Shown: positions 1 through 64,000 of the stretch, in pieces
Position numbering within the stretch: position 1 is the stretch's first letter
Layout of the letters: every line of letters starts with the position of its first letter
Translations under genes and position numbers: made by a program
NCBI GenBank assembly: GCA_009779935.1
Contig: WRAX01000005.1
Coordinates: forward strand, 24,248-88,247
Direction of reading: 5' to 3'
DNA from: Defluviitaleaceae bacterium
GTDB lineage: Bacteria; Bacillota; Clostridia; Lachnospirales; WRAX01
Length of the DNA stretch: 64,000 bases
Notes under the pieces: generated by a model
Told to the model about the DNA's origin: nothing
The model's database searches: none
What the model saw: only the letters and a program-made list of their open reading frames with translations

Positions 1-1
1 A

Positions 2-1075
2 GTGCTTGTGGAGGCGGAAAGCGGCCGCATTTTGTGGGGTAAGGATGAGCAAACCCCATTGGCAATGGCCAGCACCACAAAGATAATGACCGCCCTAATG
101 GTGCTGGAACACGGCGGCCTGGATGACATGGTAACAGTTAGCAAGCGTGCGGCGGCGGCCCCAAAAGTTAAAATGTTTTTGGAGGCAGGAGAGCAGATTA
201 AGCTGGAAGATTTGCTGTATGCCCTTATGTTACAGTCATCTAACGATGCGGCGGTGGCTATTGCGGAACATATCAGCGGCACGGTGGAGGATTTTTGCAG
301 CCAGATGACAGCCAAAGCCTATAAAATGGGTGCTGTGCACACTATTTTTGAAACTGCCAGCGGGCTTGATAAGGGCGAGCACCAATCCACAGCGGCGGAT
401 TTGGCTTTAATAACCCGATATGCGCTGGAAAACCCTGATTTTGTGAGCCTTATAGCCACACCTGCCCACACGGCAACCAGCAACCGCAAAACCTATGCCA
501 TAACCAACAAAAACCGCTTGCTAAACGAATACAGCGGCGCAATGGGCGTAAAAACGGGCTATACCAACAAGGCGGGGCATTGCTTTGTTGGTGCCGCCGA
601 AAGGGATGGTATGCAACTGATTTCTGTGGTGCTTGCCAGTGGCTGGGGCAACCGTGGCAAGGAGCAAAAATGGGTGGATACTAAAAGATTACTAAACTAC
701 GGCTTTGATAATTTTGAAATGGAAGAAATTGTGGCAGAAGGGGATGCGGCAGGTGTGATGGAAATAACCCGTACCCGCACACCTCAAATCCCCCTGTATT
801 ATGGGGGCTCTATCACCATACCTGTGCGTATTGACGGGGAGGATATAAGTTTAATACCCCATTTTCCCGTACAAATGCCGGCTCCCGTGGAAGCGGGCGT
901 GCAGGTGGGGGAAGGCAGGTTGCATATTAATGGGGAGTATTTTGCCACAATACCCATATACACAGCCCAATCCGCCAGCCGGCATGATTTTAAGACATCT
1001 TTGGAAAAGGTTTTGAAGGCATTTTTCCAATTGGGCACAAGCCAAGAAGTGGAAATTGTTTTGCCTGAGTTATGA
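2..1075 (+). CDS. serine-type D-Ala-D-Ala carboxypeptidase (PBP5/DacB-like), N-terminus outside window
   Basis: ORF open to window edge; SxxK (ASTTK), SxN (SSN) and KTG (VKTGYT) penicillin-binding motifs in the translation. Confidence 0.85.
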   Translation: MLVEAESGRILWGKDEQTPLAMASTTKIMTALMVLEHGGLDDMVTVSKRAAAAPKVKMFLEAGEQIKLEDLLYALMLQSSNDAAVAIAEHISGTVEDFCSQMTAKAYKMGAVHTIFETASGLDKGEHQSTAADLALITRYALENPDFVSLIATPAHTATSNRKTYAITNKNRLLNEYSGAMGVKTGYTNKAGHCFVGAAERDGMQLISVVLASGWGNRGKEQKWVDTKRLLNYGFDNFEMEEIVAEGDAAGVMEITRTRTPQIPLYYGGSITIPVRIDGEDISLIPHFPVQMPAPVEAGVQVGEGRLHINGEYFATIPIYTAQSASRHDFKTSLEKVLKAFFQLGTSQEVEIVLPEL

Positions 1076-1108
1076 TAATGGCAGTTTTGTGCCATTAATG
1101 TTTTGTGT

Positions 1109-1140
1109 GGGGCGGCACCTGCTGCCCCCTTTTTTATTTT
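1109..1140 (+). terminator. rho-independent terminator after the carboxypeptidase gene
   Basis: 8-bp stem GGGGCGGC/GCTGCCCC, 4-nt loop, then TTTTTTATTTT. Confidence 0.6.
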
Positions 1141-1154
1141 ATCTAAAAAAGTGC

Positions 1155-1195
1155 TTGACAAAAGAATTGTATTAATGTATTATGTACTTAGTACA
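1155..1195 (+). promoter_or_regulatory. sigma-A-type promoter plus palindromic candidate operator of the GntR operon
   Basis: TTGACA 1155-1160, 17-nt spacer, TATTAT 1178-1183; perfect palindrome TGTACT-T-AGTACA at 1183-1195. Confidence 0.5.
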
Positions 1196-1214
1196 ATAAG
1201 ACAGGGGGAGGGAC

Positions 1215-1613
1215 ATGGATAATAAAGGGCAATTTGACAGCTCTATACCCATATTTCAGCAAATTGTGGAGCGGATGCTAAATGACATTGCGGCAGGCAC
1301 ACTTGCGCCGGGGGATAAAGTGCCCGCCGTGCGCCAACTTGCGGCAGAATATAAGGTAAATCCCAACACCATGCAAAAATCACTGGAAAAATTGGGTGAT
1401 ATGGGCTTTTTATACACCGAGCGCACCAGCGGACGCTTTGTAACCAAAGATGCGGCAAAAATCGAAACCCTGCGGCGGGATATACCCGCAAGGATAACTG
1501 CAGCATATGTGGAAGAAATGGCTGCATCGGGCATTGTAGCGGATGAAATACCCGCCTATGTGGAATTTTTTTTGAAAGAGAGGAAAGGGAATGGAAAAAA
1601 TACTGGAAATTAA
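1215..1613 (+). CDS. GntR-family transcriptional regulator, short YtrA-like type
   Basis: 132 aa; winged-HTH segment PGDKVPAVRQLAAEYKVNPNTMQKSLEKL; followed by overlapping ABC ATPase and membrane genes as in ytrA-type operons. Confidence 0.8.
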   Translation: MDNKGQFDSSIPIFQQIVERMLNDIAAGTLAPGDKVPAVRQLAAEYKVNPNTMQKSLEKLGDMGFLYTERTSGRFVTKDAAKIETLRRDIPARITAAYVEEMAASGIVADEIPAYVEFFLKERKGNGKNTGN

Positions 1614-2295
1614 TAACCTAAACAAAAGCTATGGCAATTTTGTTGCTGTCAAAAACATGTCCTTTGATGTGGAAAAGGGCAAAATTGTGGGTCTGCTGGG
1701 CCCCAACGGCAGCGGCAAAACCACCATGATAAAAACCATTATGGGACTTATGAGTGATTACACAGGCAGTGTTACCATAGCAGGTAATCCACCCGGGTCT
1801 GCGGCAAACAAACACATTGCCTACTTGCCCGACCAGCCCCATGTGCCACGCTGGCTCACCGTAAACCAAGCTATCAACTTTTTTGCGGATTTTTATGAGG
1901 ATTTTGATGCAAAACGGGCGGCGGATATGCTGGATAAAATGCGCATACCACGTGACAAGAAGCTAAAAGCCCTTTCCCGTGGCATGCAGGAAAAGGTAAA
2001 TCTTTCCATGGTAATGTCCCGCCGTGCCAAGTTGTATATATTGGACGAACCCATCGGGGCAGTGGACCCCGCCAGCCGTGAATTTATAATAGATACAATT
2101 TTGAAGAATTTTAACGAAGAAGGTTCAATCCTCATTTCCACCCATATTATTGCTGATATAGAGCCGGTGCTTGATAGGGCATTGTTTATCCGTGAAGGGG
2201 AGCTGATTCTTAACGACGATGCTGACAAAATACGGGAGGAAAAGGGACAATCCCTTGACCAACTGTTTAGGGAGGTTTTTAAGAATGTTTATTAA
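1591..2295 (+). CDS. ABC transporter ATP-binding protein
   Basis: Walker A GPNGSGKTT, signature LSRGMQEKV, Walker B LYILDEP; overlaps the GntR gene end. Confidence 0.9.
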   Translation: MEKILEINNLNKSYGNFVAVKNMSFDVEKGKIVGLLGPNGSGKTTMIKTIMGLMSDYTGSVTIAGNPPGSAANKHIAYLPDQPHVPRWLTVNQAINFFADFYEDFDAKRAADMLDKMRIPRDKKLKALSRGMQEKVNLSMVMSRRAKLYILDEPIGAVDPASREFIIDTILKNFNEEGSILISTHIIADIEPVLDRALFIREGELILNDDADKIREEKGQSLDQLFREVFKNVY

Positions 2296-3097
2296 GCAGT
2301 TAAAATATGATTTTATGTTTAGTGCAAAAACATTTTTTGCCATGTTTGCGGGCATACTTGCCCTTACATTTTTTGTTAGCATAGCGGACTTTTTGCCCAA
2401 TGATATGTTGGAAATAATGCGCATTTTAATTGTTGGGGTAGGCGGTGCGGCGGTTGCCATTGCCAGCTACCTGCAAATACTAATATTTTACCAACGTAGC
2501 TTTTTTGGGCCCGAGGGCTATTTAATGCTTACCCTGCCTGTAAGCCGTGGTAAGTTGCTGGCTTCTAAATTTATAACCACATTTGTTTGGTTTTTGTTTA
2601 TGCTTATACTTATCCCAATAATGGTTTTTATTATCGAACCGCCAACGGTGCAAACTGTTTGGGAAGTTATTAGGGAAATAGTTACGGGGCAATTTGTTGC
2701 AGGGCTTATCACCAATATGTTGCTGCCTGCCTTTGTGCTTATTGCCCTTCTGTTTTTTACCATAACCCTTGCCAACAGCGTTGTTTTTGGCAAAAAGGTG
2801 CATGGTGTTGTTGCCGGCATTGTTTCTGCCGCTTTGCATTTCTTTTACATTTTTGGGCTTGCCCGCTTATCCCAAAGGTCTTTTGCAACAGAGCGCATTT
2901 ATGGTAGCCATGATGGCTTTGAATGGTCTTTTTACGCAGATGTGCCACTGGTTGGAATAGAATACGGCAGGATAGCCATTGGGGAAGGCATAAGGGAATT
3001 TGTTGATATCTTCTCCATCGCTTACACTGTGGGCGTTGCAATTTTGGTAATTGCCACCACTATGCACCTACTTAAAAAGCGCATTGCCTTGCGCTAA
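2285..3097 (+). CDS. ABC-2-type multi-pass membrane protein (putative permease partner)
   Basis: ATG at 2285 (MFIKQLKYDF) overlaps ATPase stop; about 6 hydrophobic segments; the track ORF from 2219 is an upstream extension. Confidence 0.65.
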   Translation: MFIKQLKYDFMFSAKTFFAMFAGILALTFFVSIADFLPNDMLEIMRILIVGVGGAAVAIASYLQILIFYQRSFFGPEGYLMLTLPVSRGKLLASKFITTFVWFLFMLILIPIMVFIIEPPTVQTVWEVIREIVTGQFVAGLITNMLLPAFVLIALLFFTITLANSVVFGKKVHGVVAGIVSAALHFFYIFGLARLSQRSFATERIYGSHDGFEWSFYADVPLVGIEYGRIAIGEGIREFVDIFSIAYTVGVAILVIATTMHLLKKRIALR

Positions 3098-3110
3098 TAC
3101 ATCTAATATC

Positions 3111-3142
3111 CTTTTCCATGATTGAGAATGGAATTGGCATAA
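3111..3142. repeat. 32-nt repeat, copy 1 (second copy at 55862-55893)
   Basis: CTTTTCCATGATTGAGAATGGAATTGGCATAA; 31/32 identical to 55862-55893, same orientation; contains TTCCAT..ATGGAA hairpin. Confidence 0.8.
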
Positions 3143-3249
3143 CAGCATCCCCCCCAAGCTTACAGTTGCGCTTGGGGGGAATTGCCATTAAAGTTTGCCT
3201 TGACAAGTGCCGATATAATATTGTAAACTATATTAACGTGTAACAGCCC

Positions 3250-3972
3250 ATGGAAGGGGGCAGGCTTGTGATAACCAGCTTGTTTTATTATGGACATTAT
3301 CGGGATTTTTTGTCACGCAGCGGCGGCGGCAATAAAAATGTAAACCCTAACGGAAGCATCTACAACCGCCAACATATCCAGCAGGCGCATAAGGTGGCAG
3401 AATCATCCATACTTCTCAATAAAAACGACAATATGCGCACCAAACAATTCATTGCAAACCTTACCGTAAACGTGGTGCAGTTAAAAGATGCTACAAAGCG
3501 GCTTTCTTTTGATGCGGGCAATTTGGGCAACTTGCGCTCGGCTGTTAGTTATGAAAAGCATTTGCAGTGGATGGATGCAGATTTGCAACGGTTTGCCGCC
3601 ACATATAATAATATAGGAATCCTATCCCAAGATATGGGGCATTCGGGTGCTTTGGGCAATTTACAGCACAGCATACGCAATATTGCCCAAGATAATAAGG
3701 TACTGCTATCCCATGTTGGTATTGTGGAAATGGGCGGGCAAGGCTTAACATACCACGGCATCGGCAATGCCAACACCCGGGAAATTGCCCGTGCAGCAAG
3801 CGAGGCCTTAAAGGCCGGCTATGAAGCTGCAAGGGATTTTTTGATACATCCCATGGCAACCCATCTGGAATTTAGGGATTTGGGCTATTATTACAATTAT
3901 ACCATAGGTGCTATGCCGCAGGATACAGTAAGATTGATAGAATCGGGCATTTTAATTGATAGGGTGATATAA
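3250..3972 (+). CDS. hypothetical protein
   Basis: 240-codon ORF, end overlaps the start of the next gene (ATAATG); RBS-like GGAAGGGGG precedes an alternative GTG at 3268; no motif recognised. Confidence 0.5.
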   Translation: MEGGRLVITSLFYYGHYRDFLSRSGGGNKNVNPNGSIYNRQHIQQAHKVAESSILLNKNDNMRTKQFIANLTVNVVQLKDATKRLSFDAGNLGNLRSAVSYEKHLQWMDADLQRFAATYNNIGILSQDMGHSGALGNLQHSIRNIAQDNKVLLSHVGIVEMGGQGLTYHGIGNANTREIARAASEALKAGYEAARDFLIHPMATHLEFRDLGYYYNYTIGAMPQDTVRLIESGILIDRVI

Positions 3973-5588
3973 TGGAAAGATATGAAAACTGGTTAAACCA
4001 CCCAACTTTAGACGATGAAACCCATGCAGAACTGATGACGATTAAAGGCAACCCCACGGAAATTGCAGAACGCTTTCACAAAGACTTGGAATTTGGCACA
4101 GGCGGCCTGCGGGGCATTATGGGAGCCGGCACCAACCGCATAAACCCATATACCGTCCGCCGAGCCAGCCAAGGCCTGGCGGATTATATTTTGGACAAGA
4201 CAACAGACGGAGCAAAACGTGGCGTTGTTGTATCCTACGACAGCCGAAGATATTCCCGTAGATTTGCGGAAGAAACAGCCAATATCATGGCAAAAAACGG
4301 CATAAAAGCCTATCTGTTTGCGGATATGCGCCCAACCCCCCAGCTTAGCTTTGCCATACGCCACTTGGGCTGTGTTGCGGGGGTGATGATAACCGCCAGC
4401 CACAACCCGCCCGAATATAATGGATACAAAGCATATTGGGAAGACGGGGGGCAATTGGTATATCCGCAGGATGAAGAAGTTATAGCATATGTAAACCGCA
4501 CACCCCCACTCATCCCTGCCCCGCTAAAGGGCGAGATAATAATGCTGGGCAAAGAACTGGACGCAGCCTATTTATCCGTAGGGTTGGGGCTTGCCACCAA
4601 CCCTGCCACTAAATCCAATCTGTCTATCATCTACACTCCCCTGCACGGCGTGGGCAATACCATAATGCTGCAAGCATTAAGCAATGCAGGCTTTGATGAT
4701 GTAATAACCGTGCCGGAGCAGGCAAGCCCCGACCCAAACTTTACCACCATAAAATACCCCAACCCCGAAGACCCTGCCGCCTTCGCCCTTGCGGTGCAAC
4801 TTGCCCGCACAAAAGACGCAGACATAATAATTGCCACCGACCCGGATGCGGACCGTTTAGGCGTTATGGCAAAAAATGATAAATGTGAATTTGAGCTGTT
4901 AAGCGGAAACGCCGTGGGAGTGTTATTGACGGAGTTTATCTTGTCCGGCGGTGATATTCCGCCTAATGCGGGCATTATATCCACTGTGGTTTCCACCCGC
5001 CTAACATCGGAAATTGCAAAAGCCCACAATGCCCATTATGCGGACACCTTAACGGGCTTTAAGCACATTGCCGCCCAAATACGCAAATGGGAGCAAGAAG
5101 GCGGCATAAATTACATTTTTGGTTTTGAAGAAAGTTTTGGCTACATGGCGGGAGATTTTGTGCGGGATAAGGACGGTATTTCTGCCGCTGTGTTAATTTG
5201 CCGCTTGGCGGCCACTTGCAAGGCAAAAGGCAAAACCCTTTTTGATGCGCTGGATGATATCTACAAAAAATACGGCTATTTTGCGGAACTTGGGCATTCC
5301 ATCACCCTAGGGGGGCTGGAAGGGCGTGCCAAAATACAGCAAATGATGGACGATTTGCAGGACAACCCGCCAAAAACCTTGGCAGGTGTGGATATTACCG
5401 AAAAGCGCACCCCGGCAGCCGATGTGCTGTACTTTACCTTAGCGGATGGCAGTTGGTTCTGTGTGCGTCCATCAGGCACCGAGCCTAAGATTAAATTTTA
5501 CATGGGTGTGCGGGCAAATAGCAAAGATGAAGCGGACAGCCGCCTAAAAACCCTATCACAAGCCCTTTTTGAGCATATTGGAGTGTAG
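3972..5588 (+). CDS. phosphoglucomutase/phosphomannomutase (alpha-D-phosphohexomutase family)
   Basis: 538 aa; active-site loop TASHNPPEYNGYK; metal loop ATDPDADR; C-terminal RPSGTEPKIKFY. Confidence 0.9.
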   Translation: MERYENWLNHPTLDDETHAELMTIKGNPTEIAERFHKDLEFGTGGLRGIMGAGTNRINPYTVRRASQGLADYILDKTTDGAKRGVVVSYDSRRYSRRFAEETANIMAKNGIKAYLFADMRPTPQLSFAIRHLGCVAGVMITASHNPPEYNGYKAYWEDGGQLVYPQDEEVIAYVNRTPPLIPAPLKGEIIMLGKELDAAYLSVGLGLATNPATKSNLSIIYTPLHGVGNTIMLQALSNAGFDDVITVPEQASPDPNFTTIKYPNPEDPAAFALAVQLARTKDADIIIATDPDADRLGVMAKNDKCEFELLSGNAVGVLLTEFILSGGDIPPNAGIISTVVSTRLTSEIAKAHNAHYADTLTGFKHIAAQIRKWEQEGGINYIFGFEESFGYMAGDFVRDKDGISAAVLICRLAATCKAKGKTLFDALDDIYKKYGYFAELGHSITLGGLEGRAKIQQMMDDLQDNPPKTLAGVDITEKRTPAADVLYFTLADGSWFCVRPSGTEPKIKFYMGVRANSKDEADSRLKTLSQALFEHIGV

Positions 5589-5594
5589 ATAATT

Positions 5595-6836
5595 ATGACA
5601 TACGAGCAAGCACAGGAATACTTAATAAACAGCTATGGCGCAGGGCGCAAAAAGGGGATGGATGCAGTGGCACAAGCCCTGGCCGCCCTGGGCGACCCAC
5701 AGGATAAGTTAAAAATTATCCATGTGGCAGGCACCAATGGCAAGGGCAGTTTTTGCGCCATGATGGCATCCATTTTGCGGGAGGCGGGCTATAATGTGGG
5801 CATGTTTACATCCCCGCATATAGAGGTGATGGAGGAGCGTTTTGACATAAATGGCCAGCTCATTTCCCATGATGACTTTGTGGATGTTTTGGAGAAGGTT
5901 GCTAAAATAAGCCAAGATATGTTTGAGGATGGGGACTGCTTCTCCTTCTTTGAATTGCTTACGATTATGGCATTTGTCTACTTCCAAAAGCAGGGGGTGG
6001 ATTTTTTGCTGTTGGAAGTGGGCATTGGCGGGCGGTTGGATGCCACAAATGTGATAAGCAAGCCGTTTTTAACCGCAATAATGCGCATTGGTTTTGACCA
6101 TATGGAAATACTTGGAAACACCCTAACCCAAATTGCCGCAGAAAAAGGCGGAATTATAAAAGAAAATGTCCCATTAGCCTTGTATGATGACGTGGATATG
6201 GTGTATAATGTTTTTAAGAAGATGGCGGGGGATAAAAATGTTAAAATTTACCACGCCAAAAATATGGGTTTGGGCAATTTGGAAGTAAGCTTGCTGGGCG
6301 AGCATCAACGGGAAAATGCCCGTGTGGTACTTTCGGCATGCGCCGCTTTAATGGATTTGGGTGTTAATTTGCGCCCGGAACATATTAGGTATGGTCTCAA
6401 AAATGCCCGGCACCCTGCCCGCATGGAAATTATGGGCGAAAACCCCACCCTAATTTTGGAAGGGGCACATAATTTGCAAGGGGCTTTGGCTTGCGCCTGC
6501 AATATGCGCCAAATGTTTGCAGGGCAAGAAATTACCGTGCTAATCGGCATCCTGAAAGATAAGGAGATTGGCGAGATTGTAACCGCTTTGACAGGTTTTG
6601 CCAGCCGTGTAGTATTTACCCGCCCCATGTATGAATTTAAGGCCGCCACCCCGCAAGAATTACAATTGTCTGTTAATTTGGACGATGACCATATGGAGCA
6701 GTATGTGGAGGAAGATTGTATAAAAGCCCTGCATTTGGCACAAAAAATAACACCCGCAGATGGGGTTATCCTCTGCACGGGTTCACTATACTTAATGGGC
6801 GATATTAGAAAATATTTGCGACTGCGAGGTAAATAA
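5595..6836 (+). CDS. folC: folylpolyglutamate synthase / dihydrofolate synthase
   Basis: 413 aa; Mur-ligase P-loop HVAGTNGKGS; GIGGRLDATNV motif. Confidence 0.9.
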   Translation: MTYEQAQEYLINSYGAGRKKGMDAVAQALAALGDPQDKLKIIHVAGTNGKGSFCAMMASILREAGYNVGMFTSPHIEVMEERFDINGQLISHDDFVDVLEKVAKISQDMFEDGDCFSFFELLTIMAFVYFQKQGVDFLLLEVGIGGRLDATNVISKPFLTAIMRIGFDHMEILGNTLTQIAAEKGGIIKENVPLALYDDVDMVYNVFKKMAGDKNVKIYHAKNMGLGNLEVSLLGEHQRENARVVLSACAALMDLGVNLRPEHIRYGLKNARHPARMEIMGENPTLILEGAHNLQGALACACNMRQMFAGQEITVLIGILKDKEIGEIVTALTGFASRVVFTRPMYEFKAATPQELQLSVNLDDDHMEQYVEEDCIKALHLAQKITPADGVILCTGSLYLMGDIRKYLRLRGK

Positions 6837-6837
6837 A

Positions 6838-6981
6838 ATGATTGATTTTCAAAAAGAATTAAAAAAATACCAACCCCTACCGGAAGCTGATGGGGCGGAG
6901 GAAGCCGACAACCAAGGTGATGCCAAAGATATGATGGAGCTTTTACAATACCTTTTTGCCAGCCAAAAAGGTAAGGAGTGA
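6838..6981 (+). CDS. small acidic hypothetical protein (47 aa)
   Basis: ATG 2 nt after folC stop; MIDFQKELKKYQPLPEADGAEEADNQGDAKDMMELLQYLFASQKGKE; stop overlaps next gene start; below the track length cutoff. Confidence 0.3.
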   Translation: MIDFQKELKKYQPLPEADGAEEADNQGDAKDMMELLQYLFASQKGKE

Positions 6982-8339
6982 TGCCCATGGATGCTTATTT
7001 ACAAAAAATGGCACAGGATATTTCCAACCGCCAGTATAATGCAGGACTTAAAAAGGCGCAGGTGGGGGATTTAAGCGGGGCGGTTGCCATGCTGCAACTT
7101 AGCCTGCAAACCAATAAAAAAAATACCTATGCCCGCAATTTGCTGGGGCTTTGCCATTATGCCACCGGGCGCATTGGTTTTGCCATGGGGGAATGGGAAA
7201 CCAGTTGCCGCCATCAGCCCGAGGGTAATTTGGCAAAAACTTACCTGGAAAATGTTAGGGGCGACTTTCAAAATTTAGAGAAATATGGCGAGGCAACTAA
7301 GGGTTACAACGAAGCCCTAGCGTTTTTTAGCGATGGCGATGAGGATTTGGCAGTTATCCGCTTAAAGCGGGCTGTGGAGATTTTACCCCGTTTTGTGGAT
7401 GCCATGAACTTGCTTGCACTTTATTATCTGAAAGAACAGGACAAAACCAAAGCCGCCGCCATGGCGGAGCGGGTGCTGGAAGTGGATAAGGGCAACGAAA
7501 CTGCAAAACAGTATTATTTTGCCATTTTTCAAAAGCATTACGGGGAAAAGCCTGCAAGAAGCCAGAAATTAGAGAGCAGGAGCCAAATGAAGGCAGAAAA
7601 GCCCGAGGCGGCACCTGCAAAGCGCAACCCATTGGCGGTACGCAACCAAAAAGTTTTTACCAAAGCATCACCTGTGTCCGGGATTGTTTCTGCTATTATT
7701 GGCATGGTGGCAATGTTTTTGTTTATGCAGACGTTGATTTTACCGGGAATGCTTGCAGAGCGGGATGATGAAATTGCCGCACTGCACACCCAAATAACCC
7801 AGCAACAGCATGACCATGAGCAAACCGCCGCAACACATGCCGACATTTTGCTTGAAACACAGACACAGATAAGCGGCCTTGACAGGGAAATTTTGGACTA
7901 CCAAGACGAGGTGGAAAGGCTACAAAACCAGGTTGCTGTGGGCAATGCCCTGCATCTTTTGCGTGGGGGGCAACCCGCTACCGCTTTGGCACAATTGGAG
8001 AATGTGGACAACACACAGCTGGATGAAGTTACCTTGGCGTTTTACGAAGAAATACGCCAAACAGCCCCGCCCTTGGCGGAACAGGCCTACCACAGCCAAG
8101 CCGTTGCGTTTTTTAACGCCGGCAACCGTGTAGATGCCCGTGTGGCTTGGGAAAATGCAGCCGGTCACAGCCTGCCCGGCAGCAATATCGGTGGAGATAT
8201 TTTGTATTGGCTTGGCCGCATTGCGGAGTTGGATGGCAACCCCGCCTTGGCATTGCAATACTATGAAACCGCACTTGACAGCTTCCCAACCTTCAGCCGC
8301 CGCTGGAATGCCCAAAGCCGCCGTAATGCTTTGTCATAA
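6981..8339 (+). CDS. TPR-repeat protein with one central transmembrane helix
   Basis: TPR-like repeats at both ends (e.g. ARNLLGLCHYATGR, LYWLGRIAELDGNPALALQYYETAL); hydrophobic segment IVSAIIGMVAMFLFMQTLILPGM; RBS AAGGAG 6973-6978. Confidence 0.7.
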   Translation: MPMDAYLQKMAQDISNRQYNAGLKKAQVGDLSGAVAMLQLSLQTNKKNTYARNLLGLCHYATGRIGFAMGEWETSCRHQPEGNLAKTYLENVRGDFQNLEKYGEATKGYNEALAFFSDGDEDLAVIRLKRAVEILPRFVDAMNLLALYYLKEQDKTKAAAMAERVLEVDKGNETAKQYYFAIFQKHYGEKPARSQKLESRSQMKAEKPEAAPAKRNPLAVRNQKVFTKASPVSGIVSAIIGMVAMFLFMQTLILPGMLAERDDEIAALHTQITQQQHDHEQTAATHADILLETQTQISGLDREILDYQDEVERLQNQVAVGNALHLLRGGQPATALAQLENVDNTQLDEVTLAFYEEIRQTAPPLAEQAYHSQAVAFFNAGNRVDARVAWENAAGHSLPGSNIGGDILYWLGRIAELDGNPALALQYYETALDSFPTFSRRWNAQSRRNALS

Positions 8340-8446
8340 ATATTGCGCAGACTGACTGGTGAATGAAAAAGTTTTCAAAATTTGCAGACAAATAATAATA
8401 GATGGCGTATATATAAGCAACACAACAAAATTTTGGAGGTAAAATT

Positions 8447-8794
8447 ATGAACAAGTCAATTTTTGGGCTGGATGAGAGATGGGCGGCGTTTTTGGCATAT
8501 TTCTTCACATTTATCGGTGGCATTGTGGTGCTGGTTTTGGAGAAGGAAAACAGATTTGTGCGCTTTGCCGCATTGCAGTCAACAGTATTTTTTCTGGTAA
8601 TTTTGGTGGTTAGCTTGGGATTGAGCTTATTATCCAATATTTGGTTTATCGGTTGGATTTTTGGCATTGTGCGGTGGGCTGTGGGCGTTGCAGGTTTTGC
8701 TGCTTGGCTATATCTTCTCATCACCGCTGCCAGCAACCGCGCAGTAAAAATCCCCATCATCGGGGATATCTGCTGGGAGCAGGTGCATAAGTAA
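8447..8794 (+). CDS. small integral membrane protein (resembles DUF4870 family from memory)
   Basis: 115 aa, 3 hydrophobic helices; N-terminal WAAFLAYFFTFIGGIVVLVLEKENRFVRFAALQS pattern. Confidence 0.6.
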   Translation: MNKSIFGLDERWAAFLAYFFTFIGGIVVLVLEKENRFVRFAALQSTVFFLVILVVSLGLSLLSNIWFIGWIFGIVRWAVGVAGFAAWLYLLITAASNRAVKIPIIGDICWEQVHK

Positions 8795-8863
8795 AAACCA
8801 AAATTAAAAAAACACCATTGCATTAAATGTAATGGTGTTTTTTAACGGGTTTGGAATATATCA

Positions 8864-10393
8864 CTACCAAATCGTACCAAGTAATGACATGGTAAGCATT
8901 AGGGTTGATATTTGCCGCTCCACTTGGTCAATTAAATCCTGGTCCCACTGGCTTATGTTTATAAAGTTGGCTTGCGGCACAGTGGCACCTGCTTCTGCAC
9001 CAATTTGGATGGTTATGGTTATGTCGTCAATCACAATATCCTCAAATTGCAGGTTCATGCTGTCATCTTCCAAGAAGAATAAACCGCTAAAACTGCCGCT
9101 ATCCCGCTCATCTGCAAAGCCAAGGGTAAATGCACCTGTTTCAGGTGTCCATACAGATGAGAGGGTGCCCATATGCGGTGTGTCATTCCACCAGCCGTCT
9201 GTGGTTATTGTGATGGTATTTTCATAAGTTATGCCGGTATTTTCCAATGCCCATTCAATCAAGATGGTTTCTTCACGGGTTTCACCACGCCAAGTAGTTA
9301 CGCTGGATGTTTCCAAAGTCCAAGTATCCAGCGCATGTGCGCCTGTATCCAATGTCATGGAAAAAATGTCATAAGCACCGGCGGCATTAAGATGCCAGCG
9401 CACAAGGCGGTTGCCATTGCCGATGTAGAAGTGCATGGTGATAAGAATATCATATTCCGCTTCAACAATATCATCAATTACCCATTGCACTTCTTCCAAC
9501 AATACCTCAAAGGAGCTTTGCCGTACAATGGGTTCTCCAGACCATTCATACCACCATTGGTCCCATTCGGCCATTTGTTGGGCGGTTCGGGCATCTGCTG
9601 TGTCCAAGATAAAGCGCAACTGCTCGTCGGCGGCAATTACGTTATAAAGGCGGGTTAAAAGGCTTATAAGGTCGTCATTGGTTATTTCAAGCGTAATGCG
9701 CTCCGCATCAACGCCGTTTATGTTGGTGGAAAGCCTTTCCTGCTCAATTTCGTTGATAAAGTCATTAATCAGCATTATGTAAGGCTGAAAATTGTGCTCC
9801 TCTTCCGCACCTACGCTGTTAAGCATAGCCATTTGCCCTGCCAATGTATCCAGCAAGCCGGCGATATCATCCAAATCTCCTTGGGTCCAATCCATAAGAC
9901 CTGCGAAGTTTTGGGCATCCTCTCTAAAACTGTCAAAAAACACGCCAAAATTGCCTTCGCCTAAAAATGCGTCAGAACCTATTGCAAGGCTGTTTTCGTC
10001 GGCAAATGCACGCAAATCAAAATTCATACCAAAAAAACCTGCATCCAAAAACATGGCGGACTGGGCATTTTCCGCATTGCTGTACAAGCGGGCACTTACA
10101 TCGGCGTTGATGCCGAAAAAGCCGGCTTGGCGCACGCCCACATCAGCAGTAATAACCCCGTCTTGCAGGGCTTCTGCCGCCCTAACAGCGGATATTAGGG
10201 GTGTGGTTTCCAGCCTTTGCATAAACTCATCCCCAAAATTCTCGAAGGAGCTGTTTATGGTTAGGGCCGTGCCAAACAAATGGCTGAAAGCAGCATATAA
10301 ACCGATAGAGCCCACAGCAAGCACAAAAACCAGCACGCCTGCGGCAATTGCAGTTTTGCCCTGCCAAAATCTTTTTTTGTTGGTATTTTCCAT
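8864..10393 (-). CDS. membrane-anchored acidic hypothetical protein
   Basis: 509 aa; N-terminal anchor TAIAAGVLVFVLAVGSIGLYAAF; RBS GGAGG upstream; longest ORF of the region. Confidence 0.6.
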   Translation of the reverse strand: MENTNKKRFWQGKTAIAAGVLVFVLAVGSIGLYAAFSHLFGTALTINSSFENFGDEFMQRLETTPLISAVRAAEALQDGVITADVGVRQAGFFGINADVSARLYSNAENAQSAMFLDAGFFGMNFDLRAFADENSLAIGSDAFLGEGNFGVFFDSFREDAQNFAGLMDWTQGDLDDIAGLLDTLAGQMAMLNSVGAEEEHNFQPYIMLINDFINEIEQERLSTNINGVDAERITLEITNDDLISLLTRLYNVIAADEQLRFILDTADARTAQQMAEWDQWWYEWSGEPIVRQSSFEVLLEEVQWVIDDIVEAEYDILITMHFYIGNGNRLVRWHLNAAGAYDIFSMTLDTGAHALDTWTLETSSVTTWRGETREETILIEWALENTGITYENTITITTDGWWNDTPHMGTLSSVWTPETGAFTLGFADERDSGSFSGLFFLEDDSMNLQFEDIVIDDITITIQIGAEAGATVPQANFINISQWDQDLIDQVERQISTLMLTMSLLGTIW

Positions 10394-10458
10394 TGTAAAA
10401 CCTCCTATGCCTAATTACTTAACAGACCAATTATAGCACAGATTAGGCATGCCGTCAA

Positions 10459-10773
10459 CTAAATAAAATGTCCCATAAACTTGGACATGATGCAGCCGTT
10501 TATTACAAAAGTGCTGTGGAAGGCAAATTGGGGAGTGTATGGTACGGGCTGGTCCACCCGCAAAATAATTTCTGTTGTTAGCATCCCATCCGAATCCGCA
10601 TCACGTACAAGGATAATAAAATCGCCAACAGGGCTTGCGCCTATCCACTGCACATATTCCAACATTTCGTTTTTGATGCCATCCACTTCATTTTTATGGA
10701 TTTTTTTGGCAAATATTAACACATTCTCCACTATCACAACCGCACCCCTTTTTGGATGATTATACCAAACCAC
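10459..10773 (-). CDS. hypothetical protein (104 aa)
   Basis: ORF only; no motif recognised. Confidence 0.35.
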   Translation of the reverse strand: MVWYNHPKRGAVVIVENVLIFAKKIHKNEVDGIKNEMLEYVQWIGASPVGDFIILVRDADSDGMLTTEIILRVDQPVPYTPQFAFHSTFVINGCIMSKFMGHFI

Positions 10774-10825
10774 AAAATAATTTGCAAGGGCAGGCGGGCT
10801 GTGTTATAATAAGAACATCAATATT

Positions 10826-11689
10826 TTGGAGATGAGAATGGACAGCCAACCAAATATAGGCCTTGTACTTTCCGGCGGTTTTGCAAAGGGTGCATACCAA
10901 GTGGGGGTTTTTAAGGCCATCGAGGAGTGTTTTGGCGACAATAAATTAAAATACATCAGTGCCTCTTCTGTGGGGGTGCTTAATGCTTATGGTTTTTTGC
11001 AAGGCAAGGCGGATTTAGTGGAGCAGGCCTGGCGTAGTTTGCAGTTTAGCAGCTTTTCCAGCTTTACTAAGGCATATTTCCGCTCATCTTTTATTTCTGA
11101 TTTTGTGGGCAAAATTAGCCAAGATGCAGATCCCTGCCCCGATGGGTTTTATGGCACCTTTCTCAATATTAGTAAGGTTAAACTAAATTATGTGCATCTA
11201 AGCCGTGTGGACAAGCGTTATGTGCCTGATTTTTTGTTGGCAAGTGTTACCCTGCCTGTGTTTTCCCGTGCGGTGGAAATTGCCGGCACCAAGTATGTGG
11301 ATGGTGCCTTGGTGGATAATATACCGGTAAAACCACTTACCAAGCTTCCGCTGGATTATGCTGTTGTGGTGCATTTTGATAATGATAATTATAGATTTGA
11401 AAACGAAACCTTTGACAGCAAACTAATAAAAATAAACTTTTTAGACGAGGGCATTATTAAAAGCTCCCTTTCCTTTACCCCGGCAGCAATTGATGGCATG
11501 ATAAAGGCGGGTTATGAAGCCGCAACCCACGCCTTTGAAAAGGTTTTTAGCCGTGGTTTTTCGGATACGGCATACATACACCACAAAATTAAACAACTGC
11601 ATGACGGGCGGGAGAAAAAGCCCTTTCGCTTGACGGGGGATGTGGCAATTAATAACATGAACAAAGTTTTGAAAAAAGTTATAAAATAA
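10826..11689 (+). CDS. patatin-like phospholipase
   Basis: Oxyanion motif GLVLSGGFAKGAY, nucleophile-elbow-like SASSVG, DGA (VDGALVDN) Asp motif; start uncertain (TTG 10826, ATG 10832 or 10838). Confidence 0.8.
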   Translation: MEMRMDSQPNIGLVLSGGFAKGAYQVGVFKAIEECFGDNKLKYISASSVGVLNAYGFLQGKADLVEQAWRSLQFSSFSSFTKAYFRSSFISDFVGKISQDADPCPDGFYGTFLNISKVKLNYVHLSRVDKRYVPDFLLASVTLPVFSRAVEIAGTKYVDGALVDNIPVKPLTKLPLDYAVVVHFDNDNYRFENETFDSKLIKINFLDEGIIKSSLSFTPAAIDGMIKAGYEAATHAFEKVFSRGFSDTAYIHHKIKQLHDGREKKPFRLTGDVAINNMNKVLKKVIK

Positions 11690-11691
11690 AG

Positions 11692-11815
11692 TTGACCCGG
11701 TCAATTGATTATGGTATAATGCATTTAATTGGAATCTCATTTTTTCACCAAATTTTAGTGGAATTAAAACAACCCCCTTGGAACGGCTATTCCAAGGGGG
11801 TTGAACTTTTCTTTT
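11692..11815 (+). promoter_or_regulatory. consensus promoter followed about 50 nt later by an intrinsic terminator (candidate small RNA or leader)
   Basis: TTGACC 11692-11697, 17 nt, TGGTATAAT (TATAAT 11715-11720); hairpin AACCCCCTTGGA/TCCAAGGGGGTT 11771-11802 then T-rich tract to 11815. Confidence 0.35.
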
Positions 11816-11922
11816 GGATCAGGCAAGCGCATTTCTCCACTTCGTTTCGAGTGGAATAGGGACATTGTGACATATTTCGGCAACCAACGTAAGATGTAGC
11901 CAAAAGCTTTTAAGCAAAGCCC

Positions 11923-11951
11923 TTGACTATATAAGGCGTTAGGGATATAAT
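11923..11951 (+). promoter_or_regulatory. prfA promoter
   Basis: TTGACT 11923-11928, 17-nt spacer, TATAAT 11946-11951. Confidence 0.5.
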
Positions 11952-11986
11952 GTAAATAAGCGACCAGAAATTGATGAGGTGAAGAT

Positions 11987-13057
11987 ATGTTTGAACGACT
12001 GCAAGAAATTGAAGAAAGATACGATAATATCGGCGATGATATCAACAAGCCCGAAATTATAGCCGACCAGGCAAATTGGCAAAAACTTATGCGGGAACAT
12101 TCCATGCTTAGCCCTATTGTGGAGAAGTATCGGGAATACAGGCGTGCAAGCGCATCCTATGAGGAAAGTAAGGAGATGCTTAACGAAAGCCTTGATGATG
12201 AGATGCGCACCTTGGTACGGGAAGAATTAAAGGAAAGCCAAGAAAATATGGAAGCTTTTGGAGAGCAACTAAAAATTCTACTTTTGCCAAAAGACCCTAA
12301 TGACGATAAAAACGTGATTGTGGAGATACGTGGCGGCGCAGGCGGGGATGAAGCCGCCTTGTTTGCGGCGGATTTGTACCGCATGTACAGCCGCTTTGCC
12401 GACCGCAACCGATGGAAAACCGAAGTTTTGTCCGTTAACGAAAATGACCTTGGGGGCATTAAAGAAATTTCCTTTATGATAACGGGCAAAGGGGCGTTTA
12501 GCCGCCTTAAATACGAAAGCGGCGTGCATCGTGTACAGCGGGTGCCCGCCACCGAAACCCAAGGGCGCATACACACATCTACCGTAACCGTAGCCGTATT
12601 GCCCGAGGCGGAGGAGGTAGACGTGGAGCTTAATATGCAGGATGTGCGTATTGACGTTTTCCGTTCCAGCGGAAACGGGGGCCAGTCCGTAAACACTACC
12701 GATTCTGCCATACGTGTAACTCATGCGCCCACGGGCATTGTAATTTCTTGTCAGGACGAAAAAAGCCAGCTTAAAAACAAGGAAAAAGCCCTTAAAATCC
12801 TAAGGGCAAGGCTTTATGACCTGGAATTGGAAAAAAGAGCAAAAGAAGAGCGGGATGCAAGAAGAAGCCAAGTAGGCAGCGGTGACCGTAGTGAGAAAAT
12901 ACGCACATACAACTTTCCCCAAAGCCGTGTTACGGACCACCGTGTAAACAAAACCATCCACAGGCTGGATGCCTTTTTGGATGGGGATTTGGAAGAGATG
13001 ACGGAAACCCTGATAACTATTGACCAAGCAGAGAAGTTGAAAATGCAGGGGCAGTAG
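11987..13057 (+). CDS. prfA: peptide chain release factor 1
   Basis: 356 aa; RF1-specific PAT tripeptide ([14 protein letters not shown]) and GGQ motif ([11 protein letters not shown]). Confidence 0.95.
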
Positions 13058-13077
13058 ATTAATTCCCCATTACTTAT

Positions 13078-13108
13078 ACACCCCTGTTAAAATAAGCGGG
13101 GGTGTTTT
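13078..13108. terminator. terminator between convergent prfA and permease genes
   Basis: Stem ACACCCC/GGGGTGT with T-run on + strand. Confidence 0.5.
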
Positions 13109-13117
13109 GGTATACAC

Positions 13118-16100
13118 TCACTCCCTAACCTGCAACAGCTCCAAAGGCGGTTTTCTTGTGGTTAAAGCAACCCCGATGACCGCCCCAAGCACCGAGCCGA
13201 CGAGGTATATCCCAGCAGCCGAAAGTATTGCTACTGCACCAAGGCCCCAAGCGGCAAGTACCAGCCAAAGGATGCCCATAAGCAGGCCGCCAATGCAAAC
13301 CGCAAGCAGCTCTATTGTTAAAATGCTTTGTGTTTTGCTTTTGCCGGTTCCCAACACCCGCATGGTGGCTGCGTTTTTAGCCGATTGCAGCATTAACAAC
13401 ATAGAGAGACCTATTGCAATTGTTGCTGATATTGCAAGTGCAACGGGATACATTAAATCCAATAACAGTATTGTTTGCCCCACAGCTGTTGTTGTGTTTC
13501 GCAACTCCTCATCTTGCAGAAATAGGTGCATAGAGAGGTTGCGAAGTCCTCCAAAACTGGCCGGTATCACTTCTAAGGTTTCCCGCACCCGGTCAATTTG
13601 GGGATTATGGATAGTATCAACAGCAAAAGATAAAACCGAGTAGGAAATAAAACCTCCAAGTACATATTCCAATGCGGCAGTGGGGATTAAGGAGATGTTT
13701 GAGTTGCCGCCCGACAGTATATGGCTGTTGTGTGTGCCTATTATCCGGGCGTGAGCCGTTTCCATGCGGGAGATGTTGAGTATGAAAAAACCAATATTCA
13801 CATAATCGCCAACATTCAGCCCTTTTTCTTCCAAGGTACTCTGCGGCATGATAATCGGCACTCTGTCACCTCGCTCATAGCCTGCAAAGTCTGCCTCGCT
13901 AAATCCGGCACCAAATTCAAATTGGATGGTGTTGCCCCAAAAGTCTGTATTTCTTGCTACAAAGTCCTCAAAACGGTTAAAGCCACGCAGTGTTTCCATT
14001 CTATCAAGGTTGCCCATAATGCCTAAGGAGGTATCTATGCCTGACAATTCTTCCCAATTTTGCGGCATGGCTTCCCCGCCCGGGTTATGGACAAAAAATG
14101 CACGCCCAAAGTCGGTTTCTGTGTAGATATGGCTTAGAAGATACTTATGTTGCGCCAACATCTCCACAGTCCGCCAGCGAATGGAATTTTCTGTAACACC
14201 CATAATGATTTGGCCCGGTTCGCTTGGGCCAATACTCCCTGTTACAATTATGGTGTTATTTAGCCTGTCAATTTCATTTTGGTTGCGTATGCCAGCTTCT
14301 TGCAGCCAACCTATGGCCACAACAAATATTAATGCCACAGCAAGCCCAAGGGCGGATTTTAACACATTGCGCCTAATATGACGGAAAACCCAGCCCGCCG
14401 CCCCTGCCAATTTTGACAAGGGAGCTGTCGGCAACGGCTTTTCCAGCGCAACAAATTCTTTGAACGCCGTTGTATTTGGGGCATTTTTCATATCCTCATC
14501 TATTTTGCCATACTTTTTTAGTCCAAATTGCTTAACAGCCCTAACACTATTCCCTTGCAAAGCAACCAAGGCAGGCGTGTGCAGCATATACCTCACTATT
14601 GCCGCCGTAATAATAAAAAGAGCCGCTATTACCACAGCTGTTAAGCCCGCAAGCCAGTACACGCCCAAGCCCACATCAAATTCGATAACCTGCGGTGGTG
14701 GTGGGCGCAGCATGGGGTGGGTAATTACATAATCCATTAAGAAGGTGGCGAAAGGCTCCAATGCGGTTGCCACTGCCCTTCTCGCAAGAAGCCACCCCCC
14801 AATACCCCCGGCAATTGCTGACGGGATAGCGAAAAACAGCAGGGCTTTTACCATGTGCCATGATATGGTTGCTTTGCTTATGCCCAGTGCCCGGTAAATG
14901 GCAAAGTCCTTTTTTCTTTGGAAGGTGAAAACAAAACCAACCAAACCAAGCACCACCAATACCACAACCCAAAACAATAGGGCATTAAATAGGTTTACCA
15001 TAAGCACTGTTTGGGCTGTTGCCAAAAAACTAAGGCTGTTGGCGGTATCACTCATTATCACTATATTGTAGTTATATAATTCGGGCTGTTCCTGCACCCA
15101 AATTAAAAATTCTTGAACCTGTGTGGGGTCTGACAGGGTGAAACTATACCATGCTTCCGCTAAATAATCCGGTTGCGCAAGGCTTACACCGGCGGGGATG
15201 GCAGAGGCAGGGGCAAAAACAAAGGTTGCTGGCATTCTTCCAACAAAACCAAGATGGGAGATGGGCCTGCCCCAATAGCTAAAAGTTCCCACAACCTCAA
15301 ATTCCACAGCATGGCGATTACTGTATATTGTTGACCCTGCAACGGGTATACCAAGAAATGGGATTGCCCCGCTTATATACTGCTCTTCATGGAAATACAG
15401 GGTTAAATTGCTGCCAACATACAAACCATGGTATGTGGCAAAGCGACGCTCTATATACACCACATTTCGCCCTTCTATATAATCTTCGTGGTTAAGGGGT
15501 CGCCCTTGCACATTGCGTAAACGTGCAGGTTCGCCTGCAAAATCTGCGGAGATTGTAAGGTCGCTTGTAAAAGTAACCTGCATTGACCTTTGGTGGTTAT
15601 TAAGAAAGGTGATTTGGTTGGGCAAATGCTCAAGACCAGATTTGTTTGCAAAATCCAGATTTTGGGCATTATTTGCTGGCACAAACCAAATCCCTTCTTC
15701 TTCATTAATGGGCATCATCACTAATGGGTCTATGGTACGTGTTTCCTGCTCCCATAAATTTATCATAAATGAAGACCCAATAATAAATTCTCGTGGGTTT
15801 CCCGTTTGAGGTATGACTATAAAAGGATTTCCTGTATCTTGTTGGAAAATTCGCATAATATATCGCCCACGGAACAAAAATCTTTCACCCGACTGCAAGG
15901 CTTGGGCATTTTCCGACCCTATAAGGTCTGCATCAAATTCCATGAACACAATCTGCCCTTCAACCACATGTTGGGGCATGCCTGCATAAACGTGTCCCAC
16001 CCGCATTACCACCCAATGCACGCCCTGCGACCAAATGGTTTCGTATATTACCCCGTAAAAATACGCATCGGTGATACGTGATTGGGAAGCATCCGGCAAG

Positions 16101-16438
16101 TCACGCTGCATGCCTAAATAGTCAATAACCGTCATATCGGCTAAAATACCCTCGAAAGTTATATTCCTATTCTCGGTTTCTAAAAATCCACTTTTCCACA
16201 AAATATCGGCTACATGTGCAACATCCCCATGCCCGCCATGGGGATGTTGCACAAAGCCAACAGTACGAAAATCGTCACCAATTTCCATGATATGTGCCCG
16301 CACGGCCAAATACTCCACTGTGCGCAAAACAAAGGTGAAGGTGCCAAGGGCAATTAAAAATATTAACAAAAATGTACGCATGGGTTGGCGTAGCATGGAT
16401 TTTATTATAACATTTACATTTTTTCTCATCAAGCTCAC
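13118..16438 (-). CDS. very large FtsX/MacB-type ABC permease with two FtsX modules
   Basis: 1106 aa; two repeats of TM helix, large extracytoplasmic domain and 3-TM FtsX module; C-terminal RKPPLELLQVRE; GTG start overlaps upstream stop (GTGA). Confidence 0.75.
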   Translation of the reverse strand: MSLMRKNVNVIIKSMLRQPMRTFLLIFLIALGTFTFVLRTVEYLAVRAHIMEIGDDFRTVGFVQHPHGGHGDVAHVADILWKSGFLETENRNITFEGILADMTVIDYLGMQRDLPDASQSRITDAYFYGVIYETIWSQGVHWVVMRVGHVYAGMPQHVVEGQIVFMEFDADLIGSENAQALQSGERFLFRGRYIMRIFQQDTGNPFIVIPQTGNPREFIIGSSFMINLWEQETRTIDPLVMMPINEEEGIWFVPANNAQNLDFANKSGLEHLPNQITFLNNHQRSMQVTFTSDLTISADFAGEPARLRNVQGRPLNHEDYIEGRNVVYIERRFATYHGLYVGSNLTLYFHEEQYISGAIPFLGIPVAGSTIYSNRHAVEFEVVGTFSYWGRPISHLGFVGRMPATFVFAPASAIPAGVSLAQPDYLAEAWYSFTLSDPTQVQEFLIWVQEQPELYNYNIVIMSDTANSLSFLATAQTVLMVNLFNALLFWVVVLVVLGLVGFVFTFQRKKDFAIYRALGISKATISWHMVKALLFFAIPSAIAGGIGGWLLARRAVATALEPFATFLMDYVITHPMLRPPPPQVIEFDVGLGVYWLAGLTAVVIAALFIITAAIVRYMLHTPALVALQGNSVRAVKQFGLKKYGKIDEDMKNAPNTTAFKEFVALEKPLPTAPLSKLAGAAGWVFRHIRRNVLKSALGLAVALIFVVAIGWLQEAGIRNQNEIDRLNNTIIVTGSIGPSEPGQIIMGVTENSIRWRTVEMLAQHKYLLSHIYTETDFGRAFFVHNPGGEAMPQNWEELSGIDTSLGIMGNLDRMETLRGFNRFEDFVARNTDFWGNTIQFEFGAGFSEADFAGYERGDRVPIIMPQSTLEEKGLNVGDYVNIGFFILNISRMETAHARIIGTHNSHILSGGNSNISLIPTAALEYVLGGFISYSVLSFAVDTIHNPQIDRVRETLEVIPASFGGLRNLSMHLFLQDEELRNTTTAVGQTILLLDLMYPVALAISATIAIGLSMLLMLQSAKNAATMRVLGTGKSKTQSILTIELLAVCIGGLLMGILWLVLAAWGLGAVAILSAAGIYLVGSVLGAVIGVALTTRKPPLELLQVRE

Positions 16439-17001
16439 GTCCCTTTTGAATAATAAGTCAACGCCTTATCCTGCCAAACTTTGTATGCGGACTTTGCATT
16501 GGCCTCCATCCACTCCCTATAACCAAGCTGCATTTGATCAAGCTCCTCCGCCCTTACAAGCCTGTCAGCCAAATCTTCACGATAATCCTGCCATTCCTCC
16601 AAAAATAAACACATATTTTGGTTAAAAGTTGCGCTTTTATCCTTACCGTCAAATTTAATGGCACATTCCCATTCATCATGGTGCGGGGGCCTTTTTATGT
16701 TTAGGGAAAAATTGAGGTTGCCCATTTTTTCCATGGCAAACAAAAAATCCAAAACATCTGCAAAAGAGCTTATCTGCACCTTGTTTGCTTCGCAGCCGAT
16801 TAGCTCGGCGGCATTAATGCCCAGGGCCTTGGAAATTTCATTAAGGGTGGCGAAAGATAAATCAATCTCACCCTTTTCATACTTTTGGATTGTGCGCAGG
16901 TTTTTACATAGCCTCTCCCCAAATTGGGTTTGGCTTAAACCCAGCTTTTTTCTGCGCTCCTGTATGCGTTTGCCTATGGCGATGCCGTCTATTTCCTTCA
17001 T
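16435..17001 (-). CDS. XRE-family HTH transcriptional regulator with C-terminal domain
   Basis: IGKRIQERRKKLGLSQTQFGERL...RTIQKYEKG HTH; ATG at 17001; translationally coupled to the permease. Confidence 0.8.
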   Translation of the reverse strand: MKEIDGIAIGKRIQERRKKLGLSQTQFGERLCKNLRTIQKYEKGEIDLSFATLNEISKALGINAAELIGCEANKVQISSFADVLDFLFAMEKMGNLNFSLNIKRPPHHDEWECAIKFDGKDKSATFNQNMCLFLEEWQDYREDLADRLVRAEELDQMQLGYREWMEANAKSAYKVWQDKALTYYSKGT

Positions 17002-17163
17002 AATTAACCTACCCCGCAAAATAAAATGATAATTTATTGTAGCACAGCACAATAAGAATTACAAGTGCTAAATTAGAATTGTAAAGACATGTATATAGAA
17101 AATGGGAGTATGAATATGTATTATAAATTCATATTAAAGGGTATGGAGGATTTCAAAAAATGC

Positions 17164-17192
17164 TTGACAGGTTTGTTTGATGATGGTAAAAT
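17164..17192 (+). promoter_or_regulatory. promoter of the Rrf2-nifS-nifU operon
   Basis: TTGACA 17164-17169, 17 nt, TGGTAAAAT (17184-17192). Confidence 0.5.
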
Positions 17193-17242
17193 CATATAAA
17201 CCGAGTGAAATAGTTGGAAATGTCGAAAGTGGGTGAGGTAAG

Positions 17243-17683
17243 GTGAAAATATCAACAAAAGGACGGTATGGGCTAAAAGCTGTGGTAGATATTGGTTATT
17301 ACACACGGGATGCAAAATGCGTCAGCCTAAAATCAGTATCCGAACGGCAGGCCATTTCGGAAAACTACTTGGAACAGATAATTGCGCCCTTAAAACGGGC
17401 GGGCATTGTACATTCCATCCGTGGGGCAAATGGTGGGTATTTTCTCGGCAAAGACCCCAAAACCCTTACGGCGGGTGATGTTTTGCGTATTTTGGAAGGC
17501 CCCCTAACCCCCGTGGACTGCCTTGTGGAAAATGGCCCAATTTGCGGCGAGGCGGATTGCGGTAAATGCTCCACCAAATCGGTGTGGATGAGCCTTTTTG
17601 CCGGTATTAACGAGCTGGTGGACAGTTTTACCATTGCTGACCTTATGGCGGATTATGAAAACATGTCGGGAGTATTGGGATAA
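17243..17683 (+). CDS. Rrf2-family transcriptional regulator (IscR/CymR-like)
   Basis: MKISTKGRYGLKAVVDIG N-terminus; three Cys (CLVENGPICGEADCGKC) as in cluster-binding Rrf2 proteins. Confidence 0.85.
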   Translation: MKISTKGRYGLKAVVDIGYYTRDAKCVSLKSVSERQAISENYLEQIIAPLKRAGIVHSIRGANGGYFLGKDPKTLTAGDVLRILEGPLTPVDCLVENGPICGEADCGKCSTKSVWMSLFAGINELVDSFTIADLMADYENMSGVLG

Positions 17684-17752
17684 TAGGATTTTTAAGGATT
17701 TCAGAGAATGCCCTAACTATAAATGAAAATGTGCAGAGAGGAAGTTAAAGAT

Positions 17753-18973
17753 ATGATTTATCTTGACAATGCGGCAACCACCCGCATAAGACCCGAAGTA
17801 TTGAATATTATGACAGAGTTTTTGGCGGAAAATTACGCTAACCCATCCAGTATTTACAAGCCTGCCCGCCAGGCGAAGGCTGCAATTGACAAGGCACGTG
17901 AGCAGGTGCAAAAAGCCATTGGGGCGGACAGGCCTGCGGAGGTTTTTTTCACAAGCAGCGGTTCGGAGGCTATAAATTGGGCATTAAAGAGCATTGCCAC
18001 CCAAAATGCCAACCGGGGCAAACATATTATCACCACGGCGGTGGAACATCACGCTGTTTTGCATACAATCGAATATTTGGAAAAAGAAGGTTTTGAAGTT
18101 ACTTATCTGCCGGTGGATGAATTTGCCCGTATTGAGGTGGAGCAAGTTAAAGCGGCAATACGCCCTGACACAATTTTGGTTGCTGTTATGTTTGCCAACA
18201 ACGAAGTTGGTACAATTATGCCAATTGCCGAAATTGGGGCGCATTTGAAAGAGATTAATGGCCAGCGTGGTAAGGATGACAAGGTTTATTTCTTTACCGA
18301 TGCCATACAGGCCATTGGGCGCATTCCCGTGGATGTAAATGCCTTAAATATCGACCTTATGCCTATTTCCGCCCATAAGCTGTATGGGCCGAAGGGCGTT
18401 GGTGCACTGTATGTGCGCCGTGGCGTTAAAATGCTACCCCTTATCCATGGCGGCGGGCAGGAGCGTGGCAGGCGTGGCGGCACGGAAAATGTGGCAGGCA
18501 TTGCCGCCCTTGGGTTGGCTGTGGAGCTTGCAATTGACGAAATGGATGAAACCGCCAAAAAGCATACCGAAATGCGCCAATACTTGATTGATGGTATTTT
18601 GAAGGCGATTCCCCATTCCAAACTAAATGGACACCCCGAGCACCGCCTGCCCAACAACATTAACATCACCTTTGAATTTATTGAGGGCGAAGGGATGCTG
18701 CTACTATTAGATTCCAAAAACATTGCCGCATCTTCGGGCTCTGCTTGCACATCAGGTTCGCTGGACCCATCCCATGTGCTTATGGCCATGGGCTTGCCAC
18801 ATGAGATGGCACATGGCTCCCTGCGCCTTACTTTTGGGCAGGATACGGAAAAGGGCGATTTGGATGGGGTTTTGGAAGTGCTGCCAACTATTGTGGAAAG
18901 GTTGCGTCAAATTTCACCTCTCTGGGAAGAGTTTCAGCGGGTGGGCAATATTGACATTTTCTTAGGTAAATAA
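17753..18973 (+). CDS. nifS: cysteine desulfurase (NifS/IscS type, class V aminotransferase)
   Basis: MIYLDNAATT start, PLP lysine SAHKLYGPKG, active-site SSGSACTSG; track ORF from 17723 is an upstream extension. Confidence 0.9.
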   Translation: MIYLDNAATTRIRPEVLNIMTEFLAENYANPSSIYKPARQAKAAIDKAREQVQKAIGADRPAEVFFTSSGSEAINWALKSIATQNANRGKHIITTAVEHHAVLHTIEYLEKEGFEVTYLPVDEFARIEVEQVKAAIRPDTILVAVMFANNEVGTIMPIAEIGAHLKEINGQRGKDDKVYFFTDAIQAIGRIPVDVNALNIDLMPISAHKLYGPKGVGALYVRRGVKMLPLIHGGGQERGRRGGTENVAGIAALGLAVELAIDEMDETAKKHTEMRQYLIDGILKAIPHSKLNGHPEHRLPNNINITFEFIEGEGMLLLLDSKNIAASSGSACTSGSLDPSHVLMAMGLPHEMAHGSLRLTFGQDTEKGDLDGVLEVLPTIVERLRQISPLWEEFQRVGNIDIFLGK

Positions 18974-18974
18974 T

Positions 18975-19439
18975 ATGAATAAATTTGCAAAAAAGTATTG
19001 GGATGAATTTTGGGCAGGCAAGGAAAAGCCCGAAAATGTTGTGGCAGAGCAGTTTGGCATGGAAAACACCCCCATGGCGGATGAGTTGGCCGGATTGATT
19101 GTGCAGGGCAAGAAAACTGCCACATGCAGCAACCATGCCCTATATGCCCACTACAACCTACCCTTGCCTGCCGTTGGCGGGTACACCATTATTTTGAACA
19201 GTGATGACAAGCCTGTGTGCATCATACGCACCAATAGCATGGAAATTATCCCCATGAACAAGGTTACGGAAGAGTTTGCCGCCGCTGAGGGGGAGGGTGA
19301 TTTAAGTTATCAATATTGGTATAATGGGCACAAAAAATACTTCACCAGAGAAATGGAAGAAATTGGGCAAAGTTTTGCAGAGGACATGCTATTGGTTTGT
19401 GAAAAATTTGAGCTTGTGGATGTAAAAAATAATGGATAA
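18975..19439 (+). CDS. ASCH-domain protein
   Basis: 154 aa; ELAGLIVQGKKTATCS and AAAEGEGDLSYQYWYNGHKKYF match the ASCH-family pattern as I recall it. Confidence 0.75.
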   Translation: MNKFAKKYWDEFWAGKEKPENVVAEQFGMENTPMADELAGLIVQGKKTATCSNHALYAHYNLPLPAVGGYTIILNSDDKPVCIIRTNSMEIIPMNKVTEEFAAAEGEGDLSYQYWYNGHKKYFTREMEEIGQSFAEDMLLVCEKFELVDVKNNG

Positions 19440-19642
19440 AAATACGCAGGAAAAGATGGTGGGGTGGCTAACTGCTGAAACAATGGAAAAAACTGAAAAC
19501 CACCGCAAAAACCGGCGGATATGTTTTGATTGACGAGGACTTTTTACACGAGGGCGGCAACCAAGATGACAATATGACGACATTACAGGCAGCATAATGG
19601 CGGCGTTGTGGATGCTGAAAAAACTATAAAAGGAGTAAATTT

Positions 19643-20092
19643 ATGTACAGCGAAAAAGTGATGGACCATTTTATGAACCCCCGAAACATGGGCGAAATTG
19701 AAAATGCCAGCGGTGTTGGTTTGGTGGGCAACCCAAAATGCGGGGATATTATGAAAATTTACTTGGATATTGATGAAGCGGGCGTTATCCGTGATGCCAA
19801 ATTCCGCACCTTTGGCTGTGGGGCGGCGGTTGCTACCTCTTCCATTTCTACGGAGATGATTGTTGGCAAAACCGTACAACAGGCCATGGAAGTGACCAAT
19901 AAGCATGTAACAGAAGCCCTGGACGGCTTGCCGCCGTTAAAGGTGCATTGCTCCCTTTTAGCGGAAGAAGCCATACGATCCGCTTTATGGGATTATGCCC
20001 AGAAAAAGGGCATTGTGATTGATGGGCTGGAAAAACCCTGTGATGACCACGACCATCACCATCACGACCATGACCATGATGATGAGGATTAG
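19643..20092 (+). CDS. nifU: Fe-S cluster assembly scaffold (NifU N-terminal/IscU type) with His/Asp-rich tail
   Basis: GNPKCGD, FRTFGCGAAVA, KVHCSLLAEEA scaffold cysteines; C-terminal CDDHDHHHHDHDHDDED. Confidence 0.9.
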   Translation: MYSEKVMDHFMNPRNMGEIENASGVGLVGNPKCGDIMKIYLDIDEAGVIRDAKFRTFGCGAAVATSSISTEMIVGKTVQQAMEVTNKHVTEALDGLPPLKVHCSLLAEEAIRSALWDYAQKKGIVIDGLEKPCDDHDHHHHDHDHDDED

Positions 20093-20106
20093 ATTGATTA
20101 GACAAC

Positions 20107-20133
20107 GGGCGGATAATATCTGCCCATTTTTTT
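20107..20133 (+). terminator. terminator after nifU
   Basis: Stem GGGCGGAT/ATCTGCCC then TTTTTTT. Confidence 0.6.
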
Positions 20134-20171
20134 ATAATAGTATATTTGTGTAATATTTTCTAAAAAAGTTG

Positions 20172-20199
20172 TTGACAAAAAAAGGGGGGGTGCTATAAT
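20172..20199 (+). promoter_or_regulatory. promoter with G7 tract in the spacer
   Basis: TTGACA 20172-20177, 16-nt spacer containing GGGGGGG 20184-20190, TGCTATAAT (TATAAT 20194-20199). Confidence 0.6.
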
Positions 20200-20282
20200 G
20201 TAGGTATCATATGGTTGACGATTAAATACAGCGGTGTGTACAGCCCTGTATCCTAAAAATTATTTGTGTATAGGAGGAAGCT

Positions 20283-21077
20283 ATGTATAAGAAAATTGGA
20301 ATGGTTGCATTGCTGGCACTTGTTATGGTTATGGGCGGCATTATATCCCCACAGATAACTTCTGCCGACACCACACGGCCTTTGGCAGCATCGCTAAATT
20401 TAAGCCAACATAATGTTTCGTTGGATGGATATGTGACTACTATGCTGGTAGAGGAAGCCGGGCTTTCCATAGGCTTGTGGGTGGAATATTTACCAGCTAC
20501 ACAATTTGGCAGCGACTTCTCAATAAGACCCCAAGAAGCAATTCCAAAGCTTTTTGTGCATGAAGTCCGAAACGCCGAAAATGGCGGGCTTTACATAAAT
20601 ATTGCCTGGGTTTCTCTGGATAAGGCTATGGAGGTGCTTGGTGTTAACCTATTAATGGATATTGGCAGACGAAATATTGAGGCATTTGAAATACTCGATT
20701 CCATGAGCCTTATGCGTGCCGGAGGGAATGTAAATGTATCTATAAATTTCATTTCCCCTTTGGCCTATTCGGTCTCTGTCACAAATAGAGGATTTGTGCC
20801 CGGGATAACAACAATAACCACAAGCGGCAGGCGCTTAAACGGCTCTAATTACATAGAATTACATGGGACAGGGCCACTACTTCCCGGTATGACGGAAGCA
20901 TCTGCCGGGTGGACCGGTTCTGGCAATGGTGACATTGTTAATTTTTTAACCACCAGCATTAACACCACATTTATTCACCCTAGTGGCGTAAAGGGTTTTG
21001 GGGTAGGGGGCGGTGTTGTGCCCAATCCGTTTTCTGTGGGCATTCCCCACTTTTATGGCGGATATGACACCAATTAG
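20283..21077 (+). CDS. secreted hypothetical protein (paralogue A)
   Basis: Signal peptide MYKKIGMVALLALVMVMGGIISPQITSA; weak C-terminal similarity (SAGWTGSGNG) to the 22669 ORF. Confidence 0.65.
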   Translation: MYKKIGMVALLALVMVMGGIISPQITSADTTRPLAASLNLSQHNVSLDGYVTTMLVEEAGLSIGLWVEYLPATQFGSDFSIRPQEAIPKLFVHEVRNAENGGLYINIAWVSLDKAMEVLGVNLLMDIGRRNIEAFEILDSMSLMRAGGNVNVSINFISPLAYSVSVTNRGFVPGITTITTSGRRLNGSNYIELHGTGPLLPGMTEASAGWTGSGNGDIVNFLTTSINTTFIHPSGVKGFGVGGGVVPNPFSVGIPHFYGGYDTN

Positions 21078-21102
21078 CTATCTTAAAATTTTACATAGCA
21101 AA

Positions 21103-21158
21103 GCTGCGCCGTATAAGCGCAGTTTTTATTTGACTTGCAACTGTTTGGCTGGTATAAT
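21103..21158 (+). promoter_or_regulatory. terminator-promoter cassette, copy A (terminates 20283 gene, drives lysC)
   Basis: Hairpin CTGCGC..GCGCAG + T-run, then TTGACT 21130-21135, 17 nt, TGGTATAAT (TATAAT 21153-21158); near-identical to 25955-26010. Confidence 0.6.
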
Positions 21159-21191
21159 TTGTAATGACCAATAACGAACGGGGGCTGGAAA

Positions 21192-22412
21192 TTGCTTATT
21201 GTACAAAAATACGGCGGCAGCTCCGTAGCTACTTTGGAGTTGATGGAGGCCATAGCAAACCGAATAACAAAAACCAAGGAAACAGGGGCAAAGCTGGTTG
21301 TGGTTTTGTCCGCACAGGGCGATACCACAAATAAGCTTATGGGGCTGGCAAACAGTGCAAACCCCACAGGCAGCAAAAGGGAGCGGGACATGCTTTTGTC
21401 CATAGGGGAGCAGCAGTCCATTGCGCTTATGGCACTTATTTTGCAACGGATGGGGCATGGGGCAAAGTCCCTAACAGGCAGGCAGGCAGGGATTTTTACC
21501 ACCAGCCGCCATGGGGATGCCCGTATAAAACAAATTAAAACCGAGCGCATTGCAAAGGAGCTGGACGAGGGCAATATTGTGCTTGTGGCGGGCTTTCAAG
21601 GCGAATCCGAATTTGGGGACATTACCACCCTTGGGCGGGGCGGGTCCGACACAACGGCGGTTGCGCTGGCCGCTGCACTAAATGCTGATAAATGCGAGAT
21701 TTATACCGATGTGGCCGGGGTTTATTCTGCTGACCCACGTATCGTGGCGGATGCTGTCAAGCTACCTGAAATCAGCTACAACGAAATGGTGGAACTGTCC
21801 AGTATGGGAGCTAAGGTGCTTGAAAAACGCTCGGTTGGGCTTGCCAAAAAATATGGCGTGCCATTGTGGGTGCTTTCCAGCCACGGGGATGAGGAAGGCA
21901 CAGTAATTAAGGAGGAATGCAGCGTGGAAGGGATTTTTGTAAGTGGTGTGGTTGCCAATAAAAACATTGCCCGCATCTCAGTATCAGGCATAAAGGACCA
22001 GCCCGGCGTATGGTTTAAGATTTTTAATACCATGAACCAATCAGACATAGCCATTGATTTTGTTTACCAAACCAAACATGCAGGCGGCACCAAGGATATA
22101 AGCTTTATAGTGGACATTAACCGCCTTGATGATGCCAAAAAAGCCATAGAAGCCAATGCCCACAAAATAACCCACGCCGCCATAACCCATGATACGGATA
22201 TGGCGAAGGTTTCCGCCGTATCCACGGGCATGGCAACCAACCCCGGCGTGCCAAGCCTTATGTTTGAAGCCCTTTTTGATGCTGGCATTAACATTGATAG
22301 TGTGTCCACTTCCGAAATACGTGTTAGTGTACTTATAAACAAAGAACATGCTGACCGTGCCGCACAAGTTATCCACAAAAAATTTCAGGATGAGAAGTAT
22401 ATTAGGGGTTAG
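21192..22412 (+). CDS. lysC: aspartate kinase
   Basis: 406 aa; LIVQKYGGSSV N-terminus, TLGRGGSDTTA motif, two C-terminal ACT-like regions; TTG start. Confidence 0.9.
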   Translation: MLIVQKYGGSSVATLELMEAIANRITKTKETGAKLVVVLSAQGDTTNKLMGLANSANPTGSKRERDMLLSIGEQQSIALMALILQRMGHGAKSLTGRQAGIFTTSRHGDARIKQIKTERIAKELDEGNIVLVAGFQGESEFGDITTLGRGGSDTTAVALAAALNADKCEIYTDVAGVYSADPRIVADAVKLPEISYNEMVELSSMGAKVLEKRSVGLAKKYGVPLWVLSSHGDEEGTVIKEECSVEGIFVSGVVANKNIARISVSGIKDQPGVWFKIFNTMNQSDIAIDFVYQTKHAGGTKDISFIVDINRLDDAKKAIEANAHKITHAAITHDTDMAKVSAVSTGMATNPGVPSLMFEALFDAGINIDSVSTSEIRVSVLINKEHADRAAQVIHKKFQDEKYIRG

Positions 22413-22436
22413 TTAATTAGGAGATGGGATATGCAA

Positions 22437-22467
22437 CTGCGTCCATGTGGCGCAGTTTTTTTGTTTG
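22437..22467 (+). terminator. lysC terminator (copy B of repeated terminator)
   Basis: CTGCGTCCATGTGGCGCAG + T7; same sequence recurs at 25955-25984. Confidence 0.7.
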
Positions 22468-22532
22468 GAATGCAGCATAAAGAATGATATACAAAAAGAA
22501 AATAATAAATTATATTATTTTACAAAAAATCC

Positions 22533-22562
22533 TTGACAGAAGCAGGGGGGGGGTGATATAAT
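22533..22562 (+). promoter_or_regulatory. promoter with G9 tract in the spacer
   Basis: TTGACA 22533-22538, 18-nt spacer containing nine G 22545-22553, TGATATAAT (TATAAT 22557-22562). Confidence 0.6.
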
Positions 22563-22668
22563 ATGTATATCATATATGATTGATAAAGGCATAAGCAGTG
22601 TGTACAACTTCTTTTGTCGCCAAACAAAGCGGCTTTGGCCGCAAGATTACATAAGGAGGAATTTCTAA

Positions 22669-23340
22669 ATGAGGTTTAAAAATAGGATTTTTGCAGGTGT
22701 TTTTGCAGCGGCGATGGCTTTTTCTTCGGTATCTGCATTTGCCGCAGATGCAAATGAACAAATCGGTTTTGAAACTAACTATTCGCTGGTCAACAAGGTT
22801 GCTTCCATTACTGATGCGTGCATTGTTATAGTGAGCAGTCTGAATGGGGCAGAAGTTAATCCATTCATCCACAACCAGATTAAAGTAAGTATACAGACGG
22901 GAGATGCTTCGCATGCAATTGATATAATGGCTCAGCATGGTCTTGCACTTACTGTTAAAACGCCTGTGAATGCACATGGCGTAGATACCAGATTGTTTCC
23001 GGAGGAAATTTTTGACATAACACAATCATCCTTTCATCAATTTAGATATAATAACAATCCTCGATATGGTGCTGATGTATCCGTTATTACTCACGGGAGA
23101 GTGAGGGTTGATGGGAATGGTTTTGTACACGGGATTGGATTCCCATCTGTTAGCTTCAATGCAACCCAAACGTTCGGATTTAGGACAGAATTTTCGAATG
23201 TTTCTGCTGGATGGCAGGGTTCTGGCGGCAGAAGTATAAGCGTGACAGGTAGCTTTAGAACAACGATAGTTGCGTCCTTTGTTATAGGTGCTACTGGAGT
23301 GGAATTTGCACCAAGAAGCTTTAATCACAGGAAATTTTAG
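22669..23340 (+). CDS. secreted hypothetical protein (paralogue B)
   Basis: Signal peptide MRFKNRIFAGVFAAAMAFSSVSAFA; SAGWQGSGGR motif shared with paralogue A; RBS AAGGAGG. Confidence 0.65.
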   Translation: MRFKNRIFAGVFAAAMAFSSVSAFAADANEQIGFETNYSLVNKVASITDACIVIVSSLNGAEVNPFIHNQIKVSIQTGDASHAIDIMAQHGLALTVKTPVNAHGVDTRLFPEEIFDITQSSFHQFRYNNNPRYGADVSVITHGRVRVDGNGFVHGIGFPSVSFNATQTFGFRTEFSNVSAGWQGSGGRSISVTGSFRTTIVASFVIGATGVEFAPRSFNHRKF

Positions 23341-23348
23341 TAACACCC

Positions 23349-23388
23349 AAAACATCAACCACGATAATGCGTGGTTGATGTTTTGGAA
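23349..23388 (+). terminator. terminator after 22669 gene
   Basis: 15-bp arms AAAACATCAACCACG/CGTGGTTGATGTTTT. Confidence 0.65.
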
Positions 23389-23506
23389 TTTATGCGGAGG
23401 TGACTAACTATCAAAAGTCAAGCCTTTTTTCAAAAATATTTTAAGTCAAAAAAGAGCATAGCAAACAAGCCTCCCAAGGAAGCCGGTTTTTAAGTCGGAC
23501 TAAATG

Positions 23507-24673
23507 CTATCTAAGAGCTTCGGGGTCAAACATAATACCTTTAGTTTCTAACGCATAAATCAACCGCACTAACTTCTTGGCGACATGACTTGTGGCAACA
23601 TCATAAGGCTTACCCTCAGCCATCTTTTTTCTAAAGTAAACGGCGAAGGTTTCGTTATGTAAACGAATGGCACGAGCGCAGTTCATCAGCGCATTGCGTA
23701 GATGAGAAGAGCCGCGCTTAACCATGCGTCCTTTATATTCGGTAGTGCCTGATTGAAAATGCCCCGGTTCAAGGCCTGCAAATGAAAGCATTTTGTTTGG
23801 GCTATCGAAACGACTAAAGTCGCCAAACTCCGAAACAATGATGGCAGCAGAAACAGCCCCTATGCCTTTGATGGACAAAGTGGGCGGATTTAGCTCTGTG
23901 ATTATTTCGGTGATACGGATTTCAAGCTCTTCGATTTTTGCATCGATTTGACTATGTAAATTAAGCAGAGTTTCAAGTTCGATGCGATGACACTCGCTAA
24001 AAACTCCGACAGTATCTTTAGCCAGAGATTTTAACCTAATAAACTTGTCCATAGAAAAATGGCCTCGTGATTTACGGCGAAGAATGTCATATGAACGGGA
24101 GTTCATGTTAGCGATGGCATCAGGTGACGGATAGTTAGCAAGAATATACAATGCCGTCACTGAAAACTTGTTGTTAAAAAGTGACTTAAACTCAGGAAAG
24201 ATGCAGTCAAGAACATTCGTCAACTGAATCAAATAACGGCTTCTGCCCTTAACCAAGCTGCTTCTAAGTCGTGTTAGCTGCTTTAAGGCAAATCTGGGAT
24301 AGAACGCAGTGGGATGTTGTCGATATTCTTTTGAAGCGACATAATCAGCAATAGCTCTTGCGTCCAACTTGTCCGTTTTGGTTTTACGCAAAGTATTGCT
24401 TCTGATGTGCTTGCTGATGAGAAGCGGATTGATTTCCATAAAATCAAAACCAATTTTCTCAAGAAACAACTTCAAGTTAATGCCATAGTTACCCGTTGCT
24501 TCAAGCCCGATACGAATGTTGCCAGTCCCGTATTTCTCTAATTCAGCTTGAAGCAACCCAAACCCTTGGGCGGTGTTGGCAAACGAGAAACCAGCGTTAA
24601 TCACATCACCAAAGTTGGTTTGAATAAAACAGTCATGTTTGTACTTTGAAACGTCAATACCGGCATAATACAT
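23507..24673 (-). CDS. IS110-family transposase/recombinase
   Basis: N-terminal YAGIDVSKYKHD (DEDD domain) and C-terminal LSIKGIGAVSAAIIVSEFGDFSRF...FAGLEPGHFQSG (Transposase_20-like); ATG at 24673. Confidence 0.9.
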   Translation of the reverse strand: MYYAGIDVSKYKHDCFIQTNFGDVINAGFSFANTAQGFGLLQAELEKYGTGNIRIGLEATGNYGINLKLFLEKIGFDFMEINPLLISKHIRSNTLRKTKTDKLDARAIADYVASKEYRQHPTAFYPRFALKQLTRLRSSLVKGRSRYLIQLTNVLDCIFPEFKSLFNNKFSVTALYILANYPSPDAIANMNSRSYDILRRKSRGHFSMDKFIRLKSLAKDTVGVFSECHRIELETLLNLHSQIDAKIEELEIRITEIITELNPPTLSIKGIGAVSAAIIVSEFGDFSRFDSPNKMLSFAGLEPGHFQSGTTEYKGRMVKRGSSHLRNALMNCARAIRLHNETFAVYFRKKMAEGKPYDVATSHVAKKLVRLIYALETKGIMFDPEALR

Positions 24674-24703
24674 CGGCATACCTCCAAATAATTTATTTGG
24701 CAC

Positions 24704-24890
24704 TTAATCGGTCTGCCGCAGGTCATCTGCCAATGTATTCACGTAAATAAAGCGTCTTTGTGCCATAAAATATGCAACATCGCGCTAACTAACTTATCAA
24801 CAATTAAGACAGAGCCTACGGTTTGAGTCACCTCCAAACAGTCAAGCTGTAGAACAATTGGACAAATCCGCAGTGCCTTGTCTATTATAA
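24704..24890 (-). ncRNA. candidate IS110 bridge (seek) RNA in the 5' non-coding end
   Basis: About 190-nt non-coding stretch between a TATAAT (minus strand, + coords 24884-24889) and the transposase start; holds 8-10-nt matches to the opposite IS end. Confidence 0.35.
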
Positions 24891-25156
24891 CAAGCAGGTA
24901 GCTACTCCTGCTCGGTATAACCGAAAAATATTATGAAAGGGGAAATATAATGGAGCTATCCCTGGAAAAGGAATAACTCCATTATACGTGATTCGATATC
25001 ATACATATAGAATTAAATAATTTCACAGGCACGCTTATAATAGTTTGGGAGGCAATTTTTGCCACATTATTACTCCATTGGGGAGTTCATATCGGTGTTA
25101 AAAGTTTTACAAATAAAGTAAAATGGCTATGCACCGCTGGTTTTTTTGCACTTTAC

Positions 25157-25348
25157 TTGGCTATTAGATTTTTTATTTTGTCAACAACTTTTCATTGGCG
25201 GAATAGTTTTTGGATATTGTTATTAGAAGCTATATTTAGTGTTTTGCGCGCCATGTCCACTCTGGGGCATGTTTTGGCTTTGGTTTTGTTGGTTCATCTC
25301 ATTATAAAAATCATTAAAAAATTGTATGTGAAAATTAAAAGCAAATAA
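25157..25348 (+). CDS. small hydrophobic ORF, possibly a 5'-truncated membrane-protein gene
   Basis: Frame is open back to about 24995 without an ATG; hydrophobic translation; AT-rich. Confidence 0.25.
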   Translation: MAIRFFILSTTFHWRNSFWILLLEAIFSVLRAMSTLGHVLALVLLVHLIIKIIKKLYVKIKSK

Positions 25349-25392
25349 TATCGGATTATCGTGTTTTCTCAGTTTCATAGTGGGGGCGAATC

Positions 25393-25947
25393 GTGGAAAC
25401 ATCAAATTCAAGAGGGCATTTTAAGAAAATTAGTCAAATGGTTCTATGGAAAAGATATATATTGCTTGCGGCCATATCGCTGGTTATGATAATCACCGCA
25501 GTGCTTATTACGAACCGTCCTTCTGAAATGGGGCGGATTGTATATGCGGCGCATGGATGGCATCAAAGCTACTATCGTGTTGATGGTATAAGGGTTTATG
25601 GCAATTCATTCACCCTGGATTTTTGTTTGGAAAATAACCCCATCCGGTTCAAGGAAGCCAAGGCACTATTAAACCCATTTGTTGGAAATAATGCATTTAG
25701 CATAAGTGCATCAGTTGATATTGGTGGCATGGAAAAAGTTGCAAGCGTTGCATATTATATTGGATGTGACCGCTTGTTTGAAGCGGGCATCCATTTGGTA
25801 GGGTATACTGCACTTTATGATATTGTGCACAGCGTGTTTTTCTTTGAAGGTGAAAGGGCGGTTATTGTTATAGATGAGCGTGGCTTGTTCGGCTATTTCG
25901 GGGAAAGGCATTTGAGTGTTGAAAGTTTATTTACCAACCCAAAATGA
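25393..25947 (+). CDS. membrane-anchored hypothetical protein
   Basis: 184 aa; anchor YILLAAISLVMIITAVLI; no motif recognised. Confidence 0.45.
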   Translation: METSNSRGHFKKISQMVLWKRYILLAAISLVMIITAVLITNRPSEMGRIVYAAHGWHQSYYRVDGIRVYGNSFTLDFCLENNPIRFKEAKALLNPFVGNNAFSISASVDIGGMEKVASVAYYIGCDRLFEAGIHLVGYTALYDIVHSVFFFEGERAVIVIDERGLFGYFGERHLSVESLFTNPK

Positions 25948-25954
25948 TTTAAGG

Positions 25955-26010
25955 CTGCGTCCATGTGGCGCAGTTTTTTGTTTGACTTGCCTGCCGTGGG
26001 CTGGTATAAT
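25955..26010 (+). promoter_or_regulatory. terminator-promoter cassette, copy C (drives glgB)
   Basis: CTGCGTCCATGTGGCGCAG + T6, TTGACT 25982-25987, 17 nt, TGGTATAAT (TATAAT 26005-26010). Confidence 0.6.
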
Positions 26011-26036
26011 TTGTAATAACGGAAAGGGGTGACGGA

Positions 26037-28187
26037 ATGGGCTTTAGGGCAAGTGTAGCAGATATTTCTAAGATTGTTAATATGCGACATAAAAGCCCCC
26101 ATTTGGTGCTGGGGATGCATATTGCGGGCGGCAGGCTTGTGGTGCGTGTATTTGTGGCGGATGCTTGCGGGGTTGCAGTTGTTTGTAATGCCAAAAAAAT
26201 GCGCTGGCAAATGGAAAAAGTGCATGATGACGGCTTTTTTGAACTTAAAATACCCCGCCGCAAAAACCCCTTTGCTTATCAGCTGGAAATGGATTTTGGG
26301 GATGGCAACATATATACAGCCCACGACCCATATAGCTTTGCCCCTGTTTTAACCGACTATGATTTATATTTGTTTGCAAACGGCACCCATTACAATTTAG
26401 CAGATAAGCTGGGCGCAAACCCCGCCATCATAAATGGGGTGGAAGGGGTGCTTTTTGCGGTTTGGGCACCCAATGCAATGGCTTGCTCTGTAATTGGGAA
26501 TTTTAATGGTTATGACGGCAGGCGGCACCCAATGCGGCTGCTGGGGAATTCGGGGGTGTGGGAGCTGTTTATACCCGCCCTTGCCCGCTGCGATACCTAT
26601 AAATTTGAAGTAAAGGTAGCTGATGGAACTTTAATGCAAAAGGCAGACCCCTTTGCAAAATTTGCCCAACCTGCCCCCTCAACAAATTCATTAGTATATG
26701 ACGTGGGCGGATTTGTGTGGAATGACGAGGACTGGCTTGCAGGCCGTTGCAAAGGCGGGGCATTGAATATTTATGAGGTAAATTTGGCAAGCTGGCGTAA
26801 ATCCGAGAACGGTAGCTTTTTAACATATTGCCAGTTAGCCCATCAGCTGGTGGATTATGCAATATACATGGGTTACACCCATTTGGAGCTTATGCCCATT
26901 GCAGAATTTCCCTACGACCCCAGCTGGGGATACCAAGTTACGGGCTATTATGCCGCTACCAGCCGCTTTGGCAACCCGCATGATTTTAAGTATTTTATAA
27001 ACCATTGCCACAAAAACGGCATTGGGGTTATTTTGGACTGGGTGCCTGCCCACTTTCCCAAAGATGCCCATGGGCTGGCCAATTTTGACGGCACATCCCT
27101 TTACGAGCATCCCGATCCAAAGCAGGCAAACCACCCCGATTGGGGCACACTAACCTTTGATTATGGGCGCAAGGAAGTGTCAAATTTCCTGGTTGCTAAT
27201 GCTTTGTTTTGGCTGGAAGAGTATCATATTGATGGTTTGCGGGTGGATGCGGTGGCCAGCATGCTTTATCTCAACTATTCCCGAAAAGATGGGGAGTGGA
27301 CACCGAATATCAACGGCGGACATGAGAATTTGGAGGCGGTTGAGTTTATTAAGCATCTAAATTCCATCATTTCCCAAAAATTTCCTGATGTGATGATGAT
27401 TGCAGAAGAATCCACGTCATATCCCAATGTTACGGGGCCTGCGGAGCAGGGTGGGCTGGGCTTTACCCACAAATGGAATATGGGCTGGATGAATGACTTT
27501 TTGAGCTATATGACCTTAGACCCCATCCATCGCAAATTTCACCATAACCTGCTAACTTTTGCCATGATGTATAACCACAGCGAAAACTTTGTGCTTGTGC
27601 TTTCCCATGACGAGGTGGTGCATGGCAAGCGCAGCCTGCTTAATAAAATGCCGGGGGATTTATGGCAAAAATGCGCCAATTTGCGGCTTGCCCTTGGTTT
27701 TATGTATGGGCATCCCGGTGGCAAGCTGCTGTTTATGGGCGGTGAGTTTGGGCAGTTTATCGAATGGGATGAAAACCGTGAGCTGGACTGGTTTTTGCTG
27801 GATTTTGACCACCACAAACAAATACAAAATTTTGTGCGGGATTTGAACCATTTATATAAAGCCGAGCCTGCCCTATGGGGCAACAATTTCCGGTGGGTTG
27901 ATGCGGATAATGCGGACCACTCTATAACATCCTTCATCCGCCGCCCTGATGATGCCGAAATCGATGATGAGCTAATTATAATCTGCAATTTTACCCCTGT
28001 GCCGCACGAAAACCACCAAATACCTGCTACATGCAGCTATATAGAAGCCCTAAATTCTGACCATCATAAATACGGCGGCAGCGGCGTTATAAACCCAAAA
28101 CCCCTAATGCCAGAAAATGGCACAATAACCCTGCGCCTGCCCCCATTGGGTGTAACCATCCTTCGTAAAATACACGAAAAACCTTGA
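26037..28187 (+). CDS. glgB: 1,4-alpha-glucan branching enzyme
   Basis: 716 aa; GH13 motifs GVILDWVPAHF, GLRVDAVASM, IAEESTS, VLSHDEVVHGK. Confidence 0.95.
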   Translation: MGFRASVADISKIVNMRHKSPHLVLGMHIAGGRLVVRVFVADACGVAVVCNAKKMRWQMEKVHDDGFFELKIPRRKNPFAYQLEMDFGDGNIYTAHDPYSFAPVLTDYDLYLFANGTHYNLADKLGANPAIINGVEGVLFAVWAPNAMACSVIGNFNGYDGRRHPMRLLGNSGVWELFIPALARCDTYKFEVKVADGTLMQKADPFAKFAQPAPSTNSLVYDVGGFVWNDEDWLAGRCKGGALNIYEVNLASWRKSENGSFLTYCQLAHQLVDYAIYMGYTHLELMPIAEFPYDPSWGYQVTGYYAATSRFGNPHDFKYFINHCHKNGIGVILDWVPAHFPKDAHGLANFDGTSLYEHPDPKQANHPDWGTLTFDYGRKEVSNFLVANALFWLEEYHIDGLRVDAVASMLYLNYSRKDGEWTPNINGGHENLEAVEFIKHLNSIISQKFPDVMMIAEESTSYPNVTGPAEQGGLGFTHKWNMGWMNDFLSYMTLDPIHRKFHHNLLTFAMMYNHSENFVLVLSHDEVVHGKRSLLNKMPGDLWQKCANLRLALGFMYGHPGGKLLFMGGEFGQFIEWDENRELDWFLLDFDHHKQIQNFVRDLNHLYKAEPALWGNNFRWVDADNADHSITSFIRRPDDAEIDDELIIICNFTPVPHENHQIPATCSYIEALNSDHHKYGGSGVINPKPLMPENGTITLRLPPLGVTILRKIHEKP

Positions 28188-28212
28188 CAGTTGCTGCACA
28201 AAAAGCTATAAT
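28184..28212 (+). promoter_or_regulatory. mscL promoter inside the glgB 3' end
   Basis: TTGACA 28184-28189, 17 nt, TATAAT 28207-28212. Confidence 0.5.
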
Positions 28213-28240
28213 GATGGCAAATATCGAGGGGGTAGTTGTT

Positions 28241-28639
28241 ATGAAAAAATTTTTGCAGGATTTTAAGGAGTTTGCCTTAAAGGGCAATATGCTTGCCATG
28301 GCGGTGGGCATTTTAATTGGTGCGGCTTTTCAGTCACTTATCACATCCTTAACGGATGATGTAATTTCGCCGCTGCTGGGCATTTTTGTCAATACTAATT
28401 TCGACAATTTGTATATGGAGGTTGCAGGGGCTTATGTGGCATATGGCGCATTTTTAACCTCTGCTATCAACTTTTTCATAATGGCTTTAATTATTTTTAT
28501 GTTTGTACGCTTTGCTAATAAGTTAACAAAGCGCATGAAAAAGGAGAAGGAGCAAGCGCCCGAAGCCACTTGCCCCCACTGCCTAACAACTGTAAACGAG
28601 AAGGCAACCCGTTGCCCTGCTTGCACATCCCGGTTGTGA
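28241..28639 (+). CDS. mscL: large-conductance mechanosensitive channel with C-terminal zinc-ribbon
   Basis: MKKFLQDFKEFALKGNMLAMAVGILIGAAF MscL N-terminus; tail CPHCLTTVNEKATRCPACTS; ATG 28241 after RBS GAGGGGG. Confidence 0.9.
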   Translation: MKKFLQDFKEFALKGNMLAMAVGILIGAAFQSLITSLTDDVISPLLGIFVNTNFDNLYMEVAGAYVAYGAFLTSAINFFIMALIIFMFVRFANKLTKRMKKEKEQAPEATCPHCLTTVNEKATRCPACTSRL

Positions 28640-28646
28640 TTTTTAC

Positions 28647-28717
28647 ATAGCGAACAGACTGCGAAACAGTGAATGCGAGCCACGAAGTCATTCACTGATT
28701 GAGATGCCGTTCGCTAT
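28647..28717. terminator. long imperfect hairpin between convergent mscL and MATE genes
   Basis: Outer arms ATAGCGAAC/GTTCGCTAT, inner arms CAGTGAATG/CATTCACTG. Confidence 0.4.
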
Positions 28718-30099
28718 ACCACATCCGCCACATCCGCATCATACTTGGGTATGTGCTTGCGCTCGTGGAATTTTTGCCAAAGCAGCAACCACACATTGCG
28801 GAATGTAAGTGCAATTGCAATGCCAATCCAAATGCCAAAAACCCCTAAATCTGTAAAAGTTATTATTAAAAAGACTATTAGTATGCGGGATGCGTTGGCA
28901 ATGGTGCTGGCAATGGTGGATTTGTATGTAACACCAATGCCGATAAAAAAGGCGGATGGGGACTCCTCCATACAATACAGGGTTTGGGTTAGGGCAAGCA
29001 CCCTTAAATAATCCGCCCCCATTTGTATTTCGTAAGGGCAGCTTAAAAAGATGCCTGTTAAAGGGGCGGCAAAGATGAATAAAACAGCGGAAATAAACAC
29101 CCCGTAAACAGCCATAACCCCAAGGGAGGTATTGTAAATTTTGCGCATACGCCCAAACTTTTTTGCGCCAAAGTTTTGCCCTAAAAAGCCTGTTAAAGCA
29201 GAACCAAAGCCGCCGGACATGGCCCATGCCAGCGAAAGCACTTGGTGGCCAACCCGTTGTGCTGCTATTGCCCCTGTACCAAAATCTGCCACAAAACGGG
29301 TTACAATTAGAAACACCACCGTAAAAAAGCCGGATTCTAAACCAACAGGTACGCCCCATTTGAAGGTTTGCTTAATAATTTCCCTATCCAGTTTGCCGAT
29401 GGGGCGGTATTTTTCAAAAGGCCTGTTTTTGTGCCTGCTCATAACCCAAAGTTTTATTATAAAGTTGATAATGCCCGCCGCCACTGTTGCAAAGCCGGCA
29501 CCGGCAATGCCCCAGTTAAATACAAATATAAAAATTGGCGTGATGGCAATGTTTAAGCCTAATGTGGCAGAGTTTATGATAAATGCCACCTTGGTGTTGC
29601 CAAAACCGATAAAAACCCCTGTAATAACGTGGTTGGCGAAGATGAAGGGCATACCAATGGCGGTTGCTGCCAAATATTGTTGTGCCATGGTGACGACCCG
29701 AGGGTCGTCCATGTTAAAAAAGCCGATTAGCGGCACTTGGAATATTATCATAGCCGCCCCATAAAGTGCGCCAAGGGCTATGCCGACCACAAAGGCATTT
29801 TGGGCATATTTCTGGGCGGCTTTTTTATCGCCTTTGCCTATGTTTTGGGCAACGCCAATTTGCGCACCCAAACGCCCGATAACAATAAATGCCATGGACA
29901 GCCATATATACATGCCCGCCGTACCGGCCGCCGCCACGGGGCCACCGTCATCACCTACAATACGGGAAAGCCAAAACATATCAGCTAAATTAAATGCCAT
30001 TTGCATAAAACCGGTTGCCATTAACGGTATGGAAGTTTTTATTAGCCGCTGCAATATTGGTCCCTGTGTTAAGTCGTATTGTTTTTTTGTATTCAGAAT
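28714..30099 (-). CDS. MATE-family efflux transporter
   Basis: 12-TM profile; N-terminal QGPILQRLIKTSIPLMATGFMQMAFNLADMFWLSRI typical of MATE/NorM; start uncertain (see finding); the track ORF up to 30327 is an upstream extension. Confidence 0.85.
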   Translation of the reverse strand: MLNTKKQYDLTQGPILQRLIKTSIPLMATGFMQMAFNLADMFWLSRIVGDDGGPVAAAGTAGMYIWLSMAFIVIGRLGAQIGVAQNIGKGDKKAAQKYAQNAFVVGIALGALYGAAMIIFQVPLIGFFNMDDPRVVTMAQQYLAATAIGMPFIFANHVITGVFIGFGNTKVAFIINSATLGLNIAITPIFIFVFNWGIAGAGFATVAAGIINFIIKLWVMSRHKNRPFEKYRPIGKLDREIIKQTFKWGVPVGLESGFFTVVFLIVTRFVADFGTGAIAAQRVGHQVLSLAWAMSGGFGSALTGFLGQNFGAKKFGRMRKIYNTSLGVMAVYGVFISAVLFIFAAPLTGIFLSCPYEIQMGADYLRVLALTQTLYCMEESPSAFFIGIGVTYKSTIASTIANASRILIVFLIITFTDLGVFGIWIGIAIALTFRNVWLLLWQKFHERKHIPKYDADVADVV

Positions 30100-30157
30100 A
30101 ACGACCTCCTTTGTATAATTATCGCACAACTTGCTGCCCAAGTCAACAAAATTTTTC

Positions 30158-30186
30158 TGGACAAGCCTGATTAAAACATGTATAAT
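30158..30186 (+). promoter_or_regulatory. promoter of the 30215 gene
   Basis: TGGACA 30158-30163, 17 nt, TATAAT 30181-30186. Confidence 0.45.
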
Positions 30187-30214
30187 GGCGATATGATAAT
30201 ATGGGAGGTAAGAT

Positions 30215-31549
30215 ATGAAAACGATTTTGTTGACATTTGCTTTATTTTTTTCGATGGCGGGCATTGCCCCTGTTAGCGTAGAAACCTTGGATGGACAAGC
30301 CCGAAGGCAAGCTGTGATGGAAGCCAATTTGGAAGAATGGACAATTCTTTTCTTGTCGTGGGAAGTTTTTGATGAGGAAAATTTCCAAGCCCCACCCCGT
30401 TTGATGGTGGAGTTTTTAGCAGAATCTTTTACGGATATGTATGCGGATGATTTTGGATTTAACCTACCCGCATTAATACAAGAAGCGGGGTACCCCGCAG
30501 AGCTTTTTGTGGATTATATGCTGGAAATAATGACCCATCCCGAATATGCAAGGATTTATATACAGGCATTTGGCATAGCGTGGGTAGAGCGGGCCATTGC
30601 AATGATGCTGGATGACTTGATGGAAATTTATCAAATTGGCGGGCCGGAATATCTTGTGCCTTTTTTTAGCTATATGCAGGTGTTTTATGTGGGCACAGAA
30701 ATGCAGGCCCCGCCCCGCCCTGTGTGGCATTTTACACCACCCACCCGTGAAGAAGTGGAAGACGCACTAAACACCGCCCTTGCCCGCCATGGTGTAGATT
30801 TGGCGGGCTATCTATACACCACCCGTGGACATTCTTTGGAATATTTTATGGATTATTTTATGGATTATTTGATGTGGCTTATTGACTATGATGGCCAATT
30901 GTTTGCCATGGCTTATGGCCACAACTGGCTTGCCCAACTAATGGACGAAATTGTTGGGGAAATTGTGGAATTTCAGGATATGTGGGTGGTAAGCATCGTT
31001 TCTTCTGCCGTAAAAGTTTTGGGTGTGGAGGATGCTATTTACTTCGTATTACAGCTTTTTGACTTAGTTTGGAGCGATGAGCATTTTGACGCCATATACA
31101 CCAACCCATATCTGGAAGAGATTTTGGCAGATTTTACCGTGATGGATGAAGCCTTTCTTAGCAGGCTGTTAAACATGCCCTTGCAAGAAAGGCCAAGCAA
31201 TGCCGTTTTATCAACCATAACACAGGATGATTTGGAGGTGCGCCACAGCTTTTCCCCAATATCCGTCCCCATGTTTCTTTTTGAAGGGCATGTGTATGGG
31301 GCGGCGATGAATGTGTTTTTTCGCAATGAAAGCGAAAGTGCCGCACACATCAACTTGCTGATTATGGATGAGGCAGGCAACAGCCAAGGTATTGAAGAGG
31401 TTGTAGATGCAGGCAGTGATTTTGTGCTCCAACTGCCTGTCGGATGGCACTTGGTGGCGGCAATTATAATACCCACCCAAGGTGATTTTGATGGCAAAAT
31501 TGCAGGCGAATTTGCTTTTCGCTTTACCCATGGCTCTATTAACCAATAA
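30215..31549 (+). CDS. secreted acidic hypothetical protein
   Basis: 444 aa; signal peptide MKTILLTFALFFSMAGIAPVSV; internal YFMDYFMDYLMW tandem; RBS GGGAGG. Confidence 0.6.
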   Translation: MKTILLTFALFFSMAGIAPVSVETLDGQARRQAVMEANLEEWTILFLSWEVFDEENFQAPPRLMVEFLAESFTDMYADDFGFNLPALIQEAGYPAELFVDYMLEIMTHPEYARIYIQAFGIAWVERAIAMMLDDLMEIYQIGGPEYLVPFFSYMQVFYVGTEMQAPPRPVWHFTPPTREEVEDALNTALARHGVDLAGYLYTTRGHSLEYFMDYFMDYLMWLIDYDGQLFAMAYGHNWLAQLMDEIVGEIVEFQDMWVVSIVSSAVKVLGVEDAIYFVLQLFDLVWSDEHFDAIYTNPYLEEILADFTVMDEAFLSRLLNMPLQERPSNAVLSTITQDDLEVRHSFSPISVPMFLFEGHVYGAAMNVFFRNESESAAHINLLIMDEAGNSQGIEEVVDAGSDFVLQLPVGWHLVAAIIIPTQGDFDGKIAGEFAFRFTHGSINQ

Positions 31550-31561
31550 AGCCAAATACAA

Positions 31562-31610
31562 AACACCATTACGGGGTTTGTCCGTCCCGCAATGGTGTTT
31601 TATATTTTTT
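31562..31610 (+). terminator. terminator; last core feature before the AT-rich island
   Basis: Arms AACACCATT-CGGG/CCCG-AATGGTGTT then T-rich tract. Confidence 0.6.
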
Positions 31611-31625
31611 GTAATTATCCCGTTA

Positions 31626-31889
31626 ATGGAGAAATTTCCAACCGAGAAAAAGATCGTTGCCCATTTTTTGACTATTCGCTATCCAGATGATGTAACTTGC
31701 AATTATTGTGGCCCTACAAAATTATATCCACTTAACAAAAGTATCAAGGTATTTAGGTGTAATGGTTGTACAAATAGCTTCTCCCCTCTCTTTGAAAAAT
31801 CATCAACAGACTTGCGTGAGTGGTTTTATGCCATATACCTATTTCTAAACGGTAAAAGGGGCGTTTCTGGCTTGCCAAATACAAAGTGA
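31626..31889 (+). pseudogene. IS1595-family transposase, N-terminal zinc-ribbon fragment only
   Basis: MEKFPTEKKIVAHFLTIRYPDDVTCNYCG...FRCNGCTNSFSPL...LREWFYAIYLFLNGKRGVS matches the IS1595 N-terminal pattern; the DDE domain is absent. Confidence 0.7.
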
Positions 31890-32199
31890 AATCGGTGTTG
31901 CCTACAAACAAGATGCCGCAATATGTAAAAATATTCATCATATTCTCGTTGTTGTTTGCGGCTTTTCTCGGGTGTCATAATGACTTGAATGTTAGATTGA
32001 TGTTGTCAAGGGTATTCCAAAAAACATTCAACGAAGATGGGAAAAATAAATTTGACTTTATAATATGAAAAACTAAGGCTTGACAAAAGAAGATAGCCTG
32101 TGATAACTTAAAAGGCAGCTATCTTGCGCTAACAAAAAAATTGCGTGTGGGTTAGCATAAGCTAACTGCAAGCAAAAAATAAATTTTTAGAGGTGTTTT

Positions 32200-33027
32200 A
32201 TGAACGACATTACGTTCGCATTTTTGTTGACCGCTATTGCGGGTACAGCAACAGGCTTGGGTGGTCTTGCCATTTTGTTCTTGAAGAAAGCAAGCAAAAG
32301 ATTTTTGTCCATTTGCCTTAGTTTTTCTGCTGGAGTTATGCTCTACATTTCTTTTGGTGAAATACTGTTAGAAGCGTTTGGAGACCTTGAATATGCCCTT
32401 GGTGATGGAGTGGGCTATTTGGTTGCAACAGTAGCGTTTTTTGTTGGCATACTCCTTGTTGCCGCAATAGACAAGCTTATTCCACATAATGATGAAATTG
32501 CTGAACTTGCCGATTATGCAGAGCAAGGCAACAGTGATAATGTTACTCAAAAAGAGAAAAAGGAATTAAAGCGCACAGGGGTTATGGCGGCGATCGCTAT
32601 CACAATACATAACTTGCCCGAAGGTATAGTTATTTTCATGGCGGCACTTCATGACCCTGCATTGGGCATAGCCATAGCTATTGCTATTATGTTGCACAAC
32701 ATTCCAGAGGGCATAGCTACTGCGGCTCCTATATATTACGCAACAGGCAGTAAGTTAAAAGCGTTTTTATTTGCTTTTGGTACAGGATATGTCCAACTGA
32801 TAGGCGCACTTATAGCATGGTTTTTGATGCGCAATGTATTTGACGATATGGAAGCTGTTTTCGGTATCGCTTTTGCTGTAGTGGCTGGTATTATGGTGTA
32901 TGTATCAATACATCAGTTATTGCCGGCGGCTAAAAAATTTGGAAAACATCATGCTGTAATGAAGTGGTTATTTGCTGGAATGGCGGTAATGGCGGTTAGC
33001 TTGGTTGCTCTTGAATTTGTTTTTTGA
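32200..33027 (+). CDS. zupT: ZIP-family zinc transporter
   Basis: 275 aa; paired HNLPEG/HNIPEG motifs (TIHNLPEGIVIF, MLHNIPEGIATA), 8 TM pattern. Confidence 0.85.
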   Translation: MNDITFAFLLTAIAGTATGLGGLAILFLKKASKRFLSICLSFSAGVMLYISFGEILLEAFGDLEYALGDGVGYLVATVAFFVGILLVAAIDKLIPHNDEIAELADYAEQGNSDNVTQKEKKELKRTGVMAAIAITIHNLPEGIVIFMAALHDPALGIAIAIAIMLHNIPEGIATAAPIYYATGSKLKAFLFAFGTGYVQLIGALIAWFLMRNVFDDMEAVFGIAFAVVAGIMVYVSIHQLLPAAKKFGKHHAVMKWLFAGMAVMAVSLVALEFVF

Positions 33028-33066
33028 TAGCTTTACTGTGTTGCTAATGGGAGGTCAATAAGCATT

Positions 33067-33663
33067 ATGCCTTGGTTTAGAAGCAACTATTTTAGGATCG
33101 ATACAAGGATTGTCGGAGTTTCTGCCTGTGTCCAGTTCGGGGCATTTTGATATAAGGACAGAGGGTAATCTAACCTTTATAATTGTGCTTTAATAAAAAA
33201 GCCATTCCAAAAGACAACCGCACTCTTGGTAATTGCTACTATTCCGCTTGTAGTCGTGACGTTGCTGTTTGAAAAGGCATATAGAATCATTGTTTTATAC
33301 GGTTCATCTATTGCCTTTCGGCTTTGTTATAACAGGCATTTGCGGTTTTGCCCGGCATATCTGGTTCCGGCAGTACCATCACGGCAACAATGGCAGGGGC
33401 ATAAACCGTGAAAGTGCCGCAAAGTTTTCATTCCTCATGTCTGTCCGGCGGCAATTGTAGCAATGGTATTTAGGGTTAGCTGCATAATTTCAGACCCGGA
33501 ATTACTTTCAGGGTTAAACTTTGTGAATTTAAGTTTGGGCTTTGTAACAGGGTATATGGCAATAAATATCATGTTGGATATCGCAAGAAAGGCAAAAGTT
33601 GAAATACTTTGCCTTTCTTGCGTTTTTGCGTTAGCTGTGCTGATTTTCTTTTTTAAGAAATAA
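33067..33663 (+). pseudogene. uppP: undecaprenyl-diphosphatase, degraded
   Basis: UppP segments lie in different frames separated by stops: [64 protein letters not shown]-terminal GFVTGYMAINIML. Confidence 0.8.
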
Positions 33664-33686
33664 GTGGATGTTTTGGAGGGTGCGCT

Positions 33687-33749
33687 ATGAAATCAAAAAC
33701 AAAGTTAACTGTGAGCATCTTTGGTGGCAGTAATGCTGTTGTTTGTTAA
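33687..33749 (+). CDS. 20-aa ORF, candidate short hydrophobic signalling peptide
   Basis: RBS GGAGGG 6 nt upstream; MKSKTKLTVSIFGGSNAVVC; lies about 250 nt upstream of the XRE-TPR regulator. Confidence 0.25.
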   Translation: MKSKTKLTVSIFGGSNAVVC

Positions 33750-33994
33750 GTTAAAAGATGGCCAAAATTGTGGCATGTGATTTATAACATCTTCTAAGTG
33801 ACCATTATGCAATATTGTTACACCAAATGATAAGCTGCATTAATAGCTTATGCATGCTCTTCCGCAAGGTGATGGAGTGTGGTGTAGTTGAAAATATTAG
33901 CTTTACTATCAGTGGCAAATATGATACAATATAAGTACAAAAAATTACAAAAAAACTGAAAATCCCCTATTTTATGGGGGAGGGGGGAGAAATT

Positions 33995-34917
33995 ATGAAA
34001 ATGTACATTGGTAAAATGGTTAAGAAGTTGCGCTCGGAAATGGGCATGAATCAAGAAGAATTAGCAGGACGGCTTTTTATGTCAAACAAGAGGCTTTCAC
34101 GTATTGAAACCGATAAGGCGAAGGTGGATGTTTGGCAAGCCATAAAAATATTAGAACTTGCCGGTCAATCTTTTGAAGATTTTTGGTTGATGCCCTTGGA
34201 TTCTTCTGATTATGACGGATACTTGATTTATCGAAATTTAAGAAAGAGTTTGCGTGATAATAACAATGCTGAAGCGGAAAGTTTTTTGGAGCAATTCAAG
34301 AAAAGTCCAATATCCAAAGAACCTTTTGCCCAGCAAACCATAGCATGGGCAGAAATTAGGCTAAACAACAATTTAAGCCATGAGAAGCCATAAAAAAATT
34401 ATATGAGGCATTGCGTATGTCAAACCCAGAGTTTGATGAATCCAAGATAGCCGAATACCGCTTACAACACCAAGAAATACGAATACTGATGAGCATCGCA
34501 GTGAGAAGTAACAAAATCGGTGACAAGGATAAAGCGATATACATAACGGAAGCCCTAATTAATAACAGGGAAAATCTCCGAACTTCGGAGGATGATAAAG
34601 CAAGCTTCCTGCCTGCGCTTTTGTTCAATCTGTCTAATTATCTTGGTCAAGCTGGTAAGATAAGAGAATCCTTGCAAGCTTGTGACAAAGGCTTAGAAAT
34701 TTGCCGTGAGTATAATCGCTTTGATCTTACACCAGTATTGCTACATAATAAGGCTACTAATCAACGCATGTTAGGAGAAGAAGAACGCATGTACAGAACC
34801 CATCTAATAAGAGCATATCATTCCGCAAATGCCATGGGTCAATTTGATGTGGCCGAAGAGGTCAAAAAAGATGCCGAAGAAAGCTTCGGCATCAACATCA
34901 TGAAGTTTTGGGATTAA
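33995..34917 (+). pseudogene. XRE-HTH + TPR regulator (RNPP-like architecture) split by a frame change
   Basis: HTH part (MKMYIGKMVKKLRSEMGMNQEELA...) stops at 34391-34393; the TPR part is open in the -1 frame from 34384 (EAIKKLYEALRMSNPEF...); together about 300 aa. Confidence 0.55.
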
Positions 34918-34922
34918 CTAAA

Positions 34923-35090
34923 TCAATTATCGCCATCCTCTTTATCAGGATGCTTGTAATTAAATGGTGCCATATTGCATCCTGAATATGAGTATGCAAT
35001 ATGATAATTTAGCGATGAAAATGACAGGACAATAACCGCCGCAACAAGGAGTGTAAAAATACGGCTGGCAATTTTTTTCATATTTTTCAT
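34923..35090 (-). CDS. 55-aa secreted pro-peptide-like ORF
   Basis: MKNMKKIASRIFTLLVAAVIVLSFSSLNYHIAYSYSGCNMAPFNYKHPDKEDGDN; basic N-region, hydrophobic core, single Cys, acidic tail; RBS AGAGGGA; below the track cutoff. Confidence 0.45.
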   Translation of the reverse strand: MKNMKKIASRIFTLLVAAVIVLSFSSLNYHIAYSYSGCNMAPFNYKHPDKEDGDN

Positions 35091-35150
35091 CAAATCCCTC
35101 TTTTCCAGTGTTTTTATACTAACCCATACAGGTTACCACATGCAAGCATC

Positions 35151-35212
35151 AAAATCCATACCGATTTTTGAGAAAAAACGACAATTTTTTCTCAAAAATC
35201 GGTATGGATTTT
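35151..35212. repeat. perfect 28-bp inverted repeat with 6-nt loop
   Basis: AAAATCCATACCGATTTTTGAGAAAAAA cgacaa TTTTTTCTCAAAAATCGGTATGGATTTT. Confidence 0.9.
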
Positions 35213-35279
35213 TGTTTAATTTTATGCTACATTTAGAATCCGCATACAATAAATCAACCCCTACGCAAAAGCATTGACA

Positions 35280-35460
35280 TTGGTCTTAGTTTCGGCAATA
35301 ACCCTGCCACCGGCAATGGCATCATGGATGTTGGCAGGATGAACTTTTATGTGGAGCAGCAGACGACCTTCAACCTTCTTACCCCCCAACAAATCCACTA
35401 AACTGCGTAGCGCATGCTGTCTTTACGCTTCGGGGGTCGATGATGGTGTAGTTAGGTTTA
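35280..35460 (-). mobile_element. IS5-family transposase remnant (left, inverted copy)
   Basis: Minus-strand translation gives NYTIIDPRSVKTA and GGKKVEGRLLLHIKVHPANIHDAIAGGR in different frames; 35280-35434 is the reverse complement of 37482-37636. Confidence 0.7.
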
Positions 35461-35544
35461 GACTTTTGACCAAGTTTAATTTCGCTTTTTTCACCACACT
35501 ACATGGATTTTTATCATCAAAACGAAAGTGAAGGGGGGGTGCAA

Positions 35545-37137
35545 ATGTTAAAAATTTTAAAAATAATACTAAAAGAGCCGTCATCTAAGATAATTTTGGC
35601 ACTTTATCCTTTAATCGCTTTGCTGTCGGGTATTTTGCTAGTATATAGCAATGATATGCTCAGAAATGTTTTCAACAACCACATAATGCTATTAGAGTTT
35701 AACAACTTTTTATATAGCACCCTGTTTGTAGTTGGACTATTTGTTTCATTATTCCTTTTAAGGGTTGTGAACTCATATATTAAAGAGAAACTTCATCATA
35801 CAGGTGCGAATAATTTAATTGAGCACTACACAAACAAACTACTAAAAGCAGACTATTCATACTATCACAAAAAAGAAGCACCAGCAATTTGGGATAAGTT
35901 AGAAAGGTCTACTATTGGTACAGGGAATTTCTTTGGGTCGCTCATAAGTTCTATTAGTACAATGATAAGTTTTGTTTTTTATGCAATTGTTATATTTAGA
36001 ATAAATTTATTTGCAGGATTGATAACAATGATAGCTATTCCTATTTATTTCTTTCTTACTGTCGGATTTAATAAAAATTTCATGTCCTTGCAGATGGAGC
36101 TGGCTAATAGCATGGGGCAACTGGCTGTGGTGGGTCAAGAACCTCTCGAAAATGTGGTGAACGTAAAAACAAAAAATGCATATGGTTTTTTTGTGAATCG
36201 AATAATGAAGATACAAAGAAAAATATCCAAACTGTTTCGTAAGTTCAATGTTTTGTCTGAATATCATAATGGCATAACGGGTCTTGTGTCTGTCGTTGTA
36301 CCCATCTTGGTATTATTTGCTACATTGCAGGTTTCGGACACATTTACAACAGATATGGGGACAGTGCTGATACTTTATATTAACATACCGCTGTTTTTAA
36401 GTGGATTTACAAGCATTTACAAGAAATATATTATGTACAAAACCCACAGACATTTCATAAACGGTCTCCTAGAATTTGACGATATGCCCATAGAACATAG
36501 CGGGGAGATAGAAATAAATGACTTTGAAAACCTAGAAGTAAAAGGGGTTAAGGTGCGCTTTGACGATACACGAATTATCAGTATTCCTGATTTCGTTGTG
36601 AAAAAAGGAGAAAGAGTAATGATATTTGGGGAGAGCGGAATAGGCAAATCAACCATCTTCAACATTATAGTTGGCATTCATACAGAATACGAGGGCGATA
36701 TAATAATTAACGGTATTAATTTGCGAAATATCAGCACCTATTCCTTGCGTAATGTTTTTGGTATCGTTTTACAATCTGTCAATATTTTCTCCATGTCACT
36801 GGAAGACAATATCTTGTTAGGCATTCCCAATGACAATTTGAATGAATCAGTTAGCCTTGCCAACCTTAAAGAACAAATGGATTTTAAGGTCGACCAGGAA
36901 CTAAATAACAAAGTTGTGTCGGGTGGCGAAAAATCGCGTGTTGGGTTAGCTCAGACCCTAGCTCGCAATACCCAAGTGTTGATGATAGACGAAACGTTTT
37001 CCAGTATAGATGAAGGAATGGAAGAGCGTATAGTTAAGGGGCTTTTTGAAATGCATCCACACAAAACCTTTATATGTATCAGCCATCGCAGTTCAAGCCA
37101 GACTTATTTTGATAAATTCGTGGACTTCAATTTATGA
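35545..37137 (+). CDS. ABC exporter, fused TMD-NBD half transporter
   Basis: ATG 35545 after RBS GAAGGGGGGG; 5-6 TM then Walker A GESGIGKST, signature VSGGEKSRVGLA, Walker B VLMIDETFSSID; no N-terminal C39 peptidase domain. Confidence 0.85.
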   Translation: MLKILKIILKEPSSKIILALYPLIALLSGILLVYSNDMLRNVFNNHIMLLEFNNFLYSTLFVVGLFVSLFLLRVVNSYIKEKLHHTGANNLIEHYTNKLLKADYSYYHKKEAPAIWDKLERSTIGTGNFFGSLISSISTMISFVFYAIVIFRINLFAGLITMIAIPIYFFLTVGFNKNFMSLQMELANSMGQLAVVGQEPLENVVNVKTKNAYGFFVNRIMKIQRKISKLFRKFNVLSEYHNGITGLVSVVVPILVLFATLQVSDTFTTDMGTVLILYINIPLFLSGFTSIYKKYIMYKTHRHFINGLLEFDDMPIEHSGEIEINDFENLEVKGVKVRFDDTRIISIPDFVVKKGERVMIFGESGIGKSTIFNIIVGIHTEYEGDIIINGINLRNISTYSLRNVFGIVLQSVNIFSMSLEDNILLGIPNDNLNESVSLANLKEQMDFKVDQELNNKVVSGGEKSRVGLAQTLARNTQVLMIDETFSSIDEGMEERIVKGLFEMHPHKTFICISHRSSSQTYFDKFVDFNL

Positions 37138-37140
37138 TTA

Positions 37141-37800
37141 GAACCCACTTTCAATAAAAGTCCTGTTTGTAGTGGGTGGCCTGCAGGTGCTTGCGAGTAA
37201 CTCAGAACCCGTTTTCAATAAATCCCCAATCCTGCCGATATACAATGATAAACAGGATGTGAAAACATATGAAATATCGCACCAAATACCCAATGACCTT
37301 ACCGCCAAGCAATGGAGCTCCATAAAACACTTATTCGAGAAAGGAAATCGTGGCAGTCATTTCCGTACACATAGCAAGCGAAAACTTGTTGATGCCGCAC
37401 TTTACCTTAACAAGGCTGGATGCCATTGGAGGCAGTTGCCAAAAGATTTTCCTAAGTGGCAGACTGTGCATTCATTCTGCTCCCGAAGCGTAAAGACAGC
37501 ATGCGCTGCACAGTTTAGGGGATTTGTTGGGGGGTAAGAAGGTTGAAGGTCGTCTGCTGCTCCACATAAAAGTTCATCCTGCCAACATCCATGATGCCAT
37601 TGCCGGTGGCAGGGTTGTTGCCGAAACTAAGACCAAATACCCCACAGTCAAGGGTATTGTTGGTGGTGCCGGTTTTCGTGGCACTTTCAAGAAAGCCCCA
37701 GAAGCGATCTTAGTGAATTTGATTTTGGCTTTGGAGTTTTCGGCAAAAAGAACCCCCCACAAATCGGCGGCCCCGGCGGCGGCAACTGGACTATAATACC
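37141..37800 (+). mobile_element. IS5-family element remnant with internal deletion (right copy)
   Basis: N-terminal domain LTAKQWSSIKHLF...LYLNKAGCHWRQLPKDFPKWQTVHSF joins directly to RSVKTA; later KKVEGRLLLHIKVHPANIHD in another frame; two GAACCCnnTTTCAATAAA copies at 37141 and 37205. Confidence 0.7.
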
Positions 37801-37979
37801 AGGACCACCCAGTGGAGGAGCAGGAGAGCCGATAGAATTGACTTAGCAACAAATAAAAATTAGTCCCAATAATCTTTACATACAAGCCAATTATCACAGG
37901 AACCAGTATTTAATAATTTCCTAAAAATAGTCATGTAGCAACAAATAACCAATCTCAATATATTCAAGGAGGAATCGCA

Positions 37980-39341
37980 ATGAAAACAAAAATCCCCAAA
38001 ACCATCACAATCCTAACTCTACTAACACTAACCATGGTCTTCTATGCCTGTGGGGGTACCGAAGTAGAGTGTGGATACAACGACGACGATATCGGCAATT
38101 ATAATGATTATAAAGCCAAACATGACTATGCGTACATAAGCATACAACCCACAGAAGACGAACTTAGACATCAAGTATCACAACTTTTGATTGAAGACCT
38201 GGAATTACTTTACAAAGATATGCGTTCAAACATTATGGCTCTTTCAAATGCAGTGTATAGACGAACCCAGCACGAAGTAGGGTTTGGCATTGATATTTGG
38301 AGAAGCATGAGGCGGATTATTGAAAATCTTGAAACTGGAAGCGTGCAGTTTGGTGCAGGTGTGACGGATTTTGACGAGATGCTTGCGGCCGGCTCGCAGC
38401 ATATAGTTAGTCGATTGAATTTTTAGGTCATAACACATCTGGCCTACTGCATCTTGGGGCATCCACCGAGGGCTTTGCGGGAATTGGGTGGGATGACCAC
38501 TATGGGTCCATACTCGTCCGTCCGTTAAGAACATATCAATCCATTCAAGAAATTGATACTTCATTCAACCCCTAGGCATGGCACCAGCAAAAGCTTAATA
38601 AGTGGCAATATTGCGTATTTAAGAATAGAATCTGCTTTAAATATAGATTTAGACAGAAATAATTTAATGCAATTTTATGAAGAAATACAGAATTATAGCC
38701 ATCTCATTATTGATATAAGAAATCATATGGGAGGGCATTATTTTCATTTTGCTGACGTGGTAATGAGTCCACTTATAGAAAGTGCCGTTCATGCAACGTA
38801 TTATCAATTTTTTACAGAAGGAGAGCACCGTGCTTGGCAAATGGCAAATGTGGATGCATTGTGGGACGAATTCTATGAAATGGGTTGGCGCACTATGGAA
38901 GTTACGAATTACGAAGCTTCCGTATTTGTATCAGAAAATAACATGATATATTTTAACGAAAGTGATTTGGGCTATCTATCCTATGCCACAAGATTCCGAT
39001 ACACAATTCATCCTTCGTACACAAATTTTCCTTTCAGAGGCAAGGTGTGGTTGTTGATTGACGGCGCACAATCAGCAGGAGTAGGGGCTGCCATATATGC
39101 CGAAACATCAGGATTTGCAACAACGGTGGGCAGACCAACAGGTGGCGTTACACATGCGGAACGAACTTATTTGAGATTGCCAAACTCTGGGGTGTATGTA
39201 CATGTAGATGTAGGTTATATCGTAGATGCCAATGGCCGCTCTGTGGTAGAATTTGGATGGCCACCCCAAATACCCAGCCGCCCGGGCTTGGATGCTTTGC
39301 AGACCGTACTTGCTTTGATACAGGAGGGCTATGGGCAATAA
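37980..39341 (+). pseudogene. S41-like peptidase lipoprotein, disrupted by frame changes
   Basis: Lipobox MVFYAC; three pieces in frames 0/2/0 (37980-38426, 38426-38575, 38553-39341); C-terminal piece has IIDIRNHMGG and aligns with the intact paralogue at 47308. Confidence 0.6.
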
Positions 39342-39547
39342 AAAATCAGAAAATTATCGGGGACTGGTTCTTGGTGCTTACAGTCCGTTCATTTCAAAAA
39401 ACAAAATTGAAGAGGAATGAGGTGTGTCAATTTTTCAAAAATTCCTTCTGATATTTTAGGGTGGTAGGTGTTGGGCCGAGCGGTTATGTGAGCATGATTG
39501 GATAATTTTGAGATTTGTAGGCATAAAACAGAAAAAGGGGTGAAGTC

Positions 39548-40954
39548 GTGGCTTTATTGCATAACAATTTAATAATAAATAAAAACAGCGAAAGATTTAC
39601 ACCTTTTCTAATCAACCTACTGTCCGGAAGAAGGCGATTGCTTAAAGATGATGAATTTCAACTCATAAAATCCATGGCATTAAAACAGGACTTGGCGGAC
39701 TATACTGAGGATGAGTTAATTTTATTCGGAAACTTAAAGGCGGAGAAGCAACTTTTGGAAGAGAATGAACGCATAATGATTGAAGAGAAGATGAATGATA
39801 TAGGTTATTTTCATACAAACACGGACATTCCTGATGAAATTGAATTTTCAATTCACTTAACGTGGAAGTGCAATATGAGTTGCTCCTACTGCATTGCCGG
39901 CTCGTATGTTGGCAATGATTTGACCATAACGTCAGAGCATGTGGATAGCATCTATAACTTCTATCTAAATTTTATGAGCGAAGCTGAGCTTCAAGCAAAG
40001 GTTAAGAGCATTGGAATATCTGGCGGCGAACCCTTGCTGAACTCTGAAACTGTTGGTGCCCTGAATTACATAAATAAAAAATGGCCAAATGCTAAGTTAG
40101 GAATACTTACAAATGGTGTGAATTTGTTGAAATTCTATCAGCACTTACCTTTGAGAAATATCGAGGAAGTTCATGTTTCTTTAGATGGCTTAAAAGAGAC
40201 TCATCTGGATAGGTGATACAGTAACGAAAAAGTTTCACCAGATATCTACGATAATATAATAGGTGGCATAAAAAAACTTTTAGAAGATGAAATTTCAGTA
40301 ACGATTAAAAGCTGCATTGATAAAAATAATTATAGAGAACACCAAGAATTTAAGAGCTTCTTAAAAGAAGAGGGTATTACCACATCATCTTTTTGTACAC
40401 ATCAGAATTCTCATATAATGGACTTTAATAATCATTTAAACATAGATGAAAACTCCAATAGCGTAGAGGACATACGAAGAATAAGGGAATTTGTCTTTCC
40501 TGACCTTGCCTACATGCCACCTTTTTCTGACCTTGCTATTTTATATCAGATGATGAGTCGAATAAGTGACGAACCTTTCATGCCAAAGCGCATGAGGTGC
40601 AGTAGCGGCTTCTTATCAAAATACGCATTTGCACCAAATGGAAAAATATATTTTTGCACCTGCAACACTGCGAGTTCAGGAATGATAGGAGAATATTATC
40701 ATCAAATGTCAATCGATAACTCTGTGATATCTGGGCTTGCGCACAGGAGTGTGATGCAAAGTGATGAGTGTAAAAAATGCCCATATAAATTTGTTTGTTT
40801 GGGTTGTTGTCCGAAAAACTCAGAAGGACAGCTTGCAGATATGACAAAGATGACCTGTGGTGTATTTGGGTTTCCTGAAATTTTAGATAATATTGAGTTT
40901 GACTACCGCACAATTGCAAATGTCAAAAATAACTCAGATAGAAAGGTGGTTTGA
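39548..40954 (+). pseudogene. radical SAM/SPASM peptide maturase 1, single in-frame TGA
   Basis: CNMSCSYC (CxxxCxxC), GGEPLL, C-terminal SPASM Cys pattern (YFCTC...ECKKCPYKFVCLGCCP); ORFs 39548-40216 and 40418-40954 share a frame that is open across 40217-40417. Confidence 0.8.
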
Positions 40955-40956
40955 CC

Positions 40957-42530
40957 ATGAAGAGATTTTTGCTTTCCACTCTGGCGTTCTTCATGTTGCT
41001 ATTTTTTGTTGCTTGTAGCAACAATGAATCGGAAGCTGATGACTACAATGACAACCACGAAAACGAAGCGAAAGCTATAATGGTGGTTGATATCGAGTTT
41101 AATAATGCCAATCCAATAATGGCTCGCATAACCAACTATGCTGTAACAGCACAAATCGGAAACAGAGCTTATTTTTTTCATGATGCTGATGAAGCTGCCA
41201 CAGAATTTGTTAATATTGCAGAAGCCATAATACTGCAGCTGGAAAATTACATAGCAATACCATACTTTCGACTGCAAATTTATAACACACCTAATCCTAA
41301 AAACTATCGATTTAGCCATGTGGAGATCAGTGTAAATTTTGATAACAACGATACCTTTGGATGGCTCGCCAACCAACTTTCCCGTAACCACTTGCCCATG
41401 TGGCTGTCGGTAGGGTTGGAAGCTTACGTAAAAACGAATTTAGGCATTTTTGCACCAACCGACAGTAGCTTTTTATCAGGTACTCATTTTAGCGACTTAT
41501 CATTCGCTCCTAATATGCAGCGAACCACCGAAAGAAACATTGCTATTAATATGGCTTATGATTTTACAAGCCACTTATCGGAATCAGACATACTATTAGA
41601 TCTTGTTGCATTGTATCAAACAGGTCATACGTATCAAGCAAATGAAAAAGCATCACGGCATTTTTATAACCACTTCGGGTGGCATATGCACACAGCCATG
41701 ATAAACATGGTCAACTCAACGATTGCGATAACAAGTGGAGTAGATGTCATAACCTTCTTTTTCAATTGCCTGAGCGACATACCGCACATTAATGATATTG
41801 CAAACTACATAGAATATATACGCAATGCGATTGATTTTACTGTGGATTTTATGGCGCAGTTTACTGATTTTGAGGCTGGTGATATAAGGGTTGATATTTA
41901 CTATGATGAGGAAGCCACAATAGCTTTCGCATTTAATGACTGGATAACCATAAGAGGGGCTTTAATATTAACTGGATGGCTCACGAAGTGGTGCATGCGG
42001 TTCTATATTGGGTGTATAGCCAGCAGGGTATTCGTCCACCCCGTCATCTTGAAGAAGGATTTGCCATGTATGTTGATTCCATTTTTATCCTTTCGGAAGA
42101 ATTTGACCATCAACTTGCCCATTTGAGCCATCTTGAAAATGAATTTGGTGAAAATGCTCTCAGAAACATGGTCAGTAAAGAGATTGACTTTGCTTGGCAC
42201 TTTATATCACACTATCGTCTAACCCGAATGGATTATTACTACACGGGGGATTTTGGGCATCGCATCCCATACTCAGAAGTGGGGTCGCCATACCACATCC
42301 CAGCTATTAACAGGCACGAAACGGCTGCTTCTTTTGTGATATACCTTATACACACTCATGGCATCGATAGCTTTGTACATGTACTTTGGGATACCCACAA
42401 TTTTTATCATACATACGGAAGGGATATACATGGTATGGTTGAAGAATGGCGGGAGTTTTTGCACTACTTTGTTGAGAATCATGAATATTATTACGAATGG
42501 GAATCGATATCCCAAAGCTTTTGGGGATAA
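40957..42530 (+). pseudogene. MA-type (HExxH) metallopeptidase-like lipoprotein 1, frameshifted
   Basis: Lipobox LLFFVAC; LPMWLSVGLEAYV; frame change at the G4 run 41956-41959; downstream frame carries MAHEVVHAV...LEEGFAMYV. Confidence 0.65.
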
Positions 42531-42572
42531 TCATTAATTCATTTGAATGTTTACGGATCAGTTGTACTTGAA

Positions 42573-42886
42573 ACCAAGAAAATATGGGGTTGACCAACTC
42601 ATGCAAGCACTTACAAAGGAGGAAAAAACATGAAATCAAGCGATCAAATGACATCTATAATCGACTTAATGTGGGAGCCAGAAGAAACAGTGGAACTATT
42701 GTCCCCTACAATGACGCAGCAGTGTATGGATATGAGTTGTTATCCTGGCATTACACTCCCTTGGCTGTGTATGTCATGTTTTCCAATGAGCAGTAATCGA
42801 AATTGGATTTGTTAGTTAAAAGCTGAGCAAAGAAGCTGCTGCGTTACAAATACATCAGCGGTTGGTCAACCCTATATTTTCTTGGT
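42573..42886. repeat. 26-bp inverted repeat pair flanking precursor gene 1
   Basis: ACCAAGAAAATATGGGGTTGACCAAC 42573-42598 and GTTGGTCAACCCTATATTTTCTTGGT 42861-42886; 25/26 complementary. Confidence 0.85.
42630..42815 (+). CDS. Cys-rich precursor peptide 1 (61 aa)
   Basis: RBS AAAGGAGG; MKSSDQMTSIIDLMWEPEETVELLSPTMTQQCMDMSCYPGITLPWLCMSCFPMSSNRNWIC. Confidence 0.7.
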   Translation: MKSSDQMTSIIDLMWEPEETVELLSPTMTQQCMDMSCYPGITLPWLCMSCFPMSSNRNWIC

Positions 42887-42901
42887 TTTGGAGGATGTAA
42901 A

Positions 42902-43117
42902 ATGGAAAAGAGTTTAGATACAGCAAACTCAATAACATCTATCATCGACTTGATTTGGGAGGTAGATGACGTAGCAGAAGTGGTTGTGCCAATGATGAAC
43001 AAGGCTTGCATAGGCAATAGTTGCAGCATGAATACAAGGTCTCCACAAAATCCTCCCGCTTCCACCTTGGGCGGGTCCTCAAGGTGCATTAAATCCACAA
43101 AAAGGAGTGGCGTTCAC
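42902..43117 (+). CDS. Cys-rich precursor peptide 2, no stop codon before the next gene
   Basis: RBS GGAGG; MEKSLDTANSITSIIDLIWEVDDVAEVVVPMMNKACIGNSCSMNTRSPQNPPASTLGGSSRCIKSTKRSGVH runs in frame into the lipoprotein ATG at 43118. Confidence 0.6.
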
Positions 43118-44539
43118 ATGAATGTAGCTAAAATTTCATCAAGATTAAAGTGTATTAGTAGGTTGCTTATTGCTATATCGGCATGTGTAGCATTAATACT
43201 ACTATCTGCTTGTAGCGAAGAAGCTAATGTTGCAGAACATTACAACCCAGAACCCACTATCATGGTAGAATTTGTCGAAACAAACCCCATAATACAGAGA
43301 ACCACAGGATATACAATCACCACACAGGTGGGTCGCAGAACATATCTATTTGAACAAGATGACCCAGTGGCTAACACCGACTTCATTAATACCGTAGAAG
43401 CTATAATCAATGGACTGGACCAGTTTATGGACATACCATACTTCCAACTACGTATACGTCACACCACAAACCCGCAAAATTACCATTTTTCTGCAACAGA
43501 GATTAGCTTTAACCTTGACAACGACGATACCTTTGGATGGCTTGCGCATATTTTGAGCCGTGGCAGTATGCCCATGTGGTTGTCGGTTGGATTAGAGGCT
43601 TATGTTAGGGCAGGATTGGGGTTGTTTGCGCCTGCTTCGCACAACCCTTCATTTGCATTGAATAATTCGGTATTTTTGCCTTATCTCTGGGGCACGGAAG
43701 AGCACACACAAGCTATTAATGCAGCTTATCATTCAGTGGTAACAAATGGTCACTTAGAAGATGTTATAAATCACATGCCACAATTTTGGCTATCTTTCAA
43801 TTTAATAAACAACAGCATTACTGCCACCAAAGATATGCTCACAGTAAACTTTGTTTTTGAGCATATCGGCGACCTCATATCTCTTGACGATATTGAGCAA
43901 TATATAGCTTATATATCCGATGCCAAAATGTTTGTAACAGACTTTTTTACTCAGCACAGGAATTTTGAGCTTTCTCCGATAGAAATTACCATAAATTATA
44001 CCAACACCAACACTTTTCCATTGGACATGTCGCTTCCTCGACGAATTTACATAAATGATAAGAGTTATGTTTCTGCAACGCCCGCACTGTTGGCTCACGC
44101 AGTGCTTTTGGATATTGATTCAGAAAATTTGCCAGTTGGTGCATTGCGCCATGGGATTTCCAACTACTTAAGAATCAACTTTAACGCTTCTGATAATTTC
44201 ACTCATGTGCTGCCTCATACAGATGCCGGCGATAGAAGTAAACGTCAAGAGCATTATCGTAATTTGCGTATTAATGGGAGTCACGCTTTAGCTTACAACC
44301 ATTTCGCCAACGGTTATCCTAACTATTTTAGTTACAACTCCAGTGCGGGTAATTTTAATATCGGCACTACCGATACTGCCCATTCCTTTGGCTTGTATTT
44401 GATAGATACATATGAAGTAGAATATTTTTTGGATGCCATATGGAATGTTGAAAATTTTGTAAATGTTTATGGTAGGGATGTTCACGGCATGATTGATGAA
44501 TGGATGATTTTTTTGAAAGATTTATTCAGCACCGAATAA
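43118..44539 (+). CDS. MA-like lipoprotein 2 (catalytic motif degenerate)
   Basis: Own RBS AAGGAG; lipobox ALILLSAC; paralogue of 40957 (FGWLAHILSRGSMPMWLSVGLEAYV); HExxH position reads AHAVL. Confidence 0.7.
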   Translation: MNVAKISSRLKCISRLLIAISACVALILLSACSEEANVAEHYNPEPTIMVEFVETNPIIQRTTGYTITTQVGRRTYLFEQDDPVANTDFINTVEAIINGLDQFMDIPYFQLRIRHTTNPQNYHFSATEISFNLDNDDTFGWLAHILSRGSMPMWLSVGLEAYVRAGLGLFAPASHNPSFALNNSVFLPYLWGTEEHTQAINAAYHSVVTNGHLEDVINHMPQFWLSFNLINNSITATKDMLTVNFVFEHIGDLISLDDIEQYIAYISDAKMFVTDFFTQHRNFELSPIEITINYTNTNTFPLDMSLPRRIYINDKSYVSATPALLAHAVLLDIDSENLPVGALRHGISNYLRINFNASDNFTHVLPHTDAGDRSKRQEHYRNLRINGSHALAYNHFANGYPNYFSYNSSAGNFNIGTTDTAHSFGLYLIDTYEVEYFLDAIWNVENFVNVYGRDVHGMIDEWMIFLKDLFSTE

Positions 44540-44604
44540 ACTAAGGGATTCTAAGAGGAGTATAGGGTTAGCTAAATTTTACTTACACTAAGGAGGAATT
44601 GAGT

Positions 44605-44793
44605 ATGGACTTAAAAAAGATTGAAATTTTGATTACACCGGTCATCGACCTTATATGGGAAGTTGATATTATTGAAAACACAGAATTTTTGCCAACCAAC
44701 ATGGTTGTAACTTGCATGGATATTAGTTGTGGTGGTTTTGGTCTTGTTTGTGGGGGTTCCTGGAAAACCCCCATGTGTCGCCCGTTAGGTTAA
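44605..44793 (+). CDS. Cys-rich precursor peptide 3 (62 aa)
   Basis: RBS AAGGAGG 8 nt upstream; MDLKKIEILITPVIDLIWEVDIIENTEFLPTNMVVTCMDISCGGFGLVCGGSWKTPMCRPLG. Confidence 0.7.
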   Translation: MDLKKIEILITPVIDLIWEVDIIENTEFLPTNMVVTCMDISCGGFGLVCGGSWKTPMCRPLG

Positions 44794-44885
44794 TGTTACA
44801 AAAGTAGTTTAACTTTTTGGAGCAAAACCCTATACTACTCTGGGATCTAATAACTTCAAAAACTTCGAGCAACGGAGGTTTGGGA

Positions 44886-46260
44886 ATGAAGCTTATAAGG
44901 CATGTAATTCCAGTGGACATAAACAGTGAAGAAAAGCTGATGATTAACTCCTTAAACGGTATTATTGATAAAATTAGTGTACCTGTTTATGAAATCTTTC
45001 GAAAGTGGAGAGGGGTTGAGGAGATAGTTCCCGAATGCGAGGTGGAGGTCGCCTTATTTGAAAGCCTCAAAATGCGTGGGTATCTATCAAATAGCTCAAA
45101 AGATGAGGATGTTGTGAAAGAGAAACTTGTAGCTCGCTTACGGGAAATAAGCACCAAGCAAAGAGAGGCGTGCAGGAGCATCACCTTTATCCCTTCATAT
45201 AACTGCAACTTCCGATGCCCTTATTGCTTTGAAGGAGAAAACACTCTTAAAAAGGGAAATTATGACACCAGATCAAGTGGATGCCGCATTAGAATTGGCT
45301 GGTGAAAACTTGGAAAGCGTGGGGTTTTTTGGTGGAGAGCCTTTGTTGGCATCCAATAAAAAAATATTAGAATATATTATATCAAAAACCAAAGGGAAAA
45401 CTTTTAGTATCACCACCAATGGATATCACTTGGAGGAGTTTTTTGAAATCTTGTCACCACTAAAATTTTCTGAAATCTTGGTTACACTGGATGGAGGAGA
45501 GGACACTCACAATAGTCGTAGGTTTTTGGTGGGCGGCAAACCGACATATAGCAAAATTTTGAAGGGTATTGAAAAGTGCCTGTCAAATGGCATGCCCATA
45601 TGCATTAGGATGAATCTGGAAAGTAGTAATCTGGAAGAAGGTCAACTCTTGCAACAAGAACTTATGAATAGATTCCAAAAGCATGGAGGATTGGTTTCAT
45701 TTGAAATGGGAACCATTTTTGGAATACCCGAAGAAGACAAAGTAAACATTCTCACCCAGCTATATAAAACAGATGCTATATGTTCGCCAGAAGAAAAGCG
45801 AAAAAGAAATAGCATGGTGGGTAGATTTAATCCCATAATAAATAGCATGACCATAGGCACAAAGCTACGACCAACATACTCATTTTGCTCCGCTCACATA
45901 AGCAGCTTCATTGTTGATCCCTATGGAATGATATATGCCTGTCTCCCATCAGTCGGCAAACCCACCCTATCCATCGGCACATACTACCCCAACATCGAAT
46001 TTAAAGAAAAAAGCATTTACACCCGCAATATAGAAACAATCTCCGAATGCAGAGAGTGTGTCTATTCATTACTTTGTGGCGGGGGTTGCCCTTTGGGAGT
46101 TATGAGATGTGAAGATGATATAATGAAACCGGAGTGCTTCTCCATTAAAAACCAAGTGCATAACATATTGCCCAGGTTTTACAACATTAACGAAGATGCT
46201 AAAAATAAAAACAAAGAAACCAAAAACCAAAACCAGCCAGCAAAAGCTTGTTCTTTGTGA
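44886..46260 (+). pseudogene. radical SAM/SPASM peptide maturase 2, 1-nt frameshift
   Basis: CNFRCPYC lies in the frame of ORF 44817-45305; GGEPLL and the SPASM pattern (ECRECVYSLLCGGGCP) lie in the +1 frame of ORF 45229-46260; switch within 45236-45260. Confidence 0.8.
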
Positions 46261-46285
46261 TTAAGATTTTAAGTGGAGACTACCT

Positions 46286-47266
46286 ATGATGACAAACGCC
46301 CTAATATTAGCTGACATTGAAGGTATCATCGGTGTTAATGAAACATTTGGTGATAATGCCGGTGAATTGTTCACACAAGAAGTGGAGCTATGTATCAATG
46401 TCCTGTTGGAAAACGGCATCCACAAAATCACTGTTTGCGATGCCCATAACAAGGGGGACATGATTTTACCCAGAATTACCGAGGGGCGTGATAATGTCAA
46501 GCTGGTTTCGCAAGTCCGCAGTGTTTGTTTTGCAGAAAAGTATGACTTTGCAATAATGGTTGGATATCATGGAATGGAAGGCAGCCCCGGCATTTGGCCC
46601 CACACATACCGCTATGATATTAAGCAGACTTCTATTTTCGATAAAAGATTAGGAAAAAACATTCCCATTGGCGAGGTGGAGATTGGTGCCAGATGGCTGG
46701 GCTTTCATGGTGTGCCGGTTATTTTTGTATCTGGTGATAGAGAGGCGGCTTACGAAGCCAATCAATTCAACCCATACAGACAAGCTTCTTGTATAAGAAC
46801 ACTCCTTCAAACCGAAGAAATAAAGATTGAAGTTTTGCGTGATAAATTAGTGCAAGATCTCAAATCATCTTTAAAATTGGACTGGGATTTATGCTTGTCC
46901 TGTGATAATAGTCCCATTCTGGTTGAGTTTTACCACTCTGAAACCGCTGATGCCTTAGTGGCAAAGGGATATACCAAATTCATCAACGTAGATGGCAGCG
47001 AGGGCATCACATTCAAAAGCTGTTCTGAACTTGTTAGCGAAATCCATCACATAGCCGGCCTCTTAAATCAAATCGGATTTGAGGTGGAAACCGCCAACAT
47101 CGCTTTCTTAAAAGAGGTACGTGAATTAGCTAAAAATCTTGATAAAGATGCAGTTGCAAATTCGGAGGCCGGGCCACTACTTAGCACCAGCCTTACCCTG
47201 TTGGACAAGGTGGCTCGTGATAAAGTTATGGTGATTTTGAGGAGTATGGTGAATGGAAGTGTATAA
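46286..47266 (+). CDS. M55-family D-aminopeptidase (DppA-like)
   Basis: LADIEGIIG, VCDAHNKG, MVGYHGMEGSPGIWPHT and IGEVEIGARWLGFHGVPVIFVSGD align with B. subtilis DppA motifs as I recall them. Confidence 0.8.
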   Translation: MMTNALILADIEGIIGVNETFGDNAGELFTQEVELCINVLLENGIHKITVCDAHNKGDMILPRITEGRDNVKLVSQVRSVCFAEKYDFAIMVGYHGMEGSPGIWPHTYRYDIKQTSIFDKRLGKNIPIGEVEIGARWLGFHGVPVIFVSGDREAAYEANQFNPYRQASCIRTLLQTEEIKIEVLRDKLVQDLKSSLKLDWDLCLSCDNSPILVEFYHSETADALVAKGYTKFINVDGSEGITFKSCSELVSEIHHIAGLLNQIGFEVETANIAFLKEVRELAKNLDKDAVANSEAGPLLSTSLTLLDKVARDKVMVILRSMVNGSV

Positions 47267-47307
47267 ATCAATCCCCCAACACCCCAACCCGAAAGGTGGT
47301 AAATTAA

Positions 47308-48726
47308 ATGACAAAAAACAAAAACAAAAACATCAACCCAATAGCCCGCACCGGCCTCTTAGTTCTGGCGATGGTTCTTTTTCTATTAATACCCACAAGT
47401 TGCGGCAGCCAAAACAATGAAGATGAAACCCGTTTTGTCTTAGAGTCCGACTGCCCTTATCTTTACGACTTCCATTACTTAATACGGCTTATGGAGGATA
47501 CATTTCCTCACTTTGGTGTAGTGTATAGAAATTTTGGAGTGGATGTGAGACAACTGGCAGATGAAGCCATGGAGCGCATCGCAAACCATCCTGGTATGGA
47601 CGACAATATTCTTTTTGATGAAATTGCAGACCTTTTTATTCCACTTTTACCAGTTGTTCATGCGCAGCCCTTATTCTACCAGACCTTTCCACTCTGGAAA
47701 TACAGATTTGGAGGAGCTGGCGTAGGGCAACTAATAAGCGAAGGTAGTGCATTCAATGCAAATACTTTTAACAATGTGCGTTCAATAGAATTTTATGAAC
47801 GCCAAAGGCAAGCCGGATGGGACATGACACCACAAACGGAAGAAGCGTTCGCTTTGCGACCTGCTATACACACTGACCTTGATAATTTTCCTGTACAACC
47901 CGCATGGAATCGAATAGCAGCCACCTATATAATCGAAGAAGGCAGAATTGCTTATATGAACATACCTACTTTTATGCATCATGGCGCAGGCGGAATAGAA
48001 AGGGGAAGTTTGTTTAATTTCTACACAGAAATACAGGATTACGAGCACCTTATTATAGACATTAGAAATAATGGAGGTGGATATACCTTTTTTTGGGAAA
48101 ATAATATCATGCTACCACTATCGAACAATGCGCCCGTTGTACCAATATATAACTTTTTCCCCCAAAGCGAACGTGGCTTAAAGTTTGCACAAATTTTTGC
48201 TGATGACCACTACCAGAAAGGTATAGGAGCAGATTTGGTGACCTCAGAGTCATTTTCTGCCAATTATGCATATCCTATATCTATATCAGAGTTTTTAAAT
48301 GATAGGCAATTTCCATACCTAAACCAATCCGACCTACAATACTTAGGATATGTGGTCCCACTTACCCAAAGTGTAAGAAATCTAAACCCCATGTGGTATG
48401 TGCCGGAAATACCTTTCCATGGTCAAATATGGCTTTTGATAAATCCCGTAAACGCTTCATCTGCCAGCATGTTTGCCCGCCACGCCAAAGATTCTGGTTT
48501 TGCCACTTTGGTGGGGGAGCAAACAGGTGGACATTTTGGTGCTGGGACACTTCGTATTTTCTTCCCCCTACCCAACACAGGCATTATTGTAACTTGGGAT
48601 GTAGGCTACAAAACCGACCAATACGGAAGATCATGGGAAGAATTTAGAGTAATGCCCCACCACCAAAACATGCCTGGTATGGATGCGCTTGAAACTGTGC
48701 TTTTTCTTATTAATGAAGGGTATTGA
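47308..48726 (+). CDS. S41-like peptidase lipoprotein (intact copy)
   Basis: Signal/lipobox LLIPTSC; IIDIRNNGGGY, NASSASMFA, GEQTGG motifs of C-terminal processing peptidases. Confidence 0.75.
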   Translation: MTKNKNKNINPIARTGLLVLAMVLFLLIPTSCGSQNNEDETRFVLESDCPYLYDFHYLIRLMEDTFPHFGVVYRNFGVDVRQLADEAMERIANHPGMDDNILFDEIADLFIPLLPVVHAQPLFYQTFPLWKYRFGGAGVGQLISEGSAFNANTFNNVRSIEFYERQRQAGWDMTPQTEEAFALRPAIHTDLDNFPVQPAWNRIAATYIIEEGRIAYMNIPTFMHHGAGGIERGSLFNFYTEIQDYEHLIIDIRNNGGGYTFFWENNIMLPLSNNAPVVPIYNFFPQSERGLKFAQIFADDHYQKGIGADLVTSESFSANYAYPISISEFLNDRQFPYLNQSDLQYLGYVVPLTQSVRNLNPMWYVPEIPFHGQIWLLINPVNASSASMFARHAKDSGFATLVGEQTGGHFGAGTLRIFFPLPNTGIIVTWDVGYKTDQYGRSWEEFRVMPHHQNMPGMDALETVLFLINEGY

Positions 48727-48880
48727 TTGAGTAGGTGTGGGATGATGAATTGAACTCCAAAATTATACCACTATGTAAGTGGGTACTGACTTTATCGCTT
48801 ATGCCATGGTATAATTCCGTTAAATTCTATGAATGCAAATATACTTAATATTAAGAATATAGTCACGGAGGCCAAACCCC

Positions 48881-50707
48881 ATGAAACCCCTAACCCTCTG
48901 CAAACCCTATCTACTGCAACATAAATTAAAACTAACCCTATACATAACAATAACCCTATTAGCCACTGCCATATCCATCCTAACCCCCTTCATCATAGGT
49001 AACTTCCTTGATCACCTAATCGAAGGGGGTGATGTGGGGGCTATTTTGCGTTTTTGTGCAATATTTGGTGGGTTGGGGCTTTTGCGTATATTCAAAAACT
49101 ACATAACATCCCTTATATACGTTAGGATGCAAACCCAGATGAGTTACAACTTTCACCATGATATCACAAAACACATCCAAAGCCTTTCACTCTCCTACAC
49201 CAACAATCAAGACAGCACCTATCTAAACCAACGCATAAATAGTGACACAGGCAGCCTGATTGTATTCTGCATAACCATCCTTAACAACGTACTGGTAAAC
49301 CTAATTATGATTATTGCACCCTTTATCATACTGCTAACCATGAACTGGTTTATTACGGTTTTATTGGCCGGCTTTCTTTTGTTATATGCCGTCTTATATA
49401 CGGCCTTCAAAAAACCCATTTACAATGCAGGGTTTCGCTTAAAAGAAGCGCAGGGTAAGTTTTTCTCCACCCTTTTTGAACAATTAAAACACATCAAACT
49501 CATTAAAACAAACTCCATACAGCCCGAAATTAGCCGTAGGACTGATAGTGGATTTGTAAGATTTAAGGCGGCAGCTGTTCACAACCAAAAAGTAAGTTAT
49601 GTGTACTCCGGTATGGATGGATTTATATCCACACTCGCACAGATCGCCTTATTTGTGGTTGGTGGCTTGCAGGTGCTGTCCGGTAATTTCACCATAGGTA
49701 TGTTTACCATCTTTACCAGTTACTTTACCATGATTTTGGGTTCCAGTAGATATTTCTTTGGCCTTGGGGCTTCTTATCAGCACACCCTTGTCGCTTATGA
49801 TCGGGTCAAGGAAATATTGAACCTTAAACCCGAGGGTGGGGGTAGAAAGATAATTGACAGTGTTAGCAAGATACAAGCAACTGACCTAAGTTTTTCTTAT
49901 GCGGTTGGAGATACGAGCCACAGTTTAAGTCAAGACCAAAAAGAAAGGCGAGAAGGAAACAACCGGAAAAAAGATGACCCTCACGAGGGCATTAACTCAC
50001 ATAATATCAAAAATCATAATCCAGCCCTAAATTTCAACGAAACAGGCAGCACTACCAAAGCGAATCCTAAGGTGAACGACATCATCGAAACAAAGCGAAA
50101 AAGGGTTCTTGAAGGACTTAGTATAGAACTAACCAAGGGTAAAATTTATACCCTATCCGGCTCAAATGGCTCGGGCAAGTCCACGCTTATCAGTTTAATG
50201 ATGGGTATGTATGCTGATGAATATGATGGCCGTATAACCTATGACGGCACAGATATTAAAGACATAGACATGATTGCCGCAAGAAGAAGCCTTATTGGAT
50301 TTGCAGAGCAAGAACCTACACTGATAAAAGATTCTATTTTGTTTAACCTTTGTTTTAATGAGTCGCTCGATTCTCTTTGTTCATCAAACCAACGCATCAA
50401 CAATCTGGACAAGCATATGCAAACCCTTGGGATGAATGATTTTATTGATAAAAACGGATTGCATTTCCCGCTAAACGAAAGCAATACCAACACCTCCGGT
50501 GGAGAGAAGCAAAAAATATCCATCTTAAAGGTACTGTTAAAAGACCCACCTGTTATGATTTTTGATGAGCCTACATCTGCACTTGATTCTGATGCCACCG
50601 AAAGGTTTATGGGATATTTGCAGGGTATTAAAAGTAATAAGATTATTGTTATAGTTACGCATGATGGGGTTGTGGAGGAGATGTGTGATGAGAGGGTTTG
50701 TTTGTAA
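48881..50707 (+). CDS. ABC exporter (TMD-NBD) with a hydrophilic insertion at the start of the NBD
   Basis: 6 TM; Walker A GSNGSGKST, signature TSGGEKQKISILK, Walker B VMIFDEPTSALD; no C39 domain. Confidence 0.85.
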   Translation: MKPLTLCKPYLLQHKLKLTLYITITLLATAISILTPFIIGNFLDHLIEGGDVGAILRFCAIFGGLGLLRIFKNYITSLIYVRMQTQMSYNFHHDITKHIQSLSLSYTNNQDSTYLNQRINSDTGSLIVFCITILNNVLVNLIMIIAPFIILLTMNWFITVLLAGFLLLYAVLYTAFKKPIYNAGFRLKEAQGKFFSTLFEQLKHIKLIKTNSIQPEISRRTDSGFVRFKAAAVHNQKVSYVYSGMDGFISTLAQIALFVVGGLQVLSGNFTIGMFTIFTSYFTMILGSSRYFFGLGASYQHTLVAYDRVKEILNLKPEGGGRKIIDSVSKIQATDLSFSYAVGDTSHSLSQDQKERREGNNRKKDDPHEGINSHNIKNHNPALNFNETGSTTKANPKVNDIIETKRKRVLEGLSIELTKGKIYTLSGSNGSGKSTLISLMMGMYADEYDGRITYDGTDIKDIDMIAARRSLIGFAEQEPTLIKDSILFNLCFNESLDSLCSSNQRINNLDKHMQTLGMNDFIDKNGLHFPLNESNTNTSGGEKQKISILKVLLKDPPVMIFDEPTSALDSDATERFMGYLQGIKSNKIIVIVTHDGVVEEMCDERVCL

Positions 50708-50922
50708 AGAATGGCAAGCGTGGCGGTGTTAGATGCACAGACCACATCCCCAACTCAATGCCTCACCTCAGAACCCAAACTTGATGTCCACGCCCACGCC
50801 GTGTTTTGTGTGGGCTTGGTATCAGTAGTTATACCCATAGATACACCGCATTATAATGCTTCTTTTTGTATTGTCTTTGACAGCACTGGATAACATTGAT
50901 TGAAATTTTCAGCATGGATATA

Positions 50923-51156
50923 CTACCGGTCATCAACCTGTAGTATATCCACAGCACCCTTAACAATATCGCAAACATCCCACAAGGTGTCGCAGTCCAA
51001 AACTTCCAACACTTTATACTTACGGCTTGAAAGGTCAACGGCTCGCACTTGATCACAAAGAACATACCCTGTTGTAGCAGTTTTTGTTAGCTTCACATGC
51101 ATGATGTTTTTTCTGTATGTGTTGGTTATTGGGCATATATAACGGAAATTGAACAT
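50923..51156 (-). pseudogene. MazF/PemK-type toxin, C-terminal fragment
   Basis: HVKLTKTATTGYVLCDQVRAVDLSSRKYKVLEVL resembles the MazF C-terminal half; the N-terminal half is missing. Confidence 0.5.
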
Positions 51157-51321
51157 TTATCAAACTTTGAAATTTTAAGGTAGGCCATACTCAACTTGGG
51201 AAATATACCGTGCCGCCTTAATCGACTTTTCGACTTGTAAAAGGCATCAGAAGTTATTTATTGAGATTATTGACAACCTAAACATTGAAGCCGAACAAGT
51301 AAAGGCATAATAAAAAACGCA

Positions 51322-51376
51322 GCAACTTCTGATACTGTTTGCTATTAACCGCAAACAGTATCAGAAGTTGCTTTTC
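51322..51376 (+). terminator. strong terminator at the right edge of the island
   Basis: Perfect 21-bp arms GCAACTTCTGATACTGTTTGC/GCAAACAGTATCAGAAGTTGC, 8-nt loop, then TTTTC. Confidence 0.7.
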
Positions 51377-51538
51377 TATTCAAAACCACATTTAGCGAAC
51401 AGGTCTAATGCAGTTGTTGCATTTTGTTAAAAATCCTGCGAAAAGAGGGACTGTAAAAGACTAATATTCTCACAGCATTGTCATCACTAACATAAAATGT
51501 ACAAGGAGCTTTCTTGCAGGATAGGGCATTTGCCTTTT

Positions 51539-51624
51539 GTTGACCCCTCTGACTTTGCCGAAAACCACGTGACCACGTGAAGCCGTGGCTTTTCGGCTTG
51601 CAGATGGACTACCCAAGGGTCAAC
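51539..51624 (+). promoter_or_regulatory. nested stem-loop element upstream of the 51662 operon
   Basis: Outer 8-bp stem GTTGACCC/GGGTCAAC; inner 13-bp stem GCCGAAAACCACG/CGTGGcTTTTCGGC; loop contains tandem CCACGTGA CCACGTGA. Confidence 0.4.
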
Positions 51625-51661
51625 TGCTAAAATTTCATTATATAAAGGAGGTGCAATAAAT

Positions 51662-52372
51662 ATGTCCAACGAAATGCCTATTTCAGTATTGATTAGAGGT
51701 GACACCCACATTCTTTACTTTGATGATGGCAAAATTGACGATGACGGCAATATAGAAACGGCCTATATACGGGTCACCCAAGGTGTTCTTTGTGCAGGCG
51801 ACAGCGAAGTTAAGGTTTCTGTTAATGACTATATTTCTAAGGCAGATTGGATATTACTTAGAGAATATAGACAAGCGGCTCAAAACGACTTTCTTAGGCG
51901 TGATACCTTTATTGATGTCAGCGAGGAAGTTAAAATGATTGCTTCGGGATATATTGAGAATAATGGGCTTGCCCTTGAGGGTGTGGAGGATTTGCGTGGT
52001 GCTGGGCTCATCCTTAATTATCGCCCGAGCAAAATCTTTCCTTGCGATTGCGACGATGCTGGATTTTTTGGAAGAAGGGTTCATCTTACCGGCTTTACGC
52101 ATACCCAAAAAACACCGTGGTTTTACAGCGGGATATCAGACAGGATAACCCTTTTTGTTTGCAACAGGGGCAAGGATGATGTGATGATTGGACTTGAAAG
52201 AAGTCCTGATTCGGCAAGTATCATTAAAGATGCTCAGGAGATATGCGTTGGCCCGGGGCAAACCGCAGAAATTACTCCTTACAAGTTTTCGCAGTTTATA
52301 AGGCTTACAGCAAGCTCTGAAAAAAGAAGGATAAACTGCGAGGTATGGCATCAAGCGCAGCTAAAAGTCTGA
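51662..52372 (+). CDS. hypothetical protein, no signal peptide
   Basis: RBS AAAGGAGG; 236 aa; C-terminal about 70 aa similar to the C-terminus of the next ORF. Confidence 0.6.
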   Translation: MSNEMPISVLIRGDTHILYFDDGKIDDDGNIETAYIRVTQGVLCAGDSEVKVSVNDYISKADWILLREYRQAAQNDFLRRDTFIDVSEEVKMIASGYIENNGLALEGVEDLRGAGLILNYRPSKIFPCDCDDAGFFGRRVHLTGFTHTQKTPWFYSGISDRITLFVCNRGKDDVMIGLERSPDSASIIKDAQEICVGPGQTAEITPYKFSQFIRLTASSEKRRINCEVWHQAQLKV

Positions 52373-52463
52373 TAATTTGTATAACGCCCCATTTTGAGAC
52401 AAGAACCCTTTTGCATATACAAGCATAGTATGTACTACAGTCAAGAAAAAGGCTGAAAACACA

Positions 52464-52988
52464 ATGCAAAAGGAGGTGAAAAAGATAAATTCACTTGTTT
52501 TTAACACAACTGCCGAAGAGCTGCGTACCAGTGTTTATGGCTATAACCAAGGCACAAGCACGTTGCAGCTGTTGCAGTTGAATAGCGATGGAGAATTGCT
52601 TGTTTCGGGAGATTTTAGCCTGTCAAGTAACGTAACAATCGCAAACACGCTGCTGACTGTGTTGGTGTCCGGCAATCAATTCACAGCAAACACTCAAACG
52701 CTGGATGGTGTAACATCAACAGGCATTGCTCTTGCTGCAACGGATATTTCGCAATTGAAAACAGCGACCATGTTTGTTGACAACACAGATGCCAATCCGA
52801 TTACTGTAACTTTGCAATTAAGCCCTGATGGAACAACGTTTTTTGACGACCCCCATTATACGGATGTTGTAGTAGACGGAACAACTTCTACTATTATGGT
52901 AGTCGGAATCTTTGCACAGTATGCACAAATCGAATATGATGCGGGAGCAGGGGCTACATTCGCTGTGTATTACAATGGGCAAGCGTAG
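52464..52988 (+). CDS. hypothetical Ser/Thr-rich beta-type protein
   Basis: 174 aa; TMFVDNTDANPITVTLQLSPDGTTFFDD... segment parallels TLFVCNRGKDDVMIGLERSPDSASIIKD... of the previous ORF (I recall a DUF6385-like family, unverified). Confidence 0.6.
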   Translation: MQKEVKKINSLVFNTTAEELRTSVYGYNQGTSTLQLLQLNSDGELLVSGDFSLSSNVTIANTLLTVLVSGNQFTANTQTLDGVTSTGIALAATDISQLKTATMFVDNTDANPITVTLQLSPDGTTFFDDPHYTDVVVDGTTSTIMVVGIFAQYAQIEYDAGAGATFAVYYNGQA

Positions 52989-53040
52989 GGCAGCAACCAA
53001 CACTTTTTTGAAATTTGTCTTGCAAGGAGGTGAAATAGAA

Positions 53041-53406
53041 ATGTTTGATTTTGAACGTGAAAACAGACACGGAAGAGAGCGTGATGCCGTGCGTGAACAT
53101 GAGCATGAATGCAGACACGAACACAGGAATGAGCATGAGCATTTTACAAAGCACAGAAAGGTTTGCACTGTAGAAACAAGCGAAGATGTGACCATCACAA
53201 CACCTGTCATGCTTAATGCTTATGTAGATAGCTGCAAAGTTGAAATTGAGTGCAGAGGACACGATATAATAAGAGAGTCTTCTCGCAGACCAAATCACAG
53301 CAGGTTTAAAATACGCCAGAAAATGCATGTACACATCCCTATTGACTTCGTTGCTGAATGCAATGTGGGTGAAGGTCGAGTGGATTTCGATTTTGATGAG
53401 GAGTAA
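53041..53406 (+). CDS. His/Glu/Arg-rich hypothetical protein (121 aa)
   Basis: RBS AAGGAGG; MFDFERENRHGRERDAVREHEHECRHEHRNEHEHF...; the track ORF from 52912 is an upstream extension. Confidence 0.55.
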   Translation: MFDFERENRHGRERDAVREHEHECRHEHRNEHEHFTKHRKVCTVETSEDVTITTPVMLNAYVDSCKVEIECRGHDIIRESSRRPNHSRFKIRQKMHVHIPIDFVAECNVGEGRVDFDFDEE

Positions 53407-53476
53407 GTTTAAGTAATATGTACAGGCGGGCTGCTGAATGATTTTTAGCGGCTTTTGCCTGTACTAAATAAAGAAG

Positions 53477-55270
53477 GTGATAATTATAAATACTTTAAGC
53501 TTGTGCATGATAGTTAAGGATGGCCAAAGGTATATTGAGCAATGCATTGAAAGTGTTTTGCCCGCAGTTACGGAAATTATTATTGTTGATACAGGGTCAA
53601 CAGACAGCACTTTGGAAAAAATAAAGCGCTTTAACCCGTCTGTTTATCATATGCAGTGGAACAACAACTTTTCAGATGCAAGGAATTTTTCGATAAAATA
53701 TGCAACAGGGGATTATGTAATCGTTTTGGATGCTGATGAGGTTGTGTATTCTGAAGATTTACCTAAGCTGGTTGAAGTTATGAAAAACACCAGGTCAGAC
53801 TGCCTTACTGTGCGGTTTCACAATCTTACTGATGAAAATGACGATAACGTTTTTAATATGCACGAAGGCTTGCGAATTTTCAAAAATGGGTTATATCGCT
53901 TTGAAGGCGCCATCCACGAGCAGCCTGTATTTAACCTTACTGATAGAATACCTATTACAGAGCAGTCAGGAATCAGGATAAAGCATTACGGATATTTAAA
54001 ATCTAATTCAGGGGAAAAGAAATTTAACCGCAATATGACAATCTTAAATGAAGTGCTTGAAAAAACCCCAAACGAACCCTTTCATTTATTTAACATGGGA
54101 AATCAATACATGAGCACGGGTGATTACAATGCCGCTTTAAAATACTATGACAAAGCGCACGAACTCAAAGATATAAAACTTGCATACTCTCCACACTTGA
54201 TATTTCGCAGGGTATCGTGCCTGAAAAATCTATGCAGGGAAGAGGATGCCTTAATTGCAGCAACCCAGGGGCTAAAACTCTATCCAGCTTGCACAGACCT
54301 TGAGTTTCTTCGAGGTTTGCTCCTTGCTGGCATGAAACGATACACGTTAGCAATCGACAGCTTCACAAGATGTGTAGAGATGGGGCAAGCACCACCTAAT
54401 CTTTGCTTTTTTCCAAACACCGAAAATATCCGCCCCATGATTGAACTGGCAGAAATATACAATATCATGGATGACCATCATAGGGCTTTGGAATATTATT
54501 TGAGGGCTATAAAAGTCGATGGCAAAGCCTATTATCTGATTTATAAGATTGCCGCCTCATTAAATAAGCTTTTTGCAGATAAGTCCATGGTTTATAAAAA
54601 TCTTTGCAACCTGTTTGCTGACAGTAGCTATAGACCAAATGCAATAGTGATGACTGACGCATTGCTTAACGAAAAACTATTTGAACAGGCCGAGATAACT
54701 TTGGATACTTGTATGAATAGCATAAATGATGATGACCCAGAAGAAAATGCGGACATTATTTTTCTTAGAGGCAGGATGTTATTTTATGCCAAAGAATATA
54801 ATTCGGCATTTCAAAGCTTTAGAGATTATATTTGTACAGACAAGACTAAGGGCATACTTCCAAATATGGAGAGCAGAGCCAGAAAATACATGCTTGCGTG
54901 CGGTTTGCTATGTAACGATTGCCGTGATTTTTCCATCACTTTAAAGGAAGTGATGGATGATTCGATAGAGAAATCTGTCTATCACGCATTTTTAGAAGCC
55001 GCCAGCAGCCCTCTTGATGATAAAGCCCTATGCATCATATCGCAGGTTCTATCAAATTTACTGGCCGTTTCAGAATATGATGTATTTGAAAAGGCTCTAA
55101 ACATACTGAATATAGTCGAAAGCAATAATATTTTGCTGCGCCTTTCTAAAATATATTTTAACAATGGCTTCCACGATATGGCCGTTAAAACGATTTTGAG
55201 GTCAGTAAAAGAACTCGGCACCCTCGACTCAGAAGCGATCATGATTTTAAGTAAGAAGTTTGCAACGTGA
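53477..55270 (+). CDS. family-2 glycosyltransferase fused to TPR repeats
   Basis: LSLCMIVKDGQRYIEQCIESV...IIIVDTGSTDST...VLDADE GT2 motifs; C-terminal 400 aa TPR-like. Confidence 0.8.
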   Translation: MIIINTLSLCMIVKDGQRYIEQCIESVLPAVTEIIIVDTGSTDSTLEKIKRFNPSVYHMQWNNNFSDARNFSIKYATGDYVIVLDADEVVYSEDLPKLVEVMKNTRSDCLTVRFHNLTDENDDNVFNMHEGLRIFKNGLYRFEGAIHEQPVFNLTDRIPITEQSGIRIKHYGYLKSNSGEKKFNRNMTILNEVLEKTPNEPFHLFNMGNQYMSTGDYNAALKYYDKAHELKDIKLAYSPHLIFRRVSCLKNLCREEDALIAATQGLKLYPACTDLEFLRGLLLAGMKRYTLAIDSFTRCVEMGQAPPNLCFFPNTENIRPMIELAEIYNIMDDHHRALEYYLRAIKVDGKAYYLIYKIAASLNKLFADKSMVYKNLCNLFADSSYRPNAIVMTDALLNEKLFEQAEITLDTCMNSINDDDPEENADIIFLRGRMLFYAKEYNSAFQSFRDYICTDKTKGILPNMESRARKYMLACGLLCNDCRDFSITLKEVMDDSIEKSVYHAFLEAASSPLDDKALCIISQVLSNLLAVSEYDVFEKALNILNIVESNNILLRLSKIYFNNGFHDMAVKTILRSVKELGTLDSEAIMILSKKFAT

Positions 55271-55547
55271 TGGTTTTTGGATGTGTATAAGAGTTAGTTT
55301 ATAGTTGCCTATGGGCTCTACAGTACTCATTGCTACATCAATGCGCTGGCCACATCCCCGAAAAGTCTCAACAATAAACCCAAACACAACAAAGCCCAAA
55401 TACTAACATCGAGCTCATCGTATCGTGTAAACACTCTCCTATACTACTGAACACACCTAAAAGTTGTTCAATATTATAAGTTTGGTGGTATTTCCACCAC
55501 GATAACGACCTATTGACTGACTTCCGCTTTTTTAAGCTCCGCTGGCA

Positions 55548-56194
55548 TTAGGATGAGCCTCGATATTCAAGGGTTCTAAACAATAATTTTGAATTGTGTA
55601 CGCCATTGGAATTTTCACTTACCACCCATTCCCGGAAGAACTGGGCATTACGGAAAGTGTAGCGAATTTCGTCCAAAGCGGCTTCTGTATGGCGGCCGCT
55701 GTCTTTGTTGGCAATTAAGCTTGGGTTGTTAAATGGGCTCATCCATTTATGGCTGATAGAATCAGGCATATGACAATCCGCACAACTAATACCAATTCCA
55801 ATTCGAAACATGAAAAAGGATATTTTGAAAATCGCAGGTTTCAGTGCGTTTTCAAAATGTGCTTTTCCATGATTGAGAATGGAATTGGTATAAATGCCAT
55901 GCAGATGGGGACTAAGTCGTTATGCACAGCACCCCTGCCATAAACGGTTTCAAATTCCGGATGCTGCATTTTAATTTGGCGCACACCGCTGCGTGGGTTT
56001 GTGTAATCTGCAAAGGGGCGTCCGTTCGGCATCCTTGTGATATTGTTAAAATAGCATAAAACATCGGTTGGATGCATGGTTTGCATATTGGAATAGGTCA
56101 GGATAACTTCCCAAGTTAACGGGTCAAAATGATATTCCACATGGCATTGGGCGCAAGTGGCAGACCCCGGAGAAACCATGCCAATATTCGGCAA
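55548..56194 (-). pseudogene. nrfA: cytochrome c nitrite reductase relic
   Basis: CAQCHVEYHF and MQHPEFE in ORF 55841-56194, SCADCHMP in ORF 55548-55811; the N-terminal about 200 aa and the C-terminus are missing; non-NrfA insertion between the pieces. Confidence 0.7.
55862..55893. repeat. 32-nt repeat, copy 2
   Basis: CTTTTCCATGATTGAGAATGGAATTGGTATAA inside the insertion that splits the nrfA relic. Confidence 0.8.
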
Positions 56195-56251
56195 AGCGTT
56201 AAAACATACTGCGCCATATTACATCCTCAAAATTAACCATCATTAAGCTAC

Positions 56252-56291
56252 AAATCATGGCAGGGGCAAAGCTTTGCCCCTGCCATGATTT
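56252..56291 (-). terminator. pheT terminator hairpin
   Basis: 40-nt perfect palindrome AAATCATGGCAGGGGCAAAG/CTTTGCCCCTGCCATGATTT. Confidence 0.6.
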
Positions 56292-56318
56292 GTTCGCAAG
56301 ATATATGGTGGAGGATTG

Positions 56319-58694
56319 CTATTGGCGCAATGTTGCACCAAAGGCTTCGGCTGTGGCAGCTAAGATTTTGTCCATGGCTTTGGTGGCTTCTTCATCGGTT
56401 AGGGTGCGGTCGTCAGCTCTAAATGTTAAGCTATACGCCATGGATTTTGTGCCGCTTGGCAGGTTTGCCCCTGTGTATATGTCAAAAAGGTTAATCCCAC
56501 GCAGGTATTTGCCGCCTGCGTCCTTTATTTTGGCGGACAACTGGCCGTGGGTTATGGCATTATCCACCACCAAGGCAATGTCACGCTGGATTTGTGGGTA
56601 GCGGGGCAGGGGCTTATATGCTTTAATCATATTTGCTTGGTTGCGCAGTAAATCAAAGTTAAGCACTGCCACATAACAAGATGTGCCAATTTCGTAATTT
56701 TCTGCCACTTGGGGGTGTATTTGGCCGCAGTAGCCCAAGTTTTTGTAGGCGGCGGTGCGTCCCGGGTGCATAAATGGCAGGCTTTTTTGTGGCTCAAATC
56801 CAATAGTAGGCTCTTCCAGCCCAAAGGTGTGACCAATAGTTTCAAGCACACCTTTAATGCCGTAAAAATCCACGCTACCAAAGCCGCCTACCACCAAATA
56901 CTCGGTTTCTTTGGGTAGGCCGCCACATTCGCTTGGGTGATATACTTTTACCAGCTCAAACAGGCGTGTTTGTTGGTTTCTGCGGTTATAATTGGTGGCC
57001 AGGGCCGTTAAAACGCTGTTTATTGGGTTTGTGCGCATTATGCCGGTGTCTTCACCCAGCGGGTTGATGATGCGCACGGCATTGCGCAAGGGATTATCAA
57101 CGGGAATCAACAATTTGTCAAAGGCTTTGGGGGATTCAAAGGCATATGTCAGCATTTGGGAATAGCCCAGCGCAACCATGGTTTCCGTAAGTGCATCTTC
57201 CATGTGTTGTTGTGCTGTTTTGCCGCCTACATTGGATGATGCCGCCACAACTGTGGGTATTTTATCATAGCCATACATACGGGCAACTTCTTCTGCTAAG
57301 TCCTGCCAAATCTCTAAATCATAACGGAAGGTGGGGATGGTGGCGGTATTGCCCTGCACGGCTATGCCCAAACGCCCTAAAAACTCCGCAATTTGCGCCC
57401 TGTCAACATCGATGCCAATAAGGTCGGCTATTTTTGCCGGGTCAAAGTCCAGTTTGCGCACTTGGCGTGGGGCGGGATAATTGTCCACAAGCCCGGGAAC
57501 TATATCGCCGCAGCCAAGCTGTTCTACCAGCTCCAAGGCACGGTTTATGCAGGCAAGGGCAAGGTTTGGATCCAGCCCCTTTTCATAGCGGCCCGATGAA
57601 TCTGTGCGAAGTCCCAGCCGTTTGCTGCTACCACGGATGTTTACCCCGTTAAAATTAGCAGATTCAAATAAAATGGTTGTGGTATCATCCACAATTTTAG
57701 AACCTTCGCCGCCCATTATGCCTGCAATGCCCACGGCACGACTCTCGTTGGCGATAACAAGCATGTCTGCATCCAAAACCCTCTCTACCCCGTCAAGGGT
57801 GGTTATTTTTTCACCATCACAGGCATTGCGCACGATTATTTTGTTGCCGTTAATTGCACGTATGTCAAAAGCGTGCATGGGCTGCCCCATCTCCAACATC
57901 ACATAATTGGTAATATCCACAATATTGTTTACGGGTCGCAAACCACAAGCCATAAGCCTTGCACGCATCCATTGGGGGGAAGGCTCAATTTTGACATTCT
58001 CCACAACTGCCGCAACATAGCGGCTGCAAAGCTTATCATTCTGTATCTCAACAGCAACTCTATCCAAATGCGGTTTTCCCAATTGATAATCGATAATCGA
58101 TAATCGATAATTAAGCGTAGCAGCAACTTCCCTTACCAACCCATGGATGGAGAAACAGTCAGGGCGGTTTGTGGTTATCTCAAACTCCGCCACATCCTGC
58201 AACATGCCAAGGGCTATGCGGGCATCGCTGCCAAGCCCAAGCTTCGGCGGCTCCGAGAATATGTAGATACCATCCTCGGGTGCTTCGGGATATTCGGCAC
58301 GGGTATGCCCAAGCTCTTCAACAGAGCATAGCATGCCTTCCGATTCTTCACCCCTAATTTTGCCTTTTTTAATTTTAAGCCCATCTGCCAAATTTGCACC
58401 GTGTAGGGCAACGGGTATATAGTCACCTACGGTTAAATTGGTTGCACCTGTTACAATTTGCTTAAATTCGCCACTGCCAATGGCAATGCGGGTTACAATC
58501 AGCTTGTCCGCATTGGGGTGGGGGTTAATCTCCTCAATACGCCCTACAACAACCCCTGTAATGTCCGACCCTAAATGGTGTATTTTTTCCACCTTAGAGC
58601 CGCTCATGGTCATTTTATCGGCAAAATCGATTAGGGATATGCCGAGGTTGTCTATATCAACAAAATCTTTTAGCCATGATATGGGTAAATTCAT
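56319..58694 (-). CDS. pheT: phenylalanine--tRNA ligase beta subunit
   Basis: MNLPISWLKDFVD start after RBS AGGAGG; tRNA-binding, B3/4, B5 and FDX-ACB regions recognisable; the track ORF to 58760 is an upstream extension. Confidence 0.95.
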   Translation of the reverse strand: MNLPISWLKDFVDIDNLGISLIDFADKMTMSGSKVEKIHHLGSDITGVVVGRIEEINPHPNADKLIVTRIAIGSGEFKQIVTGATNLTVGDYIPVALHGANLADGLKIKKGKIRGEESEGMLCSVEELGHTRAEYPEAPEDGIYIFSEPPKLGLGSDARIALGMLQDVAEFEITTNRPDCFSIHGLVREVAATLNYRLSIIDYQLGKPHLDRVAVEIQNDKLCSRYVAAVVENVKIEPSPQWMRARLMACGLRPVNNIVDITNYVMLEMGQPMHAFDIRAINGNKIIVRNACDGEKITTLDGVERVLDADMLVIANESRAVGIAGIMGGEGSKIVDDTTTILFESANFNGVNIRGSSKRLGLRTDSSGRYEKGLDPNLALACINRALELVEQLGCGDIVPGLVDNYPAPRQVRKLDFDPAKIADLIGIDVDRAQIAEFLGRLGIAVQGNTATIPTFRYDLEIWQDLAEEVARMYGYDKIPTVVAASSNVGGKTAQQHMEDALTETMVALGYSQMLTYAFESPKAFDKLLIPVDNPLRNAVRIINPLGEDTGIMRTNPINSVLTALATNYNRRNQQTRLFELVKVYHPSECGGLPKETEYLVVGGFGSVDFYGIKGVLETIGHTFGLEEPTIGFEPQKSLPFMHPGRTAAYKNLGYCGQIHPQVAENYEIGTSCYVAVLNFDLLRNQANMIKAYKPLPRYPQIQRDIALVVDNAITHGQLSAKIKDAGGKYLRGINLFDIYTGANLPSGTKSMAYSLTFRADDRTLTDEEATKAMDKILAATAEAFGATLRQ

Positions 58695-58719
58695 AATACT
58701 CCTCCTATGGGCGGCAAAC

Positions 58720-59334
58720 TTAGCTGTCTTCGCCCAAAATTTCTTTATAAACGTCCTCAAAAACTTCTTCCAAGTATATGGTTAAATCATCAAATAAGGT
58801 TGTTTTTAGGCTTTTGGGTGGCAGCGGTTCACCTTTTTGTTCCAACTTCTCGGTTTCGTAATTGGTTATTATGGTATAAAATTCATCCATTACCAAGTGG
58901 CCATTTTGTTGCAAGTAAACCTCCACAGTAAGGTTGTTTACATCCACCAACCAATACTCTTTAACCCCGGATGCGCCGTAAACTTCTTTCTTTCGCCCCC
59001 GATCATAGGAGCTTGTTCGGGGGGATAAAATTTCCACAACCAAATCAGGTGCGCCATATATGGCATTTTTGCCTTGGTACTTGCTTTTGTCGCACACAAT
59101 GCTAACATTGGGCACATAGGTGTTTTCTTGATTTAGCTTAACATCTGTGTTGTCGGTAAAAACTTTGCAAGGCTTACCCTTCAAATGGTTGTGGAAAAGT
59201 GCGAAAATATTACCCTTTACAATATTGTGATAAATACCGGGACTTGGTGACATTAGCGTAATTACACCATCAACAATTTCCCATTTGCGTTTGTGATTGT
59301 CCTCACAGTGTTCTTGATTTTTCAAAACGGCCAT
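58720..59334 (-). CDS. Uma2-family (DUF820) putative endonuclease
   Basis: 204 aa; PDLVVEILSPRTSSYDRGRKKEVYGASGVKEYWLVD PD-(D/E)xK-type core typical of Uma2. Confidence 0.75.
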   Translation of the reverse strand: MAVLKNQEHCEDNHKRKWEIVDGVITLMSPSPGIYHNIVKGNIFALFHNHLKGKPCKVFTDNTDVKLNQENTYVPNVSIVCDKSKYQGKNAIYGAPDLVVEILSPRTSSYDRGRKKEVYGASGVKEYWLVDVNNLTVEVYLQQNGHLVMDEFYTIITNYETEKLEQKGEPLPPKSLKTTLFDDLTIYLEEVFEDVYKEILGEDS

Positions 59335-59346
59335 AACAAAACCTCC

Positions 59347-60381
59347 CTAAAACTGTTTTAAGAAGCGTATATCATTATCAAACAGCAGGCGCATATCGTC
59401 GATATTATAGCGTTGCATTGCTATGCGCTCCAAGCCCATGCCAAAGGCAAAGCCGCTGTATTCATCAGGGTTAATGCCGCAGTTTTTAAGCACATTGGGG
59501 TGCACCATGCCGCAACCCAAAAGCTCTATCCATCCTTCGCCCTTACAAAGGCGGCATGTGGGCATTTTGGCGGCATCACCCCCGCAGCCAAAGCAGGAAA
59601 TGTCCATTTCGGCAGATGGCTCCGTAAAAGCAAAATGGTGGGGGCGGAAGCGGGTTTTAACATCCTCACCAAACAAGGTTTGGGCAAATACGGTTAATGC
59701 ACCTTTTAGGTGGCCCATGTGTATGCCTCTGTCCACCACAAGCCCCTCCATTTGGTGGAAAACGGGGCTGTGGGTTGCATCAATATCATCCGAGCGAAAA
59801 ACCTTACCGGGGGCCACGATGGCAATGGGCAACTGCCCCTCTTCCATCTTACGTATTTGTACGGGGCTGGTTTGGGTGCGCAATACATGGCCGCCCTCCA
59901 CATAAAATGTGTCTTGCTCGTCCCTTGCAGGGTGGTGGGCAGGGATGTTAAGGGCTTGGAAGTTATGATAGTCAGTTTCGATATCGGGTCCTGTGGCAAT
60001 TTCGTATCCCATACCCGTAAAAATATTGCATAACTCCTCTATTATCATGGTCATTGGGTGTTTTGTGCCAAGGATGGGTCTGGTTCCGGGCAATGTAACG
60101 TCAATAAACTCACTTTCCATTGCTGCTGCCATTTCTGCCCCTGCAAGGGTGGTTTTGCGTGCTTCTAAGGCTGTTTCCAACTCCTGCCTTATGCTGTTGG
60201 CAATTTCGCCCATTTTTGGACGTTCCTCCGCACTTAATGCGCCCATTCCCCGTAAAATTTGTGTCAACTCACCCTTTTTGCCAAAAATTGCCACACGCAG
60301 CTCGTCCAAATCCCGAAGGGTGGTGGTTTTTTCCAAGTTTGCCAAGGTTTCGTCTTTTATCTGCAATAACTTCTCTCTCAT
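59347..60381 (-). CDS. pheS: phenylalanine--tRNA ligase alpha subunit
   Basis: 344 aa; class II motifs HPARDEQDTFY, FRPHHFAFTEPSAE, GFAFGMGLERIAM. Confidence 0.95.
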   Translation of the reverse strand: MREKLLQIKDETLANLEKTTTLRDLDELRVAIFGKKGELTQILRGMGALSAEERPKMGEIANSIRQELETALEARKTTLAGAEMAAAMESEFIDVTLPGTRPILGTKHPMTMIIEELCNIFTGMGYEIATGPDIETDYHNFQALNIPAHHPARDEQDTFYVEGGHVLRTQTSPVQIRKMEEGQLPIAIVAPGKVFRSDDIDATHSPVFHQMEGLVVDRGIHMGHLKGALTVFAQTLFGEDVKTRFRPHHFAFTEPSAEMDISCFGCGGDAAKMPTCRLCKGEGWIELLGCGMVHPNVLKNCGINPDEYSGFAFGMGLERIAMQRYNIDDMRLLFDNDIRFLKQF

Positions 60382-60408
60382 ATCATCCCAACTTTCGCAT
60401 TTTCCATA

Positions 60409-60437
60409 ATTCTAACAAATGGTGGGGGATAAGTCAA
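60409..60437 (-). promoter_or_regulatory. pheS promoter
   Basis: Minus strand TTGACT, 17 nt, TAGAAT; only about 30 nt of leader, no room for a T-box. Confidence 0.45.
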
Positions 60438-60444
60438 TATTTTC

Positions 60445-60473
60445 TTGACATCCAAGTGGGTTGTTGTTACAAT
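60445..60473 (+). promoter_or_regulatory. promoter of the 60503 gene
   Basis: TTGACA 60445-60450, 17 nt, TACAAT 60468-60473. Confidence 0.5.
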
Positions 60474-60502
60474 TTGGGTATATCATTTTTGCGGAGGAGC
60501 TT

Positions 60503-62767
60503 ATGGAGCAGGATATTAGGAATATATTGCAGAGCCTACACGGAACCATTTTGCGGATTGACGGACAATTAAAGTCCGTGAAAGCAAGAGAAGCTAATGA
60601 GGAGATAGAAGCCTACAAAACCAGTCTTTATCAGTATTATTTTAATGAGAAAGGTAATGCCCTTAATCACATTTACCATATTTTAGATGTACATTTTAAG
60701 AATGCGATAACTTATGAAATTAATATTTTGATGACTTTTGGGGATGCTGAGGGCGTAGAGCATGCAAAGGAAGCTGCAATCACATCCATGGTGTTTAATG
60801 GGGAGGAGCTGGCGGAATTAGAGGCTTTGCGCAGTGGACAACCTGTGGGGGATGATTTTGCTGCCCTTGCCATGGGGGAACTTAACCGCCTTGCCGCCTT
60901 AGATGCCGCTATTCGCCACCGGGCGCAAATGGCGCAAATGGATGCTTATAATTTGCGGGCAAAAATTGCCCAAACCATCCCCGCCATCGAAAAACCGGCC
61001 ACCGAAAAGAAAAGTGTGGAGCGGTACATAGGTTTGAACATTTTAAATGCCGTGGGGGTTTTGCTGTTTATCATCGGTGCAGTTGCGGCGGTGCGCCTTG
61101 GTTACACATGGGCAGGCTTTGTGCTTGGCGGTATATTTTTGGTGGGCGGTGAGGTGATAAACCGCCGCAAAGCGGGCATTTTCTCCCTTGGCTTAACGGC
61201 GGGCGGTTTGGGCATTTCTTATGCCACCTTGGCCATTAGCCATTTTGTGCAGGGAAGCATTTCAATTTTCCCTTTGCTAATAATTGGTTTAGCCATTTCG
61301 GTGCTGGCTTTTTACTTGGCTACACGGTATAAATCCCAAACATTGCTTGCCATCACATTGGCGGGGGGCCATATACCCATTTTCATTATCCTAATAGATT
61401 TTAATCATATGGCTCTTGAAGGGATGTTAATTTACCTTGCCGTATTTAACTTTATGGCTTTAATTGCAGCCATGTACAACAACTGGCCTGTGCTTGCGGG
61501 TGTTTCTGCGCTTTTTGGCTGGTATCTGTTTTTTGGCGTAATGTTCCAAACGGATGTGTGGCGGTTTGCGGGGATTGCGGCAGCCATACTTGCAGTGGTT
61601 TATGGGCTTTTGAGCCTTTTGGCTACACGCAACAAAAGTGCAAAAGCCTTGCCCGTTGTTCTTTTGGTGGCGGCAGGCTGTTTTGTTGTAGCATTTGTGG
61701 TAATACAAATGGATTATATGTGGATAAGCCCCGCTTTGGCAGTGCTTGCGGCAGGCTTGGCAATTGTCGGCATTGTTAAGGATATACGTGGACTTGTTAT
61801 TTCGGGTGTTGCCGTGGGCGGTGTTGCCGTGGCATGGCTTTTAACTGCGGACATGCTTGTGCTTTTGATTAGGTGGCCTATGAACTGGTTTTACATCACC
61901 ATCCAAGCTGCCACAGTTACATTTGCAGGCGTAGCTGTACTTGTGGTGCTTGCCCTGCGCAACCAACTGGAAACGGCTGCACAAAAGGCATATAAATACA
62001 TAGTGATGGTGGGTACATGGCTTTTTGGCGTGTTTTTGGCAATTAGGCTGGTTGATGATTTTGCATACCAAAGTCCGATTTCTACAGGGTATTTGGGTTT
62101 TTCCACAATAGCCATTGTCACATTGATATATGCTAAAATTTTGCCAAAAATACCCAGGCTTGGCGGGGTGGGTACGGATGTTATGGGCTGGGTATTTAGC
62201 ATTATTGGCATGCTTAGCATCTTTACCCTTAGTGTATTTTGGAGGATAACCACAGGTTATGTAACAAGTTATCCGGAAGATATTGCCGCTATTGCCATTA
62301 GCATATTAATCGTGGTTAAAGGTTTTGGTTTGTTGGCGTTTTGGGACATTATGCGCCGTGCCTTGGCAAAGGAGAAGGATGGAAAGCGATGGATGCCAAT
62401 AATTGCACCTGCCTATTTTATGGTTGTTTTTACCGCAACCGTGGTTATGGATTTTGGGCTGGGCTTTTACAGCTTTTGGATTAGCTTGGTTTACATTGCC
62501 ACAGCACTTCTTTGGACAATTTTCGGTTTTGTAAGGAATTTTGCGCCATTACGCCGTGCGGGTCTGGTGCTTGCCTTGCTTTCGGTTGGCAAACTATTCC
62601 TTTTCGATTTGCACCGGTTGACGGAGGAGTTTAGGGTGCTGTCCTACTTTATAATGGGTGGGGTGCTGGTTGCCATATCCTTCGCCTACCAATATTTTAG
62701 CAAGCGTTTGGATGCTACGGCCATTAGTGAAGTGGACGAAGCCCTTTCCAAGCCTGGGGATGAGTGA
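60503..62767 (+). CDS. large polytopic membrane protein with N-terminal coiled-coil (resembles DUF2339 from memory)
   Basis: ATG 60503 after RBS GGAGG; about 180 aa soluble N-terminus then about 18 hydrophobic helices. Confidence 0.6.
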   Translation: MEQDIRNILQSLHGTILRIDGQLKSVKAREANEEIEAYKTSLYQYYFNEKGNALNHIYHILDVHFKNAITYEINILMTFGDAEGVEHAKEAAITSMVFNGEELAELEALRSGQPVGDDFAALAMGELNRLAALDAAIRHRAQMAQMDAYNLRAKIAQTIPAIEKPATEKKSVERYIGLNILNAVGVLLFIIGAVAAVRLGYTWAGFVLGGIFLVGGEVINRRKAGIFSLGLTAGGLGISYATLAISHFVQGSISIFPLLIIGLAISVLAFYLATRYKSQTLLAITLAGGHIPIFIILIDFNHMALEGMLIYLAVFNFMALIAAMYNNWPVLAGVSALFGWYLFFGVMFQTDVWRFAGIAAAILAVVYGLLSLLATRNKSAKALPVVLLVAAGCFVVAFVVIQMDYMWISPALAVLAAGLAIVGIVKDIRGLVISGVAVGGVAVAWLLTADMLVLLIRWPMNWFYITIQAATVTFAGVAVLVVLALRNQLETAAQKAYKYIVMVGTWLFGVFLAIRLVDDFAYQSPISTGYLGFSTIAIVTLIYAKILPKIPRLGGVGTDVMGWVFSIIGMLSIFTLSVFWRITTGYVTSYPEDIAAIAISILIVVKGFGLLAFWDIMRRALAKEKDGKRWMPIIAPAYFMVVFTATVVMDFGLGFYSFWISLVYIATALLWTIFGFVRNFAPLRRAGLVLALLSVGKLFLFDLHRLTEEFRVLSYFIMGGVLVAISFAYQYFSKRLDATAISEVDEALSKPGDE

Positions 62768-62772
62768 GAGTG

Positions 62773-63717
62773 ATGGGCGAAAAATATAACAAGCGCAAAC
62801 TTAGAAACATCTGCCTTTTAGGTGGTTACCACCAAATTGTTGCTTATTTGGCGGGGGTGGAGGGCGGCAGTGGTTTGCTGGCGAAGTATAGAGCCGTTTT
62901 TGAGGGTGACAAATGTTTGATAAATGCAAAAGAGCCGGAAGTGGCCGCATTTTTGCGGATTTATGAAGATTACTTGAAATGGGCACTAACCCATCAAACC
63001 ACAACAGACCGGTGCAAGGCGTTTCTGCTGGAAAAATTACAAACCATATTTGCCCATGTAAAAGACTGGGACGAGTTGCAAACTGCCATAGTCGTATTTT
63101 TGGAGGGCAAGGGCTATCATGCCAATTTTGGCGTTACAGCCCCTTATCCCACCCTATATCTATGGAAACGGCAAAAGGTGAAGAAAATGTCAGTTCGCCT
63201 GCCCCATGGCATTGCGGAAATAGACGTTTGCGCAATGAAGGGGGTCGTAACCCGTGGTTGGCTTGGTTACTTGTCTTTTGATAAAATAAGTGCAGGCGGT
63301 TGGGTGACGGCCACGGGCTGTAACTATTTTACCGATAAGTACAACATGCTGTCATCAGACTTTAAGGTAAGCTTGTTAAAACATGAAGCCCAGCATTTTT
63401 ATGATTTGGAGCAATTTCCGGAAATGGAAAGTGCCGATTTGGAGTATCGTGCCAAGTTAGTGGAGCTGATTTACCACAAAAAAATACAAAGGTTTTTTGG
63501 GCTTATCGGCGGCATGGGGGATGAAGATGGGGGCGACCGCAAAACCAATCCCCACGGCCATGCTAATAGGAAGATTGTGGAAGCAATGTCAACCCGCAGT
63601 TTTGGGAGACCCCTGGAAACCGACCAAGAGTTGTGGAAGGCAGTAAAAAAGAAAATCCCTGCCATGGCGCAGAAATTGCTGGATGAGGATAATAAGAGAT
63701 TAAGGGGAGAAGTTTAA
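62773..63717 (+). CDS. hypothetical protein with an HExxH motif
   Basis: About 314 aa; LLKHEAQHFYD; start overlaps previous stop region. Confidence 0.5.
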   Translation: MGEKYNKRKLRNICLLGGYHQIVAYLAGVEGGSGLLAKYRAVFEGDKCLINAKEPEVAAFLRIYEDYLKWALTHQTTTDRCKAFLLEKLQTIFAHVKDWDELQTAIVVFLEGKGYHANFGVTAPYPTLYLWKRQKVKKMSVRLPHGIAEIDVCAMKGVVTRGWLGYLSFDKISAGGWVTATGCNYFTDKYNMLSSDFKVSLLKHEAQHFYDLEQFPEMESADLEYRAKLVELIYHKKIQRFFGLIGGMGDEDGGDRKTNPHGHANRKIVEAMSTRSFGRPLETDQELWKAVKKKIPAMAQKLLDEDNKRLRGEV

Positions 63718-64000
63718 TGAATGCCTATATACTAAAAATCATTGCGATTGTGGGTATGGCCTTGCAACATGCCGCCCTTGTGCTGGGTGATACCATTCCC
63801 ACAGTTTTGCACTTTCCTTTTCAGTTGGCGGGCGGGTTTACCTTCCCAATCATGGCATTTTTGCTGGTGGAGGGTTATCGCCACACCCGAAATGTAAAGG
63901 CCTATGCCCTGCGGCTGGGTATTTTTGCCCTTGTGTCCCAGCCTTTTTATATGTGGGCGTTTGGCACATGGTTTGGATTTAATATTATGTTTATCCTTGC
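63717..64000 (+). CDS. TraX-family membrane protein, C-terminus outside window
   Basis: ATG overlaps previous stop (TAATG); MNAYILKIIAIVGMALQHAA...FPIMAFLLVEGYRHTRNVKAYALRL typical TraX N-terminus. Confidence 0.7.
   Translation, partial: MNAYILKIIAIVGMALQHAALVLGDTIPTVLHFPFQLAGGFTFPIMAFLLVEGYRHTRNVKAYALRLGIFALVSQPFYMWAFGTWFGFNIMFIL

Follow-up and report, generated by a model that had tools for sequence, protein, structure and literature searches.

The window analysed here, 64,000 nucleotides of a contig from a termite-gut Defluviitaleaceae bacterium MAG, contains a low-GC stretch at about 31.5-56 kb, where the GC content is 0.37-0.42 versus 0.43-0.50 outside. This island contains two distantly related RiPP sub-clusters; their paralogues are only 24-39% identical, and a recent tandem duplication was rejected on this ground. 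The main RiPP genes lie on the forward strand. An intact precursor peptide gene (44605-44793), coding for 62 aa with the leader TPVIDLIWE and the Cys-rich core TCMDISCGGFGLVCGGSWKTPMCRPLG, is found directly upstream of a maturase gene, hereafter maturase 2. A second precursor gene (42630-42815, 61 aa) has the leader SIIDLMWE and a Cys-rich core. A third precursor-like reading frame (42902-43117), with the leader SIIDLIWE and a core beginning KACIGNSCS, is stopless and runs into the following lipoprotein gene; either its stop was lost or its core was frameshifted. The precursors share the leader (T/S)(P/I)IIDL(I/V/M)W(E/N), their Cys-rich cores vary, and no model matched them in a Pfam and NCBIfam profile search. 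The lipoprotein (43118-44539; likely start ATG 43118, MNVAKISS..LLSAC) has no assigned function, and its homologues of 474-556 aa occupy the same position in related clusters. Maturase 2 is followed by three intact genes, coding for a DppA-like M55 peptidase (46286-47266), which lies directly after the maturase in relatives too, an S41 peptidase of 472 aa (47308-48726) and an ABC exporter with fused membrane and ATPase domains (48881-50707).

In intact relatives the layout comprises an RNPP-type HTH regulator (303-310 aa), an S41 peptidase and/or the 474-556-aa lipoprotein, then the precursor (59-75 aa), the rSAM/SPASM maturase, the M55 peptidase and the ABC exporter. Some of these clusters are located on plasmid-like contigs (Rep3, ParE, BrnT) or beside a transposase; the contigs of the closest intact ones, L008 and L009, carry genes for a Rep3 replication protein, ParE and a BrnT toxin, which suggests plasmid carriage of the RiPP family. 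A literature search found nothing specific on Defluviitaleaceae RiPPs.

Maturase 2 (44886-46260, forward strand) is an rSAM/SPASM RiPP maturase gene disrupted by one inserted base, whose repaired product has 457 aa. Frame 0 is open from 44817 and stops at 45303-45305; its likely start is ATG 44886, preceded at 8 nt by GGAGG, and the resulting ORF (44886-45305) codes for 139 aa, annotated at NCBI as MCL2854532.1, "hypothetical protein". This N-terminal fragment comprises an RRE-like domain, strand beta1, the CxxxCxxC motif (C107/C111/C114) and a 17-aa out-of-frame tail: frame 0 ends in CNFRCPYCFEGENTLKKG before the tail, and its translation, ...SYNCNFRCPYCFEGENTLKKGNYDTRSSGCRIRIGW and stop, is made up of ...SYNCNFRCPYCFEGENTLKKG plus 17 unrelated residues. 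The +1 frame, open from 45229 and closed by a stop at 46258-46260, reads LKEKTLLKREIMTPDQVDAALELAGENLESVGFFGGEPLL... and, across the junction, ...KREIMTPDQVDAALELAGENLESVGFFGGEPLL...; from ATG 45262 it codes for a C-terminal fragment of 332 aa (45262-46260; P0001, MCL2854533.1, "radical SAM protein") with the remaining rSAM barrel, from GGEPLL onward, and a 7-Cys SPASM region. The DNA at the break, CTTAAAAAGGGAAATT (45246-45261), is composed of CTT (45246-45248), an A5 run (45249-45253), GGG (45254-45256), AAA (45257-45259) and TT, followed by ATG (45262-45264). Taking a single base out of A5, of GGG or of A3 restores the 457-aa ORF. In tblastn comparisons residues 1-123 fall in one frame and residues 121-457 in the next. 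The gene is otherwise perfect, with all family-invariant residues kept and no second lesion in 457 codons; judged on sequence, such a two-frame arrangement is far beyond what chance would give. At the same time, a gene with a single defect would also be expected of an artefact or of an arrangement that still functions.

A preliminary description of this DNA had given the two frames, a one-nucleotide lesion just after CxxxCxxC that is repaired by taking out one A, and colinearity of the repaired enzyme with a first maturase of the locus, and had proposed a comparison with homologues. All of this holds: when re-read from the window the frames have the coordinates and sequence described, the break lies 8 residues past the last Cys of the motif, and the repaired protein aligns without gaps to its homologues and is colinear with maturase 1, though at only 24% identity.

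The repaired protein matches PF04055 (Radical_SAM, E = 1.2e-24, residues 102-242) and also Fer4_12; the signature of the superfamily, C107-x3-C111-x2-C114 with the GGEPLL core, is present, motif and core being in different frames as sequenced. No Pfam SPASM model was reported at E <= 0.01; the 7-Cys SPASM motif of peptide maturases is nevertheless complete (C334-x12-G347-x4-C352; C388-x2-C391-x5-C397-x3-C401; C417), and its cysteines are invariant in the homologue alignment. The best NCBIfam alignments are full-length and to rSAM/SPASM RiPP maturases (Clo7bot, PapB, CefB, TIGR04463, SCIFF), at scores below the curated whole-protein cut-offs: 119 of 600 bits for Clo7bot (TIGR04334), 115 of 340 for PapB (NF047865), 111 of 600 for CefB (NF038107) and 80 of 425 for SCIFF (TIGR03974). 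In a PDB sequence search the thioether synthase CteB (5WGG, E = 8e-16) ranked first, followed by SkfB. The AlphaFold2 model (pLDDT 85.5, pTM 0.84) ranks CteB, TigE, anSME and SuiB highest in Foldseek. At its N-terminus three strands (7-11, 16-21, 26-31) are followed by helices 32-41 and 52-64, with pLDDT above 90; this predicted domain is typical of RiPP recognition elements, and the full-length Foldseek alignment to CteB spans the region. Strand beta1 (98-101), the cluster loop (105-120) and helix alpha1 (128-141) come next in the model, so that residue 122/123, where the break falls, belongs to the loop joining the cluster motif to alpha1.

Comparison with homologues indicates which base is in excess. 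At E <= 1e-5, 763 database proteins match the repaired maturase 2; the best full-length matches, of 440-450 aa, have E = 1e-200 to 1e-150, and the good homologues, each encoded in one ORF of 430-460 aa, belong for the most part to Defluviitaleaceae MAGs from termite guts, with others from Alkaliphilus transvaalensis and Tepidimicrobium xylanilyticum. No gap is found at the junction, where the family consensus is CFEGExxxKKEVITPEQIDAAL. In the closest homologue, P0002 (67% identity), the DNA reads ACC TTG AAA AGG GAA ATA; its site, TTGAAAAGGGAAATA, has A4 with the same GGGAAAT, versus A5-GGG-A3 in the window. Since this homologue reads TTG-AAAA-GGG-AAA-TA, the lesion corresponds to a change from A4 to A5, and the simplest history would be the insertion of one A. 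Among about 25 related loci examined by tblastn the maturase-2-type gene is always single-frame, in contrast to the two frames of the window, with one exception, L032 (Ga0123355_10017051). There, at 3001-3728, an internal deletion with a frame change has taken out about 22 codons, the first CxxxCxxC cysteine among them; this maturase copy, too, is decayed. With the T7 frameshift in L006, L007, L011 and L012, described below, it shows that such maturases have decayed repeatedly in related loci.

The lesion falls in a homopolymer and is the sole defect of maturase 2, as would be the case if the organism carried A4, and with it an intact 457-aa enzyme, and the extra base came from sequencing or assembly. 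An identical 100-nt break site is found in three separately built contigs: ENA ERZ27257297 k141_1640169 (105 kb, with a MEGAHIT-style name), the Logan per-run assembly of SRR5215140 (8.6 kb) and JGI 3300010369 Ga0136643_10042209 (6.7 kb). All three code for exactly the same 332-aa C-terminal fragment, and the NCBI annotation of the MAG calls the same two ORFs. These concordant contigs appear to share a single termite colony as their source, and possibly a single read set, and they count as independent assemblies rather than independent samples. The JGI contig (L003) was considered as an independent strain and rejected, its 8 mismatches all being in the last 80 nt, beside the paralogous DUF6385 genes; these paralogues, of 236 aa and 174 aa, lie in tandem (51662-53406) downstream of the RiPP cluster, and the divergence there is probably due to assembly collapse between them. 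IMG 3300010369 is the P1 gut segment metagenome of Labiotermes labralis, a soil-feeding termite (PMC7800795), and this series of termite metagenomes was run on Illumina HiSeq 2000/2500 at JGI (PMC7024585). In 24 kb of intact window genes there are 139 other A/T runs of at least five bases, all in frame. Outside the island Pfam coverage is full-length for the housekeeping genes PGM (phosphoglucomutase), Mur ligase, class-V aminotransferase, aspartokinase, GlgB and PheT. Because three assemblies agree, the series is Illumina, a technology that seldom miscounts runs of five bases, and the 139 comparable runs are in frame, an artefact is very unlikely. The neighbouring lesions, moreover, include a base substitution, the TGA of maturase 1 described below, which homopolymer error cannot explain since it is a substitution-type nonsense codon. 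There is thus strong, if indirect, evidence that A5 is the sequence of the dominant population.

Among reversible mutations, indels in short homopolymers are the most common, and minor variants are collapsed by metagenome assemblers; A4 and A5 alleles could therefore coexist in the gut population, as a polymorphism or as on-off switching, with the assemblers keeping the majority path. An intact allele was looked for in several ways. The protein search returned only the 332/343-aa fragment at 100%, the next match being at 67%, and neither the 5.8 billion protein clusters nor the metagenome scans yielded an A4 allele or an intact protein above 67% identity. Metagenome contigs scanned for the exact pattern, with A4-A6 allowed, gave no match, in a collection that apparently lacks the known JGI contig too, and the best match of a protein-guided metagenome scan was at 64%. 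Among the matches listed in a generic-pattern scan of genome contigs, only Alkaliphilus transvaalensis (50%) was useful, and neither the source MAG nor its Defluviitaleaceae relatives were present. Contingency loci typically have tracts much longer than A5, and the other lesions of the island are irreversible. Coexistence of the two alleles is accordingly improbable.

Those other lesions affect several gene classes. The preliminary description had regarded both maturases of the locus as broken, and this stands: maturase 1 (39548-40954, forward strand), the distant paralogue, is a single 468-codon frame with CxxxCxxC and the SPASM cysteines present, intact except for a TGA at 40214-40216, where the homologues of L006 and L014 have Arg codons (CGC/CGT). 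An alternative genetic code or TGA recoding was rejected, given the long standard-code ORFs across the window and the alignment of the TGA with Arg CGN. The RNPP-type regulator (33974-34917, forward strand), a single gene of 303-310 aa in relatives, appears to be split between an HTH ORF (33974-34393, 139 aa) and an RNPP_C ORF (34411-34917, 168 aa) in different frames; the frame must change between about 34381 and 34393, immediately ahead of an A7 run. A paralogue of the 545-aa lipoprotein ORF (40951-42530, forward strand) is frameshifted, with ORFs 40951-42126 and 41976-42530 and a switch at about 41937-41990, near a GGGG run. Its downstream part contains HEVVH, an HExxH motif, where the intact copy at 43118-44539 has AHAVL instead, which hints that the lipoprotein family derived from a metalloprotease. 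The S41 paralogue aligns to the C-terminal half only. On the minus strand, at 33717-33865, a short fragment matches residues 265-311 of the 43118-44539 lipoprotein at 73-82% identity and is a relic of a rearranged copy of that gene.

Possible signs of mobility were also observed. At the edge of the low-GC island a 135-aa ORF (31482-31889), an IS remnant, has only the zinc-ribbon domain of an IS1595 transposase, and inverted repeats of 155 nt (35280-35434 and 37482-37636), 97.4% identical, flank an ABC transporter gene (35503-37137), a segment that could be invertible or mobile.

Another possibility is that the insertion is real and function is retained, by a split enzyme produced through restart at ATG 45262, by +1 slippage on CUU-AAA-AAG or by loss of an A in the mRNA. 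ATG 45262, where Prodigal-type callers start the gene, is preceded at 5 nt by an SD-like AAGGGA, the break falls in what the model predicts to be a surface loop, and a tRNA-Lys on AAA would re-pair perfectly one base downstream. A maturase-1-type homologue from another termite-gut organism (L006, 6611-8004) is, in addition, interrupted at a T7 run, about 24 residues past CxxxCxxC, where stop and start overlap in GTGA and a GAGG lies upstream; four contigs (L006, L007, L011 and L012) from at least three samples have this identical split. Against these features, nothing is conserved at the maturase 2 break, since the roughly 25 relatives each encode the enzyme in one ORF and use other codons there. 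The preliminary description had raised programmed frameshifting as something to consider for a conserved indel, and this candidate did not survive: AAA and AAG are common codons (27.5 and 13.7 per 1000 codons), so no slow codon or stop is available in the A-site; the upstream AAGGAG, which simply encodes the conserved FEGE, is separated from CTT by 8 nt, versus 3 nt for the SD in prfB; and the 90 nt downstream of the break fold no better than shuffled sequences (z = -0.12). A dnaX-like -1 shift, for which an SD, 10 nt and U-AAA-AAG are in place, was also rejected, as the -1 frame stops after KKGKL. Appreciable transcriptional slippage needs an A/T run of about 8-9 or more, and A5 is well below this length. 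We know of no split rSAM enzyme cut inside the barrel. Retention of function by any of these routes is unlikely.

The SD-ATG pair just past the break and the independently split maturase-1-type paralogue also prompt a broader idea, in which maturases of this termite-gut RiPP family work as two polypeptides, so that the break is tolerated or even selected; one would carry the RRE and the cluster loop, and the other, possibly made by translational restart, the barrel and SPASM region. Were this correct, a radical SAM enzyme would exist naturally in two parts, divided within its catalytic barrel. We regard it as very improbable.

The evidence as a whole points to ordinary gene decay rather than recoding, and we consider it likely that maturase 2 carries a recent, real one-base insertion and is a pseudogene in a decaying accessory RiPP island. 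One A would have been inserted into an A4 run, changing AAA AGG GAA ATT (K-R-E-I) to AAAAAGGGAAATT eight codons past CxxxCxxC. Translation from ATG 44886 would then give 139 aa, with the putative leader-binding domain, beta1, the radical-SAM cluster loop and 17 wrong residues, and the 332-aa remainder may be translated from ATG 45262. Neither piece alone could be expected to cleave SAM and cross-link the precursor, because one would be without the SAM-binding barrel and the auxiliary clusters and the other without the radical-SAM cluster; with inactive pieces the adjacent Cys-rich precursors would therefore stay unmodified. Loss of function is what we infer for maturase 2 from its sequence, and its lesion would stand beside several others in this low-GC, mobile-element-associated island, in a genome that is losing function.

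The records MCL2854532.1 and MCL2854533.1 are the halves of one disrupted gene, and genome mining would take the locus for a maturase-bearing RiPP cluster though its two maturases are both broken. The case also illustrates how numerous, mobile and often decaying accessory RiPP clusters are in Defluviitaleaceae of the termite gut. By itself the frameshift in maturase 2 raises no new question; the RiPP family, with its IIDLxWE-type leader, rSAM/SPASM maturase, M55 and S41 peptidases, lipoprotein, ABC exporter and RNPP regulator, may merit study in an intact relative such as the P0002, P0003 or P0005 locus.

Among known systems, the break resembles prfB-type +1 frameshifting and slippage rescue in that the frame must change by +1 at a CUU-A-rich site preceded by a purine-rich, SD-like stretch; it differs in that the site is unconserved, without a stop or rare codon in the A-site, with the wrong SD spacing, an A run of only five bases and no stimulatory structure. 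At the level of the cluster, a likeness is found to the RaS-RiPPs with Rgg/SHP, such as the streptide system (SuiB/StrB): in intact relatives an RNPP HTH regulator adjoins the precursor, maturase, peptidase and exporter genes, and SuiB is among the fold matches of maturase 2. From gene adjacency alone, RNPP regulation of the cluster may be inferred. Differently from the RaS-RiPPs, the host is a member of the Defluviitaleaceae, the precursor is another one, M55 and S41 peptidases and a lipoprotein of about 480-550 aa are present, and in the window the regulator is split. The enzyme itself is closest to CteB, the SCIFF/ranthipeptide thioether synthase (PDB 5WGG/5WHY). Maturase 2 differs from CteB and from the PapB, Clo7bot and SCIFF maturases in its scores, far below the family cut-offs, in the precursors with a leader of their own that no Pfam or NCBIfam model describes, and in being frameshifted, its chemistry being a prediction. 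It shares with CteB, PapB, Clo7bot and CefB the association with Cys-rich precursors and full-length NCBIfam alignments, and with CteB in particular a predicted N-terminal RRE-like domain, the CxxxCxxC core and the 7-Cys SPASM region; CteB is both its best PDB sequence match and its best fold match (probability 1.0, TM 0.55-0.61).

Follow-up and report, generated by a model that had tools for sequence, protein, structure and literature searches.

The open reading frame at 46286-47266 of the window (the whole stretch of 64,000 nucleotides of Defluviitaleaceae bacterium contig WRAX01000005.1 that was analysed) encodes, as judged from profile matches and a structural model, a genuine peptidase of family M55 with the DppA fold and a complete active site. 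The enzyme belongs to a subfamily that is a signature gene of a family of RiPP clusters built around radical-SAM/SPASM maturases. Its identity, the conservation of its active site and its gene linkage are direct observations. For its role, we give a probability slightly above one half (about 0.55) to the reading that this RiPP family, whose precursors share an IIDLIW leader, uses it as a dedicated peptidase for (leader) processing in the cytoplasm. The cluster in the window is itself decaying.

The M55 protein and its subfamily

The gene lies on the forward strand, starts with ATG and appears intact in the ORF list of the window (326 aa), with a GGAG Shine-Dalgarno sequence 8 nt 5' of the start codon. 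Its product matches the Pfam profile PF04951 (Peptidase_M55) over residues 6-237 with an E-value of 5.6e-26 and 92 bits, for a cut-off of 25. The preliminary description had read the ORF as intact and as carrying the motifs DIEG, DAHN, GYHG and GEVE. These are found at residues 10-13, 52-55, 93-96 and 129-132 respectively, and the reading is confirmed by Pfam, by a phmmer alignment to the B. subtilis DppA structure 1HI9 and by the model. DppA is the sole solved relative detected by sequence (phmmer E-value 1.7e-12). In this alignment D10, E12, H54, H95 and E130 pair with DppA D8, E10, H60, H104 and E133, which we take to be the ligands of the two zinc ions (Remaut et al. 2001). Together with H106, the five residues are invariant in 44 close homologues and in 71 wider-family representatives, the latter among the proteins found by a profile search of 1.84 billion representatives that returned 1601 representatives in all, with 99 proteins below an E-value of 1e-30 and 450 below 1e-10.

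The AlphaFold model, obtained with 44 homologues in the alignment, has a pLDDT of 92.3, and 1HI9 is its only significant match in the PDB (E-value 8.8e-16, TM scores 0.66/0.77, 280 aligned columns, 20% identity). The Pfam threshold, the metal-ligand positions and the DppA fold thus all place the protein in peptidase family M55. No signal peptide was found in the window protein, which is predicted to be a cytoplasmic, binuclear-metal member of a distinct M55 subfamily. DppA itself is a D-stereospecific aminopeptidase that forms a self-compartmentalising D5 decamer (PMC2651629). Against the NCBIfam model of the DppA equivalog (NF058634) the window protein aligns over residues 13-173 only and scores 67.8 bits, below the cut-off of 430.

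Helices at residues 246-324 extend past the DppA core at the C-terminus, and across the subfamily this extension amounts to roughly 45-80 additional helical residues relative to DppA. An RRE-like leader-binding domain was considered for this region but is not supported, since the model predicts it to be purely helical and gives no fold match beyond DppA. The subfamily also carries cysteines of its own, two of them invariant (C51 and C169) and three nearly invariant (C168, C203 and C246). DppA is devoid of them and has an Asn at the position of C51. These cysteines may contribute an additional metal or redox site. An identical, MAG-derived protein is present in databases as 'M55 family metallopeptidase [Defluviitaleaceae bacterium]'.

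Organization of the window cluster

The features of the locus are listed below with coordinates, strand and the basis of the assignment.

33995-34911, +: RNPP-type (HTH + RNPP_C) quorum-sensing-like regulator, frameshifted and read in two frames (33995-34384 in frame 2, 34291-34911 in frame 1); tblastn with the L004 regulator, Pfam HTH_19/HTH_3 and RNPP_C
35503-37137, +: ABC exporter copy 1 (ABC_membrane + ABC_tran, no peptidase domain); Pfam
37172-37537, +: IS4/IS5-family transposase fragment (DUF4096); Pfam, E-value 3.7e-16
37980-39341, +: S41 lipoprotein copy 1, in two pieces (ORFs 37980-38426 and 38553-39341), the second with a Pfam S41 match
39548-40954, +: radical-SAM/SPASM maturase 1, with an in-frame TGA at 40214-40216; colinear with L006 maturase 1 (45%), SPASM TIGR04085
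40951-42530, +: lipoprotein of about 490 aa with a HEVVH motif (MA-clan-like metalloprotease family), frameshifted
42630-42815, +: precursor peptide B, MKSSDQMTSIIDLMWEPEE...CMDMSCYPGITLPWLCMSCFPMSSNRNWIC; leader-motif scan
42902-43114, +: precursor-like peptide C (MEKSLD..SIIDLIWEVDD..), reading in frame into the next lipoprotein gene with no stop codon
43115-44539, +: MA-like lipoprotein copy 2, full length, with AHAVL at the expected HExxH site (motif lost)
44599-44793, +: precursor peptide A, ..TPVIDLIWEVD...CMDISCGGFGLVCGGSWKTPMCRPLG; leader-motif scan
44886-46260, +: radical-SAM/SPASM maturase 2, with a 1-nt insertion in the A-run 45249-45253; 68% identity to the intact L004 enzyme, NCBIfam and Pfam
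46286-47266, +: M55 (DppA-family) metallopeptidase, intact; Pfam, phmmer and model
47308-48726, +: S41 peptidase lipoprotein (lipobox LLIPTSC)
48881-50707, +: ABC exporter copy 2, no C39 peptidase domain (the transmembrane domain begins at residue 19)
51323-51370, no strand assigned: perfect hairpin with a 20-bp stem, terminator-like on both strands

The M55 gene therefore does lie between maturase 2 and the S41 lipoprotein, as first described, but maturase 2 is frameshifted. The hairpin is probably the end of the operon; it is located between the exporter and a DUF6385 gene pair (51662-52988). At the other end, the position of the RNPP-type regulator hints at quorum-sensing control, by analogy with streptococcal radical-SAM RiPPs, and an intact orthologue of this regulator precedes the cluster of locus L004. 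The in-frame reading of precursor C into the lipoprotein gene reflects either the loss of a stop codon or an odd fusion. GC content is 0.37-0.42 in window segment 32001-56000 and 0.43-0.50 in its flanks. This low GC content and the IS4/IS5 transposase fragment suggest that the segment is a horizontally acquired island.

Decay of the window cluster

Both maturase genes of the window are disrupted. Removing one A from the run at 45249-45253 of maturase 2 restores the sequence ...CFEGENTLKREIMTPDQVDAAL found in L004, and the TGA of maturase 1 stands where the homologue has an Arg. Other genes are also damaged: the first HEVVH lipoprotein copy and the RNPP-type regulator are frameshifted and S41 copy 1 is split. 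Of the two HEVVH-family lipoproteins, the frameshifted copy has retained the motif and the full-length copy has not. The remainder of the window is composed of long intact ORFs. Three assemblies built by different assemblers share one and the same sequence at the maturase 2 frameshift, although they may derive from the same or related samples, and the TGA of maturase 1 is also present in the one other assembly that spans the site. Since the lesions are identical across assemblies and the rest of the window is intact, they are real and specific to this locus.

Two other explanations of the lesions were considered. An assembly artefact was rejected as the cause of the maturase 2 frameshift because the three assemblies, produced by different assemblers, agree. 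Recoding of the TGA in maturase 1 is unsupported, the Arg of the homologue fitting a CGA-to-TGA mutation.

The cluster is decaying. As both maturases are broken, the M55 gene is probably without a working partner in the source genome, and the window therefore says nothing about function in the source organism. In two other loci (L011/L012 at 7827-8780 and L044/L045 at 1807-2821) it is the M55 gene that is broken into two ORFs, so decay of such clusters is not unique to the window.

Conserved linkage to radical-SAM and exporter genes

A homology search with the M55 protein returned about 50 clusters of relatives of 310-350 aa, with 35-72% identity. The seven homologue contigs inspected first all share one arrangement: a short ORF (47-63 aa), between one and three radical-SAM genes, M55, and an ABC exporter composed of ABC_membrane and ABC_tran without a peptidase (C39) domain. 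The M55 gene often abuts or overlaps the stop codon of the upstream radical-SAM gene, for example in L006 (positions 3189/3190 and 4116/4119). Species-representative genomes and metagenomes were scanned, the metagenomes with the subfamily alignment, and 59 sequences (58 loci and the window) were annotated with HMMs built from the loci. Collapsing these at 90% identity left 37 distinct M55 loci, 30 of which represent the subfamily. Subfamily loci come from termite-gut metagenomes and also from cultured Anaerosalibacter massiliensis ND1 (L014, contig CCEZ01000074.1).

A radical-SAM gene on the same strand and within 3 kb of the M55 gene is present in 24 of the 26 distinct subfamily loci that could be evaluated. 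In L029, one of the two exceptions, it belongs to the same operon but lies 3.2 kb upstream. Peptidase-less ABC exporters are found in 26 of 28 evaluable distinct subfamily loci. Because the M55 gene adjoins radical-SAM genes in essentially all homologous loci, it is part of the locus and not a chance neighbour. The suggestion that it is embedded in a peptide-maturation locus has therefore withstood the comparison in which its absence from homologous loci would have pointed to accidental adjacency. More distant M55 genes (25-39% identity) in five further loci also lie beside radical-SAM and/or ABC exporter genes. The distant group was recovered from a rumen Lachnospiraceae MAG (L017), from the human gut (L052-L054) and from metagenomes of unstated source (L051, L055 and L056). 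The only canonical-type M55 locus with enough flanking sequence to judge, L019, has no radical-SAM neighbours.

Additional peptidase-like genes are less constant. S41 lipoproteins occur in 9 of the 30 subfamily loci, and S41 and/or HExxH lipoproteins accompany about a third of the clusters. The HExxH lipoproteins, uncharacterised proteins of about 500-600 aa, are found in 7 of the 30 loci and show a weak resemblance to Peptidase_MA_2 with no Pfam match above threshold; members outside the window occur in L004 (6777-8249), L026, L029, L036 and L041. Three clusters (L006, L040 and L047) are minimal: they contain only the precursor(s), two maturases, M55 and the ABC exporter, with no other protease. 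Their flanking genes are unrelated, so that M55 is their sole protease. L006 comes from the termite gut, and contig WQVX01000173.1 has the genes of L006 as well. Locus L010 (2321-12770) is a hybrid in which ThiF, YcaO and nitroreductase genes of azoline type accompany three radical-SAM genes, M55 and an ABC exporter.

Precursor peptides

Twenty-two unique precursors share the N-terminal leader (M)EPIIDLIWxxEE, and a precursor of this type is found in each locus with sufficient upstream sequence. Next comes an acidic stretch, and a Pro frequently precedes the first Cys by 5-8 residues. The core contains two to seven Cys, often begins with (A/S)NCGG and often ends with a Cys. The window has three such ORFs (44599-44793, 42630-42815 and the one starting at 42902). 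Locus L041 and two loci of the distant group, L053 and L051, have leader variants such as VVDMIWEAEE, ELIWDE and EIIWDED, respectively. No NCBIfam model matches the precursors above threshold. The precursor of the YcaO hybrid L010, with the leader ILDLLWEVEE, shows a weak, sub-threshold match to an NCBIfam thiazolylpeptide model. With these precursors and with matches to Radical_SAM and TIGR04085 above cut-off, the system has the components of a generic radical-SAM/SPASM RiPP cluster, the maturases of the window itself being disrupted.

Maturases and their probable chemistry

The two window maturases are not simple duplicates. Maturase 1 is orthologous to the first maturase of L006 (45% identity), while maturase 2 is orthologous to the second L006 maturase (56%) and to the single maturase of L004 (68%). 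Along its entire sequence the intact L004 enzyme is colinear with the CefB, Clo7bot, PapB and TIGR04463 maturases, with scores well under all the equivalog cut-offs (113 for a cut-off of 340 with PapB, 75/425 with SCIFF, 114/600 with Clo7bot and 118/600 with CefB). No epimerase family, including the YydG type, occurs among the best 25 of the 50-59 NCBIfam matches obtained with each of four maturase queries. By their nearest relatives, the maturases most likely form Cys-derived (thioether) cross-links.

A sister system was identified in three cultured species, Alkaliphilus transvaalensis, Proteinivorax tanatarense and Tepidimicrobium xylanilyticum, in which the maturase shares 47-50% identity with the intact maturase 2 orthologue of L004. 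Its precursors are 39-41 aa long and read MKMKPIIxxGWNLQD...CCAC (L059 7589-7708, L060 7654-7770 and L061 7582-7707). Both M55 and a maturase-adjacent exporter are absent from these three loci; in the Tepidimicrobium locus, an rSAM-ABC pair lies in divergent orientation at a distance of about 3-5 kb. Since M55 is kept in the L010 hybrid and in clusters with one to three radical-SAM genes but is absent from the sister clade, its presence appears to follow that of the IIDLIW leader and the exporter, not that of the maturase by itself.

Role of the M55 peptidase

For the substrate, the cleavage mode and the order of the steps we propose the following scheme. The RiPP module would consist of a precursor with a leader and a Cys core, one to three radical-SAM/SPASM maturases, M55 and the peptidase-less ABC exporter. 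The maturase would bind the leader and cross-link the core. Inside the cell, M55 would then remove or trim the leader from its N-terminal side. The first cross-link may bring trimming to a halt, in keeping with a chambered DppA-like enzyme, which by analogy could admit an unstructured leader. The product would be exported by the ABC transporter, and in some clusters the S41 and HExxH lipoproteins may complete processing outside the cell. Leader or N-terminal processing is favoured because the exporters have no C39 domain, because the minimal clusters have no other protease, because M55 and the leader are retained while the chemistry varies and because the sister clade has no M55.

Several points weigh against this role. 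DppA acts on very short D-Ala-containing peptides and not on leaders of about 30 residues. The leaders begin with M-E-P, and a simple aminopeptidase could be stopped by an X-Pro bond so close to the N-terminus. In the clusters that have them, about a third, the S41 and/or HExxH lipoproteins could be the true leader peptidases. Moreover, gene linkage indicates involvement in the pathway, not the step concerned.

The preliminary description had instead inferred that the peptide, or an intermediate, may have D-residues at its N-terminus, that the M55 enzyme would then trim or detoxify it, and that the chemistry would be epimerisation, alone or with thioether formation. Radical-SAM enzymes can epimerise residues, and sactionine-type thioethers can give D-configured alpha-carbons. 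The stereospecificity of DppA (PMC2651629), the full conservation of the catalytic residues and the juxtaposition of M55 and radical-SAM genes are all consistent with this idea. However, with about 20% identity and a score so far under the equivalog cut-off, the D-specificity of DppA is not transferable to the subfamily. The maturases are nearest to CefB, Clo7bot, PapB and TIGR04463, the best 25 NCBIfam matches include no epimerase, maturase homologues with 47-50% identity occur in loci without M55, and M55 tracks the leader and exporter even in the YcaO hybrid L010. Given this distance from DppA and the proximity of the maturases to thioether-type families, the claim of D-residues and epimerisation is neither supported nor refuted, and we consider it improbable that the subfamily has kept the D-stereospecificity of DppA and acts on D-residues made by the radical-SAM enzymes, whether epimerised or in alpha-thioether linkage. 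In that case it would be without precedent as a D-specific protease devoted to RiPP maturation, and the presence of M55 would be a genomic marker for ribosomal peptides containing D-residues. With thioether-like maturases and an M55 gene that tracks the leader and exporter, leader or N-terminal processing is the more economical explanation.

M55 might otherwise not be the maturation protease and instead serve to protect the producer, or to clean up, by degrading unmodified or unexported precursor, freed leader or mature peptide left in the cytoplasm. A cytoplasmic enzyme with a DppA-like fold (a chambered decamer in DppA) and tight coupling to the exporter would suit such a function, and where extracellular S41/HExxH lipoproteins are present they could be the real leader peptidases. 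We nevertheless find this assignment doubtful: the minimal clusters encode no further protease that could take off the leader, there is no sign of a distinct immunity logic, and a conserved, operon-coupled gene is not expected for clean-up alone because general cytoplasmic peptidases normally suffice.

The view that an ordinary DppA orthologue, serving the recycling of D-Ala-D-Ala or dipeptides, lies here by accident is suggested by the shared Pfam family but has a negligible probability: it is rejected by the neighbourhood statistics, the linkage being kept in loci from termite gut, rumen, human gut and a cultured Anaerosalibacter, the score falls well short of the cut-off for the DppA equivalog, the gene has no dipeptide importer genes beside it and the canonical-type locus L019 has no radical-SAM neighbours.

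Novelty and significance

Among the sources of new peptide chemistry, radical-SAM RiPP clusters rank high, and in many of them no protease has been assigned to leader removal. The M55 subfamily provides a conserved, cluster-encoded candidate from a peptidase family with no known link to natural products. A full-text search of the literature found no link between M55, PF04951 or DppA and radical-SAM or RiPP systems and no occurrence of the leader motif, and M55 is not mentioned in the RiPP genome-mining papers examined. The initial remark that no described RiPP cluster includes an M55 gene thus agrees with the literature searched. The peptidase subfamily, the maturases and the precursors each lack an NCBIfam model of their own. 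We regard the system as a radical-SAM RiPP type with an unprecedented signature peptidase, and the family as undescribed. It can be searched for with two markers, the leader EPIIDLIWxxEE and the M55 gene, and ranges from termite-gut Defluviitaleaceae to rumen and human-gut Firmicutes and cultured Anaerosalibacter. M55 peptidases, of which B. subtilis DppA is to our knowledge the single characterised member, would thereby gain a second biological context.

Comparison with known systems

DppA (MEROPS M55, 1HI9) and the window enzyme have in common the Pfam family, the fold, the five metal-ligand positions together with His115 (DppA numbering) and a cytoplasmic location. They differ in sequence (about 20% identity), in the C-terminal helices and cysteines proper to the window subfamily and in genetic context: the DppA gene belongs to the dpp dipeptide-import operon, whereas the subfamily is found in a radical-SAM RiPP operon with an exporter.

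The PapB, SCIFF, Clo7bot, CefB and TIGR04463 systems resemble the present family in their leader and Cys core, their CxxxCxxC/SPASM maturase and their ABC exporter. Unlike PapB, SCIFF, Clo7bot and CefB, the window family falls below the equivalog cut-offs, has no match to a precursor model and has an exporter without C39, with M55 instead.

The epipeptide system YydFGHIJ includes the epimerase YydG, the M50 protease YydH and an ABC transporter. It likewise combines a small precursor, a radical-SAM enzyme, a cluster-encoded metalloprotease and an ABC transporter, and the Anaerosalibacter cluster even has a small M50-like gene. However, the cores of the window family contain Cys, the conserved protease is M55 rather than M50 and no YydG-type enzyme is among the best 25 NCBIfam matches of the maturases.

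Metallopeptidases of general type are known to remove RiPP leaders, namely TldD/TldE for microcin B17 and the M1-family AplP-type enzymes for class III lanthipeptides. The concept is similar: a metallopeptidase chews an unstructured leader until the modified core stops it. These enzymes belong to another clan and fold, whereas M55 is both encoded by and specific to its cluster, where by analogy it may play the role proposed here.
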